Source of the DNA: Leptonemataceae bacterium
GTDB lineage: Bacteria > Spirochaetota > Leptospiria > Leptospirales > Leptonemataceae
Assembly: GCA_965227295.1 (NCBI GenBank)
Contig: OZ245742.1
Location: 5,568,001-5,632,000 of the forward strand
DNA: 64,000 nt
Direction of reading: 5' to 3'
Position 1 is the stretch's first letter; the number at the start of each line of letters is the position of its first letter. The notes beneath the pieces are model-generated. The model ran no database searches, was not told the origin of the DNA, and worked only from the letters and a program-made list of their open reading frames with translations. Positions 1-64,000 of the stretch are shown here, one piece after another. The position numbers and the translations under genes are program-made.

Positions 1-1
1 C

Positions 2-301
2 GGTCGCGGCGGCGGCGCAAAGTCGGCCGTGATCCTGAAGCTGAATCCCGACACCGGCGAAGGCATTTCCGGTACTTTCGTGAATGCTGTGCTGAAGAAC
101 GGCAAAAGCAACTCGCTCGTTGTAAATCACATGAACCTGAGCGACGGCGCGCTCGTCGTACAGGCCGACTCCTGGTACTCGCCGCGACGGCCCGACCGCC
201 AGGCCCTGTCGTGTTCCGGGAAATCGCCCTTCGCGGTTCGTCTGCAATTCGAACAGGATCTCTCGGCGTTACGCTCGGTCGAGGCCGACGGCTGCAACTG
301 A
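2..301 (+). CDS. Hypothetical protein, 3' part (5' end outside window)
   Basis: Frame is open from base 2 to TGA at 299-301, directly upstream of the next gene; no recognisable motif. Confidence 0.6.
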   Translation, partial: GRGGGAKSAVILKLNPDTGEGISGTFVNAVLKNGKSNSLVVNHMNLSDGALVVQADSWYSPRRPDRQALSCSGKSPFAVRLQFEQDLSALRSVEADGCN

Positions 302-337
302 CATCAACAATACCGAAGCACTACAGGAAGGCACCCC

Positions 338-1435
338 ATGAAACGTTTTATCTTCGCGCTGATCTTACTCGCCCCCGGCGCGCTCTTCGCCCAGGAGGCG
401 TCCGCTTTTCAGCTCGGCGCCGACTCTCTGCAACTCCGCGCCGGTGGTTCGGCCGATCTGAAACTCGACGTCCGACTCCCGCAGGACAATCACATCTATG
501 TCAAACACGCGGGGCCGAGCCTCAACATCGTGACCGAGTTCTCCACCGACAGTCCGGGCTGGATCGTTGCCGTGGAGAAAGCGCCGCGAGGTCTGCGCCA
601 CGAAAACGATATGATCCTCAAAGGTCGCGGCGAATCAAAAAGCGCCGGCAGCTATACGCTGGGCATTTACGAAACCAAAGGCCGCGAACCTTCTTCTAAG
701 AAACACTCCGTGAACATTAAGATTTCCACGCAAATGTGCGACAGCAAAACGAACCGCTGCTTTCGTCCGAAAACCATCGAAAAGACCGTGAGTGTACTGG
801 TGAACGCGCAGAAAGCGGAAAGCGCCGCAGCCCCGGTAAAAACTCGCGGCGGCATCCAGTGGGTAACGAAGTACGACGACGCCCTGAGCCGGGCGAAGCA
901 GAACGGCCGCAACATCTTCGTGGTCATTACCGCGCCGTCCTGGTGCGGTTACTGCAAGGTTCTCGAGCGCAACGTGTTTTCGAAGGCCTCCGTCGCCCGC
1001 ACGTTGAACTCGAAGTTCGTGCCCCTGCGTATTCTGGATTCGAATCCGGATCGCAGTCGTTTCGATTTCAGCGGCTATCCTACCATGTTCGTCGCCGCGT
1101 CCGGCGGAAAAATTCTCAGTGAGATTTACGGACGCAACGAAAGCGCGTTTCTCAACTCCGTGAAGAAATTCGAAAACGACGGCGACGAGGACTCCGGGGC
1201 CGCCGAAAGTTTTGCTTACACCGTGCGCCTTTCGGGCAAGTTCGAACGCGAAGGCGACGAGTGGATTCGTCGTGAGGGCGATACGGTGCGGCGTTACACC
1301 GAAACCCGCCGCGACGCTAACTTCATCGTACTGAAAGATAAAGAATCCGGTGAGTTCATTGCGCTGCCGCTGAAAAAGGGCAAGGGTTTCGTCTACCGCG
1401 ACGGACAGTGGATCGAAGCCTTCACCGTGGATTGA
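338..1435 (+). CDS. Exported thioredoxin-fold protein with DsbD-N-like N-terminal domain
   Basis: Signal peptide MKRFIFALILLAPGALFA; QMCDSKTNRCFRP cysteine pair resembling DsbD-N; WCGYC active site; GYPT cis-Pro motif; AGGAAGG RBS. Confidence 0.8.
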   Translation: MKRFIFALILLAPGALFAQEASAFQLGADSLQLRAGGSADLKLDVRLPQDNHIYVKHAGPSLNIVTEFSTDSPGWIVAVEKAPRGLRHENDMILKGRGESKSAGSYTLGIYETKGREPSSKKHSVNIKISTQMCDSKTNRCFRPKTIEKTVSVLVNAQKAESAAAPVKTRGGIQWVTKYDDALSRAKQNGRNIFVVITAPSWCGYCKVLERNVFSKASVARTLNSKFVPLRILDSNPDRSRFDFSGYPTMFVAASGGKILSEIYGRNESAFLNSVKKFENDGDEDSGAAESFAYTVRLSGKFEREGDEWIRREGDTVRRYTETRRDANFIVLKDKESGEFIALPLKKGKGFVYRDGQWIEAFTVD

Positions 1436-1478
1436 GTCGCAGCCCCCAAAGCCGCCGGAGTTCATACGGCACTGCACT

Positions 1479-1512
1479 AAAACCCTCTCCAATGGAGAGG
1501 GTTTTTTGTTTT
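1479..1512 (+). terminator. Rho-independent terminator (possibly bidirectional)
   Basis: AAAACCCTCTCC-aat-GGAGAGGGTTTT perfect stem followed by a T-tract. Confidence 0.75.
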
Positions 1513-1591
1513 CCCACTGCTCGTAATTCCAATCATTTAGACTCCTCGCAGCGATTCTGTGCCAGGGTCCCGCTCACACAGGGACAGAATC

Positions 1592-4500
1592 ATGCAGAAC
1601 AAGAGATTTCACAACCTACAAACCTTCACTAAAAGCAAGCTTGCGGTCCTCGTCGCCGCGCTCCTCGCGTTTTTCGCCGCGACGCCGGCGCTCCAGAGCA
1701 GCGGCGGCGGGAACGCCGGGGGAATGCTGGAAGGTCAGTTCGACCCCGGCCCCGCCGGCGGAGCGGGATTTCAGATCCCCGTCTACATGCCGCCCGGCGT
1801 GCGGGACTTTCAACCGCGGCTGAAGCTGCAATACTCCAGCATCAACCAGGATCGCGGCATGCTCGGCGTGGGCTGGGACCTGAGCGGGCTGTCGCAGATC
1901 GAACGCTGCGGCAAACGCCGCCACCTCGACGGACACAACGCTCCGGTACGCTACAACAAAGGCGACCGTCTCTGCCTGGACGGCAGCCGTCTGGTCGGCC
2001 GAAACGGCAACGACAACAACGCCTACTGGAACGGCCCGTTCAGCAAAGAAGTCGAGGACTGGAACGAGATTCGCCTGCACGGCAATTGTGGCAACGGCCC
2101 CTGTCGTTTCACGGTGCACGAGACCAACGGTTCGATGCGCACGTACGGCGGCGCGGGCCATGCTCGCATTTACGCGCGCAACAACACGGCCGTGCGGGTC
2201 TGGCTGCTGAGCGAGATGCGCGACCCGAACGGCAATCGCATTGAATTCAAGTACCGCAGCGGCTTCGGCGCCGGCACCGCGTACATCGATCGCATCGAGT
2301 ACGAGGGTCGTGGCGCGCGCTTCTTCTACGATCGCATCGACGACGCCCGAAACATCAACTACAGCTATGACGGCACCGGTCGTACCGCGCAGCGCAATCG
2401 CCTGAAGCGCATTGAGGTCTTCACCGCCGCCGGCGTCTTTCAAAGCTATCGTTTCTCGTACGAAAGAAGTCAGCTCACGAAGCGCAGCCGGCTGCGCCGC
2501 ATTGATCGCTGTGATTCCAACAACCGCTGCCTCGATCCCATGGAGATGTCGTACAACGACGCATCGATGAACGGCGAGTTCCGCATCGTCAGTCCGGGCG
2601 GTCACGTTTACCAGGACTGGCTGCGCTACGATCCCGGTGTAAACATCATTACCGGCGACTTCAACGGCGACGGCAAACAGGACTTCATCCGCCAGGAGAA
2701 AGGCGACCGGGGCAAGGACCGCAACAATACGTTCAACGTCTACCTGTCCCGGGGCGACGGAAAATTCAACATCGTCACGCCGGGCGTAAACGGCCGTCAG
2801 GACGATCCGTTCCAACACCATCTGCGCTTCGATCCGGGTGCGAACATCATTACCGGCGACTACAACGGCGACGGCAAAACCGACTTCATCCGCCAGGAAA
2901 AGAATGACTGGGACAACAACGACAAGTGGACCTTCCGTGTATACTTTTCCCGCGGCAACGGACACTTCAACGTCGTCACGCCGAATGGCCACGCCTACCA
3001 ACACAACCTGCGCGCGGACGACGGCGCCATCATCATCCCCGGCGACTACAACGGCGACGGCAAGACGGACTTCATCCGCCAGGAACGCGGGGGCTGGGAC
3101 GACGACACCACGGGCACCTTCGAGGTCTACTTCTCCCGCGGCAACGGCTACTTTAACATTGTCCGCCCCAACGGCCACGTTTACCAGGACTGGCTGCGCT
3201 ACGACCCGGGCGCAAACATTATCCCGGGCGACTTTAACGGCGACGGCCGCACGGACTTCCTGCGCCAGGAACGCGGCGACCGGGACAACGACGCGAACAA
3301 CACCTTCAATGTATACCTGTCTCGCGGCAACGGTTACTTCGACATCGTCACTCCCGGCGGCAGCGCCTTCCAGTCCAACCTCCGTTCGGACAACGGCGTA
3401 AACATCATCCCGGGTGACTTTAACGGCGACGGCAAGACCGACTTCATCCGCCAGGAAAAAAAGGACTGGGACCACGATACGAACAATACGTTCAACGTCT
3501 ACTTCTCCCGGGGCAACGGCCACTTCGACGTCACGACTCCCTCCGGCGGCGTATACCAGGACTGGCTGCGCGCGGACCCGGGCGCCAACATCATTCCGCT
3601 GGACTACAACGGCGACGGCAAGACCGACTTCATTCGCCAGGAAAAAGGCGGCCGGGACGACGACACGAACAACAGCTTCAACGTCTACGTCTCCCGCGGT
3701 GACGGCACCTTCGACATCCGGACGCCCGACGGCTACCTCTATCAGAGCTACCTGCGCGCCGATCCCGGAGCCCGGCTGATTCCCGGCGACTTCGACGGCG
3801 ACGGCCGGGACGACTTCATCCGCCAGGAGAAAGGCGGCTGGGACGACGATACGCATCTGTCTTTCGGCATCTACTTCGCCGGCGCACACCGGGCCCAGGC
3901 GGCGGATACTCTAAAACGCATCGTCCACGGTCCGGTGGATCATCGTTTCACGTATCGCCGCCTGACCGAGTACAACGCCAACGGCGGCATCAACTTACCG
4001 GGCGGCCATCGCGGTTTCCTCGCGCCGTTCACCGTGCTTAAGTCTTACCAGAGAATTGTTAAGACCCAGGCGGGCAAACAAACCATCAATCGTCATTACA
4101 CGTATAAGGGCGCGGCGCTGCATCCCGGCGGCCGGGGTTTCGTGGGCTTTCGCCAGATGCATGTCCGCGGGCCGGAGGAAAACTTTCGCACGGAAAACAT
4201 CTTGCGGGTGGACTTCCCCTTCACCGGCCAGACCGAACGCAAGACCACGTTCAACGCCAACCGCTCACGCGTGCTCAACGTCGAGAAATTCCAGTACAAC
4301 AAGGCGAACGGCCTCGCCCCGCAAAGCCGTATCGCCCAACTCACGCGCAAAACTTCCGAGGCGCGCGAAAGCTCCGGCAGTCGCACGGCCGTGCAGAACA
4401 TCCAATACGACGCCGGCAATCCGGCGCTGGTCAAACAAACCGTCGGTTCGAGCTCCATGGCCACGTGCACGGAGTACTCCGGCGGACAGATCGCGGCCAT

Positions 4501-7500
4501 CATTCGCGCCGACAGTTGCGAGTACTCCGGCGGCAGTTGCAGTTGCTCCGGTGTGCTTACGGAGGAACGTTTCGAGCGCGATACGTCCGGCAACGTAAAG
4601 GAGCGCCGCAACTTCGATAGCTCTCGCAACGCCTGGCTGGTGGAGCGCTACGATTACGACTCCCGCGGCAATCGCATTCGCACGTATCTGCCCACGGGGG
4701 CCGTGCAAACGGTGCGTTTCGATTCCACGTACCGTACGTATCCGGTGGAGATCACCACGAACGCGAACGGTCAGAGTTACACGGAGACCCTGGAGCACGA
4801 TCCGCGGAACGGTCGCCCGCTGCGCGAAACCGATCCCAACGGCATCACCGCCCGCAACGCCTACGACGACTTCGGCCGACTGACCGAGGCCTACCATACC
4901 TCGCCGTCCGGCGACGAAGAACTCGTCGGCGCGCACCAGTACACCCGCCAGGGCAATCTCTACGTGCGCACCACGCACCTGCTCCATACCTGGGATAGCG
5001 ATCATCGCACGGTGAACGTCCTGGCCGTGGACGGCCTGGGTCGCGAGATTCGCCGGGAAGAGGGATCGTCCGCACAACGGGTCATCGTGCAGACGGAGTA
5101 CGATGTACGCGGCAGCATCAAACGTCGCTCCGAGGGCCATCTCTCCGGCGAGAGTCCGCAGTGGACGCAGTACACACGTGACGTGCGCGGTCGTCCGGTA
5201 CGCGTCACTCAACCGGGCGGCGCCGTCACCAACGTAAGTTACGCCTACGGCGGCGGCGATTGCGCCGCGGACCAACTGCGCGTCACCGCGGTAACCTCCG
5301 TGAATCGCGGCGCGGGTCGCCACGTTACGCGCTGCCGCAACGCTTCGAACGAAACGGAACGCCTGGTCCTGCGCGATCCGGTGAGCGGGGCGAGCACGAC
5401 CCACGAGTACGACTTCGACGCCCTCGGTCGCATGACCGCCGCGCGGGACGGTCAATCGGCCACGAACATCAGCGTCGATTCCCTCGGCCGGCGCGTGCGC
5501 ATTGAAAGCACGGAGCGCGGCAGCATCGAATACATCTACGACGACCGGGGCCAGCTCGCCCTGGAACGCCGCAACGGTGAGGACACCTACTTCACGTACG
5601 ACGCGCTCAATCGCGTTACGGAGATCGTTTATCCGGACGGCAGTCGCGCGGTCTATGAGTATGATGATACGACCTTCGCGAATACCATCGGCCGCATCAG
5701 CACGGCCGCGATGGTTTCCGGCGCGGGCAAAGAAATCGCCCGACGGGAGTACTCCTACGGCGTGAGCGGTCGCGCGGAAGTGATCATCTCGCACTTCCCC
5801 GATCTCGCCGAACCGCAGGTCATCGAGTACCGCACCAACGTCATGGGCGACACCACCTCGGTGCATTACCCGAGCGGACGGATCGCGTGTTACGAGTACA
5901 ATGATCGCGGACTGCTCGCGCGCATCGACGTCGCCTCCGGCACCTGCGCGGATCCGAACGCGGAGACCTTCGTCCGTTACAAACAGTACACGGCCAACAA
6001 TCAACCCGGGCTTGTGGAGTACGGCAACGGCGTCGTCACGGGCTTCGAGTACGACGGCAACCACCGCGTGCGCGGCATCCACACCACGGACGCCGAAGAC
6101 GTTACGATCCTGGAACACGATTACACCTGGACCTCGCTGAACGAGGTGGAGTCCATCACCGACGACCTGGGCGATGACGACGCGCAGTACACCTACAACG
6201 GCCTGGGCTATCTCACCCGCGCCGTCGGCCCGTACGGCGACCTGAGCTACGAGTACAACGCCGACGGCAACCTCATTCGCAAAGATGGACTGAATGTAAG
6301 TTACGAGGGCAGTCGCCCGGAGGCCGCCGGCGACGGCCGCACCCTGGAGTACGACGCCCACGGCAACATCACGCACCGCGTCAAGAACGGCGAAACCTTT
6401 GCCTATGAGTACAACGGCCGCCGGAAGATTCAGCGCGTGTTGCGCAACGGTAAGATCGCCGGCCTCTACGAGTACGACGCGGCCGGCGACCGCGTTACGA
6501 AGATAGACGGCAGCGGCAACAAGACGATCTACGTCAGCCCCGAGTACGAGATCACCGACTTTGCGGGCGACCGCAATCTGCGGACCGAGTACATCAGCAC
6601 GCCGACGGGCCGCGTGGCGGCCATCTCCAACGAAGAAGGCATTCGCTACGCGATGCACAAGTCCGTGCAGCACGGCCTCCAGGCCCGGGCCTATAACACC
6701 GGTTCGGTGACGGGTCTGGCCGGCTTCCTGAATCACACCATCATGTCGTACGCCTACGACCCCGTTACGATCCGGCACGGCATCATCGCCTTCTGGGCCC
6801 TGGCCGGAGCCGCGGCCCTGGCCATGTTCGTGTGGATGCTCCGGCGTCCGGCCCGCTCGGCCTACCGTCGCCGGCGGATGCGTCTCGCCTACCCGGCTCC
6901 CTTCGTCGCGGTGACGATGCTCGCCATGAGCATTTCCTGCGGCGGCGGAGATTCCGGTATGCTGGTTCCGCCGGGCGGACTGAATCCGGGCTTCCTCTTT
7001 CAGAACGAGTCCTCCTCCGGGGAGAACAGTCCCGAGGCCTACGGTTACGCCGAGGAAGGGACCTACTACTTCCAGTACAACCAGGTGGGTTCCACGATCC
7101 TGGTAACGGACGAGGCCGGCACGCCGGTCGGCCGCACGGTGTACAAACCCTACGGCGAACTCTACGAGGATGCGAGCGACGGACGCGGTTACTTCCGGAG
7201 CAAGTTCAACGATCGTGAATGGGATCGCGACGCGGAGATGTACTACTTCAACGCGCGCTACTACGATCCGGCGACCGGTCGTTTCCTGCGCGCCGACGAT
7301 TTTCTCTTCGGCACGAGCTCGGACAACGCCGCGCAGATGAACCGCTACGCGTTCTCCGCGAACAACCCGATCACCTACTCGGACCCGGGCGGTAACTTCG
7401 CCTTCATTCCGATCCTCATCGCCATCGGCATCGGGGCGGCGGCCGGGGCCGCGGCCGGGGCGATCGCCTACGGCATCTCGGTGGCGATGAACGGCGGCAC

Positions 7501-8170
7501 CTTCAATGTCGGTGACTTCTTTAAGTATATCGCCATCGGCGCCTTCGCCGGCGCTCTGGGCGGCGGAGTCGGACACGTTCTCACAGCGGCCTTCGGCGCG
7601 TCCATGGCGGCCACCGGCGCCGTGGTGGGTGCCACCGTCGGCACCGCCGTGGATACGATGGTCTTTTCGATCCTCACGCAGGTGGCCGATACCGGCCGCG
7701 TCGACTGGCGCAGCGTGGGCATCGATATCGGCTTCGGCCTGGTCGGTGCCGGGGCCGGGGCGGCACTGGGCAAAATGGGCAGCGCCGCTTCGAAATCGAT
7801 CTACCGCGGCGGCCAGAAGGCCGTGAGCAAAATCTCATCGAAAATGAGCCGCAGCGCTCCGACCGCGAGCCGAACCGCCGGCCGTGCCATGGGAAAAACC
7901 GGACGCGTCGTGGGCCCGGACGGTGAGGTCCTGACCCGCATGGCGGGCGTGCGGCAGCACATCGGCCGGGTCATTGGACCGGACGGACAGATCATGCTGC
8001 GCCAGCCCGGCACGCGCAATCTGCCGATCCACCGGAGCTTCAGTGACCAGATCCAGGCGGCTCTGCCCAGCGCCGGCCCCATCGCCGCGAAGGTCGGCCG
8101 GGCCGTCCTCCGCAGCGCGGGCGCGGCCGGCATCGGCACCACCGGCGGCAACGGAACGAACGAGGACTGA
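1592..8170 (+). CDS. Secreted SpvB / FG-GAP / RHS(YD)-repeat protein (TcB-TcC-like fusion) with glycine-rich hydrophobic C-terminal domain
   Basis: Signal-like hydrophobic N-terminus; SpvB-like PPGV..QPRLKLQYSS..GVGWDLSGLS; 7 GDFNGDGKTDF repeats; GRGFVGF; many YD repeats; RHS core YYFNARYYDPATGRFLRAD...NRYAFSANNPITYSDPGG. Start taken as ATG 1592. Confidence 0.9.
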   Translation: MQNKRFHNLQTFTKSKLAVLVAALLAFFAATPALQSSGGGNAGGMLEGQFDPGPAGGAGFQIPVYMPPGVRDFQPRLKLQYSSINQDRGMLGVGWDLSGLSQIERCGKRRHLDGHNAPVRYNKGDRLCLDGSRLVGRNGNDNNAYWNGPFSKEVEDWNEIRLHGNCGNGPCRFTVHETNGSMRTYGGAGHARIYARNNTAVRVWLLSEMRDPNGNRIEFKYRSGFGAGTAYIDRIEYEGRGARFFYDRIDDARNINYSYDGTGRTAQRNRLKRIEVFTAAGVFQSYRFSYERSQLTKRSRLRRIDRCDSNNRCLDPMEMSYNDASMNGEFRIVSPGGHVYQDWLRYDPGVNIITGDFNGDGKQDFIRQEKGDRGKDRNNTFNVYLSRGDGKFNIVTPGVNGRQDDPFQHHLRFDPGANIITGDYNGDGKTDFIRQEKNDWDNNDKWTFRVYFSRGNGHFNVVTPNGHAYQHNLRADDGAIIIPGDYNGDGKTDFIRQERGGWDDDTTGTFEVYFSRGNGYFNIVRPNGHVYQDWLRYDPGANIIPGDFNGDGRTDFLRQERGDRDNDANNTFNVYLSRGNGYFDIVTPGGSAFQSNLRSDNGVNIIPGDFNGDGKTDFIRQEKKDWDHDTNNTFNVYFSRGNGHFDVTTPSGGVYQDWLRADPGANIIPLDYNGDGKTDFIRQEKGGRDDDTNNSFNVYVSRGDGTFDIRTPDGYLYQSYLRADPGARLIPGDFDGDGRDDFIRQEKGGWDDDTHLSFGIYFAGAHRAQAADTLKRIVHGPVDHRFTYRRLTEYNANGGINLPGGHRGFLAPFTVLKSYQRIVKTQAGKQTINRHYTYKGAALHPGGRGFVGFRQMHVRGPEENFRTENILRVDFPFTGQTERKTTFNANRSRVLNVEKFQYNKANGLAPQSRIAQLTRKTSEARESSGSRTAVQNIQYDAGNPALVKQTVGSSSMATCTEYSGGQIAAIIRADSCEYSGGSCSCSGVLTEERFERDTSGNVKERRNFDSSRNAWLVERYDYDSRGNRIRTYLPTGAVQTVRFDSTYRTYPVEITTNANGQSYTETLEHDPRNGRPLRETDPNGITARNAYDDFGRLTEAYHTSPSGDEELVGAHQYTRQGNLYVRTTHLLHTWDSDHRTVNVLAVDGLGREIRREEGSSAQRVIVQTEYDVRGSIKRRSEGHLSGESPQWTQYTRDVRGRPVRVTQPGGAVTNVSYAYGGGDCAADQLRVTAVTSVNRGAGRHVTRCRNASNETERLVLRDPVSGASTTHEYDFDALGRMTAARDGQSATNISVDSLGRRVRIESTERGSIEYIYDDRGQLALERRNGEDTYFTYDALNRVTEIVYPDGSRAVYEYDDTTFANTIGRISTAAMVSGAGKEIARREYSYGVSGRAEVIISHFPDLAEPQVIEYRTNVMGDTTSVHYPSGRIACYEYNDRGLLARIDVASGTCADPNAETFVRYKQYTANNQPGLVEYGNGVVTGFEYDGNHRVRGIHTTDAEDVTILEHDYTWTSLNEVESITDDLGDDDAQYTYNGLGYLTRAVGPYGDLSYEYNADGNLIRKDGLNVSYEGSRPEAAGDGRTLEYDAHGNITHRVKNGETFAYEYNGRRKIQRVLRNGKIAGLYEYDAAGDRVTKIDGSGNKTIYVSPEYEITDFAGDRNLRTEYISTPTGRVAAISNEEGIRYAMHKSVQHGLQARAYNTGSVTGLAGFLNHTIMSYAYDPVTIRHGIIAFWALAGAAALAMFVWMLRRPARSAYRRRRMRLAYPAPFVAVTMLAMSISCGGGDSGMLVPPGGLNPGFLFQNESSSGENSPEAYGYAEEGTYYFQYNQVGSTILVTDEAGTPVGRTVYKPYGELYEDASDGRGYFRSKFNDREWDRDAEMYYFNARYYDPATGRFLRADDFLFGTSSDNAAQMNRYAFSANNPITYSDPGGNFAFIPILIAIGIGAAAGAAAGAIAYGISVAMNGGTFNVGDFFKYIAIGAFAGALGGGVGHVLTAAFGASMAATGAVVGATVGTAVDTMVFSILTQVADTGRVDWRSVGIDIGFGLVGAGAGAALGKMGSAASKSIYRGGQKAVSKISSKMSRSAPTASRTAGRAMGKTGRVVGPDGEVLTRMAGVRQHIGRVIGPDGQIMLRQPGTRNLPIHRSFSDQIQAALPSAGPIAAKVGRAVLRSAGAAGIGTTGGNGTNED
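2573..3880 (+). repeat. Seven intragenic ~63-codon FG-GAP/VCBS-like repeats
   Basis: Unit PGxNIIPGD(F/Y)NGDGKTDFIRQE..D..NNTFNVYFSRGNG.F.IVTP.G..YQ..LR.D occurs 7 times, with visible DNA-level similarity. Confidence 0.9.
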
Positions 8171-8177
8171 GGCCGAA

Positions 8178-9062
8178 TCAGAATAGAACGAGACTGGCAG
8201 CCATCACCGCCATCCCGGCAATGAGTCCGTAGATGGACAGGTGATGGTTGCCGTACTCTTCGGCGGCGGGCAGAAGTTCGTCGAGGCTGATGAACACCAT
8301 GATGCCCGCCACGAGGGCAAAGAGCACGCCGAACATCGACTCGTTTAAGTACGGGTAGAGAAACAGAAAGGCGAGCACGGCTCCCAGGGGCTCGGCCAGC
8401 CCGGACAGAAAAGAAAGGCCGAAGGCTCGACTGCGATTCCCGGTGGCGTAAAAGATGGGAACGCTCACGGCGATGCCTTCGGGAATGTTGTGCAACGCAA
8501 TCGCGAAGGCGATCGCCACGCCCACCTCGGGATGACTCAAGGCCGCGGTAAAAACGGCGATGCCTTCCGGAAAGTTGTGAATCGCAATCGCCAGCGCGGA
8601 GAGGATACCGGTGCGCAGAAGCTGTGCCCGCGCAGTGGATCGCGTCGGAACATCCGCCGTCGCCGGATAGACCGAGGCCAGGCCCAGCTCCGCGCGTCCC
8701 CGTTCGATCTTCTCGTCATGGCCCATGTCCTCGGTGATGCGCGCCTCGTGGGGATTCACAATGTGCGGCACGAATCGGTCGATCAACGCGATGAGTGCGA
8801 TGCCCGCGAAGAACGCGAGCGTGGTGTAGAGCGTGCCCGTTCGTTCATCGTAAACGGAATGCATGGCCTCGGACGCCTTGGGCAAAATCTCCATGAACGA
8901 AACGTAGATCATGACACCGGCGGAGAATCCCAACGCCAGCGAAAGAAAACGCGTGTTCGTGCGTTCGGTAAAGAACGCGAGGGCACTGCCGATGCCCGTG
9001 GCCAGGCCGGCGCCGAGGGTAAACAGAAACGCGATCAGGATGGTTTCGTAGTCGGCGTTCAT
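8178..9062 (-). CDS. zupT: ZIP-family zinc transporter ZupT
   Basis: HNFPEG and HNIPEG metal-binding motifs, multiple TM helices, DELLP near the C-terminus. Confidence 0.92.
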   Translation of the reverse strand: MNADYETILIAFLFTLGAGLATGIGSALAFFTERTNTRFLSLALGFSAGVMIYVSFMEILPKASEAMHSVYDERTGTLYTTLAFFAGIALIALIDRFVPHIVNPHEARITEDMGHDEKIERGRAELGLASVYPATADVPTRSTARAQLLRTGILSALAIAIHNFPEGIAVFTAALSHPEVGVAIAFAIALHNIPEGIAVSVPIFYATGNRSRAFGLSFLSGLAEPLGAVLAFLFLYPYLNESMFGVLFALVAGIMVFISLDELLPAAEEYGNHHLSIYGLIAGMAVMAASLVLF

Positions 9063-10223
9063 TTATGTAATAGAGATAGGCGCGGAATCGGAAACGGCCA
9101 GGGAATTCCTGCGCAACGCACGCACGCGCTCGACGGCCGTAACATAATCCCGCACGATCGCCTCGATCCGCGCCGCGCCGTTTGCCCGGGCATCCGCCGG
9201 CACTCCTGTTGCATCGACACTGCAACGCAACGACGTCCCGGTTCGCAAACGCAGCGGCCCCGACACATCCGCGTACAGAAACAGCCCCACGCCGCGCACG
9301 AATTCCGCCGCGGCGGTGAGATCGGCCAGGGCTCCGCGCGCGCCGCGGAGGCGCGGTCGTGTAATCACCGCGGAAGCCCGGGCGGCCGGACTGCCGTAGG
9401 TTAAGCGCGCGCTGTCCCGCTCACAGCCCAAACGCAGGTTGCTCAGACGCGCCCCGGCCTCGGTACCGTAGAGCACGGCTACTAATCTGCGTTCGCCGAA
9501 TGTTAATCCGCGTTCCCGTTTCCCGAAGTTCCGCGCCGTGACGAGATCCACGGCGTCGAGACTCAGGCAACGCATGGTATAGTATGCCAGCAGGACTTCC
9601 CGGGGTTCCAGGCCGCCGCCGGGGCGGCCGTCGCTGAAGGCCTCGTAGAGATCGTTCACGTCCTCGAAGCCGGCGACCGCGGCCAGGGCTGCGCTATTTT
9701 GAATGCGCGCATCCTCGCGCAGCCAATCTTCCAGGCCCCGCCCGGCGACACGCAGGCAAAGCGCACGCTCCTGTGGTTCGCTGCGAAGATAGCGCGCAAA
9801 TTCGCCGGCGTCGAAGTTCATGCCGCGCACGCTGCGCAGCCGACCGAAGCGCCGCACCAGGGTCGGCAGAGCGGCCGCATCACACTCGTTCGCGTACATG
9901 AGATAGGCCAGCACGTCCTCGGGGCGGCGATCCATGCGATGGGCGAGAAACGTAACGCAGCGATGCAGCAGCCGCTGCGCGGCGGCCCGGGAAAGGTCGC
10001 GACCGCTCGCCAGTTCGAGATGATCGATCTCGCAGCCGCCCGGATAGTCCGCGTGCACGATGTCCGCCGGCGTCGGCTGCGGCGACGTCGGTGAGTACAT
10101 GCGCACGAGACGATACTCGCGGAAGCCGTGATGCAGGAGCGGCGGCGTCACTGCAAGTGCGGACAAGGGAAATGACGGTCCACCGTTGCGCGGACGGGAT
10201 GTTACGTGTACTTTTTGATACAT
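9063..10223 (-). CDS. Hypothetical protein (start uncertain; ATG 10100 is an alternative)
   Basis: Long ORF whose stop abuts the zupT start; no family recognised. Confidence 0.6.
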   Translation of the reverse strand: MYQKVHVTSRPRNGGPSFPLSALAVTPPLLHHGFREYRLVRMYSPTSPQPTPADIVHADYPGGCEIDHLELASGRDLSRAAAQRLLHRCVTFLAHRMDRRPEDVLAYLMYANECDAAALPTLVRRFGRLRSVRGMNFDAGEFARYLRSEPQERALCLRVAGRGLEDWLREDARIQNSAALAAVAGFEDVNDLYEAFSDGRPGGGLEPREVLLAYYTMRCLSLDAVDLVTARNFGKRERGLTFGERRLVAVLYGTEAGARLSNLRLGCERDSARLTYGSPAARASAVITRPRLRGARGALADLTAAAEFVRGVGLFLYADVSGPLRLRTGTSLRCSVDATGVPADARANGAARIEAIVRDYVTAVERVRALRRNSLAVSDSAPISIT

Positions 10224-10339
10224 GTCGTGTGTTTGTTGACGATTTCAGGCGGGCCCTGATTCGGCAAGAAGCTATTGCACGGCCCCGTCATCGCAGCGAA
10301 AACGAATGACAGGCCCCGCCTCCGCCGCGAGCATGGCCC

Positions 10340-11128
10340 ATGCACGGAATCCTGCGCACCCTTCTTAAAGTTCTTTTAATTTCAGTTAGTGTCCCGCTCC
10401 TGGCCTGCGGGGGCTACGAGGAGCATCCCTCGGGCCTCAAGTTCCGCGACGAGGTCGTGGGCAGCGGCGAATCGCCCGAGGCCGGCGACTACGTTACCGT
10501 CCACTACACCGGCCGCCTCTACGACAGCGGGGCGAAGTTCGACTCCTCCCTGGATCGCGACCGGCCGTTTACGTTTCAGATCGGCCGGGGCCAGGTCATC
10601 CAGGGCTGGGACATCGGCGTCATGAGCATGAAAAAAGGCGGCAAGCGCATCCTGGTCATTCCGCCGGACCTGGGCTACGGCGAACGCGGGGCCGGGCCGC
10701 GCATCCCGCCGAACTCCACGCTCAAGTTCGACGTGGAACTGCTCGACTTCCGCAAACCGCCGGAACCCTGGCCGACGCCGGAAACGGCGGCACGGCGCGC
10801 CGCCGGCGGTCTTCAGTACTACGTATTATCCGAAGGCGAAGGCGAACGCCCGCAGGCCGGTCAAACCGTGGCGGTCCACTACTCCGGGTACCTGGAGGAC
10901 GGCACGCTCTTCGACAGCTCACGGACCCGGGGCGAACCCATTGAGTTCGTGCTCGGTCAGGGCCAGGTCATCAAGGGCTGGGACGCCGGCATCGCCCTCA
11001 TGAAACCGGGCGCGAAGTACAAGCTGGTCATCCCGCCGAATCTGGGCTACGGCGATCAGGGCGCCGGTCGGGTCATTCCGCCGAACGCAACGCTCATCTT
11101 CGATGTCGAGTTGGTGGAAGTAAAATAA
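10340..11128 (+). CDS. Tandem two-domain FKBP-type peptidyl-prolyl isomerase, predicted lipoprotein
   Basis: Lipobox LLAC; two copies of VHY(T/S)G.L..G..FDSS..R..P..F..G.GQVI.GWD.G...LVIPP.LGYG..GAG..IPPN.TL.FDVEL. Confidence 0.93.
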
Positions 11129-11206
11129 ACATCACAGCCCCGGTCACCGTGCCCCGCTGCGAATGAAGTTGACGGATCTCTTGCGCTGAAGTACGAGCGT
11201 CCTGGC

Positions 11207-11695
11207 ATGAAAGATCTTGCAATGAATCTCTCACGTCCGGCGTTCCTCCTGCTCCTTGCCACAACGACGTTCCTCGCCTGCACGTTCAGCCAGAACATCG
11301 GCGGCTCGTACGAAATCGAGGGCCCGGGGGATATCGAAAGCCGGGTCGCCATCGTGAACGCAGCCCTGGTGGAACGCTTCAAGGATTCCGAAACCATGCA
11401 GGCCGAACTGGCGGAGCACTTCGAGATCGCGTCGGAGGACATTCGCTCGGTCCGGCTCACCGCCGGTCAGTATACGAGCAGCACGGAGGAGGGCGAGACG
11501 CGCCGGGCCATCTTGCAGATCAACGTATCGGTAGCCGCCTCGTTGGAACTGGATCCGAACGAAATCGTCGAGTATCTCAGCGAGGAAACCGGGAAGGTCC
11601 TGCGACCGAAAGGCTTCACGCTAAAGAGGTTCGCGTCCCCTCTGGGAATCTTCGCGCTCGCGCGAAACCTGCGGGCCGCCGCTCAGCCCGCGTAG
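11207..11695 (+). CDS. Hypothetical lipoprotein
   Basis: Hydrophobic stretch ending in FLAC lipobox; start may be ATG 11222. Confidence 0.65.
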   Translation: MKDLAMNLSRPAFLLLLATTTFLACTFSQNIGGSYEIEGPGDIESRVAIVNAALVERFKDSETMQAELAEHFEIASEDIRSVRLTAGQYTSSTEEGETRRAILQINVSVAASLELDPNEIVEYLSEETGKVLRPKGFTLKRFASPLGIFALARNLRAAAQPA

Positions 11696-11958
11696 TCGCG
11701 AACGTTCTCGTCGAGCAACACGCGGCGGTCGGTGATCCTGTCGCGCAGAATGATGTAGCCGTCCCGATCACAGTCCAGCTCCAGGCGCGATGTGCCGGTC
11801 TGGCTCCGGAAGTACTTCTCAATAAAACAATTCGGCTCCAGGCCGAGCGCGCGGAGCAAGTGGTGATGATGCTGGATGATTTCAGCTTTGTGCGCGTCCA
11901 GGATCTCCCGCCAGTTGCCGGGGATTGGAAACGATGATGATGCGGAGGCTGCACTCAT
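11683..11958 (-). CDS. Small hypothetical protein
   Basis: 91-aa ORF with protein-like composition, preceded by an AT-rich promoter-like region (11960-12070). Confidence 0.55.
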   Translation of the reverse strand: MSAASASSSFPIPGNWREILDAHKAEIIQHHHHLLRALGLEPNCFIEKYFRSQTGTSRLELDCDRDGYIILRDRITDRRVLLDENVRDYAG

Positions 11959-12070
11959 GATGACTCTCTACTGCCTCTTAGATTTTCGCCAATTCTAATG
12001 GTTCAACTAAATCTGTGCAATCCCGATTCTTGCTGATTTTTAACAATCATAGCCATCTTTCACTAAAAAA

Positions 12071-12912
12071 CTACGGTTTTAGCTGTAAAATATGAACAAT
12101 TTCTCCGCGCGCATTCACAATTCGCACAGTCATGTTTCCGTTTGAGTCGATCTCGATCTCGCCGAAGTTGAACCAGCCCAGGGCTTCCTCAAAACTCCGC
12201 ATAATTTGCCAGGCCCTCGAGCAACCATCGCAGTTATTCGACGCCGAGCATGGACTTGCCGTGGTCGGCGGCTTTGCGCGGGTCGCGGTACTGGCGATTG
12301 TCGAGCAGGAAGATTTCTAAATGTTTGCCGAAACGAAGTTTACGATAGATGCGGCCGGTTTCTTCCAGCTGTGATGAAATGGGATTCCACTCGAAGAAGG
12401 CCGCCCGGCCTGTTGCCGTACATGCCGGCTTCTTCGCAACGATTGTCGGCGTAGATCATGTCTCCCAGGCCGATGAAAAAATCATAACCGATACTTTTCT
12501 TTGACTGCGTCACCGGGACCCGTGCCGCCCTGTCCCGGAGGACGCGCACGATCGGAAAGCCGAGCTCGCGATCCCGGCAAACATTCTGTCCGGCGATGTC
12601 ACCGCCGAAGGCGAAACGTACCGGCGCGGGAAAATTCGCCGGAGGCGCCGTGCGAAACGAACCGCGCGCGATCCACGTCGCATCCTCCGGCGCCGCGGCG
12701 TTCCGCCATCCCGCGAAAGGACCGGTGTCGAACCACACGGTGTAACGATAGTTCTCGTGCGGGGCCAGTCCGCCGATCGTAACCTTGCCGGTGAAGTCGC
12801 CGGCCGCGTCGATAACATCGCCGGCGGCGACACCGTGCGTGATGGTGCCGTAGCGCGGGCCGCAGGCGAGACCGGCGACGAACAGAAAGACGAAACAACG
12901 CGAGAGATGCAC
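12071..12912 (-). pseudogene. phoD: PhoD-family alkaline phosphatase pseudogene (internal deletions, frameshifts, nonsense codon)
   Basis: Fragments in three frames: HGVAAGDV..GSFRTAP..FAFGGD..FFIGLGDMIYAD; then GRAAFFEWNPI..GRIYRKLRFGKHLEIFLLDNRQYRD..KSMLGVE*LRWL (TAA at 12234-12236); then WFNFGEIEIDSNGNMTVRIVNARG..KP* ending at 12071. Confidence 0.85.
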
Positions 12913-12994
12913 GGCGCGAGACTGGCAGGCCTTAATCGGGCGGCAATCGGAAATCGATGGACGCCTGCCCGCGAACCGCGAGAAAGTTCGTCGC

Positions 12995-13852
12995 ATGAGC
13001 GATCGTCCCGCACAGCAGTCGCCCTTCGCGCCGGCAGAAGCCCCCGGCGCCGGCATTCGCGAACGCCTGCACGAAATCATCTTCGGCGCGGAAACGCCCT
13101 TGGGCAAGGCCTTCGACGTGGCGCTTCTGTGGGCCATCGTCATTTCGGTGGTGGCCGTGCTCCTGGAAAGCGTCCCGGAAATTCGCGGGCGTTACGGCAC
13201 CGAACTCAAGTACATTGAGTGGGCCTTCACCATCGTCTTTACGATCGAGTACTTCGCCCGCCTGTGCGCCGTGCGCCGGCCGCTGCGCTACGCACGCTCG
13301 TTCTTCGGCATCGTGGACCTGCTGGCCGTCGTGCCGACGTACCTCAGCATCGTGTTCATTGGCACGCACTACTTTCTGGTGGTACGCATCTTACGATTGT
13401 TGCGCATCTTCCGGGTATTCAAACTCGTCCGCTATACCGGCGAGGCCGATCTCATTCTGCGTGCCCTCATGCTGTCCCGCGCAAAGATCACGGTCTTCCT
13501 CGGCGGAGTGCTCACGCTCGTGGTCATCATCGGTTCGCTTATGTACGTCATCGAAGGCGAGGCCAACGGTTTCACGAGCATCCCGAAGAGCATCTACTGG
13601 GCGATCGTCACGCTGACCACCGTGGGATACGGCGACGTCACTCCGCAAACGCCCCTGGGCCAGATGCTCTCGGCGCTGGTCATGCTGATTGGTTACGGGA
13701 TCATCGCCGTGCCTACGGGCATCGTGACGGCGGAGATTACGTCGGAGGTGCAACGTCGCGCGAAGCTCGACCATCGCACCTGCGCACACTGCGGGGCGGA
13801 AGGCCACGAGCGCGACGCGGAGTTCTGTAAGTTTTGCGGAGGTGAACTTTAG
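12995..13852 (+). CDS. Voltage-gated potassium-channel-type ion transporter
   Basis: S4-like RILRLLRIFRVFK, TTVGYGD selectivity filter, C-terminal CxxC..CxxC zinc ribbon. Confidence 0.92.
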   Translation: MSDRPAQQSPFAPAEAPGAGIRERLHEIIFGAETPLGKAFDVALLWAIVISVVAVLLESVPEIRGRYGTELKYIEWAFTIVFTIEYFARLCAVRRPLRYARSFFGIVDLLAVVPTYLSIVFIGTHYFLVVRILRLLRIFRVFKLVRYTGEADLILRALMLSRAKITVFLGGVLTLVVIIGSLMYVIEGEANGFTSIPKSIYWAIVTLTTVGYGDVTPQTPLGQMLSALVMLIGYGIIAVPTGIVTAEITSEVQRRAKLDHRTCAHCGAEGHERDAEFCKFCGGEL

Positions 13853-13857
13853 GAATT

Positions 13858-16800
13858 CTACCGCCGTCGCAACGTCAGGTATTTGTAGTCTTTCTCAAAC
13901 CCGAAGTCGATCAACGCCTGCGCGTATTCGCTTTTCGGCGCGGCCGTGTCGTTGATCGTCTCGACGCGCACCTGCCCCGGCGGCTGAAACGCGCGCCCTA
14001 AGATGCGTTCAAATAACTTTAAGTAGAGCTTCAGACGCTCGTTCTCCGGCGGGCGACGAATCTCAAGCACGGCGCCGTTGCGGCGCGAAATGAGCACAAC
14101 CTCCGCGCCGTCCATCACGAAGTGCGTGCCGCTCTTGCGATCCGGAAAACTCGCGAACGGCCGCGGGTCCACATTCGTTACGGCGCCGTCGAAACGCAGG
14201 CCGCAAACCGAAGCCGGATCCTTCGCGGACATCGCATACACACGATCTTCCTCCAGGCCGCGACGCAACACACGGTAGGCCGCGGCGGAGGCGAATTGCA
14301 GGCCGGGGACGCCTTCGAAAAAGTAACCGCCCAGAATCTCACCGGAGAGTTCCATCAAACGCAACTGGCGAAGCACCGCCGACCAGCGCAGCGCCGGTAA
14401 CTCACGCTGCAACAATTCACGAAACAACACGCCGTAGCGCGCGAACAACAATCGAATGCGTTCGCGAACGAGCTCCTCTTCTTCCAGTAGATCGTCCGCG
14501 CGACTTTCCGGCAGGTTCAAAAAATACCAGCGCCCGCCCGGCTGCCGGCCCTGGGACCAGCGTCCTTCGAGGGTCGCGCGAAAGGCCGCACGACGCGCCT
14601 GTTGCGGTGGAATCGCCTGAAACTTTTTTTCGATACCGCGGCGCACCGTGACGAAGGCGTCACTCGCAATCTCCCCACGCCAGGCCGCACGCCAGAGCAA
14701 CTCCACAAGTTCCCCGGCATCGCGATCGGCGCGCTGGGCCAGCTCCAGCGCGTCGTAACGCGCGGCGGGATCGATCCACAGTTGCCGCAACGCCTCGCGG
14801 TCCGCCGCGGCCTGTTCGTCTTCATCGTCAAGCGGCGCGCGCGGAAATAAATCGAGATCTTCGGCGAAGGCGAACGCGATGGTTTCTTTGCCGCAACCGA
14901 ACCAGGCCAGACTGCTCTCCTGAAACAAACTATCGAAGAAAGCAGTATGATAGGGCGACACTCGAAACGGAAGGATGTCCTGCTCCCACTGCGCAGCCTG
15001 CGCCGGATATCCCAACAGTGATTCCAGGCGCCGCTTCATGACTTCCAGGGGACCTGCGCCGGCCGCGTCGGCGTCGATTTCCAGCGGAATCAATCCCTGA
15101 TACTCCGCCAGAAAAACGGGCAGCAGCCGTACCGGCAACGTCCGTTCCACGGCTCCCCGGGCGCGGCGACGCACCAGGCGCAGGAGATGTTCCAGGTTGT
15201 CCGCGTCGCAGAGACGCAAGCGGGATTCGCCCAGGTGATCCGGGGCCGGCGTCCGCACGAGCAAATGTTCGCGCAAAAGATCGTCCAAAAGAGACGCCCA
15301 CGCGTCTCCCGCGAGTCCGAAGCACACGGGCACGATGTCCTCGTTCGCGGGGCCGTAGTAACGCAGGAACTGCGCCACGAGACGCGCGGCGAGCCGGCGA
15401 TCCCCGTTCGTCGCAAACGTACCCAGGTCCCCGAGGTTCTCGAGGGCCGTCACGACGGGCACGCCGGCCCCGGGCAGCAGGATTTCGCACAGGTGCTCGC
15501 TTAACTCTTTCTGTACAGAAGCTAAGAACGAAGACCGCGCGTTGCCGGACTCCTCGGCCGCGTCCGCACCGGCGGCCGCAGCCTCAAACAACTCACGGCC
15601 GTCCCGTTGCATCGCCGCGAGCAAGGCCTGCCACTCCGGCCGCGGGATGATCAGGCGCTCTTTGACCCACTCGACAAGGTCCTGGACCGAACGCGGCGAG
15701 TACTCCGGCGCCGTGCGCTGGAGCTTCGCACGGAACTCCTCGTAGAGTTCGCGCGAAATCTTCGGCCGGCGCTGTTCATCGAACACCACGCGATCCAGCA
15801 GCTCGCCGTCGAGGGTGCTGCGCCGATCCCGCGTGGGCGTGTCATCTGCGTACATAAAGTAGTTCGTCTCGCGCCACACCAGGTCCGCGGCGAAGGGCGA
15901 GGCCCGACGGGTCGTCGTTTCGCTGACAGTGATTTCGCCGCGCTGAATTTCCTCCAGGCGTTCGCGTAACGTATCCAGTTCGAACTCGTCGCGCAGACAC
16001 GTGCGCCAGGTTTCGAGCATGATGGGAAAATCTTTGTAACCACTGACGGCCTCGAGCAACTTCTTCGAACGCAAACGATTGAACCACAACGGCAGGCGTT
16101 GGTCAAAGCCGGACGGCGGGAGCAGCAACGCCCGCCCGGCGTTTTCGCGAAAGCGCGCACCGAAGTAGCCGCTGCTTTCCAGGGACTCGCGCAGCAGATC
16201 TTCCAGGTCCCGCGATGGTACCAGGTCCCATAGATCTTCCACGGCGAAGTCGTCGGGCAGGATCAACAACACACCGTCGTCGTTGTGGGTGGTTTGCAGC
16301 GGGAACGATTGCAAACGCCGCCAGGCGGCGCGCAACGCCAGCGAAAGCGGCCGGTTCGCGCGACCGCCCCAGAATGTGTGCAGGATAACCTGCTTTTGAT
16401 CGCTGCGGTTCAACGGGTCCTGGAAGTGCTCGACGAGCACATGATGACGATGCGGCAACGGCGCGTTCGCGGCGGATCGTTGTGCTTCCAGAAACTCAAG
16501 CAGTTGATTCGCCGCGACTTCGTCCAGGAAGTAATCGCGACGAAATTCACTGAGCAACTCCGCGCGGTACTCCGGCGCCGCGGCATGGGCTAACCTTCCG
16601 TCAATGTCTTCTAAGAATTCACCCAGGCGATCGCAGAGATGCCGGCCGCGGTCGTCGTCCTCGGCGCGCCAGAAAGGCACGATGGCGTGTTTTGCTTCGC
16701 CGGGGACCACAAGCACGTCATTGTGCGTGATCTCCGCGATCTTCCAGTAACGATTGCCCAGATGAAAGACGTCGCCCAGGCTGCGTTCCCAGACGAACTC

Positions 16801-18498
16801 TTCGTCGAGCTGGCCGATCTTCGCGCGGGAATCCTGCACGCGCAGATCATAGTAGCCGCGATCGGGAATCGTGCCGCCGCTCATGTAGAGCACGCGCTCG
16901 GCGCCGTCCCGGGCCCGCACGCGTCGGCGAATGCGATCGTAGGCGATGCGCGGACGCAGTTCTCGTACGCGGGAGTCCGCGAAACGGCCGGAGAGCATAT
17001 CGAGGACCAACTCGAAACCTTCACGGCTTAATTTGCGATACGGATAACTTTGCTTCAGGGTAACGTAAAGGTCGAGGACGTCGCGGTCCGTTCCGGCGCA
17101 CATCGAAACGATCACCTGGGCCAGGACGTCCAGGGGCGCATCCGGCGGGCGCACGGGTTCGATGCTGCGTTCGTCCACGGCCCGGGCCATCACCGCGGCG
17201 TCGAGGACGTCCCGGCCGTGGGCGGGATAAATCCAACCGCGCGAAGTTTCACCGACGCCGTGCCCCGCCCGGCCGATGCGTTGCAGCGACGACGACACCC
17301 GGCGGGGTGTCTGGATCATCACCACCTCGTCCACACTGCCGATGTCGATGCCCAGTTCCAGAGAAGACGTCGCCACGATGGCCGGCAGCTCACCGGCCTT
17401 CAAGCGTTCCTCGACCAGCAGTCGAATGTCCCGGGACAACGAACCGTGATGACACAACGCGAGCTGTTCGTCCTCGCCCTCGTTCAGGAAGCGCGCGATC
17501 TTTTCGGCCAGGGCCCGGCTGTTCGTAAAGAGCAGCGTCGATCGATTGCGGCGAATGATCGCCTTAAAATCGACGCACATGCGCTGCCAGAGGGCGTCCG
17601 GATCTTCCTCATCGTCCGCGGCAATTTCGTCGTCGGCCGCAGCGTCGGCCGCCGGGAGCATTTCCCCCGGCGGAATGCAACGCACGCCGATCTCTACCCG
17701 CTTTGCGTCACGGGACTCGATGATGCTGACTTTCCGTGGCGTTAAGTTTACCTCGTCAAAACTTTGCACATCCTGCGATACTAGTTCAGAGCCGCCGACA
17801 AAGTCCGCCACCGTTTCCAGCGGACGCACCGTGGCCGACAACGCGATGCGCTGCAGCTCCGGGTTCCCGACGGCCAGGCGTTCCACCGCCGTCATCAAAT
17901 GCGTGCCGCGCCGGCTCCCCGCCACGGCGTGGATCTCGTCGAGAATCACCGTCGTCACCCCGACGACGTTCGCCGTAGCGTTTGCGTTTGCATCATGCTG
18001 CTCGTAAAACAACGCGCGGCCGCGGCGAGACGTGAGCAGGATGTTCAACGATTCCGGCGTGGTGATGAGAATCTCCGGCGGCTTGCGCAGCATACGCTGG
18101 CGCTCGTTCTGCGGCGTGTCGCCACTGCGCACGGCGACGCGCAGGTCCGGGAAGGGCTCGCCGCGCAGCGCGAAGAGGCGTCGGAGTTCCGACAGCGGGC
18201 GCAAGAGATTCCGCTCGACGTCGTTGTTCAACGCCTTGAGCGGCGAGATATAAACCACCCGTACACCGCCGGTCGGCCACACGCCGGTGATGAGCCGATC
18301 CAGCGCCCACAGAAAGGCGCTCAGGGTCTTGCCGCTCCCCGTCGGCGCGGTGATCAGAACGTGCTCGCCCGCGGCAATGCGCGGCCAGGCCTGGCGCTGG
18401 ACGTCCGTAGGTGTTCCTACAATTCCGGCGAACCACTCCGCGACGAGAGGATGAAAGATCTGCAACGAATCTTCGGGCGGTGGTTCCGGGGGCGGCAT
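13858..18498 (-). CDS. lhr: Lhr-like ATP-dependent DEAD/H-box helicase (long form)
   Basis: APTGSGKT, YISPLKAL, ILITTPESL, DEIH, LSAT, ATSSLELGIDIG, QRIGRAGH, GGTIPDRG, C-terminal RYGVLFRE..GYFFEG..G.QFA. Confidence 0.92.
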   Translation of the reverse strand: MPPPEPPPEDSLQIFHPLVAEWFAGIVGTPTDVQRQAWPRIAAGEHVLITAPTGSGKTLSAFLWALDRLITGVWPTGGVRVVYISPLKALNNDVERNLLRPLSELRRLFALRGEPFPDLRVAVRSGDTPQNERQRMLRKPPEILITTPESLNILLTSRRGRALFYEQHDANANATANVVGVTTVILDEIHAVAGSRRGTHLMTAVERLAVGNPELQRIALSATVRPLETVADFVGGSELVSQDVQSFDEVNLTPRKVSIIESRDAKRVEIGVRCIPPGEMLPAADAAADDEIAADDEEDPDALWQRMCVDFKAIIRRNRSTLLFTNSRALAEKIARFLNEGEDEQLALCHHGSLSRDIRLLVEERLKAGELPAIVATSSLELGIDIGSVDEVVMIQTPRRVSSSLQRIGRAGHGVGETSRGWIYPAHGRDVLDAAVMARAVDERSIEPVRPPDAPLDVLAQVIVSMCAGTDRDVLDLYVTLKQSYPYRKLSREGFELVLDMLSGRFADSRVRELRPRIAYDRIRRRVRARDGAERVLYMSGGTIPDRGYYDLRVQDSRAKIGQLDEEFVWERSLGDVFHLGNRYWKIAEITHNDVLVVPGEAKHAIVPFWRAEDDDRGRHLCDRLGEFLEDIDGRLAHAAAPEYRAELLSEFRRDYFLDEVAANQLLEFLEAQRSAANAPLPHRHHVLVEHFQDPLNRSDQKQVILHTFWGGRANRPLSLALRAAWRRLQSFPLQTTHNDDGVLLILPDDFAVEDLWDLVPSRDLEDLLRESLESSGYFGARFRENAGRALLLPPSGFDQRLPLWFNRLRSKKLLEAVSGYKDFPIMLETWRTCLRDEFELDTLRERLEEIQRGEITVSETTTRRASPFAADLVWRETNYFMYADDTPTRDRRSTLDGELLDRVVFDEQRRPKISRELYEEFRAKLQRTAPEYSPRSVQDLVEWVKERLIIPRPEWQALLAAMQRDGRELFEAAAAGADAAEESGNARSSFLASVQKELSEHLCEILLPGAGVPVVTALENLGDLGTFATNGDRRLAARLVAQFLRYYGPANEDIVPVCFGLAGDAWASLLDDLLREHLLVRTPAPDHLGESRLRLCDADNLEHLLRLVRRRARGAVERTLPVRLLPVFLAEYQGLIPLEIDADAAGAGPLEVMKRRLESLLGYPAQAAQWEQDILPFRVSPYHTAFFDSLFQESSLAWFGCGKETIAFAFAEDLDLFPRAPLDDEDEQAAADREALRQLWIDPAARYDALELAQRADRDAGELVELLWRAAWRGEIASDAFVTVRRGIEKKFQAIPPQQARRAAFRATLEGRWSQGRQPGGRWYFLNLPESRADDLLEEEELVRERIRLLFARYGVLFRELLQRELPALRWSAVLRQLRLMELSGEILGGYFFEGVPGLQFASAAAYRVLRRGLEEDRVYAMSAKDPASVCGLRFDGAVTNVDPRPFASFPDRKSGTHFVMDGAEVVLISRRNGAVLEIRRPPENERLKLYLKLFERILGRAFQPPGQVRVETINDTAAPKSEYAQALIDFGFEKDYKYLTLRRR

Positions 18499-18565
18499 TT
18501 GTAAGAGTTCCTACAATTTTGACTTGCGGCACGCGCGATTGCTGGTATTCTTACCGGTAAGTCAG

Positions 18566-19150
18566 ATGGCACGCAAACCGCGCATCAAAACCGAGCTGAA
18601 GAAGCACGCCCGCAAGCTCTTTTATGTCCAGGGATATCCGAACACGGGGATCAGCCAGATCATCGAGTCGGCCGGGACGAACAAGGCAACCTTCTATTAT
18701 AACTATCGCAGCAAAGAACAACTCGGCCGCGAGTATCTCCACGAGTACAGCGATTATCTGCTCATCCGCCTGGCGCGGCAAATGAAACGCTCCGCTTCCC
18801 CCGAAGACTTCATCCGTCGCTGGGTCACACTGGTAAAAAAGGACGTCACCCTGCACGACGATACCTTCAACGGCTGCCCCCTCGGCAACTTCATCAATCA
18901 AATCGACATTCGCGGCACCGAGTTCGCGCCGTTCATCGGTGAGCTGGTGAAAAACTGGGAGGCCCAGCTCTCGCGCTTCTTTGCGGAGATGCAGGCCTCC
19001 GATCGTTTCCCGAAGGACCTCGATCCCACCGCCGCGGCGGCCCGCTGTCTGGCCATCTATCACGGTTGCATGGTTCTGTGGAAAGCCACGCGAGAGCTGA
19101 ATTACATTGAGCAGGCGGAAGAGATGATGATTCGCTGCGTGGCGCGGTGA
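18566..19150 (+). CDS. TetR/AcrR-family transcriptional regulator
   Basis: LFYVQGYPNTGISQII..AGTNKATFYYNYRSKEQL HTH; GCPLGN C-terminal motif. Confidence 0.9.
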   Translation: MARKPRIKTELKKHARKLFYVQGYPNTGISQIIESAGTNKATFYYNYRSKEQLGREYLHEYSDYLLIRLARQMKRSASPEDFIRRWVTLVKKDVTLHDDTFNGCPLGNFINQIDIRGTEFAPFIGELVKNWEAQLSRFFAEMQASDRFPKDLDPTAAAARCLAIYHGCMVLWKATRELNYIEQAEEMMIRCVAR

Positions 19151-19156
19151 ACGCGT

Positions 19157-20347
19157 TCAGCGCGGGCGCCCGTCCGAGGCATAGTACACGAAATCCACCC
19201 GGCCACCGTCGGCATCGCGGATTTCCAGTTGTTTCGGCCGCCCCATAAATGCCTGCGCTTCGAAAGCCCAGCGCGTACCGGCTGCATTCCAGCGCACGTC
19301 GCGGCCGCGCGCGGTCGTAAGCAGAGTTTCCGAAGTGAAACCGACCGGGAAGATATCAACGGGCGGAGTGGCCTCCCCGCTAAGAGCATAGAGTTTTATG
19401 TGATACGTGGTAGTACCCTCCGGCCACTGCCCGGTAACAAAACGCTCAGAAATCAAGAGACGATCGGAGTCACCACCCCACCGCAAGTCAGCTACCAGAT
19501 GCTCCCAGAGCGGCTGGCATCTGACTCCGCTGCGTACCGCCCGCGGATCACTGCCGTCTGCGGCGCGAGTCCAGACGTCGCAACGGCCGAAGCTGTACGC
19601 GATTCGACCGCCATCCGGCGAAACCCGCAGATGCGAGATGCCGTAGCGCCCGTACGGAGTAGCCGATGAAATATCACTGAACGTCAACAACTGTAGATCG
19701 CTGCCGTCGATATTCACCGCATACAGAAAATAACAGCCGCCATGATACACGGTAAATACGATCCGACTGCTGTCAGGAAACCAGTCGGCAGCATTCACGC
19801 GCGCAGGATAGACTGATGTTTCCGTACCGGATGTGAGATGGTGAACCCTGAGGCCCGTCGCATCCTGAAGGAGCATGTATTCCCCGTCCGGCGACGTAAG
19901 CACCGGCGCCTGGCCAGGTTGTTTCACGAACCTCCGCTCCACTGGATCGTAATCCATCCGGAAATAGTTGCCGCTCTCATGAAAGCGAAACTGCGGACCG
20001 GGTCCGGACCATTCCAGGCCTTCCATCGCATGTGCACCGCCCTCGTACAACAGCCAGACCGCATCGGAGCCGATCATCTTGCCGTAGATATTTTCCCGCC
20101 ACGTCGAAGTAGAAGGCGGCGCAACGAAAATCAGGTCCACCTCCGGTACGTTTTGCCTCAGCGCGTTTGGAAACAGCGGGCGGCTGACCGGCGAGGTCGG
20201 TGCCGCGTCCACGGCGTCCTCGACATCCGACACCGGGGCCAGCGCCCCCAGCAACGCCAGGGCCTCACCGCCGTCGGAACCACCGGAGCCGCCGCAAAAC
20301 GTAAGCAGCACAAGGAATGTGGCCGGCAGGCTAATGTTTGCGCGCAT
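19157..20347 (-). CDS. TolB-like beta-propeller lipoprotein
   Basis: Lipobox LTFC; SPDG / WFPDSSRIVF / SPDGGRIAYS PD40-like blades. Confidence 0.7.
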   Translation of the reverse strand: MRANISLPATFLVLLTFCGGSGGSDGGEALALLGALAPVSDVEDAVDAAPTSPVSRPLFPNALRQNVPEVDLIFVAPPSTSTWRENIYGKMIGSDAVWLLYEGGAHAMEGLEWSGPGPQFRFHESGNYFRMDYDPVERRFVKQPGQAPVLTSPDGEYMLLQDATGLRVHHLTSGTETSVYPARVNAADWFPDSSRIVFTVYHGGCYFLYAVNIDGSDLQLLTFSDISSATPYGRYGISHLRVSPDGGRIAYSFGRCDVWTRAADGSDPRAVRSGVRCQPLWEHLVADLRWGGDSDRLLISERFVTGQWPEGTTTYHIKLYALSGEATPPVDIFPVGFTSETLLTTARGRDVRWNAAGTRWAFEAQAFMGRPKQLEIRDADGGRVDFVYYASDGRPR

Positions 20348-20447
20348 GACAATACATGTACCCGGTCGACCCGAAAGCGTCTCATTCCGGACTCATAACG
20401 GCAGATCCGCCAACATCCAGGCATTTACGCCTGCATTTTTCACTTTT

Positions 20448-20473
20448 CTAGCAGTCCCGCCTCCGAGTGCTAA
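20448..20473 (+). promoter_or_regulatory. CIRCE-like inverted repeat 1 (8-nt spacer)
   Basis: CTAGCAGTC-N8-GAGTGCTAA upstream of groES; consensus is TTAGCACTC-N9-GAGTGCTAA. Confidence 0.6.
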
Positions 20474-20518
20474 AAAATGCTCGACACCCGCTCCTCTATC
20501 ACTTATTTGGCGAAGAAA

Positions 20519-20545
20519 TTAGCAGTCTCGCAAGGCGACTGCCAA
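20519..20545 (+). promoter_or_regulatory. CIRCE element 2 (HrcA operator)
   Basis: TTAGCAGTC-N9-GACTGCCAA about 70 bp upstream of groES. Confidence 0.8.
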
Positions 20546-20614
20546 CGCGAGACACAGCGTCCCCCCGCCCGCAAAACGGACGGCCCGGGACAGCAAACAA
20601 GGGAGAACAAGACC

Positions 20615-22581
<1,967 letters not shown>

Positions 22582-22712
22582 TTCGTCGCAACGGTCGCCC
22601 ACTCCGGCCCGCGATAGAGCGGGCCTCCGGAGTGGGTCAGCGGCGGGTGGGGTTGGATGGTTCGAATCGGCCCTGTCTTACCGTTTGTGTTTTTCAGATT
22701 CGTTTCTTAAAC

Positions 22713-22751
22713 AAAAGGCGTGGTTCCGGTTTTCGGGGCCGCGCCTTTTTT
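22713..22751 (+). terminator. Rho-independent terminator downstream of groEL
   Basis: AAAAGGCGTGGTTCCG..CGGGGCCGCGCCTTTTTT GC-rich stem with U-tract. Confidence 0.7.
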
Positions 22752-22764
22752 GGTAGAGAACTGT

Positions 22765-23367
22765 ATGTCGGATATTCTAAAAGCGGCGGGGGAGTTGGAT
22801 ATCGGGAACGTCGCCTTGATCCTGCTGTTCTTGATTCCTGGCTTTCTTTCGCTGAAAGTTTATGACACACTGTTTCCGAGACAGCCGCGTGATCTTTCTA
22901 AATCGATTATCGAAGTGCTGATGTACAGTGCGCTGAATTACGGCGCGCTTTCTTGGCTCATTTACCTGAGTCTTTATATCCAGATCGCCTGGCTGAAAGC
23001 GCTTACATTGATTCTCAGCGTTCTGATCATGCCGATTGCGTGGCCGGTGGGCTACTACAATCTCCTCAAGATCAGTTGGTTTCGAACCCGCCTGGGAATT
23101 CATCCGATTCCGGTCCCCTGGGACTATGTTTTCGGTAAAGGGAAACCGTACTGGATTATCGTCCATCTGAAGGACGGCCGAAAAATTGGGGGTCGTTATC
23201 ATACCGACTCTTTTGCCTCTTCGTTTCCCGAATCTCCCCAGATCTATGTCGAGGAAGTCTGGAAACTCTCAAAGACCGGCAAATTCCTGAAACAAATCGA
23301 ACGCTCTCAGGGGATTATTCTTTTCTCTGAAAGCATTGACATGGTCGAATTCTTCGAATACGATTAA
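22765..23367 (+). CDS. DUF6338-like membrane protein
   Basis: Three N-terminal TM helices (LIPGFLSLKVYD..), then PWDYVF..YWIIVHLKDGRKIGG.Y...SFASSFP...QIYVEEVW; lower GC than the flanks. Confidence 0.8.
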   Translation: MSDILKAAGELDIGNVALILLFLIPGFLSLKVYDTLFPRQPRDLSKSIIEVLMYSALNYGALSWLIYLSLYIQIAWLKALTLILSVLIMPIAWPVGYYNLLKISWFRTRLGIHPIPVPWDYVFGKGKPYWIIVHLKDGRKIGGRYHTDSFASSFPESPQIYVEEVWKLSKTGKFLKQIERSQGIILFSESIDMVEFFEYD

Positions 23368-23373
23368 GACAGA

Positions 23374-23529
23374 ATGAGCGATAAAGAAAAAACCCAAAAA
23401 GTAAATAATGGCTACCAACCTACGTCAGGTGTAAAGGGGGGATACCAACCCGTCTCACAGGGCGGCTCCCAATCCCCGCCCAATCCTCCGAAAGGTGGAT
23501 CCGGAGTCCCCGAGAAACCCAAATCGTAA
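23374..23529 (+). CDS. Small 51-aa GYQP-repeat, Pro/Gly-rich peptide (absent from the ORF track)
   Basis: ATG 6 bp after the DUF6338-like stop; MSDKEKTQKVNNGYQPTSGVKGGYQPVSQGGSQSPPNPPKGGSGVPEKPKS*. Confidence 0.7.
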   Translation: MSDKEKTQKVNNGYQPTSGVKGGYQPVSQGGSQSPPNPPKGGSGVPEKPKS

Positions 23530-23625
23530 CCCGGTTCGTCCCTCTTGCGTTAGCGATCCGCAGCGCGTAGCGCGGACGGGAACGCCTAAAAACTGTTTCA
23601 ATTTTTTTATGTTCCGGATGATCCT

Positions 23626-24093
23626 GTGATTATGATACGTCCTTGCCAGACTCTGTTTTTCTTGTTCCTCACGCTCCCCCTCCTCTCCTGCTCCGTCATG
23701 CTTAACGCCGACCTCTCCTACATCTACGCCGACGGCAGCGGGAACCGGTACATCCTGCGCCAGGCCGATGCTTCGCAACGAGATTCCATCGACGATGCGC
23801 GGCGCATTGAGCTCGCGTACGAACCCGTAACGCCCACGCAATCTTCCAGCGGCGTCTACAGCGGCGGCGAACCCTGGACCGTCGCCCTCTCAAACGAGGA
23901 CGCGGCCGCGCTCGCCCGCCTGTTCGAAGATGCATTGCACGAAGTAAACGCCCACCAGGAGAATCGTGCCATGGGTACCGGTGAAGTCAGCCGCAAGACG
24001 TCGACGAACAGTACCCGCCGCGTTTTGCAAAGCGGCGCCCCGATCAAAGCGAAGCTCGAAGCGGCACTCTCGAAGTTCGCGCCGACGCCGTAA
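23626..24093 (+). CDS. Hypothetical lipoprotein
   Basis: Lipobox LLSC; Y.YADGSGNRY and Y.PVTP..SSSG.YSGG motifs. Confidence 0.7.
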   Translation: MIMIRPCQTLFFLFLTLPLLSCSVMLNADLSYIYADGSGNRYILRQADASQRDSIDDARRIELAYEPVTPTQSSSGVYSGGEPWTVALSNEDAAALARLFEDALHEVNAHQENRAMGTGEVSRKTSTNSTRRVLQSGAPIKAKLEAALSKFAPTP

Positions 24094-24105
24094 CTTCCCG
24101 CGATC

Positions 24106-25866
24106 TTATCTTACGGTGAATGCGAATTGCGTGGTGTTTTCCCCGGTGATGATGAAGTCCGCGCTCGTCACGCTTCCCGACGTCGGTAGACTGCCGGAGA
24201 TGCCGGTGAAAATGTAGAGTTTGCCGGGAGTTCCGCCCGAGTCTCCGATCATCAATTCACGAATACCGTCGCCGTTGACGTCCGCCGCACCGAGTTCGTC
24301 CTGGCCGGTTCCGGCCGTTACGCTGGTATAGATGCCATCGGCGCCGGACAGGGTCGGCGCGACCGTCGGAATGCTGCCGCTTCCACGAAAGACATAGACC
24401 GTGCCGAGGTTCGAAGACGCGTCGAAGTTGTAATTCGGGGCCGATGCAATAATGTCATCGAAGCCGTCACCGTCCAGATCCTTTAACAATATATCATCGT
24501 CACCTAAGCGCGCGCCAGCCTGATCGCCGGTGATCATGAGCGACGCCGTTCCGTCGGCCGTGCCCGTGCTCAAGCGCGTCGTCCCCCCCGGGAAGAGATA
24601 GACCGCCCCCCGGGTCGAGTTAAACGTCGGCCCGGATGCCACAAGGTCCGCAAAGCCGTCGTTGTTGTAGTCCCCCGTTTCGACGTACGCGAAGTTGCTG
24701 TTCGCACTACCGGTGATGGTAGCAGTGGCGACGGCGCCGATGTTCCCGCCGGATATGCGCTCCGCGTTACCGTAGAGAATGTACACCCGCCCGGTCTCGG
24801 CGGTGGCCGGATACAGATTCGAGCCGACGATGACGTCCATGTATCCGTCCGCGTCGAGATCGCCGCTGGCTAATGTTCCCCGGCCGCTACCTAACTCATC
24901 ACCCACATTTTCTCCAACGAGCAACGTATTCACGGATGCGTCCACCGTGGTCACCCCGACGGACTCCGCCCGGCCATGTAAAATGTACAGCTCACCCCGC
25001 GTGCCCGAGGAGTTATTCGAAATGCCGATGAGATCGTCGAAGCCGTCACCGTTGACGTCTGCCAGCTCCAGCCCCCGGCCGGAACTGAGCTCGGCATACA
25101 GCTGCACTTCAGCATCCGCATACGCCGTACTGTTGAGTCCGGTACTGCTTCCAAAGAAAACCGCGTGGACCCCCTGACCGCTGCCCGGCGCTAAGTCCGC
25201 ACCGGGAACAGTTATCCCGAGATCGCCGTAGCCGTCGCCGTTGAAGTCGCCGAACGCCAATCGTTCGCCGGCCCGATCCGCGACCGCGCTCCCCGGGAGC
25301 TTTAAGTTCGCCGCCGACGCGTTCCGGGATACCAGCGCGTCGGGGCCGCCGTAAAACAGATAGGCCGCACCGGAGTTAGCTCCCGCCGACGCATCGGTGT
25401 TGTCGTGAGCAGCGTAGTCTGCATAGCCGTCGCCGTTGACGTCCCGATTGAAATCCTTCTTGATCGTAAAGGTTTGTGCGACCGAGGGCGAGTAATAGAT
25501 GGACCGCGAACGTACCTGAACGCTGTGGCTCGTGCCGTGCCGCCAGGTATCGGCTCCGGTTGGCAGAGCGTAACTCCAACTGTTGCCCGAAACCGTCCCT
25601 GGAAAAAAGGCGCCGCCGTCGATCGACACCTCTACGGACAGGCCCGGCTCCGCAATTACGCTACCGACCAGAAAACCGGACTCGATCGCGCCCCCGTCTC
25701 GAACGTTCAAAGCGACGGGCTGCACGGGAAGATTGACCGCGAAAAAGACGAGCGGATTGCAGAAAACATCCGTGAAGGTGCAGTCCGTGGATGAGGTGCA
25801 ACCCGAAGCGAAGACCGCGGGGAATGCAATCGCCGCGAAGCCCACAGATCCGAGAAAACGAAGCAT
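24106..25866 (-). CDS. FG-GAP (integrin-alpha-like) repeat lipoprotein
   Basis: Lipobox ASGC; Ig-like segment; repeated DxNGDGxxD..GAxYxFxG blades. Confidence 0.85.
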   Translation of the reverse strand: MLRFLGSVGFAAIAFPAVFASGCTSSTDCTFTDVFCNPLVFFAVNLPVQPVALNVRDGGAIESGFLVGSVIAEPGLSVEVSIDGGAFFPGTVSGNSWSYALPTGADTWRHGTSHSVQVRSRSIYYSPSVAQTFTIKKDFNRDVNGDGYADYAAHDNTDASAGANSGAAYLFYGGPDALVSRNASAANLKLPGSAVADRAGERLAFGDFNGDGYGDLGITVPGADLAPGSGQGVHAVFFGSSTGLNSTAYADAEVQLYAELSSGRGLELADVNGDGFDDLIGISNNSSGTRGELYILHGRAESVGVTTVDASVNTLLVGENVGDELGSGRGTLASGDLDADGYMDVIVGSNLYPATAETGRVYILYGNAERISGGNIGAVATATITGSANSNFAYVETGDYNNDGFADLVASGPTFNSTRGAVYLFPGGTTRLSTGTADGTASLMITGDQAGARLGDDDILLKDLDGDGFDDIIASAPNYNFDASSNLGTVYVFRGSGSIPTVAPTLSGADGIYTSVTAGTGQDELGAADVNGDGIRELMIGDSGGTPGKLYIFTGISGSLPTSGSVTSADFIITGENTTQFAFTVR

Positions 25867-25940
25867 GACCGATCAATAGATACGAATTGCGAAATACCGC
25901 GCAACCACAAAATTTCGCGAGCCAGGTTCCGCGGCGATTC

Positions 25941-26278
25941 TTAACTTTCTTCGCGCGTATGTTTATGCAATAACGCACTCACGTATCGCGGCAGCACGCG
26001 CTCGTAATTCGTGAAAAAAGACCGCGGCTGACGATGATGCATGCGGCCTCCAGATAATCCAGATGGGCATGCCAGCCGGCACCGGCCTGGGGTATATGAT
26101 TCGCGGGCAGACGCCATATCTTTCGCGCTCATCGATCCTTCTTGCGCTTGCGCACCGCACGCAGCAGTTCTTCCAGCCGGTCCAGCCGCGGATTCCAGAA
26201 CGATCGCACGCGAACAAACCAGTTCTCCAGGTCTTCAAAGCCGGCAGGCTCCACGGAGTACCAGCGCGATTGCGCATC
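25941..26278 (-). pseudogene. Remnant of an ArsR-family regulator / SRPBCC-domain gene pair
   Basis: 26278-26129 encodes DAQSRWYSVEPAGFEDLENWFVRVRSFWNPRLDRLEELL (ArsR C-terminal half, HTH missing). It has an ATGA overlap with a second ORF that, in a shifted frame, carries GAGWHAHLDYLEAA (SRPBCC C-terminal helix). Confidence 0.65.
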
Positions 26279-26335
26279 TTACCGGCCGGGCTGAGAAAGG
26301 CTTGCCTTCGCCCGCGAACGAAGCAGAAACTTGCC

Positions 26336-27532
26336 ATGCAGCGTTTTCTCCTGCGAGCTTTGACCGGCCTTCTGATTCTCGCCGTCGCCGGCACCATCTA
26401 CAAGTGGCCGTCCATCCGCCGGCTGCACGCGGCCGTTACCCTCTTCGATAAAGAACACATCGTAGAAAACTTCCGGAGCATGGATCGCCTCTTCCATTCG
26501 CGGAAGATCGAACCCGCGCAAACGCCCTTCGAATTCCGGCGTCGTTCGGTGACGTTACCGGAGTCTTACGCTTATAACGGCGAACGTCGCAATCTCGAAG
26601 ACTTCCTCGAAAAGACGGCCACCGTCGGCCTGCTCGTCCTGCGTGATGATACGATCCTGCACGAAGACTACCGCCGCGGCTATGACGCCACGACCCGGCA
26701 CATCTCCTGGTCCATGGGCAAGTCCGTGGTCTCGGCGCTCGTGGGCATCGCCGTAGCCGAGGGCCGCATCGATTCCATCGAGGATCCGATCACGAAGTAT
26801 GTACCGGAGCTGAAGGGCAGCGGCCTCGACGGTGTATCCATTAAGAACGTCTTACAAATGTCTACTGGTTTGCAGTTTAACGAGGATTACGGCGATTTCT
26901 ATTCGGACATCAATCGTCTGGGAAGGGTGATCGCCTTCGGCAGTTCCCTCGACGAATTCACCCCCACGTTCCAGCGCAACCGGGAGCCCGGCACGTATCA
27001 CCATTACGTCAGCGTGAATACCCAGGCCCTGGGCATGCTGCTGGTTCGGGTTACGAACAAGAACCTGTCCGAGTATCTCGGTGAAAAGATCTGGCAGCGC
27101 ATGGGTACCGAGGCCGCGTGCTACTGGCTCACCGACGATTACGGCATGGAGTTCGCCATCGGCGGATTGAACGCGGTGCTCCGCGATTACGGCCGCTTCG
27201 GCCGGTTGTATCTGAACGGCGGTTCGTGGGAGGGCGAGCAGCTCGTCCCGAAAGATTGGGTGCGCGCTTCGATTACCCCGGACGCCCCGCACTTGATGCC
27301 GGGCGAGAATCCCGCCTCGGCCCACACGGCCGGCTACGGCTATCACTGGTGGATTCCGCCGGAACCGGACGGAGAGTTCCTGGCCATCGGCATATACAAC
27401 CAGTACATCTACGTCTATCCGAAGAAGGACCTGGTGATCGTCAAACTTTCAGCGAACGCAAGTTACACGAAAAACTCGCGAACCCTGGAAAGCGTCGCCG
27501 TCTTTCGGGCGATCGCCGCCGCCATGAACTGA
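26336..27532 (+). CDS. Serine hydrolase, beta-lactamase class C / NylB-like family
   Basis: SWSMGKS (SxxK), HYVSVNT, LRDYGRFGRLYL, YGYHWW; N-terminal membrane anchor. Confidence 0.9.
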   Translation: MQRFLLRALTGLLILAVAGTIYKWPSIRRLHAAVTLFDKEHIVENFRSMDRLFHSRKIEPAQTPFEFRRRSVTLPESYAYNGERRNLEDFLEKTATVGLLVLRDDTILHEDYRRGYDATTRHISWSMGKSVVSALVGIAVAEGRIDSIEDPITKYVPELKGSGLDGVSIKNVLQMSTGLQFNEDYGDFYSDINRLGRVIAFGSSLDEFTPTFQRNREPGTYHHYVSVNTQALGMLLVRVTNKNLSEYLGEKIWQRMGTEAACYWLTDDYGMEFAIGGLNAVLRDYGRFGRLYLNGGSWEGEQLVPKDWVRASITPDAPHLMPGENPASAHTAGYGYHWWIPPEPDGEFLAIGIYNQYIYVYPKKDLVIVKLSANASYTKNSRTLESVAVFRAIAAAMN

Positions 27533-27539
27533 ACCGCGC

Positions 27540-27845
27540 TCAGCGATCGCTCACCGGGTGGCGTGCATCGCATTCCGAGGCGCAGGCGTCGTTGCAGTAC
27601 TGGAACTTGATGTCGCACTGATTACGGCAGGCATTGATGGCCGGGGACATGCCCTTGCCTTCGCAGTCTTCGTAACACGCGGAATACGCGGCGCATTTCT
27701 TTTCTTTGCACGCGCTCATGCACGCCTCGTTGCGCACGATCTCCTGCGTGGGCTCGTCTTTCTCCGGCTGGCTCTTGCACGCGGCGAACAACAGCATCAC
27801 GGCGGTAACCATCACGAATGTGTTTCGAAAACGGGAAAGGATCAT
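27540..27845 (-). CDS. Small cysteine-rich lipoprotein
   Basis: Lipobox FAAC, then 10 Cys mostly in CX3C spacing. Confidence 0.75.
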   Translation of the reverse strand: MILSRFRNTFVMVTAVMLLFAACKSQPEKDEPTQEIVRNEACMSACKEKKCAAYSACYEDCEGKGMSPAINACRNQCDIKFQYCNDACASECDARHPVSDR

Positions 27846-27893
27846 GCATGCAATCTCCGTCGTCGCGAGATTTCCGCAACCAGAAATCCAGGC

Positions 27894-28667
27894 TCACCGC
27901 GCCGTCGGCGTGCCGATCAAGTACGTCACCACCGTACCACCATCGCGCAGCTCACCACTCTCCCAGTCGAAGGTTCGATCCTCCGGTTCCGCCAGTTCGA
28001 GCAACTCCCCGGCACGATAGGCGCGCAGCACGGAAACCGCGCCGTCCCAGGCGATGCTCAGCGGGATTAACGGCAGCACATAGGTAAAGAGCAGGCGCAG
28101 GCCGGGCCGCTCCGGGTTCCGGGCCAGGATTGCCGGTGTCAGGATCCACACAATCCAGGGCACGAGCAGGACCATCGCAAAGAACTGCAAGGCGCTCCGT
28201 TGCACCGGTTCGAAGACGGCGATCCCCCGACGCTTGCGTCGTGCGTCGGCGAAGATCGCACGCAGGGTATCCGGACGAAAGTGATGGGCCACTGTAAACA
28301 TCGTACGAAAACCGGTTAGTTCCTCGGGCACGTTCGTTGCGTCGACGCTCGTCGGATGCGCCGTGATGCCCGCGTCCGCATACTCGCGGCGCAGCGGGCA
28401 CGGAAACTTATCGCTCATCGTCACATTCAGGTTCGGAAACTCTTCGCGCAGATTCTCCCAGACGTGCAACGTGCCCCCGCCGGCCCCGGAACCGAGGTCC
28501 ATGACGCGGTGCTCGCCGCTTTTGCGCAGGGCCCGGGCCAACAGCGGCACCACGCCGGCAAACACCCGCATCTTAGAAGAAACGTAGTCGAGGTAATCCT
28601 GAATCGGCTGCTTCAGGAAGCCCGGGTACCAGGCCAGATCGGTAAACTCGAACAACTGCAATCGCAT
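27894..28667 (-). CDS. Class I SAM-dependent methyltransferase-like protein
   Basis: VMDLGSGAGG motif I, VDATNVP, HHFRP, GIAVFE. Confidence 0.8.
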   Translation of the reverse strand: MRLQLFEFTDLAWYPGFLKQPIQDYLDYVSSKMRVFAGVVPLLARALRKSGEHRVMDLGSGAGGGTLHVWENLREEFPNLNVTMSDKFPCPLRREYADAGITAHPTSVDATNVPEELTGFRTMFTVAHHFRPDTLRAIFADARRKRRGIAVFEPVQRSALQFFAMVLLVPWIVWILTPAILARNPERPGLRLLFTYVLPLIPLSIAWDGAVSVLRAYRAGELLELAEPEDRTFDWESGELRDGGTVVTYLIGTPTAR

Positions 28668-28746
28668 CACAAGCCTCCGTGCGGGAAGATGCCGTGATGA
28701 TACACCGCGAGCGGGCGAGTGTCGTCCGGATACCGGTTTTCGGACA

Positions 28747-29751
28747 TCAGCCCCCGCGACGCCAGTCGGACGGGCTCCGGCCGAGCTCACGCTGGAAAGC
28801 CTCGTAGAAACTGGAACGAGAATTGAAACCCACGGCATACGTGATGCTCAGGATCGATCGCTCCGGCTCCTCGATCAACAGGCGCTGCGCCTCTTCCACG
28901 CGATAGCGATTCACGAACGTCGCGAAATTCAAGCCCAGGCGATCGTTGAGGTAAGCCGAGAGTTCACGCTCGTTGACGTTCAACAGATCGGCCAGACGAC
29001 GGCGGCTCAGGTCTTCGTCGAGATACGGCCGCTCCGTACGCATGCAGGCTTCCAGGCGTTCGCCGAAATCCTGGGCGTGCTCCGTCCCGGACCGCCGCAC
29101 ATGCAAACGCAGGCCGAGCAGCGCCGGATAACGTCGCACCAATATCGAATAAACGAAGAGTAAGATCACCACGCTGACGTTGCCGGCGAGGGCCGGCAAC
29201 GGCCAATCCAGGAACATGCCGACGGCAACGCTTATGAAGGCCAGGCCGAGAAGCATCAAAAACCCCGTCGCCGGCCGAACGAGTTCCTGCGCGTCGCTCC
29301 GGCGATCCACGGCCCGCAATCGCAGGAGCGCCGCGGCGATGCAGAACAACATCTGCACGGGTATGCCGCCGGCCGCAAGGCGCAGAACTTCCAGGAAAGC
29401 ATCGGCACGAACGGCCAGGCTACAGGCAACGAGCGGAGCGATGAGACTTGCCAGGATGATCGGATCGCGCCGCCGGGACTGCGGCGAGATCAGTTTCGTG
29501 AAGTAGGTCAGCAGCAGCGGCCCCGCCGCGTACTGGCTGAGCACAAGCAGGACCAACACCGACCGGTAAACCTCCGGCCCGGCACTCATGAGCATGATCG
29601 GCGGCACGAGGCCGAGGGCGGCCGTGAACAACAACGCCGCAAGAAAACGATGCGCGTTATGACGAACCGGTTGCACCAGGACGCCGAAGCCTCCATACAC
29701 AGCGAAGGCAATTCCCAGCAGGAAGACGTATATCAGCACCGCCGCGGCCAT
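28747..29751 (-). CDS. Membrane-anchored AraC-family regulator
   Basis: Multiple TM helices, then YLDEDLS..LA..L..NFATFVNRYRVEEA..SILSITYAVGFNSRSSFYEAF. Confidence 0.88.
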   Translation of the reverse strand: MAAAVLIYVFLLGIAFAVYGGFGVLVQPVRHNAHRFLAALLFTAALGLVPPIMLMSAGPEVYRSVLVLLVLSQYAAGPLLLTYFTKLISPQSRRRDPIILASLIAPLVACSLAVRADAFLEVLRLAAGGIPVQMLFCIAAALLRLRAVDRRSDAQELVRPATGFLMLLGLAFISVAVGMFLDWPLPALAGNVSVVILLFVYSILVRRYPALLGLRLHVRRSGTEHAQDFGERLEACMRTERPYLDEDLSRRRLADLLNVNERELSAYLNDRLGLNFATFVNRYRVEEAQRLLIEEPERSILSITYAVGFNSRSSFYEAFQRELGRSPSDWRRGG

Positions 29752-29837
29752 GCTGACAGATGCCGGACTCGCCGGTGCTTGCGAGCCTTTCTCCGGCACG
29801 CGTAACTTTTTTTGCCGACCGGCCGCGGAGCGCCAAA

Positions 29838-29873
29838 ATTTAAGTGGACGCTTATGTAAGTGTATGCTTAAAT
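29838..29873. promoter_or_regulatory. Tandem palindromic operator (candidate ArsR site)
   Basis: TAAG-N6-CTTA twice (29841-29854 and 29857-29870) within ATTTAAG...CTTAAAT, directly upstream of the arsR-like start. Confidence 0.6.
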
Positions 29874-29881
29874 ATATTTTG

Positions 29882-30217
29882 ATGGATGTCGCCCTGAAAG
29901 CCGTCGCTGAACCGAGGCGCCGGGAAATCTTACGCCTGGTCCAGGCCGAAGAACTGAGCGCCGGAGAGATCTGTGATTTCTTCGACGTCAGCGGCCCGGC
30001 CATCTCCCAGCATCTCGCCGTCCTGCTGGACGCGGAGTTGGTGGAGGTCCGACGGGAGGGTACGCGACGTCTGTATCGTGCCAATATGACCCGCATCCGA
30101 CAATTACGTGCCTTCTGGGAAGAGTTCTGGGACGTCAGCCTGCTACGACTGAAGCTCGAAGCGGAAAAGAAGCACAGGGCGGATCAAAACAAGAAGAAGA
30201 AAAAGAGGAAACGCTGA
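29882..30217 (+). CDS. ArsR/SmtB-family transcriptional regulator
   Basis: LKAVAEPRRREIL..SAGEI..PAISQHLAVL.DAELV.VRREG.RRLY. Confidence 0.9.
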   Translation: MDVALKAVAEPRRREILRLVQAEELSAGEICDFFDVSGPAISQHLAVLLDAELVEVRREGTRRLYRANMTRIRQLRAFWEEFWDVSLLRLKLEAEKKHRADQNKKKKKRKR

Positions 30218-30218
30218 T

Positions 30219-30674
30219 ATGAGTACTACAGGTTATGATCAAGCGGTCGTAAAGAAGACCGTCGAAATTCAGGCGCCGCCGGAGACGGTGTTCGAGTTCT
30301 TTCGTAAGCCGGAGTTGATGACGAAATGGATGGGCATCGAAGCCGAACTCGATCCGCAACCCGGCGGCATCTACCGGGTGCAAATGGCGACTAAAGACCG
30401 CGACGTCGCCCTCGGCAAGTATCTGGAAGTGGATCCGCCGCGACGGATCGTATTTTCCTTCGGCTGGGTCGGCGGAGAATTCGTGCCGCCGGAATCCACC
30501 CGGGTGGAGATCGATCTGGAGCCCTGCGAAAAGGGCACGCGCTTAACTCTCTCTCACTTTCTGTTACACGAAGCGCGACGCGACGCTCACAACAAGGGCT
30601 GGGACTATCACATGGACCGACTGGTTACCGCGGCCGAGGGTCGTGATCCGGGGCCGGACACGCTGGGTGGCTGA
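30219..30674 (+). CDS. SRPBCC / AHSA1-like domain protein
   Basis: IQAPPETVFEFF..PE.MTKW, DPQPGG.YR, PPRRIVFSFGW, HNKGWDYHMDRL. Confidence 0.88.
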   Translation: MSTTGYDQAVVKKTVEIQAPPETVFEFFRKPELMTKWMGIEAELDPQPGGIYRVQMATKDRDVALGKYLEVDPPRRIVFSFGWVGGEFVPPESTRVEIDLEPCEKGTRLTLSHFLLHEARRDAHNKGWDYHMDRLVTAAEGRDPGPDTLGG

Positions 30675-30734
30675 GTTCCCGAAACTCAACCACTCTTAGA
30701 TTTAGAGAAGGATAACTTACCACAGGAGACTCAA

Positions 30735-31373
30735 ATGAAACCGAAACTACACGCTCTGCCGGGCTCGCCGAACAGCCGGAAGGTCCTTGCACTCGTCAGA
30801 TACCTGGATCTCGAACCGGAACTGAACCTCATCGATCCTTCCACCGGCATTCACAAACAACCGGACTTTCTTGCGAAGAACCCCAACGGCCTCTTACCGC
30901 TGCTTGAGGTCGGCGACTTCTGCCTCTGGGAGTCCAACGCGATTCTCCAGTACATCGACGACACACACGGCAACCGACTGGGATCCACCGACGCCCGGGA
31001 ACGCGCCGAAATCTCGCGCTGGCAGTTCTGGGAGACGGCCCACTGGGGACCACAAACGGGTATCCTGACCTGGGAAAAACACTTGAAGCAGCTCTTTACC
31101 GGCGCACCGGCCGACCCCGCCCGAGTCGAAGAAGGCATCGAGGCGTATCATAAGATCGCTAAGGTCCTGGAATCGCATCTTAAGAACCGCGACTATGTCG
31201 CCTGCGATCGCCTGACCATCGCCGACTTTTCCGTGGCCGCGCCGCTGACTTATGCGAAAGAATCGGAACATCCCCTGGACGAGTACAAAAACATCGCCGC
31301 CTGGTTGGAGCGCGTGAATACCGTGCCGGCCTGGAGCGAAACCGCACCGCAGAAAATGTTTGCGACGGCATAA
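30735..31373 (+). CDS. Glutathione S-transferase family protein
   Basis: SPNSRKV, KNPNG.LP.L, LWESNAILQY, LTIADF; AGGAG RBS. Confidence 0.92.
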   Translation: MKPKLHALPGSPNSRKVLALVRYLDLEPELNLIDPSTGIHKQPDFLAKNPNGLLPLLEVGDFCLWESNAILQYIDDTHGNRLGSTDARERAEISRWQFWETAHWGPQTGILTWEKHLKQLFTGAPADPARVEEGIEAYHKIAKVLESHLKNRDYVACDRLTIADFSVAAPLTYAKESEHPLDEYKNIAAWLERVNTVPAWSETAPQKMFATA

Positions 31374-31430
31374 AACGTTCCCGGCGCAAAGTTCTTTACG
31401 ACCGGCCGGGCATGCGGATGATCGTATCCC

Positions 31431-31606
31431 ATGCGCTTCGGCCGGTCTTTTTATTTCTGCGCCGCCGTCCTTGCGCTGGCCGGCACCGGTCGCCGCGCAA
31501 GCGAAACCGGCGCCTCCCGATCTCGGGCGACGTGTACACCGGCACGCGCCTGCGAATCAACACGGACTACTATGCGTTTCTGATCAGCACGTCGTACTAT
31601 CTTTAA
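31431..31606 (+). pseudogene. Possible collapsed remnant of an exported / outer-membrane protein gene
   Basis: Signal-peptide-like MRFGRSFYFCAAVLALAG joined, out of frame, to a beta-strand-like C-terminus GTRLRINTDYYAFLISTSYYL*. Confidence 0.35.
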
Positions 31607-32922
31607 CCCCGCTCAATCAGCATCGACCCACCGACGCCGTCACCGGCGCACGAAGTAATCAGCACGCGCTGCGCGTTTGTATCTTCGGCGAGGTCCATGA
31701 CGGCGTTGATCACCAACCGCGCGCCGGTGGCTCCGAAGGGATGGCCGGCGGCAATCGAAGAACCGTTCGGGTTGATCTTCTTCGCGTCGAAGCGCGACTC
31801 CCAATCGAAGCCGGTCTCCTGGCGAATCTCCTCGAGCGCTCCGACGGCCGTGGCGGCAAAGGCTTCGTGAATTTCGATGTAATCGAGATCCTCGAAATTC
31901 AGGCCCAGCTCTTCCATGAGCGGCAGGGCCGAGCGTGATTGGCCGAGGCCCATGAGTTCCGGCGCGACACCGACCATCTTCCAGCCCCGCAACACGCCGG
32001 CAATACTCAGACCCAGCTCTTCGGCCTTCGCACGTCTCATCATTAAGAAACCGCCGGCGCCGTCGGAACGCGCGCTGCTGTTGAAGATGGACACGGTGGG
32101 ACCGTGGCTTTGCTCGAGAAACTTGCCGTACTGCGATTGGAAGTCTGCGAACTTCATGCCGGCGTTATCGAAGAGCAACATCGCGCGACCCATGCGATCG
32201 GGGTTTTCGATGAGGCCCTTGCGCAACTCGATGGCTTCGTCGACGACGAGCGGCTCATCGTCTTTACGATCCACGGCCATGACGTAATCTTTGTAGCGCC
32301 CTTCCTTGTGCGCATCGCTCATACGTTTGAAGCTTTCGTAAGCGACTTTATCGGTGGTCTCGCGTTTCAGCGCGAACTTCTGCGCCAGGATCTCCGCGGT
32401 CACGGCCATGCCCACGCTCACGTCCCGATCGCCCAGGCCGTCTTCCAGGCTGTCACGAATCTCCACGCCCTCCGGAAGATTGTCCGGCAACACCTTCGCG
32501 AGCTTCTCGACGGAGTTGGATTTCCCACTGGTGCGCGCGTTTTTTACAATGAAGGGAATGTGCGTCTGCGACTCCTGGCCGATCACCAGAAAGACGTCGC
32601 CTTCGCCGAGCGCAATGCGCCGCGCGGCCTCGGCCGTCGCTTCCAGCGCCGAAACGCAGTTGTTGGAGGCGATCACGGCGGTGGCCTCGTGGGGCAGGCC
32701 CATGCGTTCGCTGATCACCCGCGCCGGATTCAAATCTTGAGGCAGGGCCTCACCGACTACCACGCCGTCGATCTTGCTTTTGTCGAGCCCGGCCTTTTTT
32801 AACACGGCTTCGCCGACCTTTTGCCCGAGTTCCACGGACGTGAATTCCGCGAGCCCTTTGCCGATCTGCGCGAACGGCGTGCGCTGCGGCGCTACGATTA
32901 CAATGTCTTCTGTGAGTTTCAT
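31603..32922 (-). CDS. Thiolase (acetyl-CoA C-acyltransferase), HEAF-type
   Basis: RTPF, NNCVSA nucleophile Cys, IEIHEAFA, GHPFGATG, SCAGDGVG. Confidence 0.92.
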   Translation of the reverse strand: MKLTEDIVIVAPQRTPFAQIGKGLAEFTSVELGQKVGEAVLKKAGLDKSKIDGVVVGEALPQDLNPARVISERMGLPHEATAVIASNNCVSALEATAEAARRIALGEGDVFLVIGQESQTHIPFIVKNARTSGKSNSVEKLAKVLPDNLPEGVEIRDSLEDGLGDRDVSVGMAVTAEILAQKFALKRETTDKVAYESFKRMSDAHKEGRYKDYVMAVDRKDDEPLVVDEAIELRKGLIENPDRMGRAMLLFDNAGMKFADFQSQYGKFLEQSHGPTVSIFNSSARSDGAGGFLMMRRAKAEELGLSIAGVLRGWKMVGVAPELMGLGQSRSALPLMEELGLNFEDLDYIEIHEAFAATAVGALEEIRQETGFDWESRFDAKKINPNGSSIAAGHPFGATGARLVINAVMDLAEDTNAQRVLITSCAGDGVGGSMLIERG

Positions 32923-33037
32923 AACTTTTCCTTATGCCGGCACCAGCCGGTGCGTGCATATGCACGTATTTTTGAGACACTACAGAGTGTGTAGAGTTAC
33001 AGGGAAAATGCAGGGAAATTTGGGGCGGGAGTTATTT

Positions 33038-33145
33038 GGGGGGGAGCTCCGCTCCCCCTGGCTGCGAAGCGAATCGCCTGCGGCGACCGCGTCCGGGCTC
33101 GCGCTACGCGCGACCGGGCCACCCTCCGGGCAGCCCTGCCCGGCC
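33038..33145. repeat. GC-rich multi-hairpin REP-like element
   Basis: Consecutive short palindromes GGGGGAGC-tcc-GCTCCCCC, TCGCC-tgc-GGCGA, TCGCGC-tac-GCGCGA, CCGGGCAG-cc-CTGCCCGG. Confidence 0.55.
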
Positions 33146-33242
33146 GCTTTCACTTCTCCGCCACCCCCTCGGTTTGCAGAAAGTATTCCGGCAGAGAATT
33201 GTAAAGCGTTGACTGGTTCTGTTAATTTTCGTATTTCCGGTT

Positions 33243-35279
33243 ATGCGTTTCGGTTTCGCGATTCTTTTCTGCGCGTTCACGGCCTGCGGCGCGCCGGAGT
33301 TCGGGGACATCGAGTCGGTGGCTTATCTAAGAGACGGTAACCGATCGTTAACGTTTGAAGAAGTCCGCGAGCTGGAATTTACGAAGTCGGAGACGCCTTC
33401 ACCGACGTTCGGATATACGGATGACGTGATCTGGCTGCGGGTGAAGCTGCGAGACGGACTGGAGATCGGAGACGATTATTATCTGAACATTGCCTATCCG
33501 CATCTGGACGACATTCGATTATTTCAGTGGGACCTCAGCAGATGGCAGGTCAAGAGCACGGGGGACCAGTTATCTTTTGCGACACGGGAAATCGACAATG
33601 CAAACTTTTATCTACGGCTGATTGCCCCTTCGAATAAGCCCATATATGTGCGTGTCGAAAGTAGCGGTCCGAAAATCGTGCCTCTATCACTTCAGTCCGG
33701 TAGTGAGATTCCCGGGCAGGCCATGCGACGCTCCATGATCCTTGGTGCGGTTTTCGGCCTGCTTGCCATCATTGCCCTGTACAATCTGACTCTCTATATT
33801 TCGGTGAGAGATCCGAATTTCCTTTACTACGCCCTCTACGTTTCCCTGCTAACGGGCGCCTTCTTTTGCTTCGAACGGTTTGATTACCAGTTTATCTGGC
33901 GGGAACCGTCCACGATTTCAAATAGATCTTTCGCGATACTCGGGACGGCCGCATACTTTTGGGCTACACGTTTCGCCCGCCGATATCTCGACACACAAAA
34001 CAATTCACCGCTATTTCATCACGTACTCGGTGGCCTTTCTTACGTTCACCTCGCAGGTATTGTCCTTTTTTTATTCTACGAAAACTACGGGCTCCTCGCG
34101 CGTACGGTGAACGCATTCATACTCATTACGCTGCTTGTGATTATTACCGTATCAGTTCTTCTGACCGTGCGCGGTTCACGATCGGCCCGCTTCTTCATAG
34201 TAGCCTGGCCGATATTTATTGCAGGCAGCATATTGGGACTTTTTCGCTTCGAAGGAAGTGTCCCGGACACCTTTTTCACTCAATACGGGGTCTATATCGG
34301 CGCGATCATCGAAGTCGTCCTCATCTCTTTCGGCCTGGGCGATCGCATCAACCAAATGCGTCTGCAAACCGAACGCGCCCAGCGTGAAAGCCTCGAACTT
34401 CAACAAACGCTAACTCAATCTTACGCGCGCTTTGTACCAGAACAACTGCTCACCAGACTCGGCAAATCCACCATCCTCGACGTCCGCCTCGGCGACGCCG
34501 TGGAACGCGAGATGACGATCCTGTTCTCCGACATCCGTTCCTTTACGGTAATCTCCGAAACCATGACACCGCGCGAGAACTTCGAGTTCATCAATTCATT
34601 TCTACAGAACACAGGCCCCGTTATCCGCGAACAGGGCGGCTACATAGACAAATACATCGGCGACAGCATCATGGCGCTCTTCCCGGAATCACCAGAGCAT
34701 GCCCTGCTGTCCGCCGTGCAAATGCGACGATTGCTGAGCGCTTACAATGTACGCCGCAAGCACAATGGCTTCCGCGAAATCCAGATCGGCATCGGTATTA
34801 ATACCGGGCCTGTTATGCTCGGCATCGTCGGGGAGGAACAACGCCTCGAAGGAACAGTAATTGCCGATGCGGTAAATCTCGCCGCGCGGCTGGAAGGCCT
34901 TTGCAAACGCTACGGCGCAACAATCCTCATAAGTGAACAGACTCTCTTTCGGCTCCCTGAACCCGAAAATTACCACTATCGCATCCTCGACTATGTTCGC
35001 GTCAAAGGCAAGTCAGACACTGTCACCGTCGTGGAAGTCTTCGACGGCGATCCTCCTGAACTCTTCGGGCAAAAGAACCAGTCTCGCGTTAGCTTCGAAC
35101 GTGCCGTAACGCTCTTCGGCACGGGAGACTTTACTTCCGCGCGCGCACGTTTCGAAGATGTCCTGCGCAATTCTCCCGACGACCCCGCCGCGGCAATCTA
35201 CGCCGCCCGCGCCGCCGAATACGAACGCCACGGACCGCCGCCGAACTGGCAGGGCATCACGGACCTGGACCAGAAATAG
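33243..35279 (+). CDS. 7TMR-DISM sensor class III adenylate/guanylate cyclase
   Basis: Extracellular DISMED2-like region (FGYT..VIWLR, YPHLDDI), 7 TM helices, ILFSDIRSFT, IDKYIGDSIMALF, ADAVNLAARLEG, VRVKGK, TPR-like tail. Confidence 0.92.
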   Translation: MRFGFAILFCAFTACGAPEFGDIESVAYLRDGNRSLTFEEVRELEFTKSETPSPTFGYTDDVIWLRVKLRDGLEIGDDYYLNIAYPHLDDIRLFQWDLSRWQVKSTGDQLSFATREIDNANFYLRLIAPSNKPIYVRVESSGPKIVPLSLQSGSEIPGQAMRRSMILGAVFGLLAIIALYNLTLYISVRDPNFLYYALYVSLLTGAFFCFERFDYQFIWREPSTISNRSFAILGTAAYFWATRFARRYLDTQNNSPLFHHVLGGLSYVHLAGIVLFLFYENYGLLARTVNAFILITLLVIITVSVLLTVRGSRSARFFIVAWPIFIAGSILGLFRFEGSVPDTFFTQYGVYIGAIIEVVLISFGLGDRINQMRLQTERAQRESLELQQTLTQSYARFVPEQLLTRLGKSTILDVRLGDAVEREMTILFSDIRSFTVISETMTPRENFEFINSFLQNTGPVIREQGGYIDKYIGDSIMALFPESPEHALLSAVQMRRLLSAYNVRRKHNGFREIQIGIGINTGPVMLGIVGEEQRLEGTVIADAVNLAARLEGLCKRYGATILISEQTLFRLPEPENYHYRILDYVRVKGKSDTVTVVEVFDGDPPELFGQKNQSRVSFERAVTLFGTGDFTSARARFEDVLRNSPDDPAAAIYAARAAEYERHGPPPNWQGITDLDQK

Positions 35280-35360
35280 GGCCGCCGCCGAACTCGTGCA
35301 CAATCTTACGGAAACGCCCGGAAATCCTCCGCCCCACCCCGGGCGCGGCTGCCTTCATCG

Positions 35361-35389
35361 TTGACGCATGTCCCGGACGCGAATACTAA
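35361..35389 (+). promoter_or_regulatory. Candidate sigma70 promoter for the TIR operon
   Basis: TTGACG-N17-TACTAA, 65 bp upstream of the TIR ATG. Confidence 0.45.
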
Positions 35390-35453
35390 ACTTCACTAAG
35401 TTTCTCCGCGCGCACATTACGTAACAATACTCACGGCGCGCCGCATTTTCTGC

Positions 35454-35894
35454 ATGCCGGACAAGACGCATCTCATCTTCCTCAGCTACGCCCGGGCGGA
35501 CGCGGAAAGCGCCGAACGCCTGCACGCGTTCTTCCTGAGCAATCGTTTCGCCGACAGGAACGTGCGGCCCTGGCTCGACAGGCACGATCTCTTACCCGGT
35601 GAACGCTGGGACCAGGCCATCCGCACGGCGCTCCAGGCCGCGGCGTTCGTCGTCATTATCGTCTCGCAGGCGTCCGTCGATAAACGCGGCTATTTTCGCA
35701 GAGAAGTGCGCGCGGCCCTGGATCGCGGCGATGAGTTCCTGGACCGGGACATCTTCCTGATTCCGGTACGCATCGACGATGTGCCGCTGCCGGACGACCT
35801 CGCTGACTTCCAGTGCGTCGACCTGCGTCGCGACGACTGGCAGAACCGCCTGACCGCCGCCGTCAGAGCCGGCCTGGATCGCCGTAACTTATAA
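35454..35894 (+). CDS. Stand-alone TIR-domain protein
   Basis: IFLSYARAD, PWLD..DLLPGERW, FVVIIVSQAS, GYFRREV (putative catalytic Glu), FLIPVRID. Confidence 0.9.
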   Translation: MPDKTHLIFLSYARADAESAERLHAFFLSNRFADRNVRPWLDRHDLLPGERWDQAIRTALQAAAFVVIIVSQASVDKRGYFRREVRAALDRGDEFLDRDIFLIPVRIDDVPLPDDLADFQCVDLRRDDWQNRLTAAVRAGLDRRNL

Positions 35895-35906
35895 TGTTTT
35901 GCACCT

Positions 35907-38900
35907 ATGCCCGAGACTGCTGACAACCCGCGCGTGTATCTGTGTTATTCCCGGGAAGATTTTCCGGAAGTGGAACGCTGGTATCACGCCCTGGAATCCC
36001 AGGGATTTCAACCGTGGATGGAAGACCTCGACCTCGTTCCCGGCGAAGTTCGTAAGAGCGTCGTCGAGGACGCGGTGGCCACGGCGGACTTTTTTATCGT
36101 TTGCGTGAGTCGGCGCACTGGCGGCGAACGCGGACGGGTACAGCAAGAAATCAGCCAGGCCTTAGATACACTTCAATCATACTTAGAGAACGACATCTAC
36201 CTGATCCCGGCTTTGCTCGAAGAATGCGCCTTGCCCGAACGCCTGAAGGAGTTTCATCCGGTACGATTGTACCGTCCCGACGGCTTCGAGCGTTTGCTGC
36301 ATGCCTTGCGGACCGGGGTGGAACGGCGGAGGCGGGAACACCGGCAAGAACCGATGCTCGCGCCGCCTCCATCGAACGATCAAGATTCGGCCCCGCGCAT
36401 ACCGAGCGAAACCGATCTGTACCGGCTCCTCGGCCTGGCCTATCGCGGTTGGACCGAGGATCGTCCGGCAAGGACCGCGGCATGTATCCAGCAGGCGTTG
36501 TTGCTGCTCTTTCGTTTATGCTATCGCGATCACCACGGCGATGCGGCGGCGGCCTCGGTGGAAGGCGACGCCTTACTGGAATTCATTCGCACCCGCTTCG
36601 CGACGGAGGACCCGCGGTTACTGCGATTGGTGCAAAACATCGGCCGCGCGTGCCGGATGGCCGCCCACGATCTCGACGAAAACTCGGGCCGCAAACACGC
36701 GGGCAATCTTTTGACCGCGTTCACGGCGGCCTTCTTCTTCGTGCATCGCCGCATCCGCGGGCGTACGGACCCGGATCGCGAACAGCTCTTCCGTGCGTTC
36801 AGCCCGCCCGAGACGGACACTCCGGAAGACCACTTCGTTTTTCCGAAAGCTAAGTTTCATTTACCGACCGAGTCCCCGGATCGTTCCGGCGAGCCGGCGG
36901 AACGCCGAACCGTCGCCCTGCATCAGGCGGCCATCGACAATCCCGCCGCGCAGCAACTCAGTCCGCATCAGAAAGTACTCGTCAACGTCGCCTGCTTTCA
37001 GATGCGCAGCGGCCTGGAGATTCCGTTCATTCAAAGTGAGGTGCGCAACGAGGACGTGGAGATCGAATTTCTGACCGTACTCGCGAGTGTAACTGTCGTT
37101 GCTGCGAAGTTAGCGACTGCTCACACGGTCGTCTACATCGGCCCCGAACTTTCGGCCGATGCCTGGGGCCGCCGTTACCGGCTGACCACCAACGGCCGGG
37201 ATCAACTCGACGTCTTTGAAATCGCTCAGGAAGATCTTCCCGACGATCAATCCACGGCGCCGGAGAGCCGGGAGATCCTGCATCACGACATCGACGGCGA
37301 AACGTTTGCGAACTATCGTCACACGTGCAAAGAACGCACGGGTTTTTCCCAGAGCAACATCGTCCTGCTGAACGACGATCACGATCTGCTCCAGGCCCTG
37401 AGCTATCCCTTCGACGTCTGGCGTTTGTTCCTGCACCCGCGGCAACTTCAGGTTGTCGAACACCCGGCGCGTTTCCTGTTCGTGCAGGGCGGACCAGGCA
37501 CCGGTAAGACCGTGGTGCTCGCGCATCGTATGATGCGGATCGTAGAACGTCGAGAGCACGAGGGTGATGCGAACTTTAAGATTATCTTTCTATCATTTAC
37601 GGCTTCCGTTGCCGAAAACATGCGCCGCATGCTCGATAAACTCGGCGTGAACCTGGATCGCATCGTCATCGCGGACGTGCAGGCTTTCTTCGTGCGCAAG
37701 TCTCGCAAGGAACTCGTGCTCAACTGGGACCGCAGGCGCCGACAAATCATTCTGCACGAGGAGCTGCGATTTCCGGGGAAAAATGCGCCCGGGCAAGGAC
37801 GCCGCTACGTCGACTACATCGTTACGGACGTTTTCTTCGACGAGTTTCAGGACTTCCCCACGAAAGACGAGGACAACTACATCATCAAAATGATCCGCGC
37901 CGTAAAAGCGAGTCGCGCCACGCTCACCTGCACGTACGACGAACACCAGAGCATATATCACACCGAAACGGACTTAAAGTACTGGGACCGCCTGCTTGCG
38001 AACATCGAACACGTGCGTCTCGATTACTGTTATCGCATGGCGCGAGAAATATCCGAGATATCGAGCAAACATCGGCGCATCATGCTCGCTCACGCGCGGG
38101 ACATGCTCGCCCTCTCCGGCGGCGATCCGCCCGGCTACAGCGAACAACCGGCGCAACTCGCCTACGCCTTCACCGGCGGCACCGTGAGTCTCGTGCCCAC
38201 GGTGGGTCTGCGACAAATCACCGTGGCGAAGCGCATCGTAAGTACACTTCGCGAAGAGTTAGCGCGCGACACGGACAACCGCGCTCCGCGCCCCGTGCTG
38301 ACCGCGGGCACGTCGGACGTGGTGATCATTTTTTTTAATCCGGCCGATTACGGTCGCCAGTACGCCGGGAAGCTCAGCGAAGGCTGGTACGACAATCTCA
38401 AACGCGAGCTGAACGTGGAGATCTTCAATCCCTTCGCGGTCAAGGGCCTGGAGTTTCGTGCCGGGGTGGTCCTGTTTCCGCAGTACTGCTTCATGAAGTA
38501 CCGCCAGTACCTGCGCGACGGTGTGGATCTGCGCCGCCTCGACGAATTCTGCGCCGCGATCCTCGACTACCACGAACGGCACGTCCACGCGATTACGGAC
38601 GCGGGTTTTCGCAAGAGTACGGTGGATTACTTTCACGATTTGTTGTTTTTCTTAACTTCCCGGCCGTCACTCTCCCAGCGCCGCGAAGGCGAGGGTCTGC
38701 GCGAACTCACCGGGGTCTTACAGAACGCCGGCATCAGCGGCAACGATCTCGGCGTCGTCCACGAATTGTACCAACGCTATCTGTCGCATGAACTCAAGTC
38801 CTTGCTGGTGCGTTACGATCTTCCTTCCCGCGAATCGCCGACTGCCCCGCCGTTCGACCGGCCCATGTATCAAAAGCTGCGCGCACTCATCGCCGCGGAA

Positions 38901-39104
38901 ACCGCGAAAGTCCGCCGGCATACGCGGCTGCGACGTTCGAAACTGATCCACGGCGAGATCGATCGTTCGCTGCGGGACTTAAATGAATTTTATGTAGCAT
39001 TAACGCGCTTTCGCGAGCGAACGTTCCTGGTCTATGACCAAGAGTACGATCTGGCGCCCGTGATGCCCGGGGCCGAGGTGCTGGATGAGACGGAATTGCT
39101 GTAG
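35907..39104 (+). CDS. TIR-domain / UvrD-like superfamily 1 helicase fusion protein
   Basis: N-terminal TIR (VYLCYSRED, PWM..DLVPG, GRVQQEI, YLIPALLEEC). Helicase motifs FLHPRQ, GGPGTGKT, LSFT, DEFQD, YDEHQSIY, L..CYR, KGLEF, YVALTR. Confidence 0.88.
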   Translation: MPETADNPRVYLCYSREDFPEVERWYHALESQGFQPWMEDLDLVPGEVRKSVVEDAVATADFFIVCVSRRTGGERGRVQQEISQALDTLQSYLENDIYLIPALLEECALPERLKEFHPVRLYRPDGFERLLHALRTGVERRRREHRQEPMLAPPPSNDQDSAPRIPSETDLYRLLGLAYRGWTEDRPARTAACIQQALLLLFRLCYRDHHGDAAAASVEGDALLEFIRTRFATEDPRLLRLVQNIGRACRMAAHDLDENSGRKHAGNLLTAFTAAFFFVHRRIRGRTDPDREQLFRAFSPPETDTPEDHFVFPKAKFHLPTESPDRSGEPAERRTVALHQAAIDNPAAQQLSPHQKVLVNVACFQMRSGLEIPFIQSEVRNEDVEIEFLTVLASVTVVAAKLATAHTVVYIGPELSADAWGRRYRLTTNGRDQLDVFEIAQEDLPDDQSTAPESREILHHDIDGETFANYRHTCKERTGFSQSNIVLLNDDHDLLQALSYPFDVWRLFLHPRQLQVVEHPARFLFVQGGPGTGKTVVLAHRMMRIVERREHEGDANFKIIFLSFTASVAENMRRMLDKLGVNLDRIVIADVQAFFVRKSRKELVLNWDRRRRQIILHEELRFPGKNAPGQGRRYVDYIVTDVFFDEFQDFPTKDEDNYIIKMIRAVKASRATLTCTYDEHQSIYHTETDLKYWDRLLANIEHVRLDYCYRMAREISEISSKHRRIMLAHARDMLALSGGDPPGYSEQPAQLAYAFTGGTVSLVPTVGLRQITVAKRIVSTLREELARDTDNRAPRPVLTAGTSDVVIIFFNPADYGRQYAGKLSEGWYDNLKRELNVEIFNPFAVKGLEFRAGVVLFPQYCFMKYRQYLRDGVDLRRLDEFCAAILDYHERHVHAITDAGFRKSTVDYFHDLLFFLTSRPSLSQRREGEGLRELTGVLQNAGISGNDLGVVHELYQRYLSHELKSLLVRYDLPSRESPTAPPFDRPMYQKLRALIAAETAKVRRHTRLRRSKLIHGEIDRSLRDLNEFYVALTRFRERTFLVYDQEYDLAPVMPGAEVLDETELL

Positions 39105-39209
39105 ATTGTCGACGGGCGCCGGCCTTCGTCGGTCAGAGCATAGACCGTCACCGCGGCGGCCCAGGATCTCAAGCGCAACGGCCAACTCTAAATTGGCATT
39201 TCCAATTTA

Positions 39210-39238
39210 TTGCTTGTTTTTTCAAAGCAAGATATTAT
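39210..39238 (+). promoter_or_regulatory. Candidate sigma70 promoter with overlapping inverted repeat
   Basis: TTGCTT-N17-TATTAT; TTGCTT-N9-AAGCAA palindrome overlaps the -35 box; GGAGGA RBS follows. Confidence 0.55.
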
Positions 39239-39258
39239 ACCGGGCCTCCGGAGGAATC

Positions 39259-39762
39259 ATGCCAACATCCGAAACAACGACGACGCTTCTACAGGACAGC
39301 GAGGTCCTCTCCGCCCTGCCGGTGGAGCACCTGTGCGATTTCGACATCCGCTTTGAGCCGGTCCAACGCATCGACACCGCAGCGGGAACCAGGCTCAATT
39401 ACATCATTCGGGAGGGCATCGTGCGCGGGCCGCGCATCCAGGGTGAATTTCTCCCCGGCGGTGGGGACTGGCTCATCACCGGCACGGACGGAGTCTCACA
39501 CCTGGACGTACGCGCCACGCTGCGTACGAAGGACGACGCACTCATCTACCTCACAAATCGCGGCCGGGTCTCCATGTCCACGTCCATGCGCCGCCGCTAC
39601 TTAATGGGACAGCAACTGCCTTATTCCGCCATGTACGCGCGCTCGCATCCGCAATTCGAAACAGACGCCCCGGAATACGCTTTTCTGAACGCGGCGGTAT
39701 GCATCGCGTTCAACGAGGTCAGCCTGGACCGGGTGATCTATCGCATCTACATCGTGCAGTAG
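39259..39762 (+). CDS. DUF3237-family protein
   Basis: G.VRGPRIQG..LPGGGDW....DG..HLDVR.TL.T.D.A.IY....G, PQFET..PEY.FLN. Confidence 0.85.
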   Translation: MPTSETTTTLLQDSEVLSALPVEHLCDFDIRFEPVQRIDTAAGTRLNYIIREGIVRGPRIQGEFLPGGGDWLITGTDGVSHLDVRATLRTKDDALIYLTNRGRVSMSTSMRRRYLMGQQLPYSAMYARSHPQFETDAPEYAFLNAAVCIAFNEVSLDRVIYRIYIVQ

Positions 39763-39854
39763 GCCTATTCTCCATGGTGCATACCACACCTGAACATGAT
39801 GCAACGCTCCTGAAAAATACTGGCACCCTGTCGCATGTTCGCGGACAACAACAC

Positions 39855-41036
39855 ATGCAGGAAGTACTGCGACACGGCATTCTCTACGGCGGCATCTTTC
39901 TGTTCCTGGGCGGCTGGGGTCATCTCCTGCGCCCGGGCAAACTCATCACCAATCGCATGCTCGCTCTACTGAGCATCGCGGTAGCCGTCCAGTTTCTGTA
40001 CCTGTACTTCCTCATGCGGGAATGGCACTTCGAACCCGGCTACTGGAACTACGCTTACCTGCCGTTTGTTTTCGTCTGCGGCCCGGGCATGTACATCCTG
40101 TTTCGCGCCACGGTCGAAGACGGCTACCGACCGTCACGCCATGTATGGTTGTTCGCTCCCGCCGTGGTACTCGTCCCGTTTCTGCCGCTGAGCTACGACC
40201 TGGCCCCGCACTGGTACGAATCGGGACCCATCGACTACTATTTCGCCGGCGCGACCACGCCCCTCGACATCGTCACGCTCTTCGGATTCTACGCCAATCT
40301 TTTCTGTTACGTGGTGATCTTCGTGCACGCCGGCCCGGTCTTTCGCTGGCGCTCACTCTCCCAGGAACCGGCCGCGCGCATCTTGCTCGGTATCCTGGTC
40401 GGCAACTCCCTGCTCATGGGCGCGCTGGGCTGCGCTCATCTTCTGCGGCGCGCGGACGGCGTGATCTACGTGGCCTTCGGTACCTCGGTATTCGCGGCGG
40501 TAATCTCCGTGTTTTCTCAGAGCGCTCCGTACCTCTTTCAGGAACTGGGCATCGCCATCCGCAAGGCCTACAAGAACTCGCGCCTGGCCGGCGTGAACGT
40601 GGCGGCCCTGGAACAAGAACTGCGCCGCTTAATGGAAGAAGACAAACTCTTTCTGCACGAAGACTTGAGTCTGCAGGCTCTCGCCCACGAACTGGACGTA
40701 AAGCCCTACCAACTCTCCGAATTCTTAAACGCGCACCTCGAACAAAACTTCTCTCGTTTCGTGAACGGCTACCGCGTGGCAGAAGCCGCGCGCATGCTCC
40801 TCGAAGAAGAAGCCGCCAGCATCCTCTCGATCGCCTTTCGCGTGGGCTTCAATTCAAAGGCGACGTTTAACCAGGCCTTCAAAACCATCCACGGTCTATC
40901 GCCGCGCGAGTATCTCAAAAAAGAACGCGCTCACAAGAAGAATCGCCGACGGCGTACGAAGATCCAGGCCCTGGGCAAACGCGCCGCCCGCATGGCCGCG
41001 AAGGTCGTGCCCTCGAAACGCCGCAAAAAAGGCTGA
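39855..41036 (+). CDS. Membrane-anchored AraC-family regulator (paralog A)
   Basis: About 6 TM helices; YKNSRL; LFLHEDLSL..LA; NFSRFVNGYRV; VGFNSKATFN. Confidence 0.9.
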   Translation: MQEVLRHGILYGGIFLFLGGWGHLLRPGKLITNRMLALLSIAVAVQFLYLYFLMREWHFEPGYWNYAYLPFVFVCGPGMYILFRATVEDGYRPSRHVWLFAPAVVLVPFLPLSYDLAPHWYESGPIDYYFAGATTPLDIVTLFGFYANLFCYVVIFVHAGPVFRWRSLSQEPAARILLGILVGNSLLMGALGCAHLLRRADGVIYVAFGTSVFAAVISVFSQSAPYLFQELGIAIRKAYKNSRLAGVNVAALEQELRRLMEEDKLFLHEDLSLQALAHELDVKPYQLSEFLNAHLEQNFSRFVNGYRVAEAARMLLEEEAASILSIAFRVGFNSKATFNQAFKTIHGLSPREYLKKERAHKKNRRRRTKIQALGKRAARMAAKVVPSKRRKKG

Positions 41037-41099
41037 GATCCGTACCGCGCGAAAACCGCAGCCCTGAGCTCCCTTTTCGTAAATCCCGCGAGCACGGCG

Positions 41100-42060
41100 G
41101 TGCACGACGTACCGGCCGGCAACGCGGGGCGATCGATCAGCCAGGCCGACATCGAAGCGGCCTTCGAAGCCGAAGACGACGGCAGTTTCACCTGGAATCC
41201 GGGCGTGGTCTTTCAGTCCGCGGACGGAACCACCATCACGGGCAACGTCTTTCAACCGAAGCATGTCGCGCCGGGCGAAACGCTGCCGGCGATCATCTTC
41301 GTAAATTCCTGGGCGGTCAACGAGTTCGAGTACATCGTACCCGCGGCGAAGTTTGCGAAGAAAGGTTACATCGTCTTCAGTTACAGTACGCGCGGCTTCG
41401 GTTTCTCCGGCGGACTCATCAACGTCGCCGGCCCCAAAGACATGCAGGATCTTTCCGCTGCCATCATATCTGAACCAGGGCACCCACGCTACGGCCGAGG
41501 CCGCGGGCATTCTGGGACTGCCTAACTTCATCTGGGACAACGCCAACGACTGGTTCGACTATCATCTCAAAGGCGTCGACACGGGCATCATGCAACGGCC
41601 GGCCGTAACCTTCGAAAAAAAGTTCGCCGACATCGGCGAGCGCGTGAGCTACGCCACCTGGCCGTCACCACAGGTTAGCGAGCGCACCTTTTACCTGAAA
41701 CCGCGCGGTCTGTTCAGCGGCGGCAAACTCCAGGACTCGCCCAACTCCAGCAGCCGTACGTCGCGCATCTACAGCGGTATCGATACGACCGCGAATACCG
41801 GTGTGCCGCTCATTTCGCCGATCCTGGAAGGTCATCTGAACGCGCCGGTGCTCACGCCGCTTTCCACGGTCAGCCGCAACCACGGCGTCGTCTACCAGTC
41901 CGATCTCCTGTGGAACGGCCTTAAGATGCGCGGAAAATCAGTTTACCGTGCACGGGTGGAATCGTCCCGGAAAGAGCTGCACCTGAACGTCTATCTCTAC
42001 GACGTGGACTGGTTCGGCACCGGCAAACTGATCACCCACGGCACCGGCACGATTCCAGCC
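41100..42060 (+). pseudogene. CocE/NonD (peptidase S15-like) hydrolase pseudogene
   Basis: PAIIFVNSW..GYIVFSYSTRGFG.SGG.I.VAGPKD..DLSA, then a frame jump at ~41467 to LNQGTHATAE..WFDYHLKG..YLYDVD..GTGKLITHG. No G-x-S-Y-G nucleophile region; both ends look truncated. Confidence 0.8.
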
Positions 42061-42196
42061 AGCAGGGCACCCTCAAAATCGAAGTTGAATGATCTTACGA
42101 ACGTCCGGGCCTCCCCGCGCGGGAAGCCCGGGAAAACGGCGCAAACGCCGCTAAAAAAACTGGCGCCGTGTCGCATGTCCTCCGACCATCGCATTG

Positions 42197-43282
42197 ATGT
42201 TCGAGGTCGCGCGGCACGGCATTCTTTTCGGCTCCATCTTTCTCTTAATGGCGGGCGGCGGACACCTGCTCCGCCCCGGCAAACTCACAACCAATCGCAT
42301 CCTGACCCTGCTGAGCTGGGACGCTGCGGCCATGCTCCTGCTCATGTACCTGCAAATGAGCGGCGTGCGCTTCGAACCCGGTTTCTGGGACTACCTGTAC
42401 GTGCCGTTGATTTACGTCGGCGGACCGGCCATGTACGTCGTCTTCCGCGCCATGGTGGAAATCGACTACGACCTGCGCCGGGACCTCGGCGTATTCGTGC
42501 TCCCCGTGCTGTTGGTTCCGGCACTGCCTCTGAGCTATGTGATCGCCCCGCACTGGTACGAAACCGGCCCGGTGGAGTACTATCTCGAAGGCAGCGTGAG
42601 TCCGCCGGACATCGCCATCCTTGCCGGACTGATCCTGAACGCGTTCTACTACGTGGCCGCGTATTTCCGCACGCGGGAGATCTTCAGCCTGGAATCGTTG
42701 CGCCGCGATCCGGCGGCGCGCATTCTGCTGAGCATCCTGGTGGGCAGCCTCGTCTTCAACACGGCCATGGCCTACCTGCACGCCACGCGGAACACCGAAG
42801 GCATTGTCGTCACGGCCTTCAGTATTTCCGTCTTCGCGGCTATCACCTTTCTGACGACGCAGACCACGCCGCATCTGTTTCAGGAACTGGGCATCGCCCT
42901 GCGCAAGGCCTACAAGACCACCCGCCTCAGCGGTGTGGACGTGGACAACCTGGAGAAAGATCTGCGTCGGTTAATGGAAGATGACAAACTCTTTCTGAAC
43001 GAAGACTTGAGCGTGAACGACCTGGCCGCGGAGCTGGACATAAAGCCGTACCAGCTTTCGGAGTTCCTGAACGCGCACCTGGAACAAAACTTCGCGCGCT
43101 ACGTAAACGGTTACCGCGTAGAAGAAGCGGCCCGCCTGTTGCTGGAAGATGAGGCCGCATCCATTCTTTCCGTGGCCTTTCGGGTGGGCTTCAACTCCAA
43201 GGCCACGTTCAACCAGGCCTTCAAGGCCGTGAAGGGCCAGTCGCCGCGCGAGTTTCTGAAACAAGAACGCGCCGAATCATGA
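42197..43282 (+). CDS. Membrane-anchored AraC-family regulator (paralog B)
   Basis: Collinear with 39855..41036 (RHGIL.G.IFL..GG.GHLLRPGKL.TNR; near-identical HTH region). Confidence 0.9.
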   Translation: MFEVARHGILFGSIFLLMAGGGHLLRPGKLTTNRILTLLSWDAAAMLLLMYLQMSGVRFEPGFWDYLYVPLIYVGGPAMYVVFRAMVEIDYDLRRDLGVFVLPVLLVPALPLSYVIAPHWYETGPVEYYLEGSVSPPDIAILAGLILNAFYYVAAYFRTREIFSLESLRRDPAARILLSILVGSLVFNTAMAYLHATRNTEGIVVTAFSISVFAAITFLTTQTTPHLFQELGIALRKAYKTTRLSGVDVDNLEKDLRRLMEDDKLFLNEDLSVNDLAAELDIKPYQLSEFLNAHLEQNFARYVNGYRVEEAARLLLEDEAASILSVAFRVGFNSKATFNQAFKAVKGQSPREFLKQERAES

Positions 43283-43311
43283 GGCAGGAGACAGTGTGAC
43301 GATGGCGGTGC

Positions 43312-43926
43312 TCAGTACTGCGCGCCAAACTTCTGCTCCGTGCGAGCTACGGCCGCGGCAAAGTCGTCTTCGGGGAGCAGCTTCGTCTCCACGGGAACGC
43401 CGTCTTCCAGAACACGGAGCACGCGCACGTCGCCGGCGCTCACGCTGTCCACTTCCAGTTCGGCCAGGCTGCCGTCGGCCCGCGGAGTGAAGAATCGGCC
43501 GGGCAGGTCTTTCTTCAGGACGATGTTCCGCACGAGTTCCGCTTCACCGCCGTCACCCTGAAAGATGCGCATTTCCAGGAGTTTGCCGAAGTCGCGGTAC
43601 ACAAAATCCACCCGGGCGCCGTCCACCCGCGCCGTACGCCGGAACTCACCGTTTTCGTCGAAGTCGTTCGCGCTGACCGGGTTCTCGCCGGTCCAGAATT
43701 CGACCGAATTCAGCACGAGCAAATCCGCCAGTATGAAGATCGCCCCGACGATGCCCAGGGGCCAGATGGCGAGGACGAAAAACACGATCCAGCTGACCCA
43801 TTTGTTGCCCAGGCTGCCGATCCATTGAAAGCCCTTTCCCGTCAGGGCAAACGACCCCACACAGCGCGGCAAAGTCGCGTAACCAAGGCAGGCGACCAGG
43901 AGACAGATCAGCAGACGTTTTCCCAT
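43312..43926 (-). CDS. DUF3332-like protein
   Basis: C.GSFALT..F.W....NKWV..IVF...ADLLVLNSVEFWTGENP. Confidence 0.8.
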   Translation of the reverse strand: MGKRLLICLLVACLGYATLPRCVGSFALTGKGFQWIGSLGNKWVSWIVFFVLAIWPLGIVGAIFILADLLVLNSVEFWTGENPVSANDFDENGEFRRTARVDGARVDFVYRDFGKLLEMRIFQGDGGEAELVRNIVLKKDLPGRFFTPRADGSLAELEVDSVSAGDVRVLRVLEDGVPVETKLLPEDDFAAAVARTEQKFGAQY

Positions 43927-44162
43927 CCAGAGAACTCCACGGCGGCATGTTCCGCCTCATTAATATAGAAGAATCGCGTCCGAAGATGTGTCCAGTACGA
44001 TTATGTCGTCTCCCGGATTTGTAAAAAAACCTCCCGTACGGGTAACTTTTTTACAAATTCTACTTGCGCTTCTGTGCGGCGCATAAAAGTATAGTGCAAC
44101 GCACAACAGCAGTGCGGGCGGCTCAGGCCGCAACATAGCACAACTTAAAAGGAAGGCACACA

Positions 44163-44519
44163 ATGAGCGCAATCGAAACCGGAGTACGCAACACCCTCAA
44201 CGCAGGCATCGGCCTGTTCCGCGCGGCGGAAGAGAACCTCGGCAAGCTGGGCGATCAAATCAAGACGGCCCAGGGCAGCCTGGAAACCCTCGACCTCAAC
44301 GCGGAAATTGAGAAAGTGAAAGCTCAAGTCGAAGGCTTCGACTTCAACACGCAAATCACGACCATCCAGAAGCAACTGGAAGACGGTTATGCCGACCTCG
44401 TCAGCAAAGGTGCTGCCGATCAGAGCGAGCTGGTTGTGAATCTGCGCGGCCTCCTCGACCAGGGCATTGCCCAGGTAAAAGAGATTCAGGCCCAGGTAGA
44501 TTCTTACCTGAAAAACTAA
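44163..44519 (+). CDS. Phasin-like coiled-coil protein
   Basis: LNAGIGLF..Y.DLV.KGA.DQSE; AGGAAGG RBS. Confidence 0.65.
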   Translation: MSAIETGVRNTLNAGIGLFRAAEENLGKLGDQIKTAQGSLETLDLNAEIEKVKAQVEGFDFNTQITTIQKQLEDGYADLVSKGAADQSELVVNLRGLLDQGIAQVKEIQAQVDSYLKN

Positions 44520-44549
44520 GTCTTATCCTCCCCGATAAGCGAGTTCATA

Positions 44550-44595
44550 CCGGCGATTGCGCCTCCTTCCGGGGGCGCGGCGCCGGGTAATTTTT
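44550..44595 (+). terminator. Candidate rho-independent terminator
   Basis: CCGGCG..GCGCCTCC-ttcc-GGGGGCGC..CGCCGG stem followed by TAATTTTT. Confidence 0.5.
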
Positions 44596-44631
44596 GTACT
44601 TCCGCAAACCCGCGCCCGTCGGCCTACGAAC

Positions 44632-45522
44632 TGGCTACGGCTTTGCGGGAGTTGTGGATTTTCGTTTTGTTAAGAATGTTGCGTTCGACCCGGACGCCGG
44701 TTGTGCGACTCAGCTACCGGAGCGATTCTTGCGGCGAAGACGCCGTTCCGGTGCGCCTTACCATGCTCCCCGGCATGAACTCCGTTCATCTGCTGGAACC
44801 AGCCGTACCCAAAAAAGTCTTAATGCAAACTGACCGCCACTTACACCACGATTCGGGGCGTCCGCGAGCTGTCCGAGCGTTTCCGGTAATCCAAGAGCTG
44901 CGGTTCGTTGCGTTTGCCGTGAAAAAAAGGGAGTAAGTCGCCAAACTTTGAAGGGGATCATTTGGCTACGGCTGAGCGGGAGTTGTGGAATTTCGTTTTG
45001 CTAACATCGTCCGCATCGACCCGGACGTTGGTTTGTGACTCAGCTATCGCGAACCACTGCAACGTTTCTTGCGATGAAGACGCCGTTCCGGTGCGCCTTA
45101 CCATGCTCCCCGGCATGAACTCCGTTCATCTGCTGGAACCAGCCGTACCCATACAAGGCTTAATGTACACTGGCCGCTACTTACACCACGATCCGGGGCG
45201 TGTTCGAACGACCAAAGGGTTTCCGGTAGTTCAAGAGCTGTGGCTCGCTGCGTTTGCCGTGAAAAAAAGGGAGTAAGTCGCCAAACTTTGAAGGGGATCA
45301 TTTGGCTACGGCTGAGCGGGAGTTGTGGAATTTCGTTTTGCTAACATCGTCCGCATCGACCCGGACGTTGGTTTGTGACTCAGCTATCGCGAACCACTGC
45401 AACGTTTCTTGCGATGAAGACGCCGTTCCGGTGCGCCTTACCACATTCCCCGGCATGACCTCCGTTCATCTGCTGGAACCAGCCGTTCCCGTAAATCCCA
45501 AACCAAACTGACCGCTACTTAC
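44632..45522. repeat. Tandem array of ~2.6 copies of a 331-340 bp unit
   Basis: Units start TGGCTACGGCT at 44632, 44963 and 45303; 44909-45103 is identical to 45249-45443. Confidence 0.95.
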
Positions 45523-45589
45523 TTCAAGGTTCGCGGCTGCGCTGTTTTTTCATCGCATGTTCAAAAAAAGAGTCGCCTCCGCCCACTAG

Positions 45590-45608
45590 TGTAATCATCT
45601 TGATTACA
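45590..45608. promoter_or_regulatory. Perfect 8-3-8 palindrome, candidate repressor operator of the yceI-like gene
   Basis: TGTAATCA-tct-TGATTACA, 43 bp upstream of ATG 45652. Confidence 0.65.
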
Positions 45609-45651
45609 ATTACACCAAACCGGCACAGACCGGTACATCAAGAGGCAACAC

Positions 45652-46302
45652 ATGAATCTTTACAAATCCATGATCGCGACGTTCGTAATCGCCGGTTTCG
45701 TGGCCTGCGGCGGTGAGTCGAAAGACCAGGCTGCTCCCGTGAAGCTGGAAGACCCGGCCGATCTCAGCACGGCATCCGAGGTCTACACCCTGGAGTCCGG
45801 CGAGGTCGTCTGGACCGGCTCGAAGCTCTACGAAACCAGCTCACACAGCGGCACCGTCGCGGTAAAGTCCGCGAAACTCGGCCTGAACGACGGCGCCCCC
45901 GTCGCCGGCAGCTTCGCCATCGATATGACCACGATCAAGAACACCGATCTGGAAGATCCGGAACTGAACGCGAAACTCGTCGGCCACCTCAAGAACGACG
46001 ACTTCTTCGCCGTCGACAAATACCCCACCGCGAACTTCGAGATCGTTTCGGTCAGCGGCTCCGGCGATAGCTACACGGTCACCGGGAATCTTACCATCAA
46101 AGACACGACCCTGCCCGTCACCGCGCCGGCTACGTTTGCCGTAGACGGTGACACCGTCACCGGCACCGCCGACTTCACCCTGGATCGTACCGAGTTCGGC
46201 GTACGCTACGGTTCGGAAAAGGTCTTCACCGACCTGGCTCAGGACAAAGTCATCGACGACAAAATCAATCTGAAAGTGGACCTCAAGCTCAAGAAGGGCT
46301 GA
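45652..46302 (+). CDS. YceI-family lipoprotein
   Basis: Lipobox FVAC; V.WTGSK, HSGT, IDMTTI, L.GHLK..DFF.VDKYPTA.F, GNLTIK, LDRT.FG..YGS. Confidence 0.92.
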   Translation: MNLYKSMIATFVIAGFVACGGESKDQAAPVKLEDPADLSTASEVYTLESGEVVWTGSKLYETSSHSGTVAVKSAKLGLNDGAPVAGSFAIDMTTIKNTDLEDPELNAKLVGHLKNDDFFAVDKYPTANFEIVSVSGSGDSYTVTGNLTIKDTTLPVTAPATFAVDGDTVTGTADFTLDRTEFGVRYGSEKVFTDLAQDKVIDDKINLKVDLKLKKG

Positions 46303-46488
46303 TCTGATTGAAGCGCACTCCCCGGCGAGGTTGAAAATAACATACCGGGGAGTGTGTTGGCCTTAAACCACATCAGATCTTGTAAAAAAATGTTGGCAAA
46401 CATTTCCCATGTGACATAATATGCTCGGAGATTGGCTACGTCGACTGTCTCCGGGTTTTCATTGACAGAGCGGGCTTCCGGGTATTCT

Positions 46489-46743
46489 ATGCCTGCTGTT
46501 GAAAAACTGACCGATGAATTTACCATGAATCCCGAAGAAGAAACAATCCCTGAGCTAACCTATGACTATGAGTCAGTGCAAACCGGAATTGATTCAGTTC
46601 TGGATCTTGAGAAGAATGAGTCAGAACGTCACAACCCGTTCGACATTCTGAAAGCGACTCCAGGTCTTTCACAGCTCGTTGAAAGCGAAGCCAGGCTCCA
46701 ATCGCAGCTTCTCGGCAGCGCAGGGCCGGAACTAAATCGGTGA
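46489..46743 (+). CDS. Small acidic hypothetical protein (start uncertain)
   Basis: Low-GC ORF; promoter-like TTGGCA-N16-CATAAT (46393-46420) and TTGACA (46462) upstream; GTGA overlap with the next ORF. Confidence 0.5.
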   Translation: MPAVEKLTDEFTMNPEEETIPELTYDYESVQTGIDSVLDLEKNESERHNPFDILKATPGLSQLVESEARLQSQLLGSAGPELNR

Positions 46744-47129
46744 CATCGGAAGACGAACGCGCCTACCACGATGCGCGGACTGACCTCGACCGAGTCGTGG
46801 TGGAAGCAACCAAGTCCGCCCGGAATGCAATACAACGCATAGCGCACCTTAGAGCGCAAATACATCTAAAACTTATTCAGGAATGGATCAAACACTATAA
46901 CGGTGTTTTGATACCGAATATGCTGGATGCCCTCTATCTGCCCGAAACGAAATACCGCCTCGGGCAGGCTACACATAGCTACTACCAGTATGTTTTTTTG
47001 TATCGTCTCCTCAACGGATTGACGCCCTTCCGAATGTTCCTTGAGCCCGAGCATCGAAATATGCTACGTATCTTGAATACAATCGGTGATCGACTCAATG
47101 TTGGCAGCGATTGGGACCCGGCTCCTTAG
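46740..47129 (+). CDS. Hypothetical protein
   Basis: 129-aa low-GC ORF, translationally coupled to the previous ORF. Confidence 0.5.
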   Translation: MTSEDERAYHDARTDLDRVVVEATKSARNAIQRIAHLRAQIHLKLIQEWIKHYNGVLIPNMLDALYLPETKYRLGQATHSYYQYVFLYRLLNGLTPFRMFLEPEHRNMLRILNTIGDRLNVGSDWDPAP

Positions 47130-47158
47130 CACATGGAGTCTGCCGAAGCCGTAACGCA

Positions 47159-48001
47159 ATGAGCCCGACCCTCAGCGCCACGATCATCACGTACAACGAA
47201 GAACGGCAGATCGCCCGCTGCATTGAGTCCGTCCACAATTGGTGCGACGAAGTATTGATCCTGGACTCCCACTCCACGGACCGCACCAGAGAAATCGCCG
47301 AAGCGTATCCCAAAGTCAAATTCCTGGCCCACGACTTCGACGGCCACGTACAACAAAAGAACCGCGCCATCGATCACGCGAGCGGCGAATGGATCTTTTC
47401 CCTGGACGCCGACGAGGAGGCCTCGCCCGAGCTGGCCGCGGCGGTGCGCGAATTCATTGCGAAGAACCCGCAGGCCCAGGGGGCACGCATTCGGCGAGTG
47501 ACCTGGCACCTGGGGCGTTTCGTACGTTACGGCGGCTGGACCCACGCGCGGCATCGCCTGGTGCGTAAGGGCGAAGGCCGCTGGGGCGGCGAGAACCCGC
47601 ACGACCAGGTCTATCTGCGCGGCCGGCCGCTGTGGAAACGCAACATGGGCCGCGTGTTAAAAGGCCACCTCATCCACTATTCGTTCCGCGATCTCTCGGA
47701 TCAGGTAAACACCATCAACAAGTTCTCAAGCATCGTTGCCTTCACCCGTTCCGAACGCGGCACGCGCGCCTCGTTGTTCAAGATGCTCGGCAAACCCTTT
47801 TCGAAATTCCTGGAACTCTATGTACTGAAGCTCGGTTTCCTCGACGGCATGCCCGGTTTCATCATCGCCGTTTCCAGTTCGTATGCCACGTTCTTACGCT
47901 GGGCAAAACTCTACGAACTGAAGCACACCGGCCTCGAACGTCCCTCTAACTTACGCGCGGACTACAGCGTCGACCGAGCTCCGTACCGGGGAGAGACCTG
48001 A
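47159..48001 (+). CDS. GT2-family glycosyltransferase (LPS beta-1,4-glucosyltransferase-like)
   Basis: IITYNEE, LDS.STDRT, QKN.A, WIFSLDADE, HYS. Confidence 0.9.
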   Translation: MSPTLSATIITYNEERQIARCIESVHNWCDEVLILDSHSTDRTREIAEAYPKVKFLAHDFDGHVQQKNRAIDHASGEWIFSLDADEEASPELAAAVREFIAKNPQAQGARIRRVTWHLGRFVRYGGWTHARHRLVRKGEGRWGGENPHDQVYLRGRPLWKRNMGRVLKGHLIHYSFRDLSDQVNTINKFSSIVAFTRSERGTRASLFKMLGKPFSKFLELYVLKLGFLDGMPGFIIAVSSSYATFLRWAKLYELKHTGLERPSNLRADYSVDRAPYRGET

Positions 48002-48870
48002 TGGCATCTCCTGCGACCCCGGGCAAACGCGTGCCGGGCCTTTCCGGCGTCATCATCACGAAGAACGAGGCCGAACGCATTGCCGATTGCATCGACTCCC
48101 TCGCCGATCTCTGCGAGGAGATTCTGGTTCTGGACTCCGGTTCCACCGACGACACACGTACGATCTGCGCCCGGTACAACAACGTGCGTTTTGTGACGCG
48201 CAACTTCGACGGCTACGCCCGGCAAAAAAATCATGCCCTGGAAATTGCAAAGGGGCCCTGGCTCTTCTGCCTGGACGCGGACGAACGCATCACTCCGGAC
48301 CTCGCCGAAGCCGTGCGCATCTTTCTCGCGCGGGACGACGTTCGTAACGGCCATACATCCGTTGTGGGCGCGAAGTTCATCCGGCTCACGTACCACCTGG
48401 GCGCTTACATTCGTCACAGCGGCTGGAATCACTACCGCTATCGCCTGGTCAAACAGGGGGCCGTGGAATGGCGCGGGGTTTCGGGACTGCAACTGCACGA
48501 ACTTCTGTATCCCGTCGGCCGGGACTGGGATTCGCGGTCGGGCCTCGCCCTGGGCGGCGAGATCATCCATTACTCGAAGACCGATCTTTCGAACCAGGTG
48601 GACACGATCAACACTTACTCCTCCATCTACGCCTACCAGCGTTACAAACGCAAACCAAAGCAAAGTTACTTTTTTCGAATGTTAACAAAGCCGCCCGTGA
48701 AATTCCTGGAGATCTTCATTTTCAAGCGCGGTTTTCTGGACGGAAGCCGGGGCTTTCTCATTGCCGTGTCCAGCGCCTACAGCACGTTCTTACGCTGGGC
48801 CAAAATCTACGAGCTGCGCCGCACCGGACTCGCGCGACCTTCGAATCTTCCCGGGTACATCGAAGAATGA
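48001..48870 (+). CDS. GT2-family glycosyltransferase (tandem paralog)
   Basis: IITKNEA, LDSGSTDDT, LDADE; C-terminus TFLRWAK.YEL..TGL.RPSNL shared with the upstream gene. Confidence 0.9.
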   Translation: MASPATPGKRVPGLSGVIITKNEAERIADCIDSLADLCEEILVLDSGSTDDTRTICARYNNVRFVTRNFDGYARQKNHALEIAKGPWLFCLDADERITPDLAEAVRIFLARDDVRNGHTSVVGAKFIRLTYHLGAYIRHSGWNHYRYRLVKQGAVEWRGVSGLQLHELLYPVGRDWDSRSGLALGGEIIHYSKTDLSNQVDTINTYSSIYAYQRYKRKPKQSYFFRMLTKPPVKFLEIFIFKRGFLDGSRGFLIAVSSAYSTFLRWAKIYELRRTGLARPSNLPGYIEE

Positions 48871-49907
48871 CGCCTGTTCCGGAAAGCGTACTCGTCATAC
48901 GTTTCAGCGCCGTGGGGGACATCCTGCTTACGGCGCCGGCGCTGGAGGCATTGCGCGGCGCCTGGCCGGACTGCCGCATCATCTACGGCTGCAAAGAGAG
49001 CATGACCGAACTCATCGAGCACCATCCCTGCGTGGATGAGATCGTACCGTTGACGAAGACCGAGGGCGTGCACAGTTACGCGGCGAAGCTTGTCGCCGCG
49101 AAACCCCAGGCCGTCCTCGACCTGCACGATAAGATCCGCTCCCGTCTGCTGCGTTTTCACTTACGCGGGCGACAGCATGTGGTCTGGCGCAATCGTTCGC
49201 TCATCGAAGACCTGCTGGTAAACCTGCACTTAAAAAAGTACCGCGCCGATCGTCCCATCGCCGCGCGTTATCATGAAGCCGTGGAACGCCTGGTAGGTCG
49301 CACCCTTGCGCCGGGCTCTCTGCGTTTTTATCCCGGCGACGAAGCCCGCGCCCACGCCGTGGAAATCCTGGAGCGGGCCGGCGTGAATCGCAAGCGGCCC
49401 ATGATCGGTGTCGCTCCGGGCGCCGCCTGGCCGACCAAGCGTTGGACGCCCGAGGGCTTTCGCGAAATCGTCCGCCGCATTAGTGACGAAGGCTATCAAG
49501 TTCTGCTGAACGGCGGGCCGGCGGAGTGGCTCATCTCGCGCAAAATCGCCGAAGGCCTGGCCGGCGTCTTTGATTTCACCGGCGTGTCTCTCGGTGTGAT
49601 GGGCGGCGTCCTCGAACACTGCGCGGCCTTTCTCGCGAACGACAGCGGGGCCATGCACATGGCCCGTGGTCTCGGCGTGCCGACGCTGACGATCTTCGGC
49701 TCCACGGACCCCGGCATGTTTGAATGGAACGAGGCCCATCGCTTCGTGCGCGTCGACGGTCTCGGTTGTTCACCGTGTTCGTTTTACGGTCGATCGCGTT
49801 GTCCGCGGAGTCATCTGCGATGTTTAAACGACATTACCGCGGATATGGTGTGGGAGCAGTTGCAGTTGGTGTTGCGGCAGAAGGAACGCGTGTTCGTAAG
49901 TGGGTGA
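48867..49907 (+). CDS. GT9-family (ADP-heptose:LPS heptosyltransferase-like) glycosyltransferase
   Basis: LVIRFSAVGDILL, PGAAWPTKRW, NDSGAMHMA, IFGSTDP; ATGA overlap. Confidence 0.92.
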   Translation: MTPVPESVLVIRFSAVGDILLTAPALEALRGAWPDCRIIYGCKESMTELIEHHPCVDEIVPLTKTEGVHSYAAKLVAAKPQAVLDLHDKIRSRLLRFHLRGRQHVVWRNRSLIEDLLVNLHLKKYRADRPIAARYHEAVERLVGRTLAPGSLRFYPGDEARAHAVEILERAGVNRKRPMIGVAPGAAWPTKRWTPEGFREIVRRISDEGYQVLLNGGPAEWLISRKIAEGLAGVFDFTGVSLGVMGGVLEHCAAFLANDSGAMHMARGLGVPTLTIFGSTDPGMFEWNEAHRFVRVDGLGCSPCSFYGRSRCPRSHLRCLNDITADMVWEQLQLVLRQKERVFVSG

Positions 49908-50004
49908 TGAATCGTTTGCTTCGCGCCATGCTCCGCATACCTCACGCGAAGAATCTTCTTGATATTGTGCTTGCCCGCTTTCCGTGTGTCTGCCACTCTG
50001 CGGC

Positions 50005-50238
50005 ATGGCCGATGAAGAAATAGCCGCCCTCAATCAAATCACCGCGATCATCGACGAGAAGGCCGCGAAGTACAAAGACGAACGTCATCACATGCCGCGG
50101 GCCCGCGCGGTGGCCGAAAAAGAAGCACTGCTGAAACTCATCGACGACGGCCTGAGCCTGGCCCAGAACATTCAGCCGAAACCCATCAGCCTCATTGACG
50201 ACTTCAAACGATTGAGCCGCGAACTCGGCCGCATGTAA
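50005..50238 (+). CDS. Small hypothetical protein
   Basis: 77-aa helical ORF with host-like codon usage, upstream of purK. Confidence 0.65.
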   Translation: MADEEIAALNQITAIIDEKAAKYKDERHHMPRARAVAEKEALLKLIDDGLSLAQNIQPKPISLIDDFKRLSRELGRM

Positions 50239-50255
50239 TCACGAACGGGGCCGCC

Positions 50256-51473
50256 GTGAAAGCACCGGACGACATCATGCGCCAGCGCCACAACCACCGC
50301 ATCGGTGTTCTCGGCGGCGGCCAGCTCGGCCGCATGATGATCCCGCCGGCCCTGCGCCTCAACGTTCCCCTCGCCTTCCTCGATCCGGACCCGGACGCCC
50401 CCTGCCGCACGAGCAGCCCGTTCTTCGAGGTCGGAGATCTAAACGATGAAAACACCGTCTACGACTTCGGTTGCCGCCACGACATCGTAACCATCGAAAT
50501 CGAACACGTAAACACGAACGCCCTCCGGCGTCTCAGCGAGGACGGCGTAGTGGTCCGCCCGTCCGCGGATATCGTTAGCCTCGTACAGGATAAACTTACG
50601 CAAAAGATTTTTTACCGTGAACGCAATCTGCCCACGGCGGACTTCGTCGCCCTGAACAACGCGGCGGAAGTGCAAAACCAGCGCGATACGTTCTCCTTTC
50701 CGTGCATCCACAAGTTGCGCCGCGGCGGCTACGACGGCCGCGGCGTACAAAAGCTCGAGTCCGCGGACGATCCGGCGGCGGCGAACTTCGACGCACCGTC
50801 GTTCCTCGAACAGCTGATCCCCTTCGAAAAAGAAATCGCCGTGCAGGTCAGCCGCAACGCCGCCGGCAAAATCGCCGTCTATCCGCCGGTGGAGATGGAG
50901 TTCCATCCCGAAGCGAACCTGGTCGAACTCCTGTTCGCCCCGGCAGGTATTTCCGCGGGCTGCGCCAAACGCGCGACGGAACTCGCCCGCGACCTGGCCG
51001 AGGCGCTGCAACTCGAAGGGATCCTGGCCGTGGAGATGTTCGTCGTCGGCGACGCCGAAGACGTGCTCATCAACGAAATTGCACCGCGCCCGCACAACAG
51101 CGGCCATCATACCATCGAAGCGTGCGCCGTGTCGCAATTCGAACAACACCTGCGTGCAATCCTGAATCTGCCTCCCGGCGACACCGGCCTCCTGGTGCCC
51201 GCCGCGGCCATGGCGAATTTGCTCGGGGCCGCGGAACTCAAGCCTGCCGAAGAACGAGCGGGCCGCGGGCTCAGCGGCCCGGCAATCTACGACGGCCTGG
51301 AAAAAATCCTTGCGACCCGGTCTGCGTTCGTCCATCTCTACGGCAAGCCGCAAACACGGCCCATGCGCAAAATGGGGCACATCACGACGACGGCGGCGGA
51401 TGCGGACGCCGCCCGGGAACTTGCCCGCAACTGCCGGGCGGCCCTGCGCATCACCTCCGCGCCGAAATCATAA
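50256..51473 (+). CDS. purK: N5-carboxyaminoimidazole ribonucleotide synthase
   Basis: IGVLGGGQLGRM, GGYDGRG, NEIAPRPHNSGH, HLYGK..R..RKMGH. Confidence 0.96.
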   Translation: MKAPDDIMRQRHNHRIGVLGGGQLGRMMIPPALRLNVPLAFLDPDPDAPCRTSSPFFEVGDLNDENTVYDFGCRHDIVTIEIEHVNTNALRRLSEDGVVVRPSADIVSLVQDKLTQKIFYRERNLPTADFVALNNAAEVQNQRDTFSFPCIHKLRRGGYDGRGVQKLESADDPAAANFDAPSFLEQLIPFEKEIAVQVSRNAAGKIAVYPPVEMEFHPEANLVELLFAPAGISAGCAKRATELARDLAEALQLEGILAVEMFVVGDAEDVLINEIAPRPHNSGHHTIEACAVSQFEQHLRAILNLPPGDTGLLVPAAAMANLLGAAELKPAEERAGRGLSGPAIYDGLEKILATRSAFVHLYGKPQTRPMRKMGHITTTAADADAARELARNCRAALRITSAPKS

Positions 51474-51506
51474 GCACATCTTGCTAATAGCTAACCAGAG
51501 ATTATT

Positions 51507-52007
51507 ATGAGCGAATCCATTCCCCGCGTGGGCATCATCATGGGCAGCAAGTCCGACCTTCCCGTCATGGCGGAGGCCGCGGCGCCGCTCAAGGACTTCG
51601 GCGTGCCGTACGAAATCACCGTGGTCTCGGCGCACCGTACCCCGGAGCGCATGTTCGAGTACGCGAAGAACGCGCGTTCGCGGGGCCTCGGCGTCATCAT
51701 CGCCGGGGCCGGCGGGGCCGCGCATCTGCCGGGCATGGTGGCCGCGCTCACCCCGTTGCCGGTCATCGGCGTGCCGGTAAAGTCTTCGAACTCCATCGAC
51801 GGCTGGGATTCGATTCTCTCCATTTTACAGATGCCCGGCGGCGTACCGGTGGCCACGGTGGCGCTGAACCAGGCGAAGAACGCCGGCCTGCTGGCCGCCC
51901 GCATCCTGGGCACCGCCGATCCGAAACTCCTGGACGAAACGGAAAAGTTCATGGAGGCCCAGCGTAAAAAAGTCGAAGCGCAGATCCAGGAATTGGAAAA
52001 CGGCTGA
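51507..52007 (+). CDS. purE: N5-CAIR mutase
   Basis: [38 protein letters not shown]. Confidence 0.97.
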
Positions 52008-52062
52008 GTCCGCCGCAAGATTCGGAAAGCGCCGGCGGCGGGAAATCGGCTATCATGCGCCC

Positions 52063-52926
52063 ATGAATACGATCATGTCCGTTCCTTCCGACAAAAACCG
52101 CACCGAGGCCGCCGTTCGCCAGGCCTTAGATTACATCGAATCAAACTTAGAAGAGAAACTCACCCTGGACGAACTGGCTTCCGAGGTCGGCCTGTCCCCG
52201 TATCATCTGCAGCGCAGCTTCAGGGCGAGCATGGGGCTCACGCCGAAGCAGTACATCGACAAAAAGCGCATGCAGAAGTTCAAGGAGCGCCTGCGGCAGG
52301 GCACCGAGGTCCTCGACGCCTCGCTGGACGCCGGCTTTGTTTCGTTGCGCGAGCCCTACGAAAAATCGACGCAACACCTGGGCATGACGCCGGGGCAGTA
52401 CCGCCGGGGCGGGCGGGGCGTGAGCATCAGCTACGCCCTGGCCGAGAGCACGTTGGGTTTGCTCTTACTCGCTTCGACCGGACGCGGCATTTGCGCCCTG
52501 TATCTCGGTGACGACGTGAAGGAACTGGAGCGCGAACTGCAACTGGAGTTTCCGGAGGCGTCCCTGTATCGCCGCGACGGCAAACTGGACGAACAGAGCG
52601 CGGCGGTCGTGGAGTACGTAAGCGGCCGGCGCCGGGAACCGCGGCTCAGTCTCGACATCATCGGCACGGAGTTTCAGCGTACGGTCTGGGAGGCTTTGCG
52701 CAAGATTCCTTACGGCGAAACCCGCAGTTACCAGGAAGTGGCGGACATGATCGGCAAACCCACGGCCACCCGCGCGGTGGCGAGCGCCTGCGCGAAAAAC
52801 AAGGTGTCGTTGTTGATTCCCTGTCACCGTGTGGTGCGTTCGGACGGGACGATCTCCGGCTATCGCTGGCAGCCGGATCGCAAACGTAAGTTACTGGCGA
52901 TGGAAGCAGAAGGGCCGGCAGAATAA
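52063..52926 (+). CDS. ada: Ada-like AraC-HTH / O6-methylguanine-DNA methyltransferase lacking the N-terminal Zn domain
   Basis: LSPYHLQRSF..GLTPKQY, LGMTP..YR.GG, GTEFQ..VW..L..IPYGET.SY, IPCHRVV. Confidence 0.85.
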   Translation: MNTIMSVPSDKNRTEAAVRQALDYIESNLEEKLTLDELASEVGLSPYHLQRSFRASMGLTPKQYIDKKRMQKFKERLRQGTEVLDASLDAGFVSLREPYEKSTQHLGMTPGQYRRGGRGVSISYALAESTLGLLLLASTGRGICALYLGDDVKELERELQLEFPEASLYRRDGKLDEQSAAVVEYVSGRRREPRLSLDIIGTEFQRTVWEALRKIPYGETRSYQEVADMIGKPTATRAVASACAKNKVSLLIPCHRVVRSDGTISGYRWQPDRKRKLLAMEAEGPAE

Positions 52927-52994
52927 CGAAGGCGAAATCGCCGACCGGCTTTGGACTTGCGGCCGGCACCGCCGGACCTCAACCTGACACTTCT

Positions 52995-53609
52995 ATGTAC
53001 AAAGGCGAAAAGATCAACAGCATCTCCCACCTGGTCGGGGCCTCGCTGGCTCTCGTCGGGATGGTCCTCCTGATCGTCTTCGCGTCCCTGACCGGCGACC
53101 CCTGGAAGATCGGCAGCGCCATTGTGTACGGCCTGTCGTTATTTTTGATGTTCTTGTTTTCGACTCTGTATCACTCGTTTCGCGGCACGGCCAAAGTCGT
53201 CTTCCAGCGCCTGGATCACGTCGGCATCTATTTGCTGATTGCCGGAACCTATACTCCCTATTGTCTGCTGGTGTTGCGCGAGAGCGCCGGCTTTCGCGTG
53301 TTGATCGCGGTGTGGTCTATCGCGGCCTTCGGTATCGCGTTCAAGAGCGTCTTCGGTCCGCGCTTTAATCTGGTGTCCACGCTGCTCTACGTTGCCTGCG
53401 GCTGGACGATCGTCATCGACTTTTCTGCGCTCCTCGAAAACTTCGGCGGCGCCGGTTTCTACTGGTTGCTGTCGGGAGGTCTACTGTACACCGTGGGAGC
53501 ATTCTTTTTTCTGAACGACTCCATTCGCCGCAATCATGAGATCTGGCACTTCTTCGTGCTCGCCGCGGCGGCCTGCCACTTCGTGTCGGTATTCTTTTTC
53601 GTGCTGTAA
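52995..53609 (+). CDS. Hemolysin III / PAQR-family membrane protein
   Basis: E.INSISH, STLYH, LDH..IYLLIAGTYTP, HEIWHFFVL. Confidence 0.93.
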   Translation: MYKGEKINSISHLVGASLALVGMVLLIVFASLTGDPWKIGSAIVYGLSLFLMFLFSTLYHSFRGTAKVVFQRLDHVGIYLLIAGTYTPYCLLVLRESAGFRVLIAVWSIAAFGIAFKSVFGPRFNLVSTLLYVACGWTIVIDFSALLENFGGAGFYWLLSGGLLYTVGAFFFLNDSIRRNHEIWHFFVLAAAACHFVSVFFFVL

Positions 53610-53631
53610 CGCGCCGCCGAAAGACCGCCGA

Positions 53632-54147
53632 TCAAAATTTCCAGCGAGTGCTCAGATAATCGAGGTAGGCGTGCAAGGCCTGCCGCGCGGCGGGACCGCG
53701 GGCGGTGATTTCGATGCGTGGAGCATCCGGATCTTTGACGACGGTATACTCGAACGCGTCCTTGTTCTGTTGCATGCCCGCGACCTCGTCGCTTCCCACC
53801 ATGCCGGGCAGGTTGACCATGGCAAACTGTCCGCGTTCAAAACGGGACACAAGAATTTCCAGGTCCGTAATGTAACGATCGATGGCGGCGTCGAAGTCGG
53901 CTTCGGTACTGCCTTCTACATTGTAGATAATGGTACCGCCCGTGGCTTCTTTCTGAAAGACGCGGGTGTGCTGCAGTCCTTCGTCGCGTTCTTGCATCAT
54001 GCGATGCAGCTCGGGGACATAGGCGTAGAAGGCAATGGCCAGCACCAGGGTAACGCCGGTCGCTATAACCGCGTACCAGAGTTCTTTGAGAGCCCGTTCC
54101 CGCGGTACGTTTCGTTCGGAAACGGTGGATGCTGCATCTTTCGCCAT
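53632..54147 (-). CDS. Hypothetical membrane-anchored protein
   Basis: Single N-terminal TM helix; plausible codon usage. Confidence 0.7.
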   Translation of the reverse strand: MAKDAASTVSERNVPRERALKELWYAVIATGVTLVLAIAFYAYVPELHRMMQERDEGLQHTRVFQKEATGGTIIYNVEGSTEADFDAAIDRYITDLEILVSRFERGQFAMVNLPGMVGSDEVAGMQQNKDAFEYTVVKDPDAPRIEITARGPAARQALHAYLDYLSTRWKF

Positions 54148-54183
54148 GGTTCTACTATGGGTGTCTTTTGGACGCCCGTGTCA

Positions 54184-55368
54184 TCATTTTTTTCCGCAGA
54201 GTCGTCGGAAGAGCCCGTGGTTCCGCCCCAGGTCCGCCGCGCGTTCGGCCGGCAGCGGCGGCACTTCAGCCTGTTCGTACCGCGGATAAAACTCTTCCAG
54301 GCGCGCACAGGCTTCGGCTCCGCCGCCGGCCTCGGCATCGATGATCGCGCGCAGGTAAGCCAGGCGTCGCTCCCAGTAGTCATCGCACTTCGCCCCGCAA
54401 CGCTGAAGAAACTCTCGCGGCCCGCCGCCTTCGACAACATCCCGCAGCGACGCCGGAAAGATCAGGGCGAAGAGCACGGGCACGAGGGCTTCGCGCACGC
54501 GGTCTTGCGGCAGGCCTGGCATGATGGGACGATCGCCGCAGGCCGTCCCGGGTCCCTCCGTTAAGTACGCGTTCCAACTAACATATGCGCCGGTGCCTTC
54601 GATGGCGCTGCGTCCCGGCGTCGACACCAGACGCCGCCCAATGAGAAACGGCGAGGCTGCGCGTTCCACGGCGTGGGGCGGGTGACGCAGGTCGTCGGCG
54701 TACACCAGGGCATTGGTGATGACGAGATCGTAGCGGACCTGGGCGCCGAGATACGCGCGCCAGACGGCGTCCGAGGCGGGGAGGCGATCATCCAGGCAAC
54801 GGCCGGCACCGGAGCCTGCCGGTACGGACTCGTGCAACCTCGTAAGATCTTTCAGGCGACGTTCGCGTTCCACGGCGGACATGCCGTCGGCCTGCATCTT
54901 GCGATCGTTGGCGTTGCGGCTGATCTCTCCGGACGTAAGCAGGAGCACCGGTCCGTCCTCTGCCAGGCGCGCCGTAACGAAGTCTTCGTCTTTCGCGCGC
55001 TGCAGCCCGCGTTCCATTAAGAAAACCGCGTTCATCGGCTGATCGATGATGAAGCGCAACTCAAGCCCGGGCAACATCTCCGCCAGGTTACGACTCGCGT
55101 TCTGCAAGATCGGCTCCACATCGGCCACGCTCAGCTCCGGAAAGACCGAATCGTTGAGCACGCCCGCGTTGATCGTCCACAGGAGCGGAGCTTCGCCCTG
55201 TACTTGTGCCGGGCCGCGACTCAGGCCGCGCCCGGACAACTGATACGGTTGTCGAAATTCCGCCAGGCGATCACAGGACAGCCCCGGTATTGTTCCAAGG
55301 AGGATCCCCGCTACGATTGCAGCTTTCAATGTACGCAGGACGGACCAGGAACCCATGTACGGAAGCAC
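54184..55368 (-). CDS. Hypothetical lipoprotein (start uncertain)
   Basis: Hydrophobic leader ending GLSC; long ORF in line with its neighbours. Confidence 0.65.
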   Translation of the reverse strand: MLPYMGSWSVLRTLKAAIVAGILLGTIPGLSCDRLAEFRQPYQLSGRGLSRGPAQVQGEAPLLWTINAGVLNDSVFPELSVADVEPILQNASRNLAEMLPGLELRFIIDQPMNAVFLMERGLQRAKDEDFVTARLAEDGPVLLLTSGEISRNANDRKMQADGMSAVERERRLKDLTRLHESVPAGSGAGRCLDDRLPASDAVWRAYLGAQVRYDLVITNALVYADDLRHPPHAVERAASPFLIGRRLVSTPGRSAIEGTGAYVSWNAYLTEGPGTACGDRPIMPGLPQDRVREALVPVLFALIFPASLRDVVEGGGPREFLQRCGAKCDDYWERRLAYLRAIIDAEAGGGAEACARLEEFYPRYEQAEVPPLPAERAADLGRNHGLFRRLCGKK

Positions 55369-55402
55369 GCCGCAGACGCGTCCGCAGGTAAAGCAAAAGA
55401 CC

Positions 55403-55597
55403 TCAGCCCTTTACCGGCCCCGAATGCCCCGCTCTGTAATGATCAATGACCTTTATGACCCGCTGAAAGGAATGCATGAGGCACCCCTTACACATATCGT
55501 TTTGATAAAGCTTATCCACGAGAGTCCCACAAGAACTACACCGCTTCGCCAGCTCCGTGTTCGACTCACCACCATCCGCTTGCGCGACCTCTGCCAT
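55403..55597 (-). CDS. Small CxxC-x12-CxxC zinc-finger-like protein
   Basis: MAEVAQ..RCSSCG..DMCKGCL; AAAGGAA upstream on the minus strand. Confidence 0.65.
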   Translation of the reverse strand: MAEVAQADGGESNTELAKRCSSCGTLVDKLYQNDMCKGCLMHSFQRVIKVIDHYRAGHSGPVKG

Positions 55598-56350
55598 ACA
55601 CATCCCGAGTTCCTTTTCTCTTTGTTTATCATCATGTTCGGCGCAGAAGAGTTTTCAGTAAGAAATTTGTATATATTACTTAAATTCGCTCCGGCTACGG
55701 CGCTCAGCGCCCGGCTTTCACTCATCTGCCACCGTGTACTTAAACACCGTGATTGCTTCTGTTTCCCGCAGTCCGGTATTGTATCTCTTTTTTCGAAAAA
55801 CTCAATCCAAAAAAACCTGACGTTCTGTTTTTCGTCAAAAAACGCCACTAACTTCCATAAATCGCAAGTTAGCAGCAAAACTCCCCGACCTTAACCGCCG
55901 ACCGGCCAAATAAAGACCGGCCGGAGCCGGCCGTTCGGGCCGCCTCCGAAAACTTTTGCGTTCAGAGCGGCCTTTCCTTTAGTAGAAACCACCGCAAAAC
56001 ACGCCCGTTCTTTCCGGAGTTCGCCGTTATCCCCACCCCCGTGGGGCCGTGTGGACTTCGGCGTGAATAAAAACTCACCGTGACCGTCGTTCTCGCAACG
56101 CGGACGCGACCGAGGAGAGAGCGATGGAAATGAAAACGGGGCCTTCGGTCAAAACAAAAACAGTGAAATCGGCCGCGGCTTCCGAAAAAATTATTCACCG
56201 CGTATCCATAGACTTGTCCGCACACTGTTGCTTACAATTGAGGCATTGATATACCGTCGTACAAGAAAGACCGCGTTCTCGCCCGGATGTTTTTACGATA
56301 CCGCGCCTTTTTTTCGTTTCAATCGAACGCCGAAAAAAAATCCTGCCTTT

Positions 56351-57463
56351 ATGACGTTGAAACGCACGCCGCTGTTTGAGCTGCACCAGAGCCTCGGCGC
56401 TCGCATGGTGCCGTTCGCCGGCTGGGAAATGCCGGTGCAGTACTCTTCGATCATCGAAGAACACAAAGCAGTGCGGGAAAACGCGGGTATTTTCGACGTT
56501 TCTCACATGGGTGAGATCATTGTAACCGGTGACGACGCCCTTGCTTTTCTGGAAAAGCTTACCTGCAACCGCCTTGCATCCATAGTAGACGGTCAGGTCC
56601 AGTACAACGCGGTGCTCAACGAACAGGGCGGGCTTGTCGACGACGTCACCATCTATCGCATATCTTCGACGGAGTTCTTCGTATGCAGCAATGCTTCGAA
56701 CTACGAGGCCGTAGACGCCCACTTTCGTAAGTATCAATCGAATGATGTTACCATCACCAACGAAAGCGAGGACTGGCATCAGATCGCCTTACAGGGACCG
56801 AACGCGGAATCTCTTCTAAAGAAAGTCACCGGCGTGGATCCTTCCGAGATCCACTACTTTCGCTTCAAAGATTACGAGCAGGACGATCACCTTTTGAGGA
56901 TCAGCCGAACCGGTTATACCGGCGAGGACGGCTTTGAAATCTACAGCGACGTTGCCGCCGGTGTAAAACTGTGGGAAGAACTCATGGGCACCGAAGAAGT
57001 CGTGCCGGTCGGTCTCGGCGCGCGGGATACACTGCGCCTGGAAGCCATGTATCCACTCTATGGCCACGAGTTGAATGAAAAACTCACGCCGGTGGAAAGC
57101 GGCATCGGCTGGATCGTCAAAGAGAAGGATGAGCCGTACCTCGGATACGAGCGCATCATGGATCACAAGAAGAACGGGGCGCCCGGTCGCGTGGTCCCCC
57201 TGGTGCTGGAAGAGGCCGGCGTCCCCCGGGACGAGTATCCCGTCCTCGATGCCGGCGGCGAGAAGGAACTCGGCCGCATCCTGTCCGGCACGCATTCACC
57301 GATCCTCGGCAAAGGCATTGGTACGGCTTATCTCCCCATCGCAGCGACGGAAGAGGGCACGGAGCTGCTCGTGGAAATCCGCAAACGCCGACCGCGCGCA
57401 CGCGTCGTCAAGGGTCCGTTTGTCCAGGGCACGGCCGGTCGCAATCGCTACAAGAAGGCCTGA
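56351..57463 (+). CDS. gcvT: Glycine cleavage system aminomethyltransferase T
   Basis: KRTPL, FAGWEMPVQY, FDVSHMGE, SRTGYTGEDGFE, GLGARDTLRLEA. Confidence 0.97.
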   Translation: MTLKRTPLFELHQSLGARMVPFAGWEMPVQYSSIIEEHKAVRENAGIFDVSHMGEIIVTGDDALAFLEKLTCNRLASIVDGQVQYNAVLNEQGGLVDDVTIYRISSTEFFVCSNASNYEAVDAHFRKYQSNDVTITNESEDWHQIALQGPNAESLLKKVTGVDPSEIHYFRFKDYEQDDHLLRISRTGYTGEDGFEIYSDVAAGVKLWEELMGTEEVVPVGLGARDTLRLEAMYPLYGHELNEKLTPVESGIGWIVKEKDEPYLGYERIMDHKKNGAPGRVVPLVLEEAGVPRDEYPVLDAGGEKELGRILSGTHSPILGKGIGTAYLPIAATEEGTELLVEIRKRRPRARVVKGPFVQGTAGRNRYKKA

Positions 57464-57544
57464 GAACCGAATCCGGGTGACACAACGCTTTACAGGAGAG
57501 CTGCGCCCGCAATTTTAGTCGGAAATCGCACGAGTAAACGCATT

Positions 57545-57934
57545 ATGTCATCCAACGTACCCGACGGCTACTATTACACACAGAAACACGAATGGGCTAA
57601 GAAAGAGGGCGACCTCCTGCTCATCGGCATCAGCGACTACGCGCAGGACTCCCTGGGGGACATCGTCTACGTGGACGCGCCCGAAGCGGGGACCGAGCTG
57701 GGTGCCGGCGACTCTTTCGGCAGCATCGAGTCCGTGAAGGCGGTAGAGGATCTCTACTCCCCGGTCAGCGGCACGGTCGCAGAGAGCAATCCGGCCCTCC
57801 AGGACGCCCCGGAATCGATTAACAAAGATCCTTACAGTAGCTGGATCATTAAAATCAAAGACTTTGACGCCTCCGGCCTCGACGACCTCATGGACGCCGC
57901 CGCCTATGGAGACTACCTCGGCTCGCTGGACTGA
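57545..57934 (+). CDS. gcvH: Glycine cleavage system H protein
   Basis: HEW, GISDYAQDSLGDIVYV, IESVKAV lipoyl-Lys motif. Confidence 0.97.
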   Translation: MSSNVPDGYYYTQKHEWAKKEGDLLLIGISDYAQDSLGDIVYVDAPEAGTELGAGDSFGSIESVKAVEDLYSPVSGTVAESNPALQDAPESINKDPYSSWIIKIKDFDASGLDDLMDAAAYGDYLGSLD

Positions 57935-58059
57935 GTTCCGCCTGCCGGAGAAAACGGCGAAATTCTGTGAATTGTTTCGTCTAACGCTGAAGAACGGCCT
58001 CCGGCAGACCGATTTAACTTTACAAAACGGAGAAGCCCTCTTTTTTGATCAGGTAGCTT

Positions 58060-58341
58060 ATGCAATGGGAAAAGATTTTACGCGACTCGGTGAAAGACGG
58101 CATCATCCGTGAGTTGCATCTGCGTCACGTTCCGTCTCTCAAGACGGCAGAGAACTGGAACGATGTCAAAGAAATCGGCCTGATCGATCATCGCACCAAG
58201 TACGCCCACTACAAGGGCATCCTCGTGAAGTACGGCGACCGAATCTTCTACGTCTCCGAAGAGCGCATGCAGGCCCTGGCTCCCTATCGCCAGTGGAAGA
58301 CCAAGAATCGCATCAAGGTCACCGACGCGGAAAAGAAGTAA
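58060..58341 (+). CDS. Small hypothetical protein
   Basis: 93-aa ORF with host-like codon bias; AGGT upstream. Confidence 0.7.
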   Translation: MQWEKILRDSVKDGIIRELHLRHVPSLKTAENWNDVKEIGLIDHRTKYAHYKGILVKYGDRIFYVSEERMQALAPYRQWKTKNRIKVTDAEKK

Positions 58342-58453
58342 TCCCACGCGCGGGCGTCGGCAGCTTTCTTTCTTACATTAACGCCATAAGCAGCGACGTA
58401 ACCGGAGTCATCCGTTTGCGTCTCAATACCCACTTTCTTCACCGAGGTCGGCG

Positions 58454-59962
58454 ATGAGCCACATTCGATTCAAAGCCCCTGAATATCAGGCCGACGGATC
58501 CTTCGTCGAAACGCAGTACGAGTACGAAGGCGACGAACAATCCGGCTGGGTCATCCGCCGCAACGACGAGGAGTTCGATCGCCTGGGCCCCGGTTACACG
58601 CCGGTAGACTCGCTCTACTGCGGCGTTTGCTCCACCGACCTGGCCCGGCGATTCCTGCCGTACCCCCTGCCCCAGATCATCGGACACGAGGTCGTGGGTA
58701 TGAAGGACGGCAAGCCGGTCGTCGTGGAAATCAATGCGTCGCACCTGGCCCGCGGCATCGCCGATCAAGACGATCCCTACAACAGCACCATGCATACGCA
58801 CGACCCGCGTCGCATTACCCTGGGCATCGATCGTTTGCCCGGTGGTTTTGCACCGGTGTTACTGGCTCCGGTCGATGCGGTCATTCCGGTACCGGACAAC
58901 GTGCATCCGTTGGTGGCGTCGCTCACGGAACCCTTTGCCGCGGCATTGCAGGGCGTCGAAGCCACGCATCCGCGCCCGGGTGATCGTGTGGCGGTACTCG
59001 GACCGCGTCGCCTGGGTTCGCTGATCATCGCGGCCCTGGCCGGCTTTCGCAAGAAGACCGGCATCGACTTTGAAATCATCGGCGTGGCGCGCCACGATCA
59101 TCTCCTGGAACTCTGCAAGGAACTCGGCGCGGACACCGTCGTAAACAACGCGAAGGTTTCCGCCGAAGAACTGAACGGCGCCTTCGACATCGTCTTCGAT
59201 ACCACGGGCAAACCGCCGGGTTTCGCGGCGGCCCTGGCCATGACCAGGCGCGTGTTGCATCTGAAATCGACGAACGGCCAGGAGGTGATGGGCCTCGCCC
59301 ATCTTACGGACATGGTCGTCGACGAGATCGCGCTGTTGCCGTACACCACCGGAAACCTGGACTACACCTGGCCGACGGAGCAAGATCCGCGGCGCAACCT
59401 GAACGTCTACGTGGCGCCGGGTGTCGGCGACGACGTCGTAAACGAGGCAAGCACGGCTTCGCAAGAATCCGGCCGGGAGCGTAACTTCCATCGCCTGGAG
59501 GTTAGTGAGGCGGAAGCGAAGATCGGCAGCGCCGTGGAAGAGAGCGAACGCAAGCACGTCTGGAAGACGGAGTATCCGCCCGCGTCCCCGTTTCCGCGCT
59601 TCGATCTGGCCCTGGCGTCGAACCTCGGCGAGGTGGACCGCATCGTGCGGCCGACGCCCGGCAAAGAGTTTTCGATTTTGCGCGCCCGCGGGGCGGTTTT
59701 GCTCACGAAACCGGCGAACGGCAGCTACGACTCGGAACTACATCGCGCGGTGGTGGAGCGCGGTATCGAAATTCATACGTCCCGCTGCGGCGACTTCGTG
59801 CGCGCCCTGGACATTCTCAAAGACAACCCGCAGATCACCGCGGCGCTGGAAAAGCATTTGATCACGCATCGTTTCCCGCTGGGAGAGATCGAGGCGGCCT
59901 TCACGACGGCGGCGGATTCGGAGAAGAGCGTAAAGGTGATTGTGGAGACGGGGAAGAAGTAA
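58454..59962 (+). CDS. Zinc-binding alcohol dehydrogenase (MDR)-like protein with large insertion
   Basis: CGVCSTDL, IIGHEVV, LTEPFAAALQG, FDIVFDTTG, LITHRFPL..I..AF. Confidence 0.85.
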   Translation: MSHIRFKAPEYQADGSFVETQYEYEGDEQSGWVIRRNDEEFDRLGPGYTPVDSLYCGVCSTDLARRFLPYPLPQIIGHEVVGMKDGKPVVVEINASHLARGIADQDDPYNSTMHTHDPRRITLGIDRLPGGFAPVLLAPVDAVIPVPDNVHPLVASLTEPFAAALQGVEATHPRPGDRVAVLGPRRLGSLIIAALAGFRKKTGIDFEIIGVARHDHLLELCKELGADTVVNNAKVSAEELNGAFDIVFDTTGKPPGFAAALAMTRRVLHLKSTNGQEVMGLAHLTDMVVDEIALLPYTTGNLDYTWPTEQDPRRNLNVYVAPGVGDDVVNEASTASQESGRERNFHRLEVSEAEAKIGSAVEESERKHVWKTEYPPASPFPRFDLALASNLGEVDRIVRPTPGKEFSILRARGAVLLTKPANGSYDSELHRAVVERGIEIHTSRCGDFVRALDILKDNPQITAALEKHLITHRFPLGEIEAAFTTAADSEKSVKVIVETGKK

Positions 59963-59970
59963 GATTTTTT

Positions 59971-60139
59971 ACTCCGAGGACCGAGGTACCGAGTATTTTT
60001 GGGAGCGGCCTCGTAGTGTGAAAGCAAGCAGGTAATGATATCGATTTTCTTACAGGCTTAAGACAGCTTGCTTAGCCTGCCCGCGTGGAGAGTGATCCCA
60101 TCTCCATCGTCTTCTCCTCGGTACCTCGGTCCTCGGAGT
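59971..60139. repeat. MITE/REPIN-like element with 23-bp perfect terminal inverted repeats
   Basis: ACTCCGAGGACCGAGGTACCGAG (59971-59993) and its exact reverse complement (60117-60139), between convergent genes. Confidence 0.8.
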
Positions 60140-60144
60140 CAACC

Positions 60145-60831
60145 CTACTCTTTGACCCGGTAACCAATGCCGCGGACCGTTTCGATCAGCTTGCCCTGCT
60201 CGCCGAGTTTTTGTCGCAGGCCGACGATGAGTACGTCCACCGATCTTGCGGTAACGGGAGTCTCCTGGCCGTGGATGGCCTCGACGATTTGATTGCGGGT
60301 GAAAACCCAGCCCGGCCGGCGGCAAAAGAGATGCATGATGCGAAACTCACTGCGGGTGAGATTCAGCAACTCGTCCTTATAGCGCACTTCCACCCGGCGC
60401 GGATCGATGGTAAACTCGTCGTACTGGACGACGGAGTCCTCGTCCTCGGGCTGCTCCTGACGCCGTCGCAGCACGGCCCGGACGCGCGCGAGGAGAACGC
60501 GGGAACTGAACGGCTTCGTGACATAGTCGTCTCCGCCGAGTTCCAGGCCGGTGACGATGTCCGCCTCGTCGTCTCGCGATGACAGCATGAGCAGGCCGAC
60601 GCCGTTCATCGAAGAGTCGTTCTTCAGTTTTTTGCAGATTTCCAGGCCGTCCATGTCCGGCAGAATGAGATCCAGGATGAGCAGGTCGGGCCGCTCGTTT
60701 TTCAGGAGATCCAGGGCCTCTTTGCCCGTGGTGGCGGGGCGGATGTCGTAGCCGTTTTTCTGCAGGTTTTCAGTTACGAGCCGGATGATATCGGGATCGT
60801 CGTCTACGATGATAATTTTCTCTTTCGCCAT
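60145..60831 (-). CDS. OmpR/PhoB-family response regulator
   Basis: IIIVDDD, PDLLILDLILP, GGDDYVTKPF, LTRSEF, RSVDV.I..LR.KL, IETVRGIGYR. Confidence 0.95.
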   Translation of the reverse strand: MAKEKIIIVDDDPDIIRLVTENLQKNGYDIRPATTGKEALDLLKNERPDLLILDLILPDMDGLEICKKLKNDSSMNGVGLLMLSSRDDEADIVTGLELGGDDYVTKPFSSRVLLARVRAVLRRRQEQPEDEDSVVQYDEFTIDPRRVEVRYKDELLNLTRSEFRIMHLFCRRPGWVFTRNQIVEAIHGQETPVTARSVDVLIVGLRQKLGEQGKLIETVRGIGYRVKE

Positions 60832-61081
60832 CCGCCGGTATGCCGTGAACGCGAGATCGAAAACTCGCGCAGATTGTTCGATATTTGGTGGCGGGGGGGC
60901 ATTTGCCAATCAAAAATCCTCGGCCGCGCTCATCCCTACCGCGACTGGAAATTGGTTGCTGGCAGCCCGTCCGGCAAAATGCTTGCGGCAGCCCGCGCCG
61001 ACCCTGCAACTTTTTTCTATAATGAGTACATGAGCGCGGACGCGCTGCGCCTCCGGTCGGAGGCTACGAGGATTGACTATC

Positions 61082-63016
61082 ATGAGCGTTCAAACGGCCA
61101 TCAATTTGAAAAAATCGGACGGTTCGGTCGTAACCATCGAAACCGAAGACGGCGACGTTCGAGCGACTCACTTCGCGAAGAAAATCAAGAAAGACCTGAA
61201 CGGCGCGCCGGTTGTGGCACGGATCAACGGCAAGTTGCGCGATTTGAGCACGCCCCTGTCCGACGGCGACACGGTCGAAATCTTCACATTCCACGACGAC
61301 GCCGGCCGGCATACGTTCTGGCACTCGTCAGCGCACATCCTCGCCCAGGCCGTTAAACGCCTGTACCCGGACGCGAAGCCGACGATCGGCCCGGCCATCG
61401 ACGAGGGTTTCTTCTACGATTTCGCCGACCTGCACGTGTCCGAGGAAGATTTTCCGAAGATCGAAGCCGAGATTCAGAAAATCATCAAAGAACGCATTAC
61501 GCCGGAACGGGTGGAGTTCACCGACGAAAAAGAAGCCCGCAAGGCCTTCGGGGACAATCCGTACAAGTCCGAGATCATCGGCGCGAAAGAGGAAACGCTC
61601 TCGGCCTACCGCCAGGGAGACTTCATCGACCTCTGCACGGGGCCGCACATTCCCAACACGCAAATCGTACAGGGATTTAAGTTACTCAAGACGTCGGGGG
61701 CCTACTGGCGCGGCGACGCGAACAACGATCAGCTCACGCGCATCTACGGCATATCTTTCCCTGACAAGAAGCTACTGAAAGAATATTTGCATCGCGTAGA
61801 AGAGGCGAAGAAACGCGACCACCGCGTGGTGGGCCGCAAGCTGGATCTTTTTTCATTCCAGGAAGTGGCGCCGGGCATGCCGTTCTTTCATCCGAAGGGC
61901 ATGGCGGTGCGCGACGAACTCATTCGCCTGCTGAACGAACAGCACCGGGACGACGGTTACATTGAAATCAAAACGCCGGTGATGCTCGGCCAGGAACTCT
62001 GGGAGACCTCCGGTCACTGGGACTACTACCGTGAGAACATGTACACGTCCGAGGTGGAGGAACGCCAGTTCGCCATCAAACCCATGAACTGCCCGGGCTG
62101 CATGTTGTTCTACAAGAACGCCCAGTACAGCTATCGTCAGTTTCCGCTGCGCGTCGCCGAGATCGGCCACGTGCATCGTCACGAAATGTCCGGCGCGCTG
62201 TCGGGATTGTTCCGCGTGAGATCGTTTCACCAGGATGACGCGCACATCTTCATGGAGCCGTCGCAGATCAAGAGCGAGATCCAGGGCGTGCTGCGTCTGG
62301 CCGAGCGGGTCTATGCCTCGTTCGGACTGGAGTATCACTTAGAACTTTCCACGCGGCCGGAAAAGAGCATCGGCACGGACGAACAGTGGCAGGCGGCGGA
62401 GACGGCTCTCGAAGAGGCGCTGAAAGAAGGCGGCTACGAATTCAAACTGAACCCGGGCGACGGCGCGTTCTACGGACCGAAGATCGACATCCACATTAAG
62501 GATGCCATCGGCCGGACCTGGCAGTGCGGCACGATCCAGCTGGACATGTTCTTACCGGAGCGCTTCGATCTGCTCTACGACGCGAAGGACGGCCAGAAGT
62601 ACCGGCCCATCATGGTTCACCGCGCCATATACGGCAGCATCGAGCGTTTTATGGGCATCATCATCGAGCACTACGCCGGGCGCTTCCCGCTGTGGCTCTC
62701 GCCCGTGCAGATTCAGTTCTTAAGCGTCGCCGATCGCCACGCCGACCGCGTGCACGAATTGCACAAACAATTCCTGAACGCAGGTTTGCGTTCGGCCGTG
62801 GACATCAGCGGCGAGGGCGTACCGAAAAAAGTACGCAACGCGCAGGTCGCCCAGGCGAACTACATCGCGGTCATCGGCGATCAGGAAATCGAAAGCGGCA
62901 AACTCACGATCCGCACGCGCGCCGGGGACGTCCTGGAAGAACGCGACATCGACGACGTCATCGCGACTATGAAACGCGAGTACGACGAACGATCGTCCGA
63001 GGCGTTGCTGAAGTAG
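61082..63016 (+). CDS. thrS: Threonine--tRNA ligase
   Basis: TGS domain, WHSSAHILAQA, DLCTGPH, KPMNCPG, FRVRSFHQDDAH, GAFYGPKID, MVHRAIYGSIERF. Confidence 0.98.
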   Translation: MSVQTAINLKKSDGSVVTIETEDGDVRATHFAKKIKKDLNGAPVVARINGKLRDLSTPLSDGDTVEIFTFHDDAGRHTFWHSSAHILAQAVKRLYPDAKPTIGPAIDEGFFYDFADLHVSEEDFPKIEAEIQKIIKERITPERVEFTDEKEARKAFGDNPYKSEIIGAKEETLSAYRQGDFIDLCTGPHIPNTQIVQGFKLLKTSGAYWRGDANNDQLTRIYGISFPDKKLLKEYLHRVEEAKKRDHRVVGRKLDLFSFQEVAPGMPFFHPKGMAVRDELIRLLNEQHRDDGYIEIKTPVMLGQELWETSGHWDYYRENMYTSEVEERQFAIKPMNCPGCMLFYKNAQYSYRQFPLRVAEIGHVHRHEMSGALSGLFRVRSFHQDDAHIFMEPSQIKSEIQGVLRLAERVYASFGLEYHLELSTRPEKSIGTDEQWQAAETALEEALKEGGYEFKLNPGDGAFYGPKIDIHIKDAIGRTWQCGTIQLDMFLPERFDLLYDAKDGQKYRPIMVHRAIYGSIERFMGIIIEHYAGRFPLWLSPVQIQFLSVADRHADRVHELHKQFLNAGLRSAVDISGEGVPKKVRNAQVAQANYIAVIGDQEIESGKLTIRTRAGDVLEERDIDDVIATMKREYDERSSEALLK

Positions 63017-63022
63017 GAAGAA

Positions 63023-63041
63023 TTGACTCCGAGGGCCGAGG
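63023..63041 (+). repeat. Third, partial copy of the CCGAGG-based repeat
   Basis: TTGACTCCGAGGGCCGAGG matches the reverse complement of 60124-60142 at 18 of 19 positions; lies just after the thrS stop. Confidence 0.6.
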
Positions 63042-63181
63042 GGTCTCGGCGTAACGGACCTCCGGGATGCCGGTAGTGGAAGCCGCGCGATGATTTCAAA
63101 AAAGAGTATGCCGCGCGTGCGCCGGACTTGCTGTTGCCCTGAAACAGGGGCGGTGCCCGGGGCACCCCCGACCGGTGTTGT

Positions 63182-64000
63182 ATGCCACGTAACGTTCGCG
63201 GCCTGCGGGCCTATCTTCTCTGCGTGCTCACGGCTTCCGTAAGTTGTTTGCGCCCGGACTGCGCGTCATCCGACGCTTTCTGTCGCCCGGAAGCCTGGCT
63301 TACGTATCTCCTGGTTCCTCTAAGCCTGGCCCTGGATCCCAATCTGTTGCCGATCACTCCATTCCAGCCGACCAACGGCCGGGTGCAATCGTTTCAAAAG
63401 ATCAGCAGCCTGGCGGGCGGATTCACCGGCTCCCTGGACGACGGTGACCGCTTCGGTGCTTCGACGGCGGCCCCCGGCGATTTCGACGGCGACGGCATCC
63501 AGGACGTGGCCGTGGGCAGCTATTTCGACGATGACGGCGGACTCAACCGCGGCGCAGTGTACATCCTCTTCCTGAACGCCGACGGCACCGTGAAAGGCCG
63601 GCAAAAGATCAGCAACACGGCGGGGAACTTTACGGCGCCCCTCCCGGACAACGGTTTGTTCGGCGGTTCCGTCACCTTTCTGAACGACATGGACGGCGAC
63701 GGCGTGGCCGAAGTCGCCGTCGGAGCGCCGGAGGACAACGACGGTGGAGCCGCCCGCGGCGCGGTGTACATCCTGTTCTTGAACGCGAACGGCACGGTGA
63801 AATCATATCAAAAAATCAGCGATACCCAGAGCAACTTCCTCGGCACGCTGCAGGACTTCGATCGCTTCGGTTCCGCGCTGGCTTCGCCCGGTGATCTGGA
63901 CGGCGACGGCGTGCCGGACATCGTCACCAGCGTGCCCTTCGACGACGACGGCGGTTCCGCGCGCGGGGCTCTACAGGTCCTGTTTCTGAACGCGAACGGC
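63182..64000 (+). CDS. FG-GAP repeat lipoprotein, 5' part (runs off the window)
   Basis: ATG 63182, lipobox SVSC, repeated QKIS...D.D.FG.S....GD.DGDG..D..VG...DDDGG..RGAVYILFLNA.GTVK; frame open to the end of the window. Confidence 0.88.
   Translation, partial: MPRNVRGLRAYLLCVLTASVSCLRPDCASSDAFCRPEAWLTYLLVPLSLALDPNLLPITPFQPTNGRVQSFQKISSLAGGFTGSLDDGDRFGASTAAPGDFDGDGIQDVAVGSYFDDDGGLNRGAVYILFLNADGTVKGRQKISNTAGNFTAPLPDNGLFGGSVTFLNDMDGDGVAEVAVGAPEDNDGGAARGAVYILFLNANGTVKSYQKISDTQSNFLGTLQDFDRFGSALASPGDLDGDGVPDIVTSVPFDDDGGSARGALQVLFLNANG

Follow-up and report, generated by a model that had tools for sequence, protein, structure and literature searches.

Genes of the DUF6338 family of membrane proteins form a conserved two-gene pairing with a small gene for a disordered peptide directly downstream, and this partner peptide is a feature of the family across phyla. 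The copy described here lies behind groEL in a 64,000-nucleotide stretch of a Leptonemataceae genome, which we refer to as the window. The module is real and widespread, and we found no functional description of it in the open literature. We propose that it is a mobile, peptide-restrained membrane effector of anti-phage abortive infection, a reading to which we assign a probability of about 0.45. Its established part comprises the pairing, the mobility of the cassette, the conservation of the peptide motifs at the protein level, and the enrichment beside defense genes.

The cassette behind groEL and its conserved pairing

An AT-richer two-gene cassette behind the groEL terminator had been predicted for this locus, and both the composition and the terminator-like hairpin with its T-run were located (Table 1). 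The cassette has a GC content of 48.4% compared with 59.8% for the genome, which places it in the lowest 0.8% of 7762 segments of 765 nt, and its DUF6338 gene has a GC3 of 0.59, whereas 58 control genes average 0.74. The peptide frame begins after a gap of 6 bp and carries the two GYQP motifs and the PPNPPKGGSG tail expected of it. Two different REP-like dispersed repeats bracket the cassette, with 35 other blastn matches in this genome for the upstream one and 17 for the downstream one; both are taken as host elements. A search around the cassette for long direct or inverted repeats that would frame it in the manner of an insertion sequence or a target-site duplication found none. In two congeneric genomes (G001 and G002), unrelated genes lie behind groEL and the cassette is missing there. 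Contigs from two public sequencing runs, which may be the source sample, span the stretch with no differences listed.

The start codon of the DUF6338 gene lies only about 11 nt past the end of the terminator-like T-run, and this copy of the peptide gene lacks a Shine-Dalgarno sequence. Expression of this particular copy is therefore putative, which we count against the effector reading. The sigma-70-like match near the end of the DUF6338 gene is unconserved in homologs and may be due to chance. We also considered and rejected an internal promoter for the peptide that homologs would share, as such matches occur at 14/89 loci and in 11/89 control stretches.

Table 1. Features of the cassette and its surroundings (coordinates of the window)
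Feature	Position	Strand	Remarks
groEL	20926..22581	+	host context, outside the module
REP-like hairpin of a dispersed genomic repeat family	22598..22636	.	arms 22598-22607 and 22627-22636; host element
Intrinsic-terminator-like hairpin and T-run after groEL	22713..22753	+	arms 22713-22728 and 22734-22749
DUF6338 gene, 200 aa	22765..23367	+	predicted three TM helices and C-terminal Sm/Hfq-like beta domain
Membrane region	22801..23070	+	helices 13-36, 44-71, 75-102; conserved P25-G26-F27, S55, N58, P90
Predicted Sm/LSm/Hfq-fold domain	23098..23364	+	residues ~112-200; W119-D120-x-x-F123 helix and S149-x-x-S152-x-x-P155 loop, both conserved
Sigma-70-like promoter match (10/12)	23336..23364	+	within the 3' end of the DUF6338 gene; 9 nt separate it from the peptide ATG
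Disordered partner micropeptide, 51 aa	23374..23529	+	GGSG-tail class
GYQP motif 1	23410..23421	+	peptide residues 13-16
GYQP motif 2	23440..23451	+	peptide residues 23-26; most conserved alignment columns
PPKGGSG tail motif	23485..23505	+	within the PPNPPKGGSG tail
Copy of a second dispersed genomic repeat	23553..23593	.	just behind the cassette; host element

Farther downstream, a 155-aa ORF (23626-24093, +) has a lipoprotein-like N-terminus and no match in Pfam or NCBIfam. It is absent from the four relatives searched and its family was not seen among the recurring neighbors, and we therefore exclude it from the module. The groES-groEL region is flanked by genes for an FG-GAP repeat protein (24106-25866, −) and a propeller-like exported protein (19157-20347, −).

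The pairing was assessed in 101 loci with a profile match (71 from GTDB, 29 from IMG/VR, and the one described here). Five truncated ones were dropped, which left 96 whose C-terminus is whole and whose downstream side spans 250 nt or more. In 90 of these 96 loci, a G[YFWH]xP motif lies no more than 330 nt downstream on the same strand. The controls give 6-8%, with 6/96 for the opposite strand, 7/89 for the upstream side, and 6/85 at a distance of +1.5 kb. The other six encode variant peptides, with SYQP or AYRP in place of the motif and the PP..G tail kept. A rule that makes no use of the motif (35-100 aa, at least 65% disorder-prone residues, and a start near the stop) identifies a partner at 62 of 67 DUF6338 genes against none of 306 other genes of the same GTDB loci. 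The original prediction stated that GYQP..PP.GGS peptides recur beside DUF6338 genes and proposed a scan of the flanks of homologs for such small ORFs; the statement is borne out by either rule. The two genes are linked, co-oriented neighbors, as the genes of type II toxin-antitoxin (TA) pairs are. When 79 DUF6338 proteins from 15 phylum-level groups, one of them from an archaeon, are placed on a quick tree, the tail class of the peptide changes seven times compared with 30.3 times after shuffling, with seven rows left as "other" by their tail pattern, which indicates co-inheritance and not co-evolution.

Among 91 distinct peptides, each carries one to four G-aromatic-x-P motifs. All synonymous codons are in use across 114 GYQP motifs, and selection thus acts on the protein. 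A Shine-Dalgarno sequence precedes 75 of 89 peptide start codons but only 1 of 89 control ATGs. The peptides have a low-complexity, disorder-prone composition, and searches of the peptide returned no Pfam, NCBIfam, or PHROG match and no DNA-binding antitoxin domain. Peptide genes occur in tandem at several loci, two each at L044, L061, L065, L070, and L107 and three at L110. In-frame fusions of DUF6338 and peptide were found in 2 of 204 stored proteins (P0073 and P0143) and at locus L064, some of which may be lost stops; an AlphaFold2 model of P0073 shows no clear docking of the tail (pLDDT 60-67), which is almost without alignment depth. Split or shortened genes number about ten for DUF6338 and two to three for the peptide, roughly in proportion to length, and some of these may be assembly errors.

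More distant members of the family extend this picture. By eye, 15 of 21 more distant DUF6338 loci have another small disordered ORF just upstream or downstream and six have none, one of the six being probably a false match. Such partnerless relatives are something that a strict toxin would not allow, a point that again counts against the effector reading. The genome described here itself holds three more distant paralogs, namely L004 (G000:C1:82061-82717), which is interrupted by an internal TAA and preceded by a disordered ORF of 62 aa; L005 (G000:C1:2764001-2764552), with a 42-aa ORF downstream; and L006 (G000:C1:607585-608040), which has no clear partner. Partner peptides of the distant subfamilies at L140, L142, L143, L144, L147, L148, and L005 carry an ES[YF]...[KR]S[FY]-like motif; judged by eye, this motif and the EGY...KGY context of the GYQP class may be homologous.

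A membrane protein with a predicted Sm-like domain

Residues 14-198 of the DUF6338 protein match Pfam PF19865 with an E-value of 5e-37 and a score of 127.9 bits, where the cut-off lies at 26.5, and cover positions 6-201 of the 205 in the model; the family has 2627 clusters at 50% identity. Neither cassette gene has a match in NCBIfam, PHROGs, or PADLOC, none of the PADLOC 2.0 families is matched by any of 49 members at E 0.01, and a search of the ESM Atlas through homolog P0024 returned only DUF6338 and unnamed clusters. The three TM segments and beta-rich C-terminal domain foreseen from the sequence appear both in the column hydropathy, which supports three hydrophobic helices, and in an AlphaFold2 model (pLDDT 85) that has three long helices followed by a beta domain. 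The inside segments have lysine-plus-arginine counts of 2.6 and 6.2 and the outside ones of 0.7 and 1.1, which predicts an N-out/C-in topology, and the beta domain would therefore face the cytoplasm.

Among solved structures, the best matches of residues 112-200 are Sm, LSm, and Hfq proteins (Z 8.3-8.6, rmsd 1.8-2.7 Å over 62-76 aligned residues), with identities of 9-19% in the top alignments. A best Z of 7-8 is common for this tool, but the leading matches in this case belong almost entirely to one superfamily. Foldseek likewise has only Sm proteins in its top rows (best E 2.7e-3), and a second homolog again gives the Sm/Hfq fold (Z 8.1). These models predict an Sm/LSm/Hfq fold with an N-terminal helix for the C-terminal domain. 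Sequence searches returned no Pfam match besides DUF6338 at E 0.1, and a profile search of PDB sequences gave two unrelated matches only (E 0.17 and 0.35). The conserved positions, which apart from those in Table 1 are G143, F174, G183, and E195, suggest in our judgment no catalytic site.

Mobility and the defense neighborhood

Horizontal movement of the cassette, as originally suggested, is well supported by its low GC, its patchy distribution, its absence behind groEL in the congeners, and copies on plasmids, in prophages, and in Tn7 cargo. PF19865 occurs in 2/41 genomes of a set of relatives and 17/401 of a phylum set, both including the genome described here, and the cassette in 10/5426 E. 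coli genomes; one E. coli search, with L001 as the query, found nothing. The two genes of the module fit into less than 800 bp and occur naturally in E. coli prophages, one such copy being WP_021544535.1 with WP_021544534.1. Some copies lie on plasmids amid RelE/ParE, MazF, and other TA genes, and chromosomal ones lie beside TA genes. Elsewhere, the cassette is a lone chromosomal insert behind housekeeping genes. Upstream genes are co-oriented in 49/66 cases and lie within 150 nt in 31, many of them being housekeeping genes, like groEL here.

To characterize the neighborhood, we took the closest called genes to the left and right at all 71 GTDB loci, which gave 127 proteins (trimmed to 500 aa), and compared them with 114 genes from 16 arbitrary 8-kb stretches in genomes of this bacterium's family, a control that is not taxon-matched. 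PADLOC matches of at least 100 bits were found for 19/127 neighbors compared with 2/114 control genes (Fisher p 2e-4; about 1e-3 after collapsing close kin), an enrichment to be read with the caveats that kin are not independent, that any mobile cargo collects in such places, and that one of the 19 is a housekeeping RecQ. Two further observations count against the effector reading: at a looser threshold (E up to 1e-8), the difference shrinks to 25/127 against 11/114 (p 0.03), and 108/127 neighbors are without a strong PADLOC match, many of them housekeeping genes.

Individual sites are telling in their detail. At L040, the cassette sits between pglW and pglX, inside a BREX operon; at others, it follows SMODS and SLATT genes, follows an E2/E1-JAB operon, or precedes TIR and caspase genes in Tn7 cargo. 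In prophages, it lies behind P2-like integrases or between genes for an SNF2-type helicase and a VRR-NUC protein. This last slot is hypervariable among the best 80 of 224 VRR-NUC relatives (one representative per cluster). It holds the cassette in seven, a count inflated by the VRR-NUC query having come from a carrier, BstA in two, PDC-S42 in six, methylases in four, and a weak TIR-like match in four, and it spans at most 181 nt in 14 of the same 80. BstA is an abortive-infection protein (PMC8585504). The enrichment and the prophage slot speak for the defense-type role in the original prediction, by guilt by association.

Other occupants of these sites deserve mention in their own right. An unannotated family of membrane proteins of about 265 aa (L214:4307-5101, −, and 13 further loci) fills the slot in 14 of the best 80 of 224; it has no match in Pfam or PADLOC and is a candidate defense gene. 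The PDC-S42 gene (L193:5076-5951, −) is paired, in 6 of the best 80 of 224, with a membrane protein of 189 aa that lacks annotation (L199:4281-4847, −). An E. coli prophage with the cassette (L158; NZ_CP014667.1) has TIR-domain and SIR2 genes in neighboring slots.

A complex prediction with three DUF6338 copies and the peptide gave an ipSAE of 0.47 compared with 0.00 for the best control. This value should be read against a calibration in which 116/157 solved pairs and 2/215 mismatched ones come up to the mark, in which the range up to 0.60 holds only 18 solved pairs together with both mismatches, and from whose set-up this job differs. The runs share at least 85% of their contacts, and the partner has a pLDDT of 58-59. 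With regard to a ring of DUF6338 subunits, the score covers the peptide as partner alone, and the job gave no interface. Docking of the peptide on DUF6338 is thereby given weak support, and together with the natural in-frame fusions this favors, to that extent, the physical partnership that had been proposed.

In the mechanism that we envisage, the three TM helices would anchor a cytoplasmic Sm/Hfq-like domain, and DUF6338 subunits would assemble as a ring or pore. The peptide, disordered and putatively protease-labile, with its one to four repeats and sometimes two to three gene copies, would bind several subunits at once and keep the effector shut. Phage infection could act as the trigger by halting host protein synthesis, or by cleaving or displacing the peptide, upon which the effector would open and depolarize or kill the cell. 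Note here that the Sm fold in MscS does not form the ring contacts (PMC3710371); a ring therefore does not follow from the fold alone. A more ambitious version, in which DUF6338 would be the first membrane-anchored Sm-fold ring and an immune pore that a multivalent linear-motif peptide, encoded by its own gene, opens and shuts, with subfamily peptide codes (GYQP, GVNxNP, and ESF..KSF), and would represent a widespread, unannotated class of anti-phage switch in bacteria, archaea, and prophages, appears doubtful to us.

Several other explanations could account for parts of these data. The module could be an anti-phage system in which the peptide is an activator or a bait, nucleating DUF6338 assembly or capturing a phage protein and passing the signal on to the membrane protein, with both genes needed and neither toxic alone. 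The pairing, the defense context, and the predicted docking would fit this equally, the in-frame fusions and the partnerless distant relatives suit a non-toxic default, and varying numbers of repeats and gene copies would be expected of a diversifying bait. However, the high abundance that related peptides reach in uninfected cells (PMC10433244) agrees just as well with a standing inhibitor, and the explanation names no phage partner for the bait; we consider it unlikely. A selfish addiction module, which would stabilize plasmids, prophages, and islands by post-segregational killing and have no anti-phage activity, agrees with the proximity to RelE/ParE, MazF, and other TA genes on plasmids and to TA genes on chromosomes, and with the patchy distribution. 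Yet the cassette also sits within or at the end of defense operons, and where it stands alone on a chromosome behind housekeeping genes it would have little to stabilize, which leaves addiction an improbable explanation.

We give an equally small chance to a miniature MscS-like channel regulated by the peptide, which would serve in osmotic or heat stress and not in conflict. The three TM helices, the predicted N-out/C-in topology, and the Sm-like domain do recall the MscS plan (PMC3710371), a minimal MscS of TM and beta domains is a working heptamer (PMC12334622), and groEL precedes this copy. Against this, we find no sequence similarity to MscS, neither a PF00924 match at E 0.1 nor, by hhalign against an MscS of the same genome, a probability above 0.1%; the sporadic, mobile occurrence and the congeners without the cassette also argue against it. 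That MscS is missing from the top-50 structural lists carries no weight here, as with the whole model as query these lists were filled by Sm-domain matches. Such matches, the best being Hfq, LSm, and SmAP, would suit an RNA-binding ring of the Hfq type that is anchored in the membrane and has the peptide for a detached regulatory tail. This appears slightly less probable still, given that Pfam returns no Sm/Hfq match, that the conserved motifs (W-D-x-x-F and S-x-x-S-x-x-P) are not the Asp of Sm loop L3 (PMC3710371; loop mapped by eye), and that in the cassette region no Rfam family reaches its gathering score (best BcKCsr2, 20.3 bits against 40). Finally, an exported signal or RiPP precursor, with DUF6338 as its receptor, exporter, or immunity protein, would fit the repeated short cores, which resemble multi-core precursors, and the DUF6338 genes in biosynthetic gene clusters (PMC10433244), but is highly improbable in view of an I/L/V content of about 9% with no hydrophobic signal segment, no recurrent modifying enzyme or transporter among the neighbors, a beta domain predicted to be cytoplasmic, and the near-complete coverage at which the Pseudomonas stutzeri peptides discussed below were observed (PMC10433244).

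Comparison with known systems

The closest precedent comes from P. stutzeri, in which three Pro-rich proteins of 36, 47, and 41 aa are translated directly behind a DUF6338 gene, with 44-114 PSMs and 98-100% sequence coverage (PMC10433244). The SEP1, SEP5, and SEP2 operon resembles our module in having a DUF6338 gene followed by small, disordered, Pro-rich proteins with PPPPKK-like tails; it differs in that these proteins lack GYQP and resemble another peptide class, found at L138 and L141. The authors term these peptides unconserved and possibly de novo genes, and give neither function nor fold (PMC10433244). Beyond this report, our search of the open literature, paper supplements aside, found no account of a DUF6338/PF19865 partner; defense-screen tables could list DUF6338. 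If the peptide-restrained effector is the true reading, the published view of the P. stutzeri peptides as unconserved de novo genes would be overturned (PMC10433244). It would also mean a new effector architecture in bacterial immunity, TM helices joined to an Sm fold, and a new principle of control by a multivalent short-linear-motif peptide. In any case, a family of this size carries a nearly invariant small partner.

HigBA-type type II TA pairs have a toxin-first gene order. Our module shares with them the larger gene in first place and a small disordered partner in second, as well as its mobility and its location near TA and defense genes. It differs in having no DNA-binding antitoxin domain, in that the putative toxin would be a polytopic membrane protein, and in matching no known TA family. 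Abortive-infection membrane effectors such as SLATT, the CBASS TM effectors, and Pepco/EACC1 (10.1101/2025.11.14.688446) are likewise small TM proteins with one soluble domain and occur in defense operons and prophage accessory slots; in contrast to these, the module has no fixed nucleotide-signal enzyme or protease, and the micropeptide is its sole constant partner. MscS channels, including the minimal TcMscS, share three TM helices followed by an Sm-like beta domain in the predicted N-out/C-in arrangement, whereas DUF6338 has neither sequence similarity to them nor their alpha/beta cage domain, is sporadic, and has a dedicated peptide partner. The predicted fold of residues 112-200 is that of Hfq, Sm, and LSm proteins, from which DUF6338 differs in its membrane anchor, its low identity, its different conserved loop, and in that no RNA partner was found. 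Taken together, the module lies outside every catalogued family and most plausibly works like a toxin-first TA pair or an abortive-infection switch.

Follow-up and report, generated by a model that had tools for sequence, protein, structure and literature searches.

A TIR and TIR-helicase gene pair of a Leptonemataceae bacterium that looks like an undescribed immune-type module

What might a bacterium do with a free TIR protein encoded directly ahead of a second TIR that is fused to a helicase? This question is raised by two genes on the forward strand of the window, by which we mean the whole 64-kb stretch of Leptonemataceae DNA analyzed here. The first gene (35454..35894) encodes a small stand-alone TIR protein of 146 aa, P0001. 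The second (35907..39104) encodes P0002, a protein of 1065 aa whose N-terminal TIR is followed by one helical and one beta-rich domain and, at the C terminus, by a compact UvrD-like SF1 ATPase. Both open reading frames are present as the original prediction gave them, as is the 12-nt gap between the stop codon of P0001 and the ATG of P0002. That prediction also gave the pair a candidate promoter of its own, for which the evidence is divided. A conserved upstream block read from the sequence, CCTTCATCGTTGACG (35352..35389, forward strand), contains a -35-like TTGACG at 35361-35366 and, after a 17-nt spacer, a poor -10-like TACTAA at 35384-35389. The block C(T)TTCATC(G)TTGAC also lies 5' of the small TIR gene in the orthologous pairs of two related genomes (loci L001 and L002). 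However, a sigma-70 consensus scan called no site in 35280-35453, the conserved block included, and across 33000-40000 it called 3 sites versus 2.7 expected. The candidate promoter is therefore a weak one, although its TTGACG block recurs in both relatives.

Both TIR assignments are secure at the level of Pfam. TIR_2 (PF13676), with a curated cut-off of 28 bits, was exceeded by residues 8-131 of P0001 (nt 35475-35846; 85.2 bits, E 6.7e-24) and by residues 10-131 of P0002 (35934..36299, forward strand; 66.9 bits, E 2.9e-18). Judged by their similarity (34% identity over 134 residues), the two TIRs are paralogues. Each has a glutamate at the position that is catalytic in TIR NADases, as had been proposed. 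Glu84 of P0001 (codon 35703..35705, forward strand) aligns with the Glu of the TIR-STING 6wt6 stretch WSKFE (S..W...E) and is invariant in the 3 small-TIR orthologues and across the subclade alignment. Glu81 of P0002 (nt 36147-36149) aligns with the same Glu of 6wt6 and is invariant among orthologues; in the helicase-borne TIR of P0025, a relative 37% identical to P0002, Gln replaces it. Other conserved residues separate the two TIRs. P0001 retains KRG[YF]..[KR]E, the motif of the subclade, as well as the Trp that follows PGE; in 3/3 free TIR sequences this Trp is kept, and so is an aromatic at the fourth position ahead of the Glu. The helicase-borne TIR lacks both aromatics in all five core-family sequences; in P0002, Arg occupies the position four residues before the Glu, and no Trp follows PGE. 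By these residues the free TIR is canonical, whereas the helicase-borne TIR is divergent through the loss of two conserved aromatics. In a Foldseek search with a model of the N-terminal half of P0002, the best matches were SPARTA TIR-APAZ chains (E 9.1e-5, rmsd 3.9 A over 138 columns). Elsewhere the subclade includes TIRs joined to nSTAND1-WD40 (locus L005), to LRR and other sensor-type modules, and to response-regulator receiver domains (loci L008 and L013). STAND-WD40, LRR and similar sensor-type modules are typical of conflict systems.

That the second TIR is fused to a UvrD-like helicase with intact SF1 motifs is a point on which Pfam, invariant motifs and Foldseek agree. A pre-helicase motif, DD..L..AL.YP.D.WRLFLHP.Q, and the UvrD-like SF1 core together occupy residues 453-1065 of P0002 (37263..39101, forward strand). 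Pfam UvrD-helicase matches residues 510-579, the N-terminal part only (E 3.1e-12, 47.2 bits vs. a 23-bit cut-off), and AAA_19 matches residues 519-685; across residues 690-1065 Pfam gave no match even at E<=5, and UvrD_C was not detected. Six motifs, which we take to be SF1 motifs, are invariant in the family alignments: GGPGTGKT at 528-535 (Walker A, nt 37488-37511), DEFQD at 645-649, YDEHQSIY at 677-684, YCYR at 707-710, KGLEF at 846-850 and YVALTRFR at 1029-1036. The AlphaFold model of P0002 (mean pLDDT 80.0, pTM 0.60) matched UvrD, PcrA and Rep in Foldseek at E 6.9e-12 to 2e-9, and SLFN11/SLFN14 at E 6.9e-9 with an rmsd of 5-7 A over about 400 columns. By its motifs and its modelled two-RecA-domain fold, P0002 is a UvrD/Rep-like SF1 protein, for which unwinding is only a predicted activity.

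Between the TIR and this core the AlphaFold model places two further domains. The all-helical domain (residues 169-300; 36411..36806, forward strand) contains helices at 168-297 with a block pLDDT of about 80-93 and the conserved stretch H-D-L-D-E..RK..GN; it matched no known family, with Pfam empty at E<=5 and no usable Atlas match. The beta-rich domain (residues 334-440; 36906..37226, forward strand), delimited by hhalign and the model, consists of one helix followed by four strands (pLDDT 82-95). It is homologous to the N-terminal domain of a short sister family of UvrD-like helicases of 540-610 aa: hhalign (A3 vs. A5) aligned P0002 330-849 with short-family columns 5-501 at a probability of 100 and E 1.9e-68. 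This match stops at residue 849, and a helical insertion at residues 859-1010 (38481..38936, forward strand), placed from the model's secondary structure, lies between the KGLEF and TRFR motifs. The insertion is less conserved than the core, with 43-45% vs. 63-64% identity to core-family relatives.

The helicase clade is modular at its N terminus. Two relatives, P0026 and P0029, have no TIR yet keep the all-helical domain, the beta-rich domain and the helicase, and the short family has the beta-rich domain and helicase only. Pfam gave weak HigB-like matches to the short-family beta-rich domain in 2/32 members and weak ParE-like matches likewise in 2/32. Related helicases carry either no TIR or another N-terminal domain, one that is weakly RelE/ParE-like. 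Alternative N-terminal modules are frequent in conflict systems. This resemblance also bears on a toxin-antitoxin-like addiction pair, in which the free TIR would be an NAD+-consuming toxin held by the TIR of P0002 and released when the ATPase is perturbed. The tight operon, the paralogy of the TIRs and the RelE/ParE-like domain of the sister family would all suit such a pair, and the DarTG and ietAS toxin-antitoxin defence systems are reported to have recruited helicases (PMC13069673). However, the toxicity of the free TIR is an assumption and the locus is chromosomally stable and off mobile DNA, so that we regard an addiction pair as quite improbable; in practice it also overlaps with what we consider the best explanation, a nucleic-acid-gated TIR pair.

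Members of this family are very few, and most of the order has none. When 1.84 billion representatives were searched exhaustively, 4 proteins came back at E<=1e-30, one of them the query, and a pattern-based scan of 185,579 species genomes found only 2 full-length loci. The full-length relatives, P0003-P0006, are 47-48% identical to P0002, and the small-TIR orthologues at L001 and L002 are 52% and 51% identical to P0001. Such a distribution suits an accessory gene better than a housekeeping one. Conserved gene pairing, a check named in the original prediction, was found wherever it could be scored: the small TIR lies directly 5' of the TIR-helicase in 3/3 loci (window, L001 and L002), a count that covers the genomes with readable DNA and leaves out the contexts of P0004, P0006, P0025, P0026 and P0029. 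A second TIR of the same subclade stands beside the first in all three helicase loci vs. 0/19 other subclade loci. Between L001 and L002 the small TIR had a dN/dS of 0.08 and the TIR-helicase one of 0.10, with dS near saturation, and values of about 0.1 indicate purifying selection on both genes. We count the conserved pairing, the restriction of a second TIR to helicase loci and the low dN/dS as evidence for a two-gene module.

Is this module an already named system? None of the models of PADLOC-DB v2.0.0, NCBIfam r20 or Pfam covers the TIR plus TIR-helicase architecture, to which they give partial domain matches only, and the literature searched contained no description of this composition. 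The original prediction, which did not recognize the composition as a named system, was correct in this respect, and also in finding no ThsA-like or GajA-like partner, as domain searches of the neighbors at the window, L001 and L002 confirmed. Several systems are nonetheless similar in part. SPARTA TIR-APAZ is a nucleic-acid-triggered NADase. Like SPARTA, the pair couples a TIR to a nucleic-acid sensor (presumed, here) with an NADase that would be switched on by assembly, and the best PADLOC models for the small TIR are Argonaute-associated TIRs (E 2.5e-13, TIR part only). Unlike SPARTA, it has neither Argonaute nor APAZ, its presumed sensor is an SF1 ATPase, and it has an extra free TIR. Membership in SPARTA was rejected, since the Aga_TIR match covers profile positions 5-125 of 430 and no Argonaute occurs among the neighbors.

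Gabija GajB is, like the C-terminal part of P0002, a compact UvrD-like SF1 ATPase. PADLOC GajB models match P0002 at 509-595 (E 6.6e-11), and the profile of the short sister family aligns with solved GajB along its entire length (E 4.3e-17), where UvrD, helicase IV, PcrA, Rep and HelD all rank above GajB. However, the GajB match to P0002 spans only about 85 of its 1065 residues rather than the full length, no GajA partner (ATPase plus TOPRIM/OLD nuclease) is present, and P0002 adds the TIR, helical and beta-rich domains and the 150-residue helical insertion; the pair was therefore not assigned to Gabija. Avs and TIR-NLR proteins share with P0002 a plan in which an NTPase is the sensor and a TIR at its N terminus the effector, and subclade relatives occur on the nSTAND1-WD40 protein of L005, but the NTPase of P0002 is an SF1 helicase and not a STAND. 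A STAND core was rejected on scores of 16.4 vs. 26.7 bits for NACHT (P0002) and 13.4 vs. 23.5 bits for NB-ARC (the L001 orthologue), both matching at the P-loop only. Pycsar was suggested by the upstream gene, which matches PycC models through a class III cyclase domain (E 4.9e-20). Its product, however, is a membrane receptor of the 7TMR-DISM type that carries TPR, L001 and L002 lack it, and Pfam finds no cNMP-binding domain in P0001 or P0002; Pycsar was rejected too. The group III Schlafens SLFN11 and SLFN14 share the layout of an N-terminal effector and a C-terminal SF1 helicase-like domain, which in Schlafen reads nucleic acid. They gave the lowest rmsd among the top Foldseek matches of P0002, and Pfam SLFN-g3_helicase (cut-off 24) scored 29.4 bits at L001, 26.2 at L002 and 22.6 in P0002. 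The likeness is at the level of the SF1 fold, with a bacterial TIR effector here vs. the Schlafen-core RNase there. On these comparisons the pair is classed as a further form of the sensor-NTPase plus TIR design, with its function predicted.

Two different TIR proteins encoded together are also found in two-ThsB Thoeris (ThsB1/ThsB2) and in Shaseng. ThsB1 is reported to recruit and activate ThsB2 (PMC12578639), and immunity by Shaseng, with its two TIR proteins, to be abolished only by the dead mutation of SasA (bioRxiv 10.1101/2024.12.27.630466). We count both as precedents for one TIR recruiting another. They also invite the idea of a Thoeris-like signaling pair, in which infection would lead one TIR or both to produce a signal, of cyclic-ADPR type or otherwise derived from ADPR, for an effector that lies elsewhere or within P0002. 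Such two-TIR arrangements, the Glu kept in both domains and two unassigned domains of P0002 that could bind a ligand make this conceivable, but we judge it improbable. The pair differs from Thoeris and Shaseng in having no ThsA, SLATT or caspase effector and in the fusion of one TIR to a helicase, and no SLOG, Macro, SIR2, caspase or TM effector adjoins it at the 3 loci. A ThsA-type effector (SIR2, TM or other with SLOG/Macro) was likewise absent beside the pairs of the window, L001 and L002. Pfam ThsB_TIR scored 18.4 bits, below its cut-off of 21.2, NCBIfam ThcB4 scored 24.4 bits vs. a cut-off of 220, and PADLOC ThsB1 matched at only E 9e-5, so Thoeris was rejected as well.

The genomic context did not bear out the expected defence island. 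In PADLOC at E<=1e-8, 37/38 other window proteins had no match, the single match being an Lhr-type helicase. There was no tRNA in the 64-kb window and, by Pfam, no integrase or transposase among the neighbors scanned; 0/33 matching plasmid records cover at least 80% of P0002, and no phage match to P0002 was found. The chromosomal place of the pair is macro-syntenic in the window, L001 and L002, which belong to related Leptospirales-like genomes, and both the window and L001 have groEL to one side of it and DUF3332, GT2 and purK to the other, all of them conserved flanks. This shared place points to vertical inheritance, and among these relatives the pair is not patchy. Its identity of 47-52% falls inside the 41-87% range of the flanking orthologues and so gives no sign of an arms race. 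As for the proposed anti-phage system, what stands is an undescribed and conserved pair; an island, a mobile element, or a plasmid or phage copy that might have placed it in defence was not found.

Immediate neighbors vary: the window has a 7TMR-DISM cyclase, DUF3237 and AraC regulators, and L001 and L002 have a GDSL lipase and a sigma-54 activator. A 7TMR-DISM receptor gene directly adjoins the pair in 3/3 loci, and the pair could accordingly be the output module of a receptor pathway, controlled by or acting with the membrane sensor. We find this hardly credible, because the receptors are non-orthologous (27-28% identity), their outputs differ (cyclase-TPR vs. sigma-54 activator), as do their sides and strands, and Pfam detected no cNMP-binding domain in P0001 or P0002. 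Nor did a loose sigma-54 pattern occur in the upstream regions of the three loci.

The same context gives weight to a non-immune reading. P0002 could be a lineage-specific helicase of nucleic-acid metabolism or regulation whose substrate is the host's own DNA or RNA, for instance during repair, RNA turnover or transcription-coupled events, with the TIRs as protein-protein adaptors or NAD-linked regulators. A single syntenic place shared by descent in three related genomes, purifying selection that is ordinary and like that of the neighbors, and the absence of nearby defence or mobile genes and of plasmid or phage copies are all what such a helicase would lead one to expect. So are a tethered TIR that lacks its aromatics, and in P0025 also its Glu, as expected of a scaffold, and the subclade TIRs fused to receiver domains. 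However, almost no other genome encodes the family, although many members of the order have been sequenced, the free TIR retains the full catalytic-type motif, its subclade also occurs on STAND-WD40, LRR and other sensor-type modules, and N-terminal modules are swapped in the helicase clade. We consider a host helicase unlikely, though less so than the other alternatives.

Judged from sequence, the pair looks like an undescribed immune-type module of predicted function. The modular helicase clade, the GajB-profile match and the SPARTA-like TIR fold count for an immune reading; the lack of an island or mobile context, the vertical inheritance and the ordinary divergence count against it. Our preferred explanation, held tentatively and at a little short of an even chance, is that a nucleic-acid-gated ATPase joins a divergent TIR with a free catalytic TIR so that NAD+ is consumed, in a lineage-restricted conflict module. 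P0002 would be both sensor and scaffold. The UvrD-like ATPase and the two domains ahead of it, one helical and one beta-rich, would engage a cue in nucleic acid, for example ssDNA, DNA ends or an intermediate of invader replication, and an ATP-dependent change or oligomerization would then bring its TIR to the free TIR protein. P0001 would supply the catalytic pocket and the tethered TIR would serve mainly as a nucleating partner, a division of work for which we count the canonical residues of the one and the divergence of the other. The assembled TIRs may cleave NAD+, leading to its depletion or to an ADP-ribose-derived product, and growth of the infected cell would stop. A bolder version, which we offer as speculation and think unlikely, is that the two proteins make up one heteromeric TIR enzyme under the control of the SF1 helicase: the non-canonical tethered TIR would be the template that turns on the canonical one once the ATPase encounters invader nucleic acid. 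This enzyme would be a bacterial counterpart of the Schlafen design, fixed and vertically inherited in a Leptospirales-like lineage, and the helicase clade would be a sensor chassis that carries a TIR, a RelE/ParE-like module or none.

Known switches of TIR activity are STAND NTPases, Argonautes, cyclic nucleotides and capsid-binding TIRs. If the preferred explanation is true, an SF1 helicase acting as a switch, through a tethered divergent TIR and a free canonical one, would be an additional route of TIR activation, and the pair would offer a simple two-gene system in which to study how a composite TIR active site forms. If P0002 is a housekeeping helicase instead, the pair would be a rare case of bacterial TIRs outside conflict. 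The fixed and vertically inherited place of the locus would be unusual for an immune module, and would mean that immune-type modules may exist as vertically inherited chromosomal genes outside islands, where island-based pipelines would miss them.

The small stand-alone TIR gene (P0001; 35454-35894, + strand, 146 aa) and the gene encoding a TIR domain joined to a UvrD-like SF1 helicase (P0002; 35907-39104, + strand, 1065 aa) lie on the same strand, with 12 nt between the two ORFs. Pfam TIR_2 was matched at the N-terminus of both proteins (85.2 bits for P0001 and 66.9 bits for P0002, with a curated cut-off of 28), and the two TIR domains are 34% identical across 134 residues; judged by sequence, they are paralogues. 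Pfam recognised the first part of the P0002 helicase alone (UvrD-helicase, residues 510-579; AAA_19, 519-685) and returned nothing credible, even at E≤5, for residues 160-505 (run as 160-335 and 336-505) or 690-1065. The later SF1 motifs are nonetheless readable in P0002 and invariant across the family alignments: DEFQD (645-649), YDEHQSIY (677-684), YCYR (707-710), KGLEF (846-850) and YVALTRFR (1029-1036). The full-length AlphaFold model (mean pLDDT 80.0, pTM 0.60) matched UvrD, PcrA and Rep in Foldseek, with E values down to 6.9e-12; its matches to SLFN11/SLFN14 have an rmsd of 5-7 Å over about 400 columns. Because ORFs, Pfam domains, SF1 motifs and fold matches agree, the observation behind the original prediction, a TIR gene followed by a gene for a TIR-UvrD-like helicase, is confirmed.

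The TIR domain of P0002 (residues 10-131, Pfam) is followed by a linker that is disordered in the AlphaFold model, and then by an all-helical domain with a conserved H-D-L-D-E..RK..GN pattern (169-300; model and alignments), a second linker, disordered in the model and poorly conserved in the comparison of identity by domain (301-333), a beta-rich domain (334-440; model) and a pre-helicase segment, DD..L..AL.YP.D.WRLFLHP.Q, seen in the alignments (453-512). The compact SF1 core (513-858) and the C-terminal end with its TRFR motif (1011-1065), both delimited by model and alignments, are separated by a helical insertion (859-1010; model and identity by domain). In the PDB, the model of the N-terminal half (pLDDT 69.7) had 10 matches at E≤0.001, every one of them a TIR-domain protein, the best being SPARTA TIR-APAZ chains (E 9.1e-5, rmsd 3.9 Å, 138 columns), and nothing credible was found for the helical and beta-rich domains. 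The ESM Atlas gave no usable match to residues 150-500, and a BFVD fold search returned generic viral SF1 helicases only. A DUF4145/HEPN-like identity for the helical domain was considered and dropped, as Pfam at E≤5 gave no support.

A separate helicase family, with members of 540-610 aa, has its whole architecture represented in residues 330-849 of P0002 (profile-profile comparison, probability 100, E 1.9e-68). The profile of this short family matches solved UvrD at E 1.8e-25, as well as helicase IV/HelD, PcrA and Rep, and it matches Gabija GajB across the full length at E 4.3e-17; PADLOC found no model for the short family beyond partial GajB and NERD+UvrD matches. The family (P0027-P0074) is widespread, has the N-terminal motif ..GLR.HK...S.S..DLR......YVDHHD.AY.W, and has its pre-helicase motif in common with the TIR-helicase. 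An ESM Atlas search with one member, P0031, returned generic UvrD clusters and one unnamed 1076-aa cluster, which is a lead. The N-terminal domain of the short family, the counterpart of P0002 334-440, gave weak HigB-like matches in 2/32 and weak ParE-like matches in 2/32; this possible affinity is likewise a lead only. That the two genes of the window form a toxin-antitoxin-like pair seems to us very unlikely.

The TIR-helicase family is very rare. A word-based search of 5.8 billion clusters gave 23 matches in total, among them the full-length relatives P0003-P0006 (47-48% identical) and the partial P0007. In an exhaustive HMMER search of 1.84 billion representatives with P0002 150-1065, 936 proteins were found at E≤0.001 and four at E≤1e-30, namely the query, P0006, P0025 (TIR plus helicase, 37% identical to P0002) and P0026 (910 aa, without a TIR); P0029 (868 aa, also without a TIR) ranked next, and short helicases thereafter. 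The word-based search with P0001 yielded, from 221 candidates, the query itself and one 81%-identical protein on a 2.3-kb contig, but such a count says little, as this search misses even the orthologues in the related loci L001 and L002. These two loci, from a MAG named 'bacterium' and a Leptospirales MAG, respectively, were the only ones with the full-length gene among the 21 obtained in a genome scan; the match was confined to the TIR in the remaining 19. Since the TIR-helicase gene is immediately preceded by a small TIR gene also in L001 (52% identical to P0001) and in L002 (51%), the two genes are adjacent in all three genomes that could be read, which bears out the proposed pairing. With an HMM of the TIR subclade, a second TIR gene was detected in the flanks of 3/3 helicase loci versus 0/19 other loci, some of the latter being short contigs. 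TIR domains are commonly shuffled with NTPases. The TIR fusions at the other loci (16 proteins) involve nSTAND1-WD40, receiver domains, FGE-sulfatase, DUF3298/PdaC, LRR and Lcl_C. Between L001 and L002, the small TIR has a dN/dS of 0.08 and the TIR-helicase one of 0.10, with 0.10 and 0.15 for neighbouring genes; these values are approximate because dS is 0.9-1.6, near saturation.

At the catalytic position, E84 of P0001 and E81 of P0002 line up with the Glu of TIR-STING 6wt6, and neither varies among orthologues. An alignment of 26 TIRs of the subclade (3 small, 6 tethered to helicases and 17 from other loci) has the motif S..SV.KRG[YFW].Q[KR]E, plus a Trp after PGE. Aromatic residues at these two positions matter in TIR NADases. 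Both are retained by the small TIRs (3/3), whereas those tethered to core-family helicases have an Arg at the first position and no Trp after PGE (5/5). In the more distant P0025, a single sequence, Gln replaces the catalytic-position Glu (residues about 60-75). Because the aromatic residues are kept in the free TIR and lost in the tethered one, we infer that the former would be the canonical enzyme and the latter mainly an assembly partner.

The genomic context of the pair does not look like defence. Its neighbours in the window, by Pfam, are a 7TMR-DISM adenylate/guanylate cyclase with TPR, DUF3237, three AraC-type regulators, a thiolase and a GST, and farther genes encode a ZIP transporter, FKBP, Lhr, groEL, glycosyltransferases, purK, gcvT and thrS. 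At E≤1e-8, PADLOC left 37 of 38 further window proteins without a match, and the lone exception is an Lhr-type helicase (13858-18498, − strand, 1546 aa; DEAD, DEAD_assoc and WH_Lhr) recognised by the DpdJ, BrxH and SngC helicase models; it stands alone, with no partner gene of these systems seen among those scanned. The tRNA scan of the window found 0 genes and Rfam 0 matches between 30000 and 45000. Of 72,556 plasmids searched by tblastn, 33 records were returned, none covering at least 80% of P0002, and 50,697 phage records gave no match. The defence-island setting considered for the pair is therefore not borne out, and the pair occupies a syntenic place.

Four of the plasmid matches (H1, H6, H10 and H11) are too distant (31-36% identity over about 110-150 residues) to inform on the pair; they are roughly 700-730-aa UvrD-like helicases encoded after DEAD/DEAH helicase genes of >6 kb. 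This arrangement, a >6-kb DEAD/DEAH helicase gene and immediately after it a gene for a roughly 700-730-aa UvrD-like helicase, recurs on plasmids NZ_CP026578.2, NZ_CP069359.1, NC_019690.1 and NZ_CP060823.1 (L022-L025; E. coli, Microvirga and two cyanobacteria), near toxin-antitoxin genes, ImmA/IrrE, DUF3883 or an N-6 DNA methylase. It looks like a defence-type pair and is only distantly related to the TIR-helicase.

The pair was inherited vertically at one chromosomal place, since the gene order around it is common to the window and L001. Identities between these two are 82% for a short ORF before groEL, 87% for groEL, 52% for the small TIR, 48% for the TIR-helicase, 41% for DUF3332 and 75% for GT2 (purK is 58% identical between L002 and the window), so that the divergence of the pair falls inside the range of its flanks. 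The immediate neighbours vary between genomes, and the pair is the sole constant element of this variable stretch. The source organism is an uncultured relative of MAGs labelled Leptospirales; the best named match to its ThrRS, at 71% identity, comes from a Leptospiraceae MAG. The stable syntenic location of the pair, together with the missing defence context, would suit a helicase specific to the lineage that works in host nucleic-acid metabolism, with the TIRs as adaptors. This is the main alternative, but we consider it rather unlikely, because the family is narrowly distributed, the free TIR has its catalytic-type motif intact and the helicase clade is modular.

A gene for a 7TMR-DISM receptor adjoins the pair in 3/3 loci. 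In the window (33243-35279, + strand) it lies upstream of the pair and has a cyclase plus TPR output, and in L001 (13763-16936, − strand) and L002 (13855-17034, − strand) it is convergent and has a sigma-54 activator output. The sensor parts in the window and in L001/L002 are 27-28% identical, and outputs, sides and strands differ; the adjacency may have arisen by chance or be left over from an earlier linkage, and a link between the pair and these receptors is highly improbable. The upstream cyclase was also rejected as a Pycsar component, being a 7TMR-DISM receptor with TPR that is absent from L001/L002, while the TIR proteins are without a cNMP-binding domain. On the other side, a DUF3237 ORF (39085-39762, + strand) shares 20 nt with the 3′ end of the TIR-helicase gene and has no counterpart here in L001/L002; its true start may be further downstream, because the Pfam domain begins only at residue 80. 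The three AraC-family regulators (28747-30096, − strand; 39699-41036, + strand; 42194-43282, + strand) lie within a 15-kb stretch around the pair and have long N-terminal regions without a Pfam match. Elsewhere in the window, Pfam identified a Rhs-type, polymorphic-toxin-like giant of 2203 aa with SpvB, FG-GAP and RHS repeats (1559-8170, + strand) and an Ada-like protein in which an AraC-type HTH is fused to a 6-O-methylguanine DNA methyltransferase domain (52063-52926, + strand). The 597-aa ORF without a Pfam match at 20809-22602 (− strand) runs opposite groEL (20926-22581, + strand), whose identity to the L001 Cpn60 gene is 87%; this antisense ORF is spurious, a long ORF of the kind that arises in G+C-rich DNA.

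The candidate promoter proposed for the pair would include TTGACG at 35361-35366. The block around this hexamer, C(T)TTCATC(G)TTGAC, is also present ahead of the small TIR gene in both L001 and L002, and we roughly estimate the chance of an 11-mer shared between the window and the L001/L002 lineage at about 0.02. However, a consensus sigma-70 scan of the 174-nt spacer upstream of the small TIR gene found no site, and the -10 region behind TTGACG is poor. A loose sigma-54 pattern was absent from all three upstream regions (window, L001 and L002). From these sequences, a promoter of the pair's own is plausible.

The pair matches no named system among the libraries searched, in agreement with the original prediction. 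PADLOC-DB v2.0.0 gave partial matches only, with the GajB and RTasHel models on P0002 509-595 and Argonaute-associated TIR models on the TIR domains, and NCBIfam r20 had nothing near its cut-offs. The pair differs from Thoeris, Gabija, Pycsar, SPARTA and STAND-type systems in missing at least one defining feature of each. We give a small probability to its being a Thoeris-like signalling pair whose effector is unlinked. In a literature that covers few subscription journals, we found no description of a protein joining TIR and UvrD-like helicase that is partnered by a free TIR, and an earlier description is possible. The accessible portions of PMC13069673, PMC10952713, PMC7159879 and bioRxiv 10.1101/2024.12.27.630466 describe no such pair, and PF13676, TIR_2 and UvrD have 0 occurrences in the supplementary tables of PMC13069673, which concern E. 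coli genomes only. The term 'TIR-Hel' occurs once in a SPARTA preprint and is unrelated to a TIR-helicase fusion.

The pair is real and its pairing conserved, and it lacks the genomic hallmarks that defence systems usually show. TIR catalysis is reported to need oligomerisation (bioRxiv 10.1101/2023.09.23.559129). ThsB1 recruits and activates ThsB2, a precedent for one TIR activating another (PMC12578639), and Shaseng is a suggested precedent for a TIR recruiting a TIR (bioRxiv 10.1101/2024.12.27.630466). Every step past domain make-up and pairing is one that we infer. Our preferred reading, which we hold tentatively as a real possibility somewhat short of probable, is that the pair is a conflict module of a sensor NTPase and TIRs. 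Together with the domains that precede it, the SF1 ATPase would sense a nucleic-acid cue, the divergent tethered TIR and the canonical free TIR would then be brought together, and the assembled TIRs would consume NAD+.
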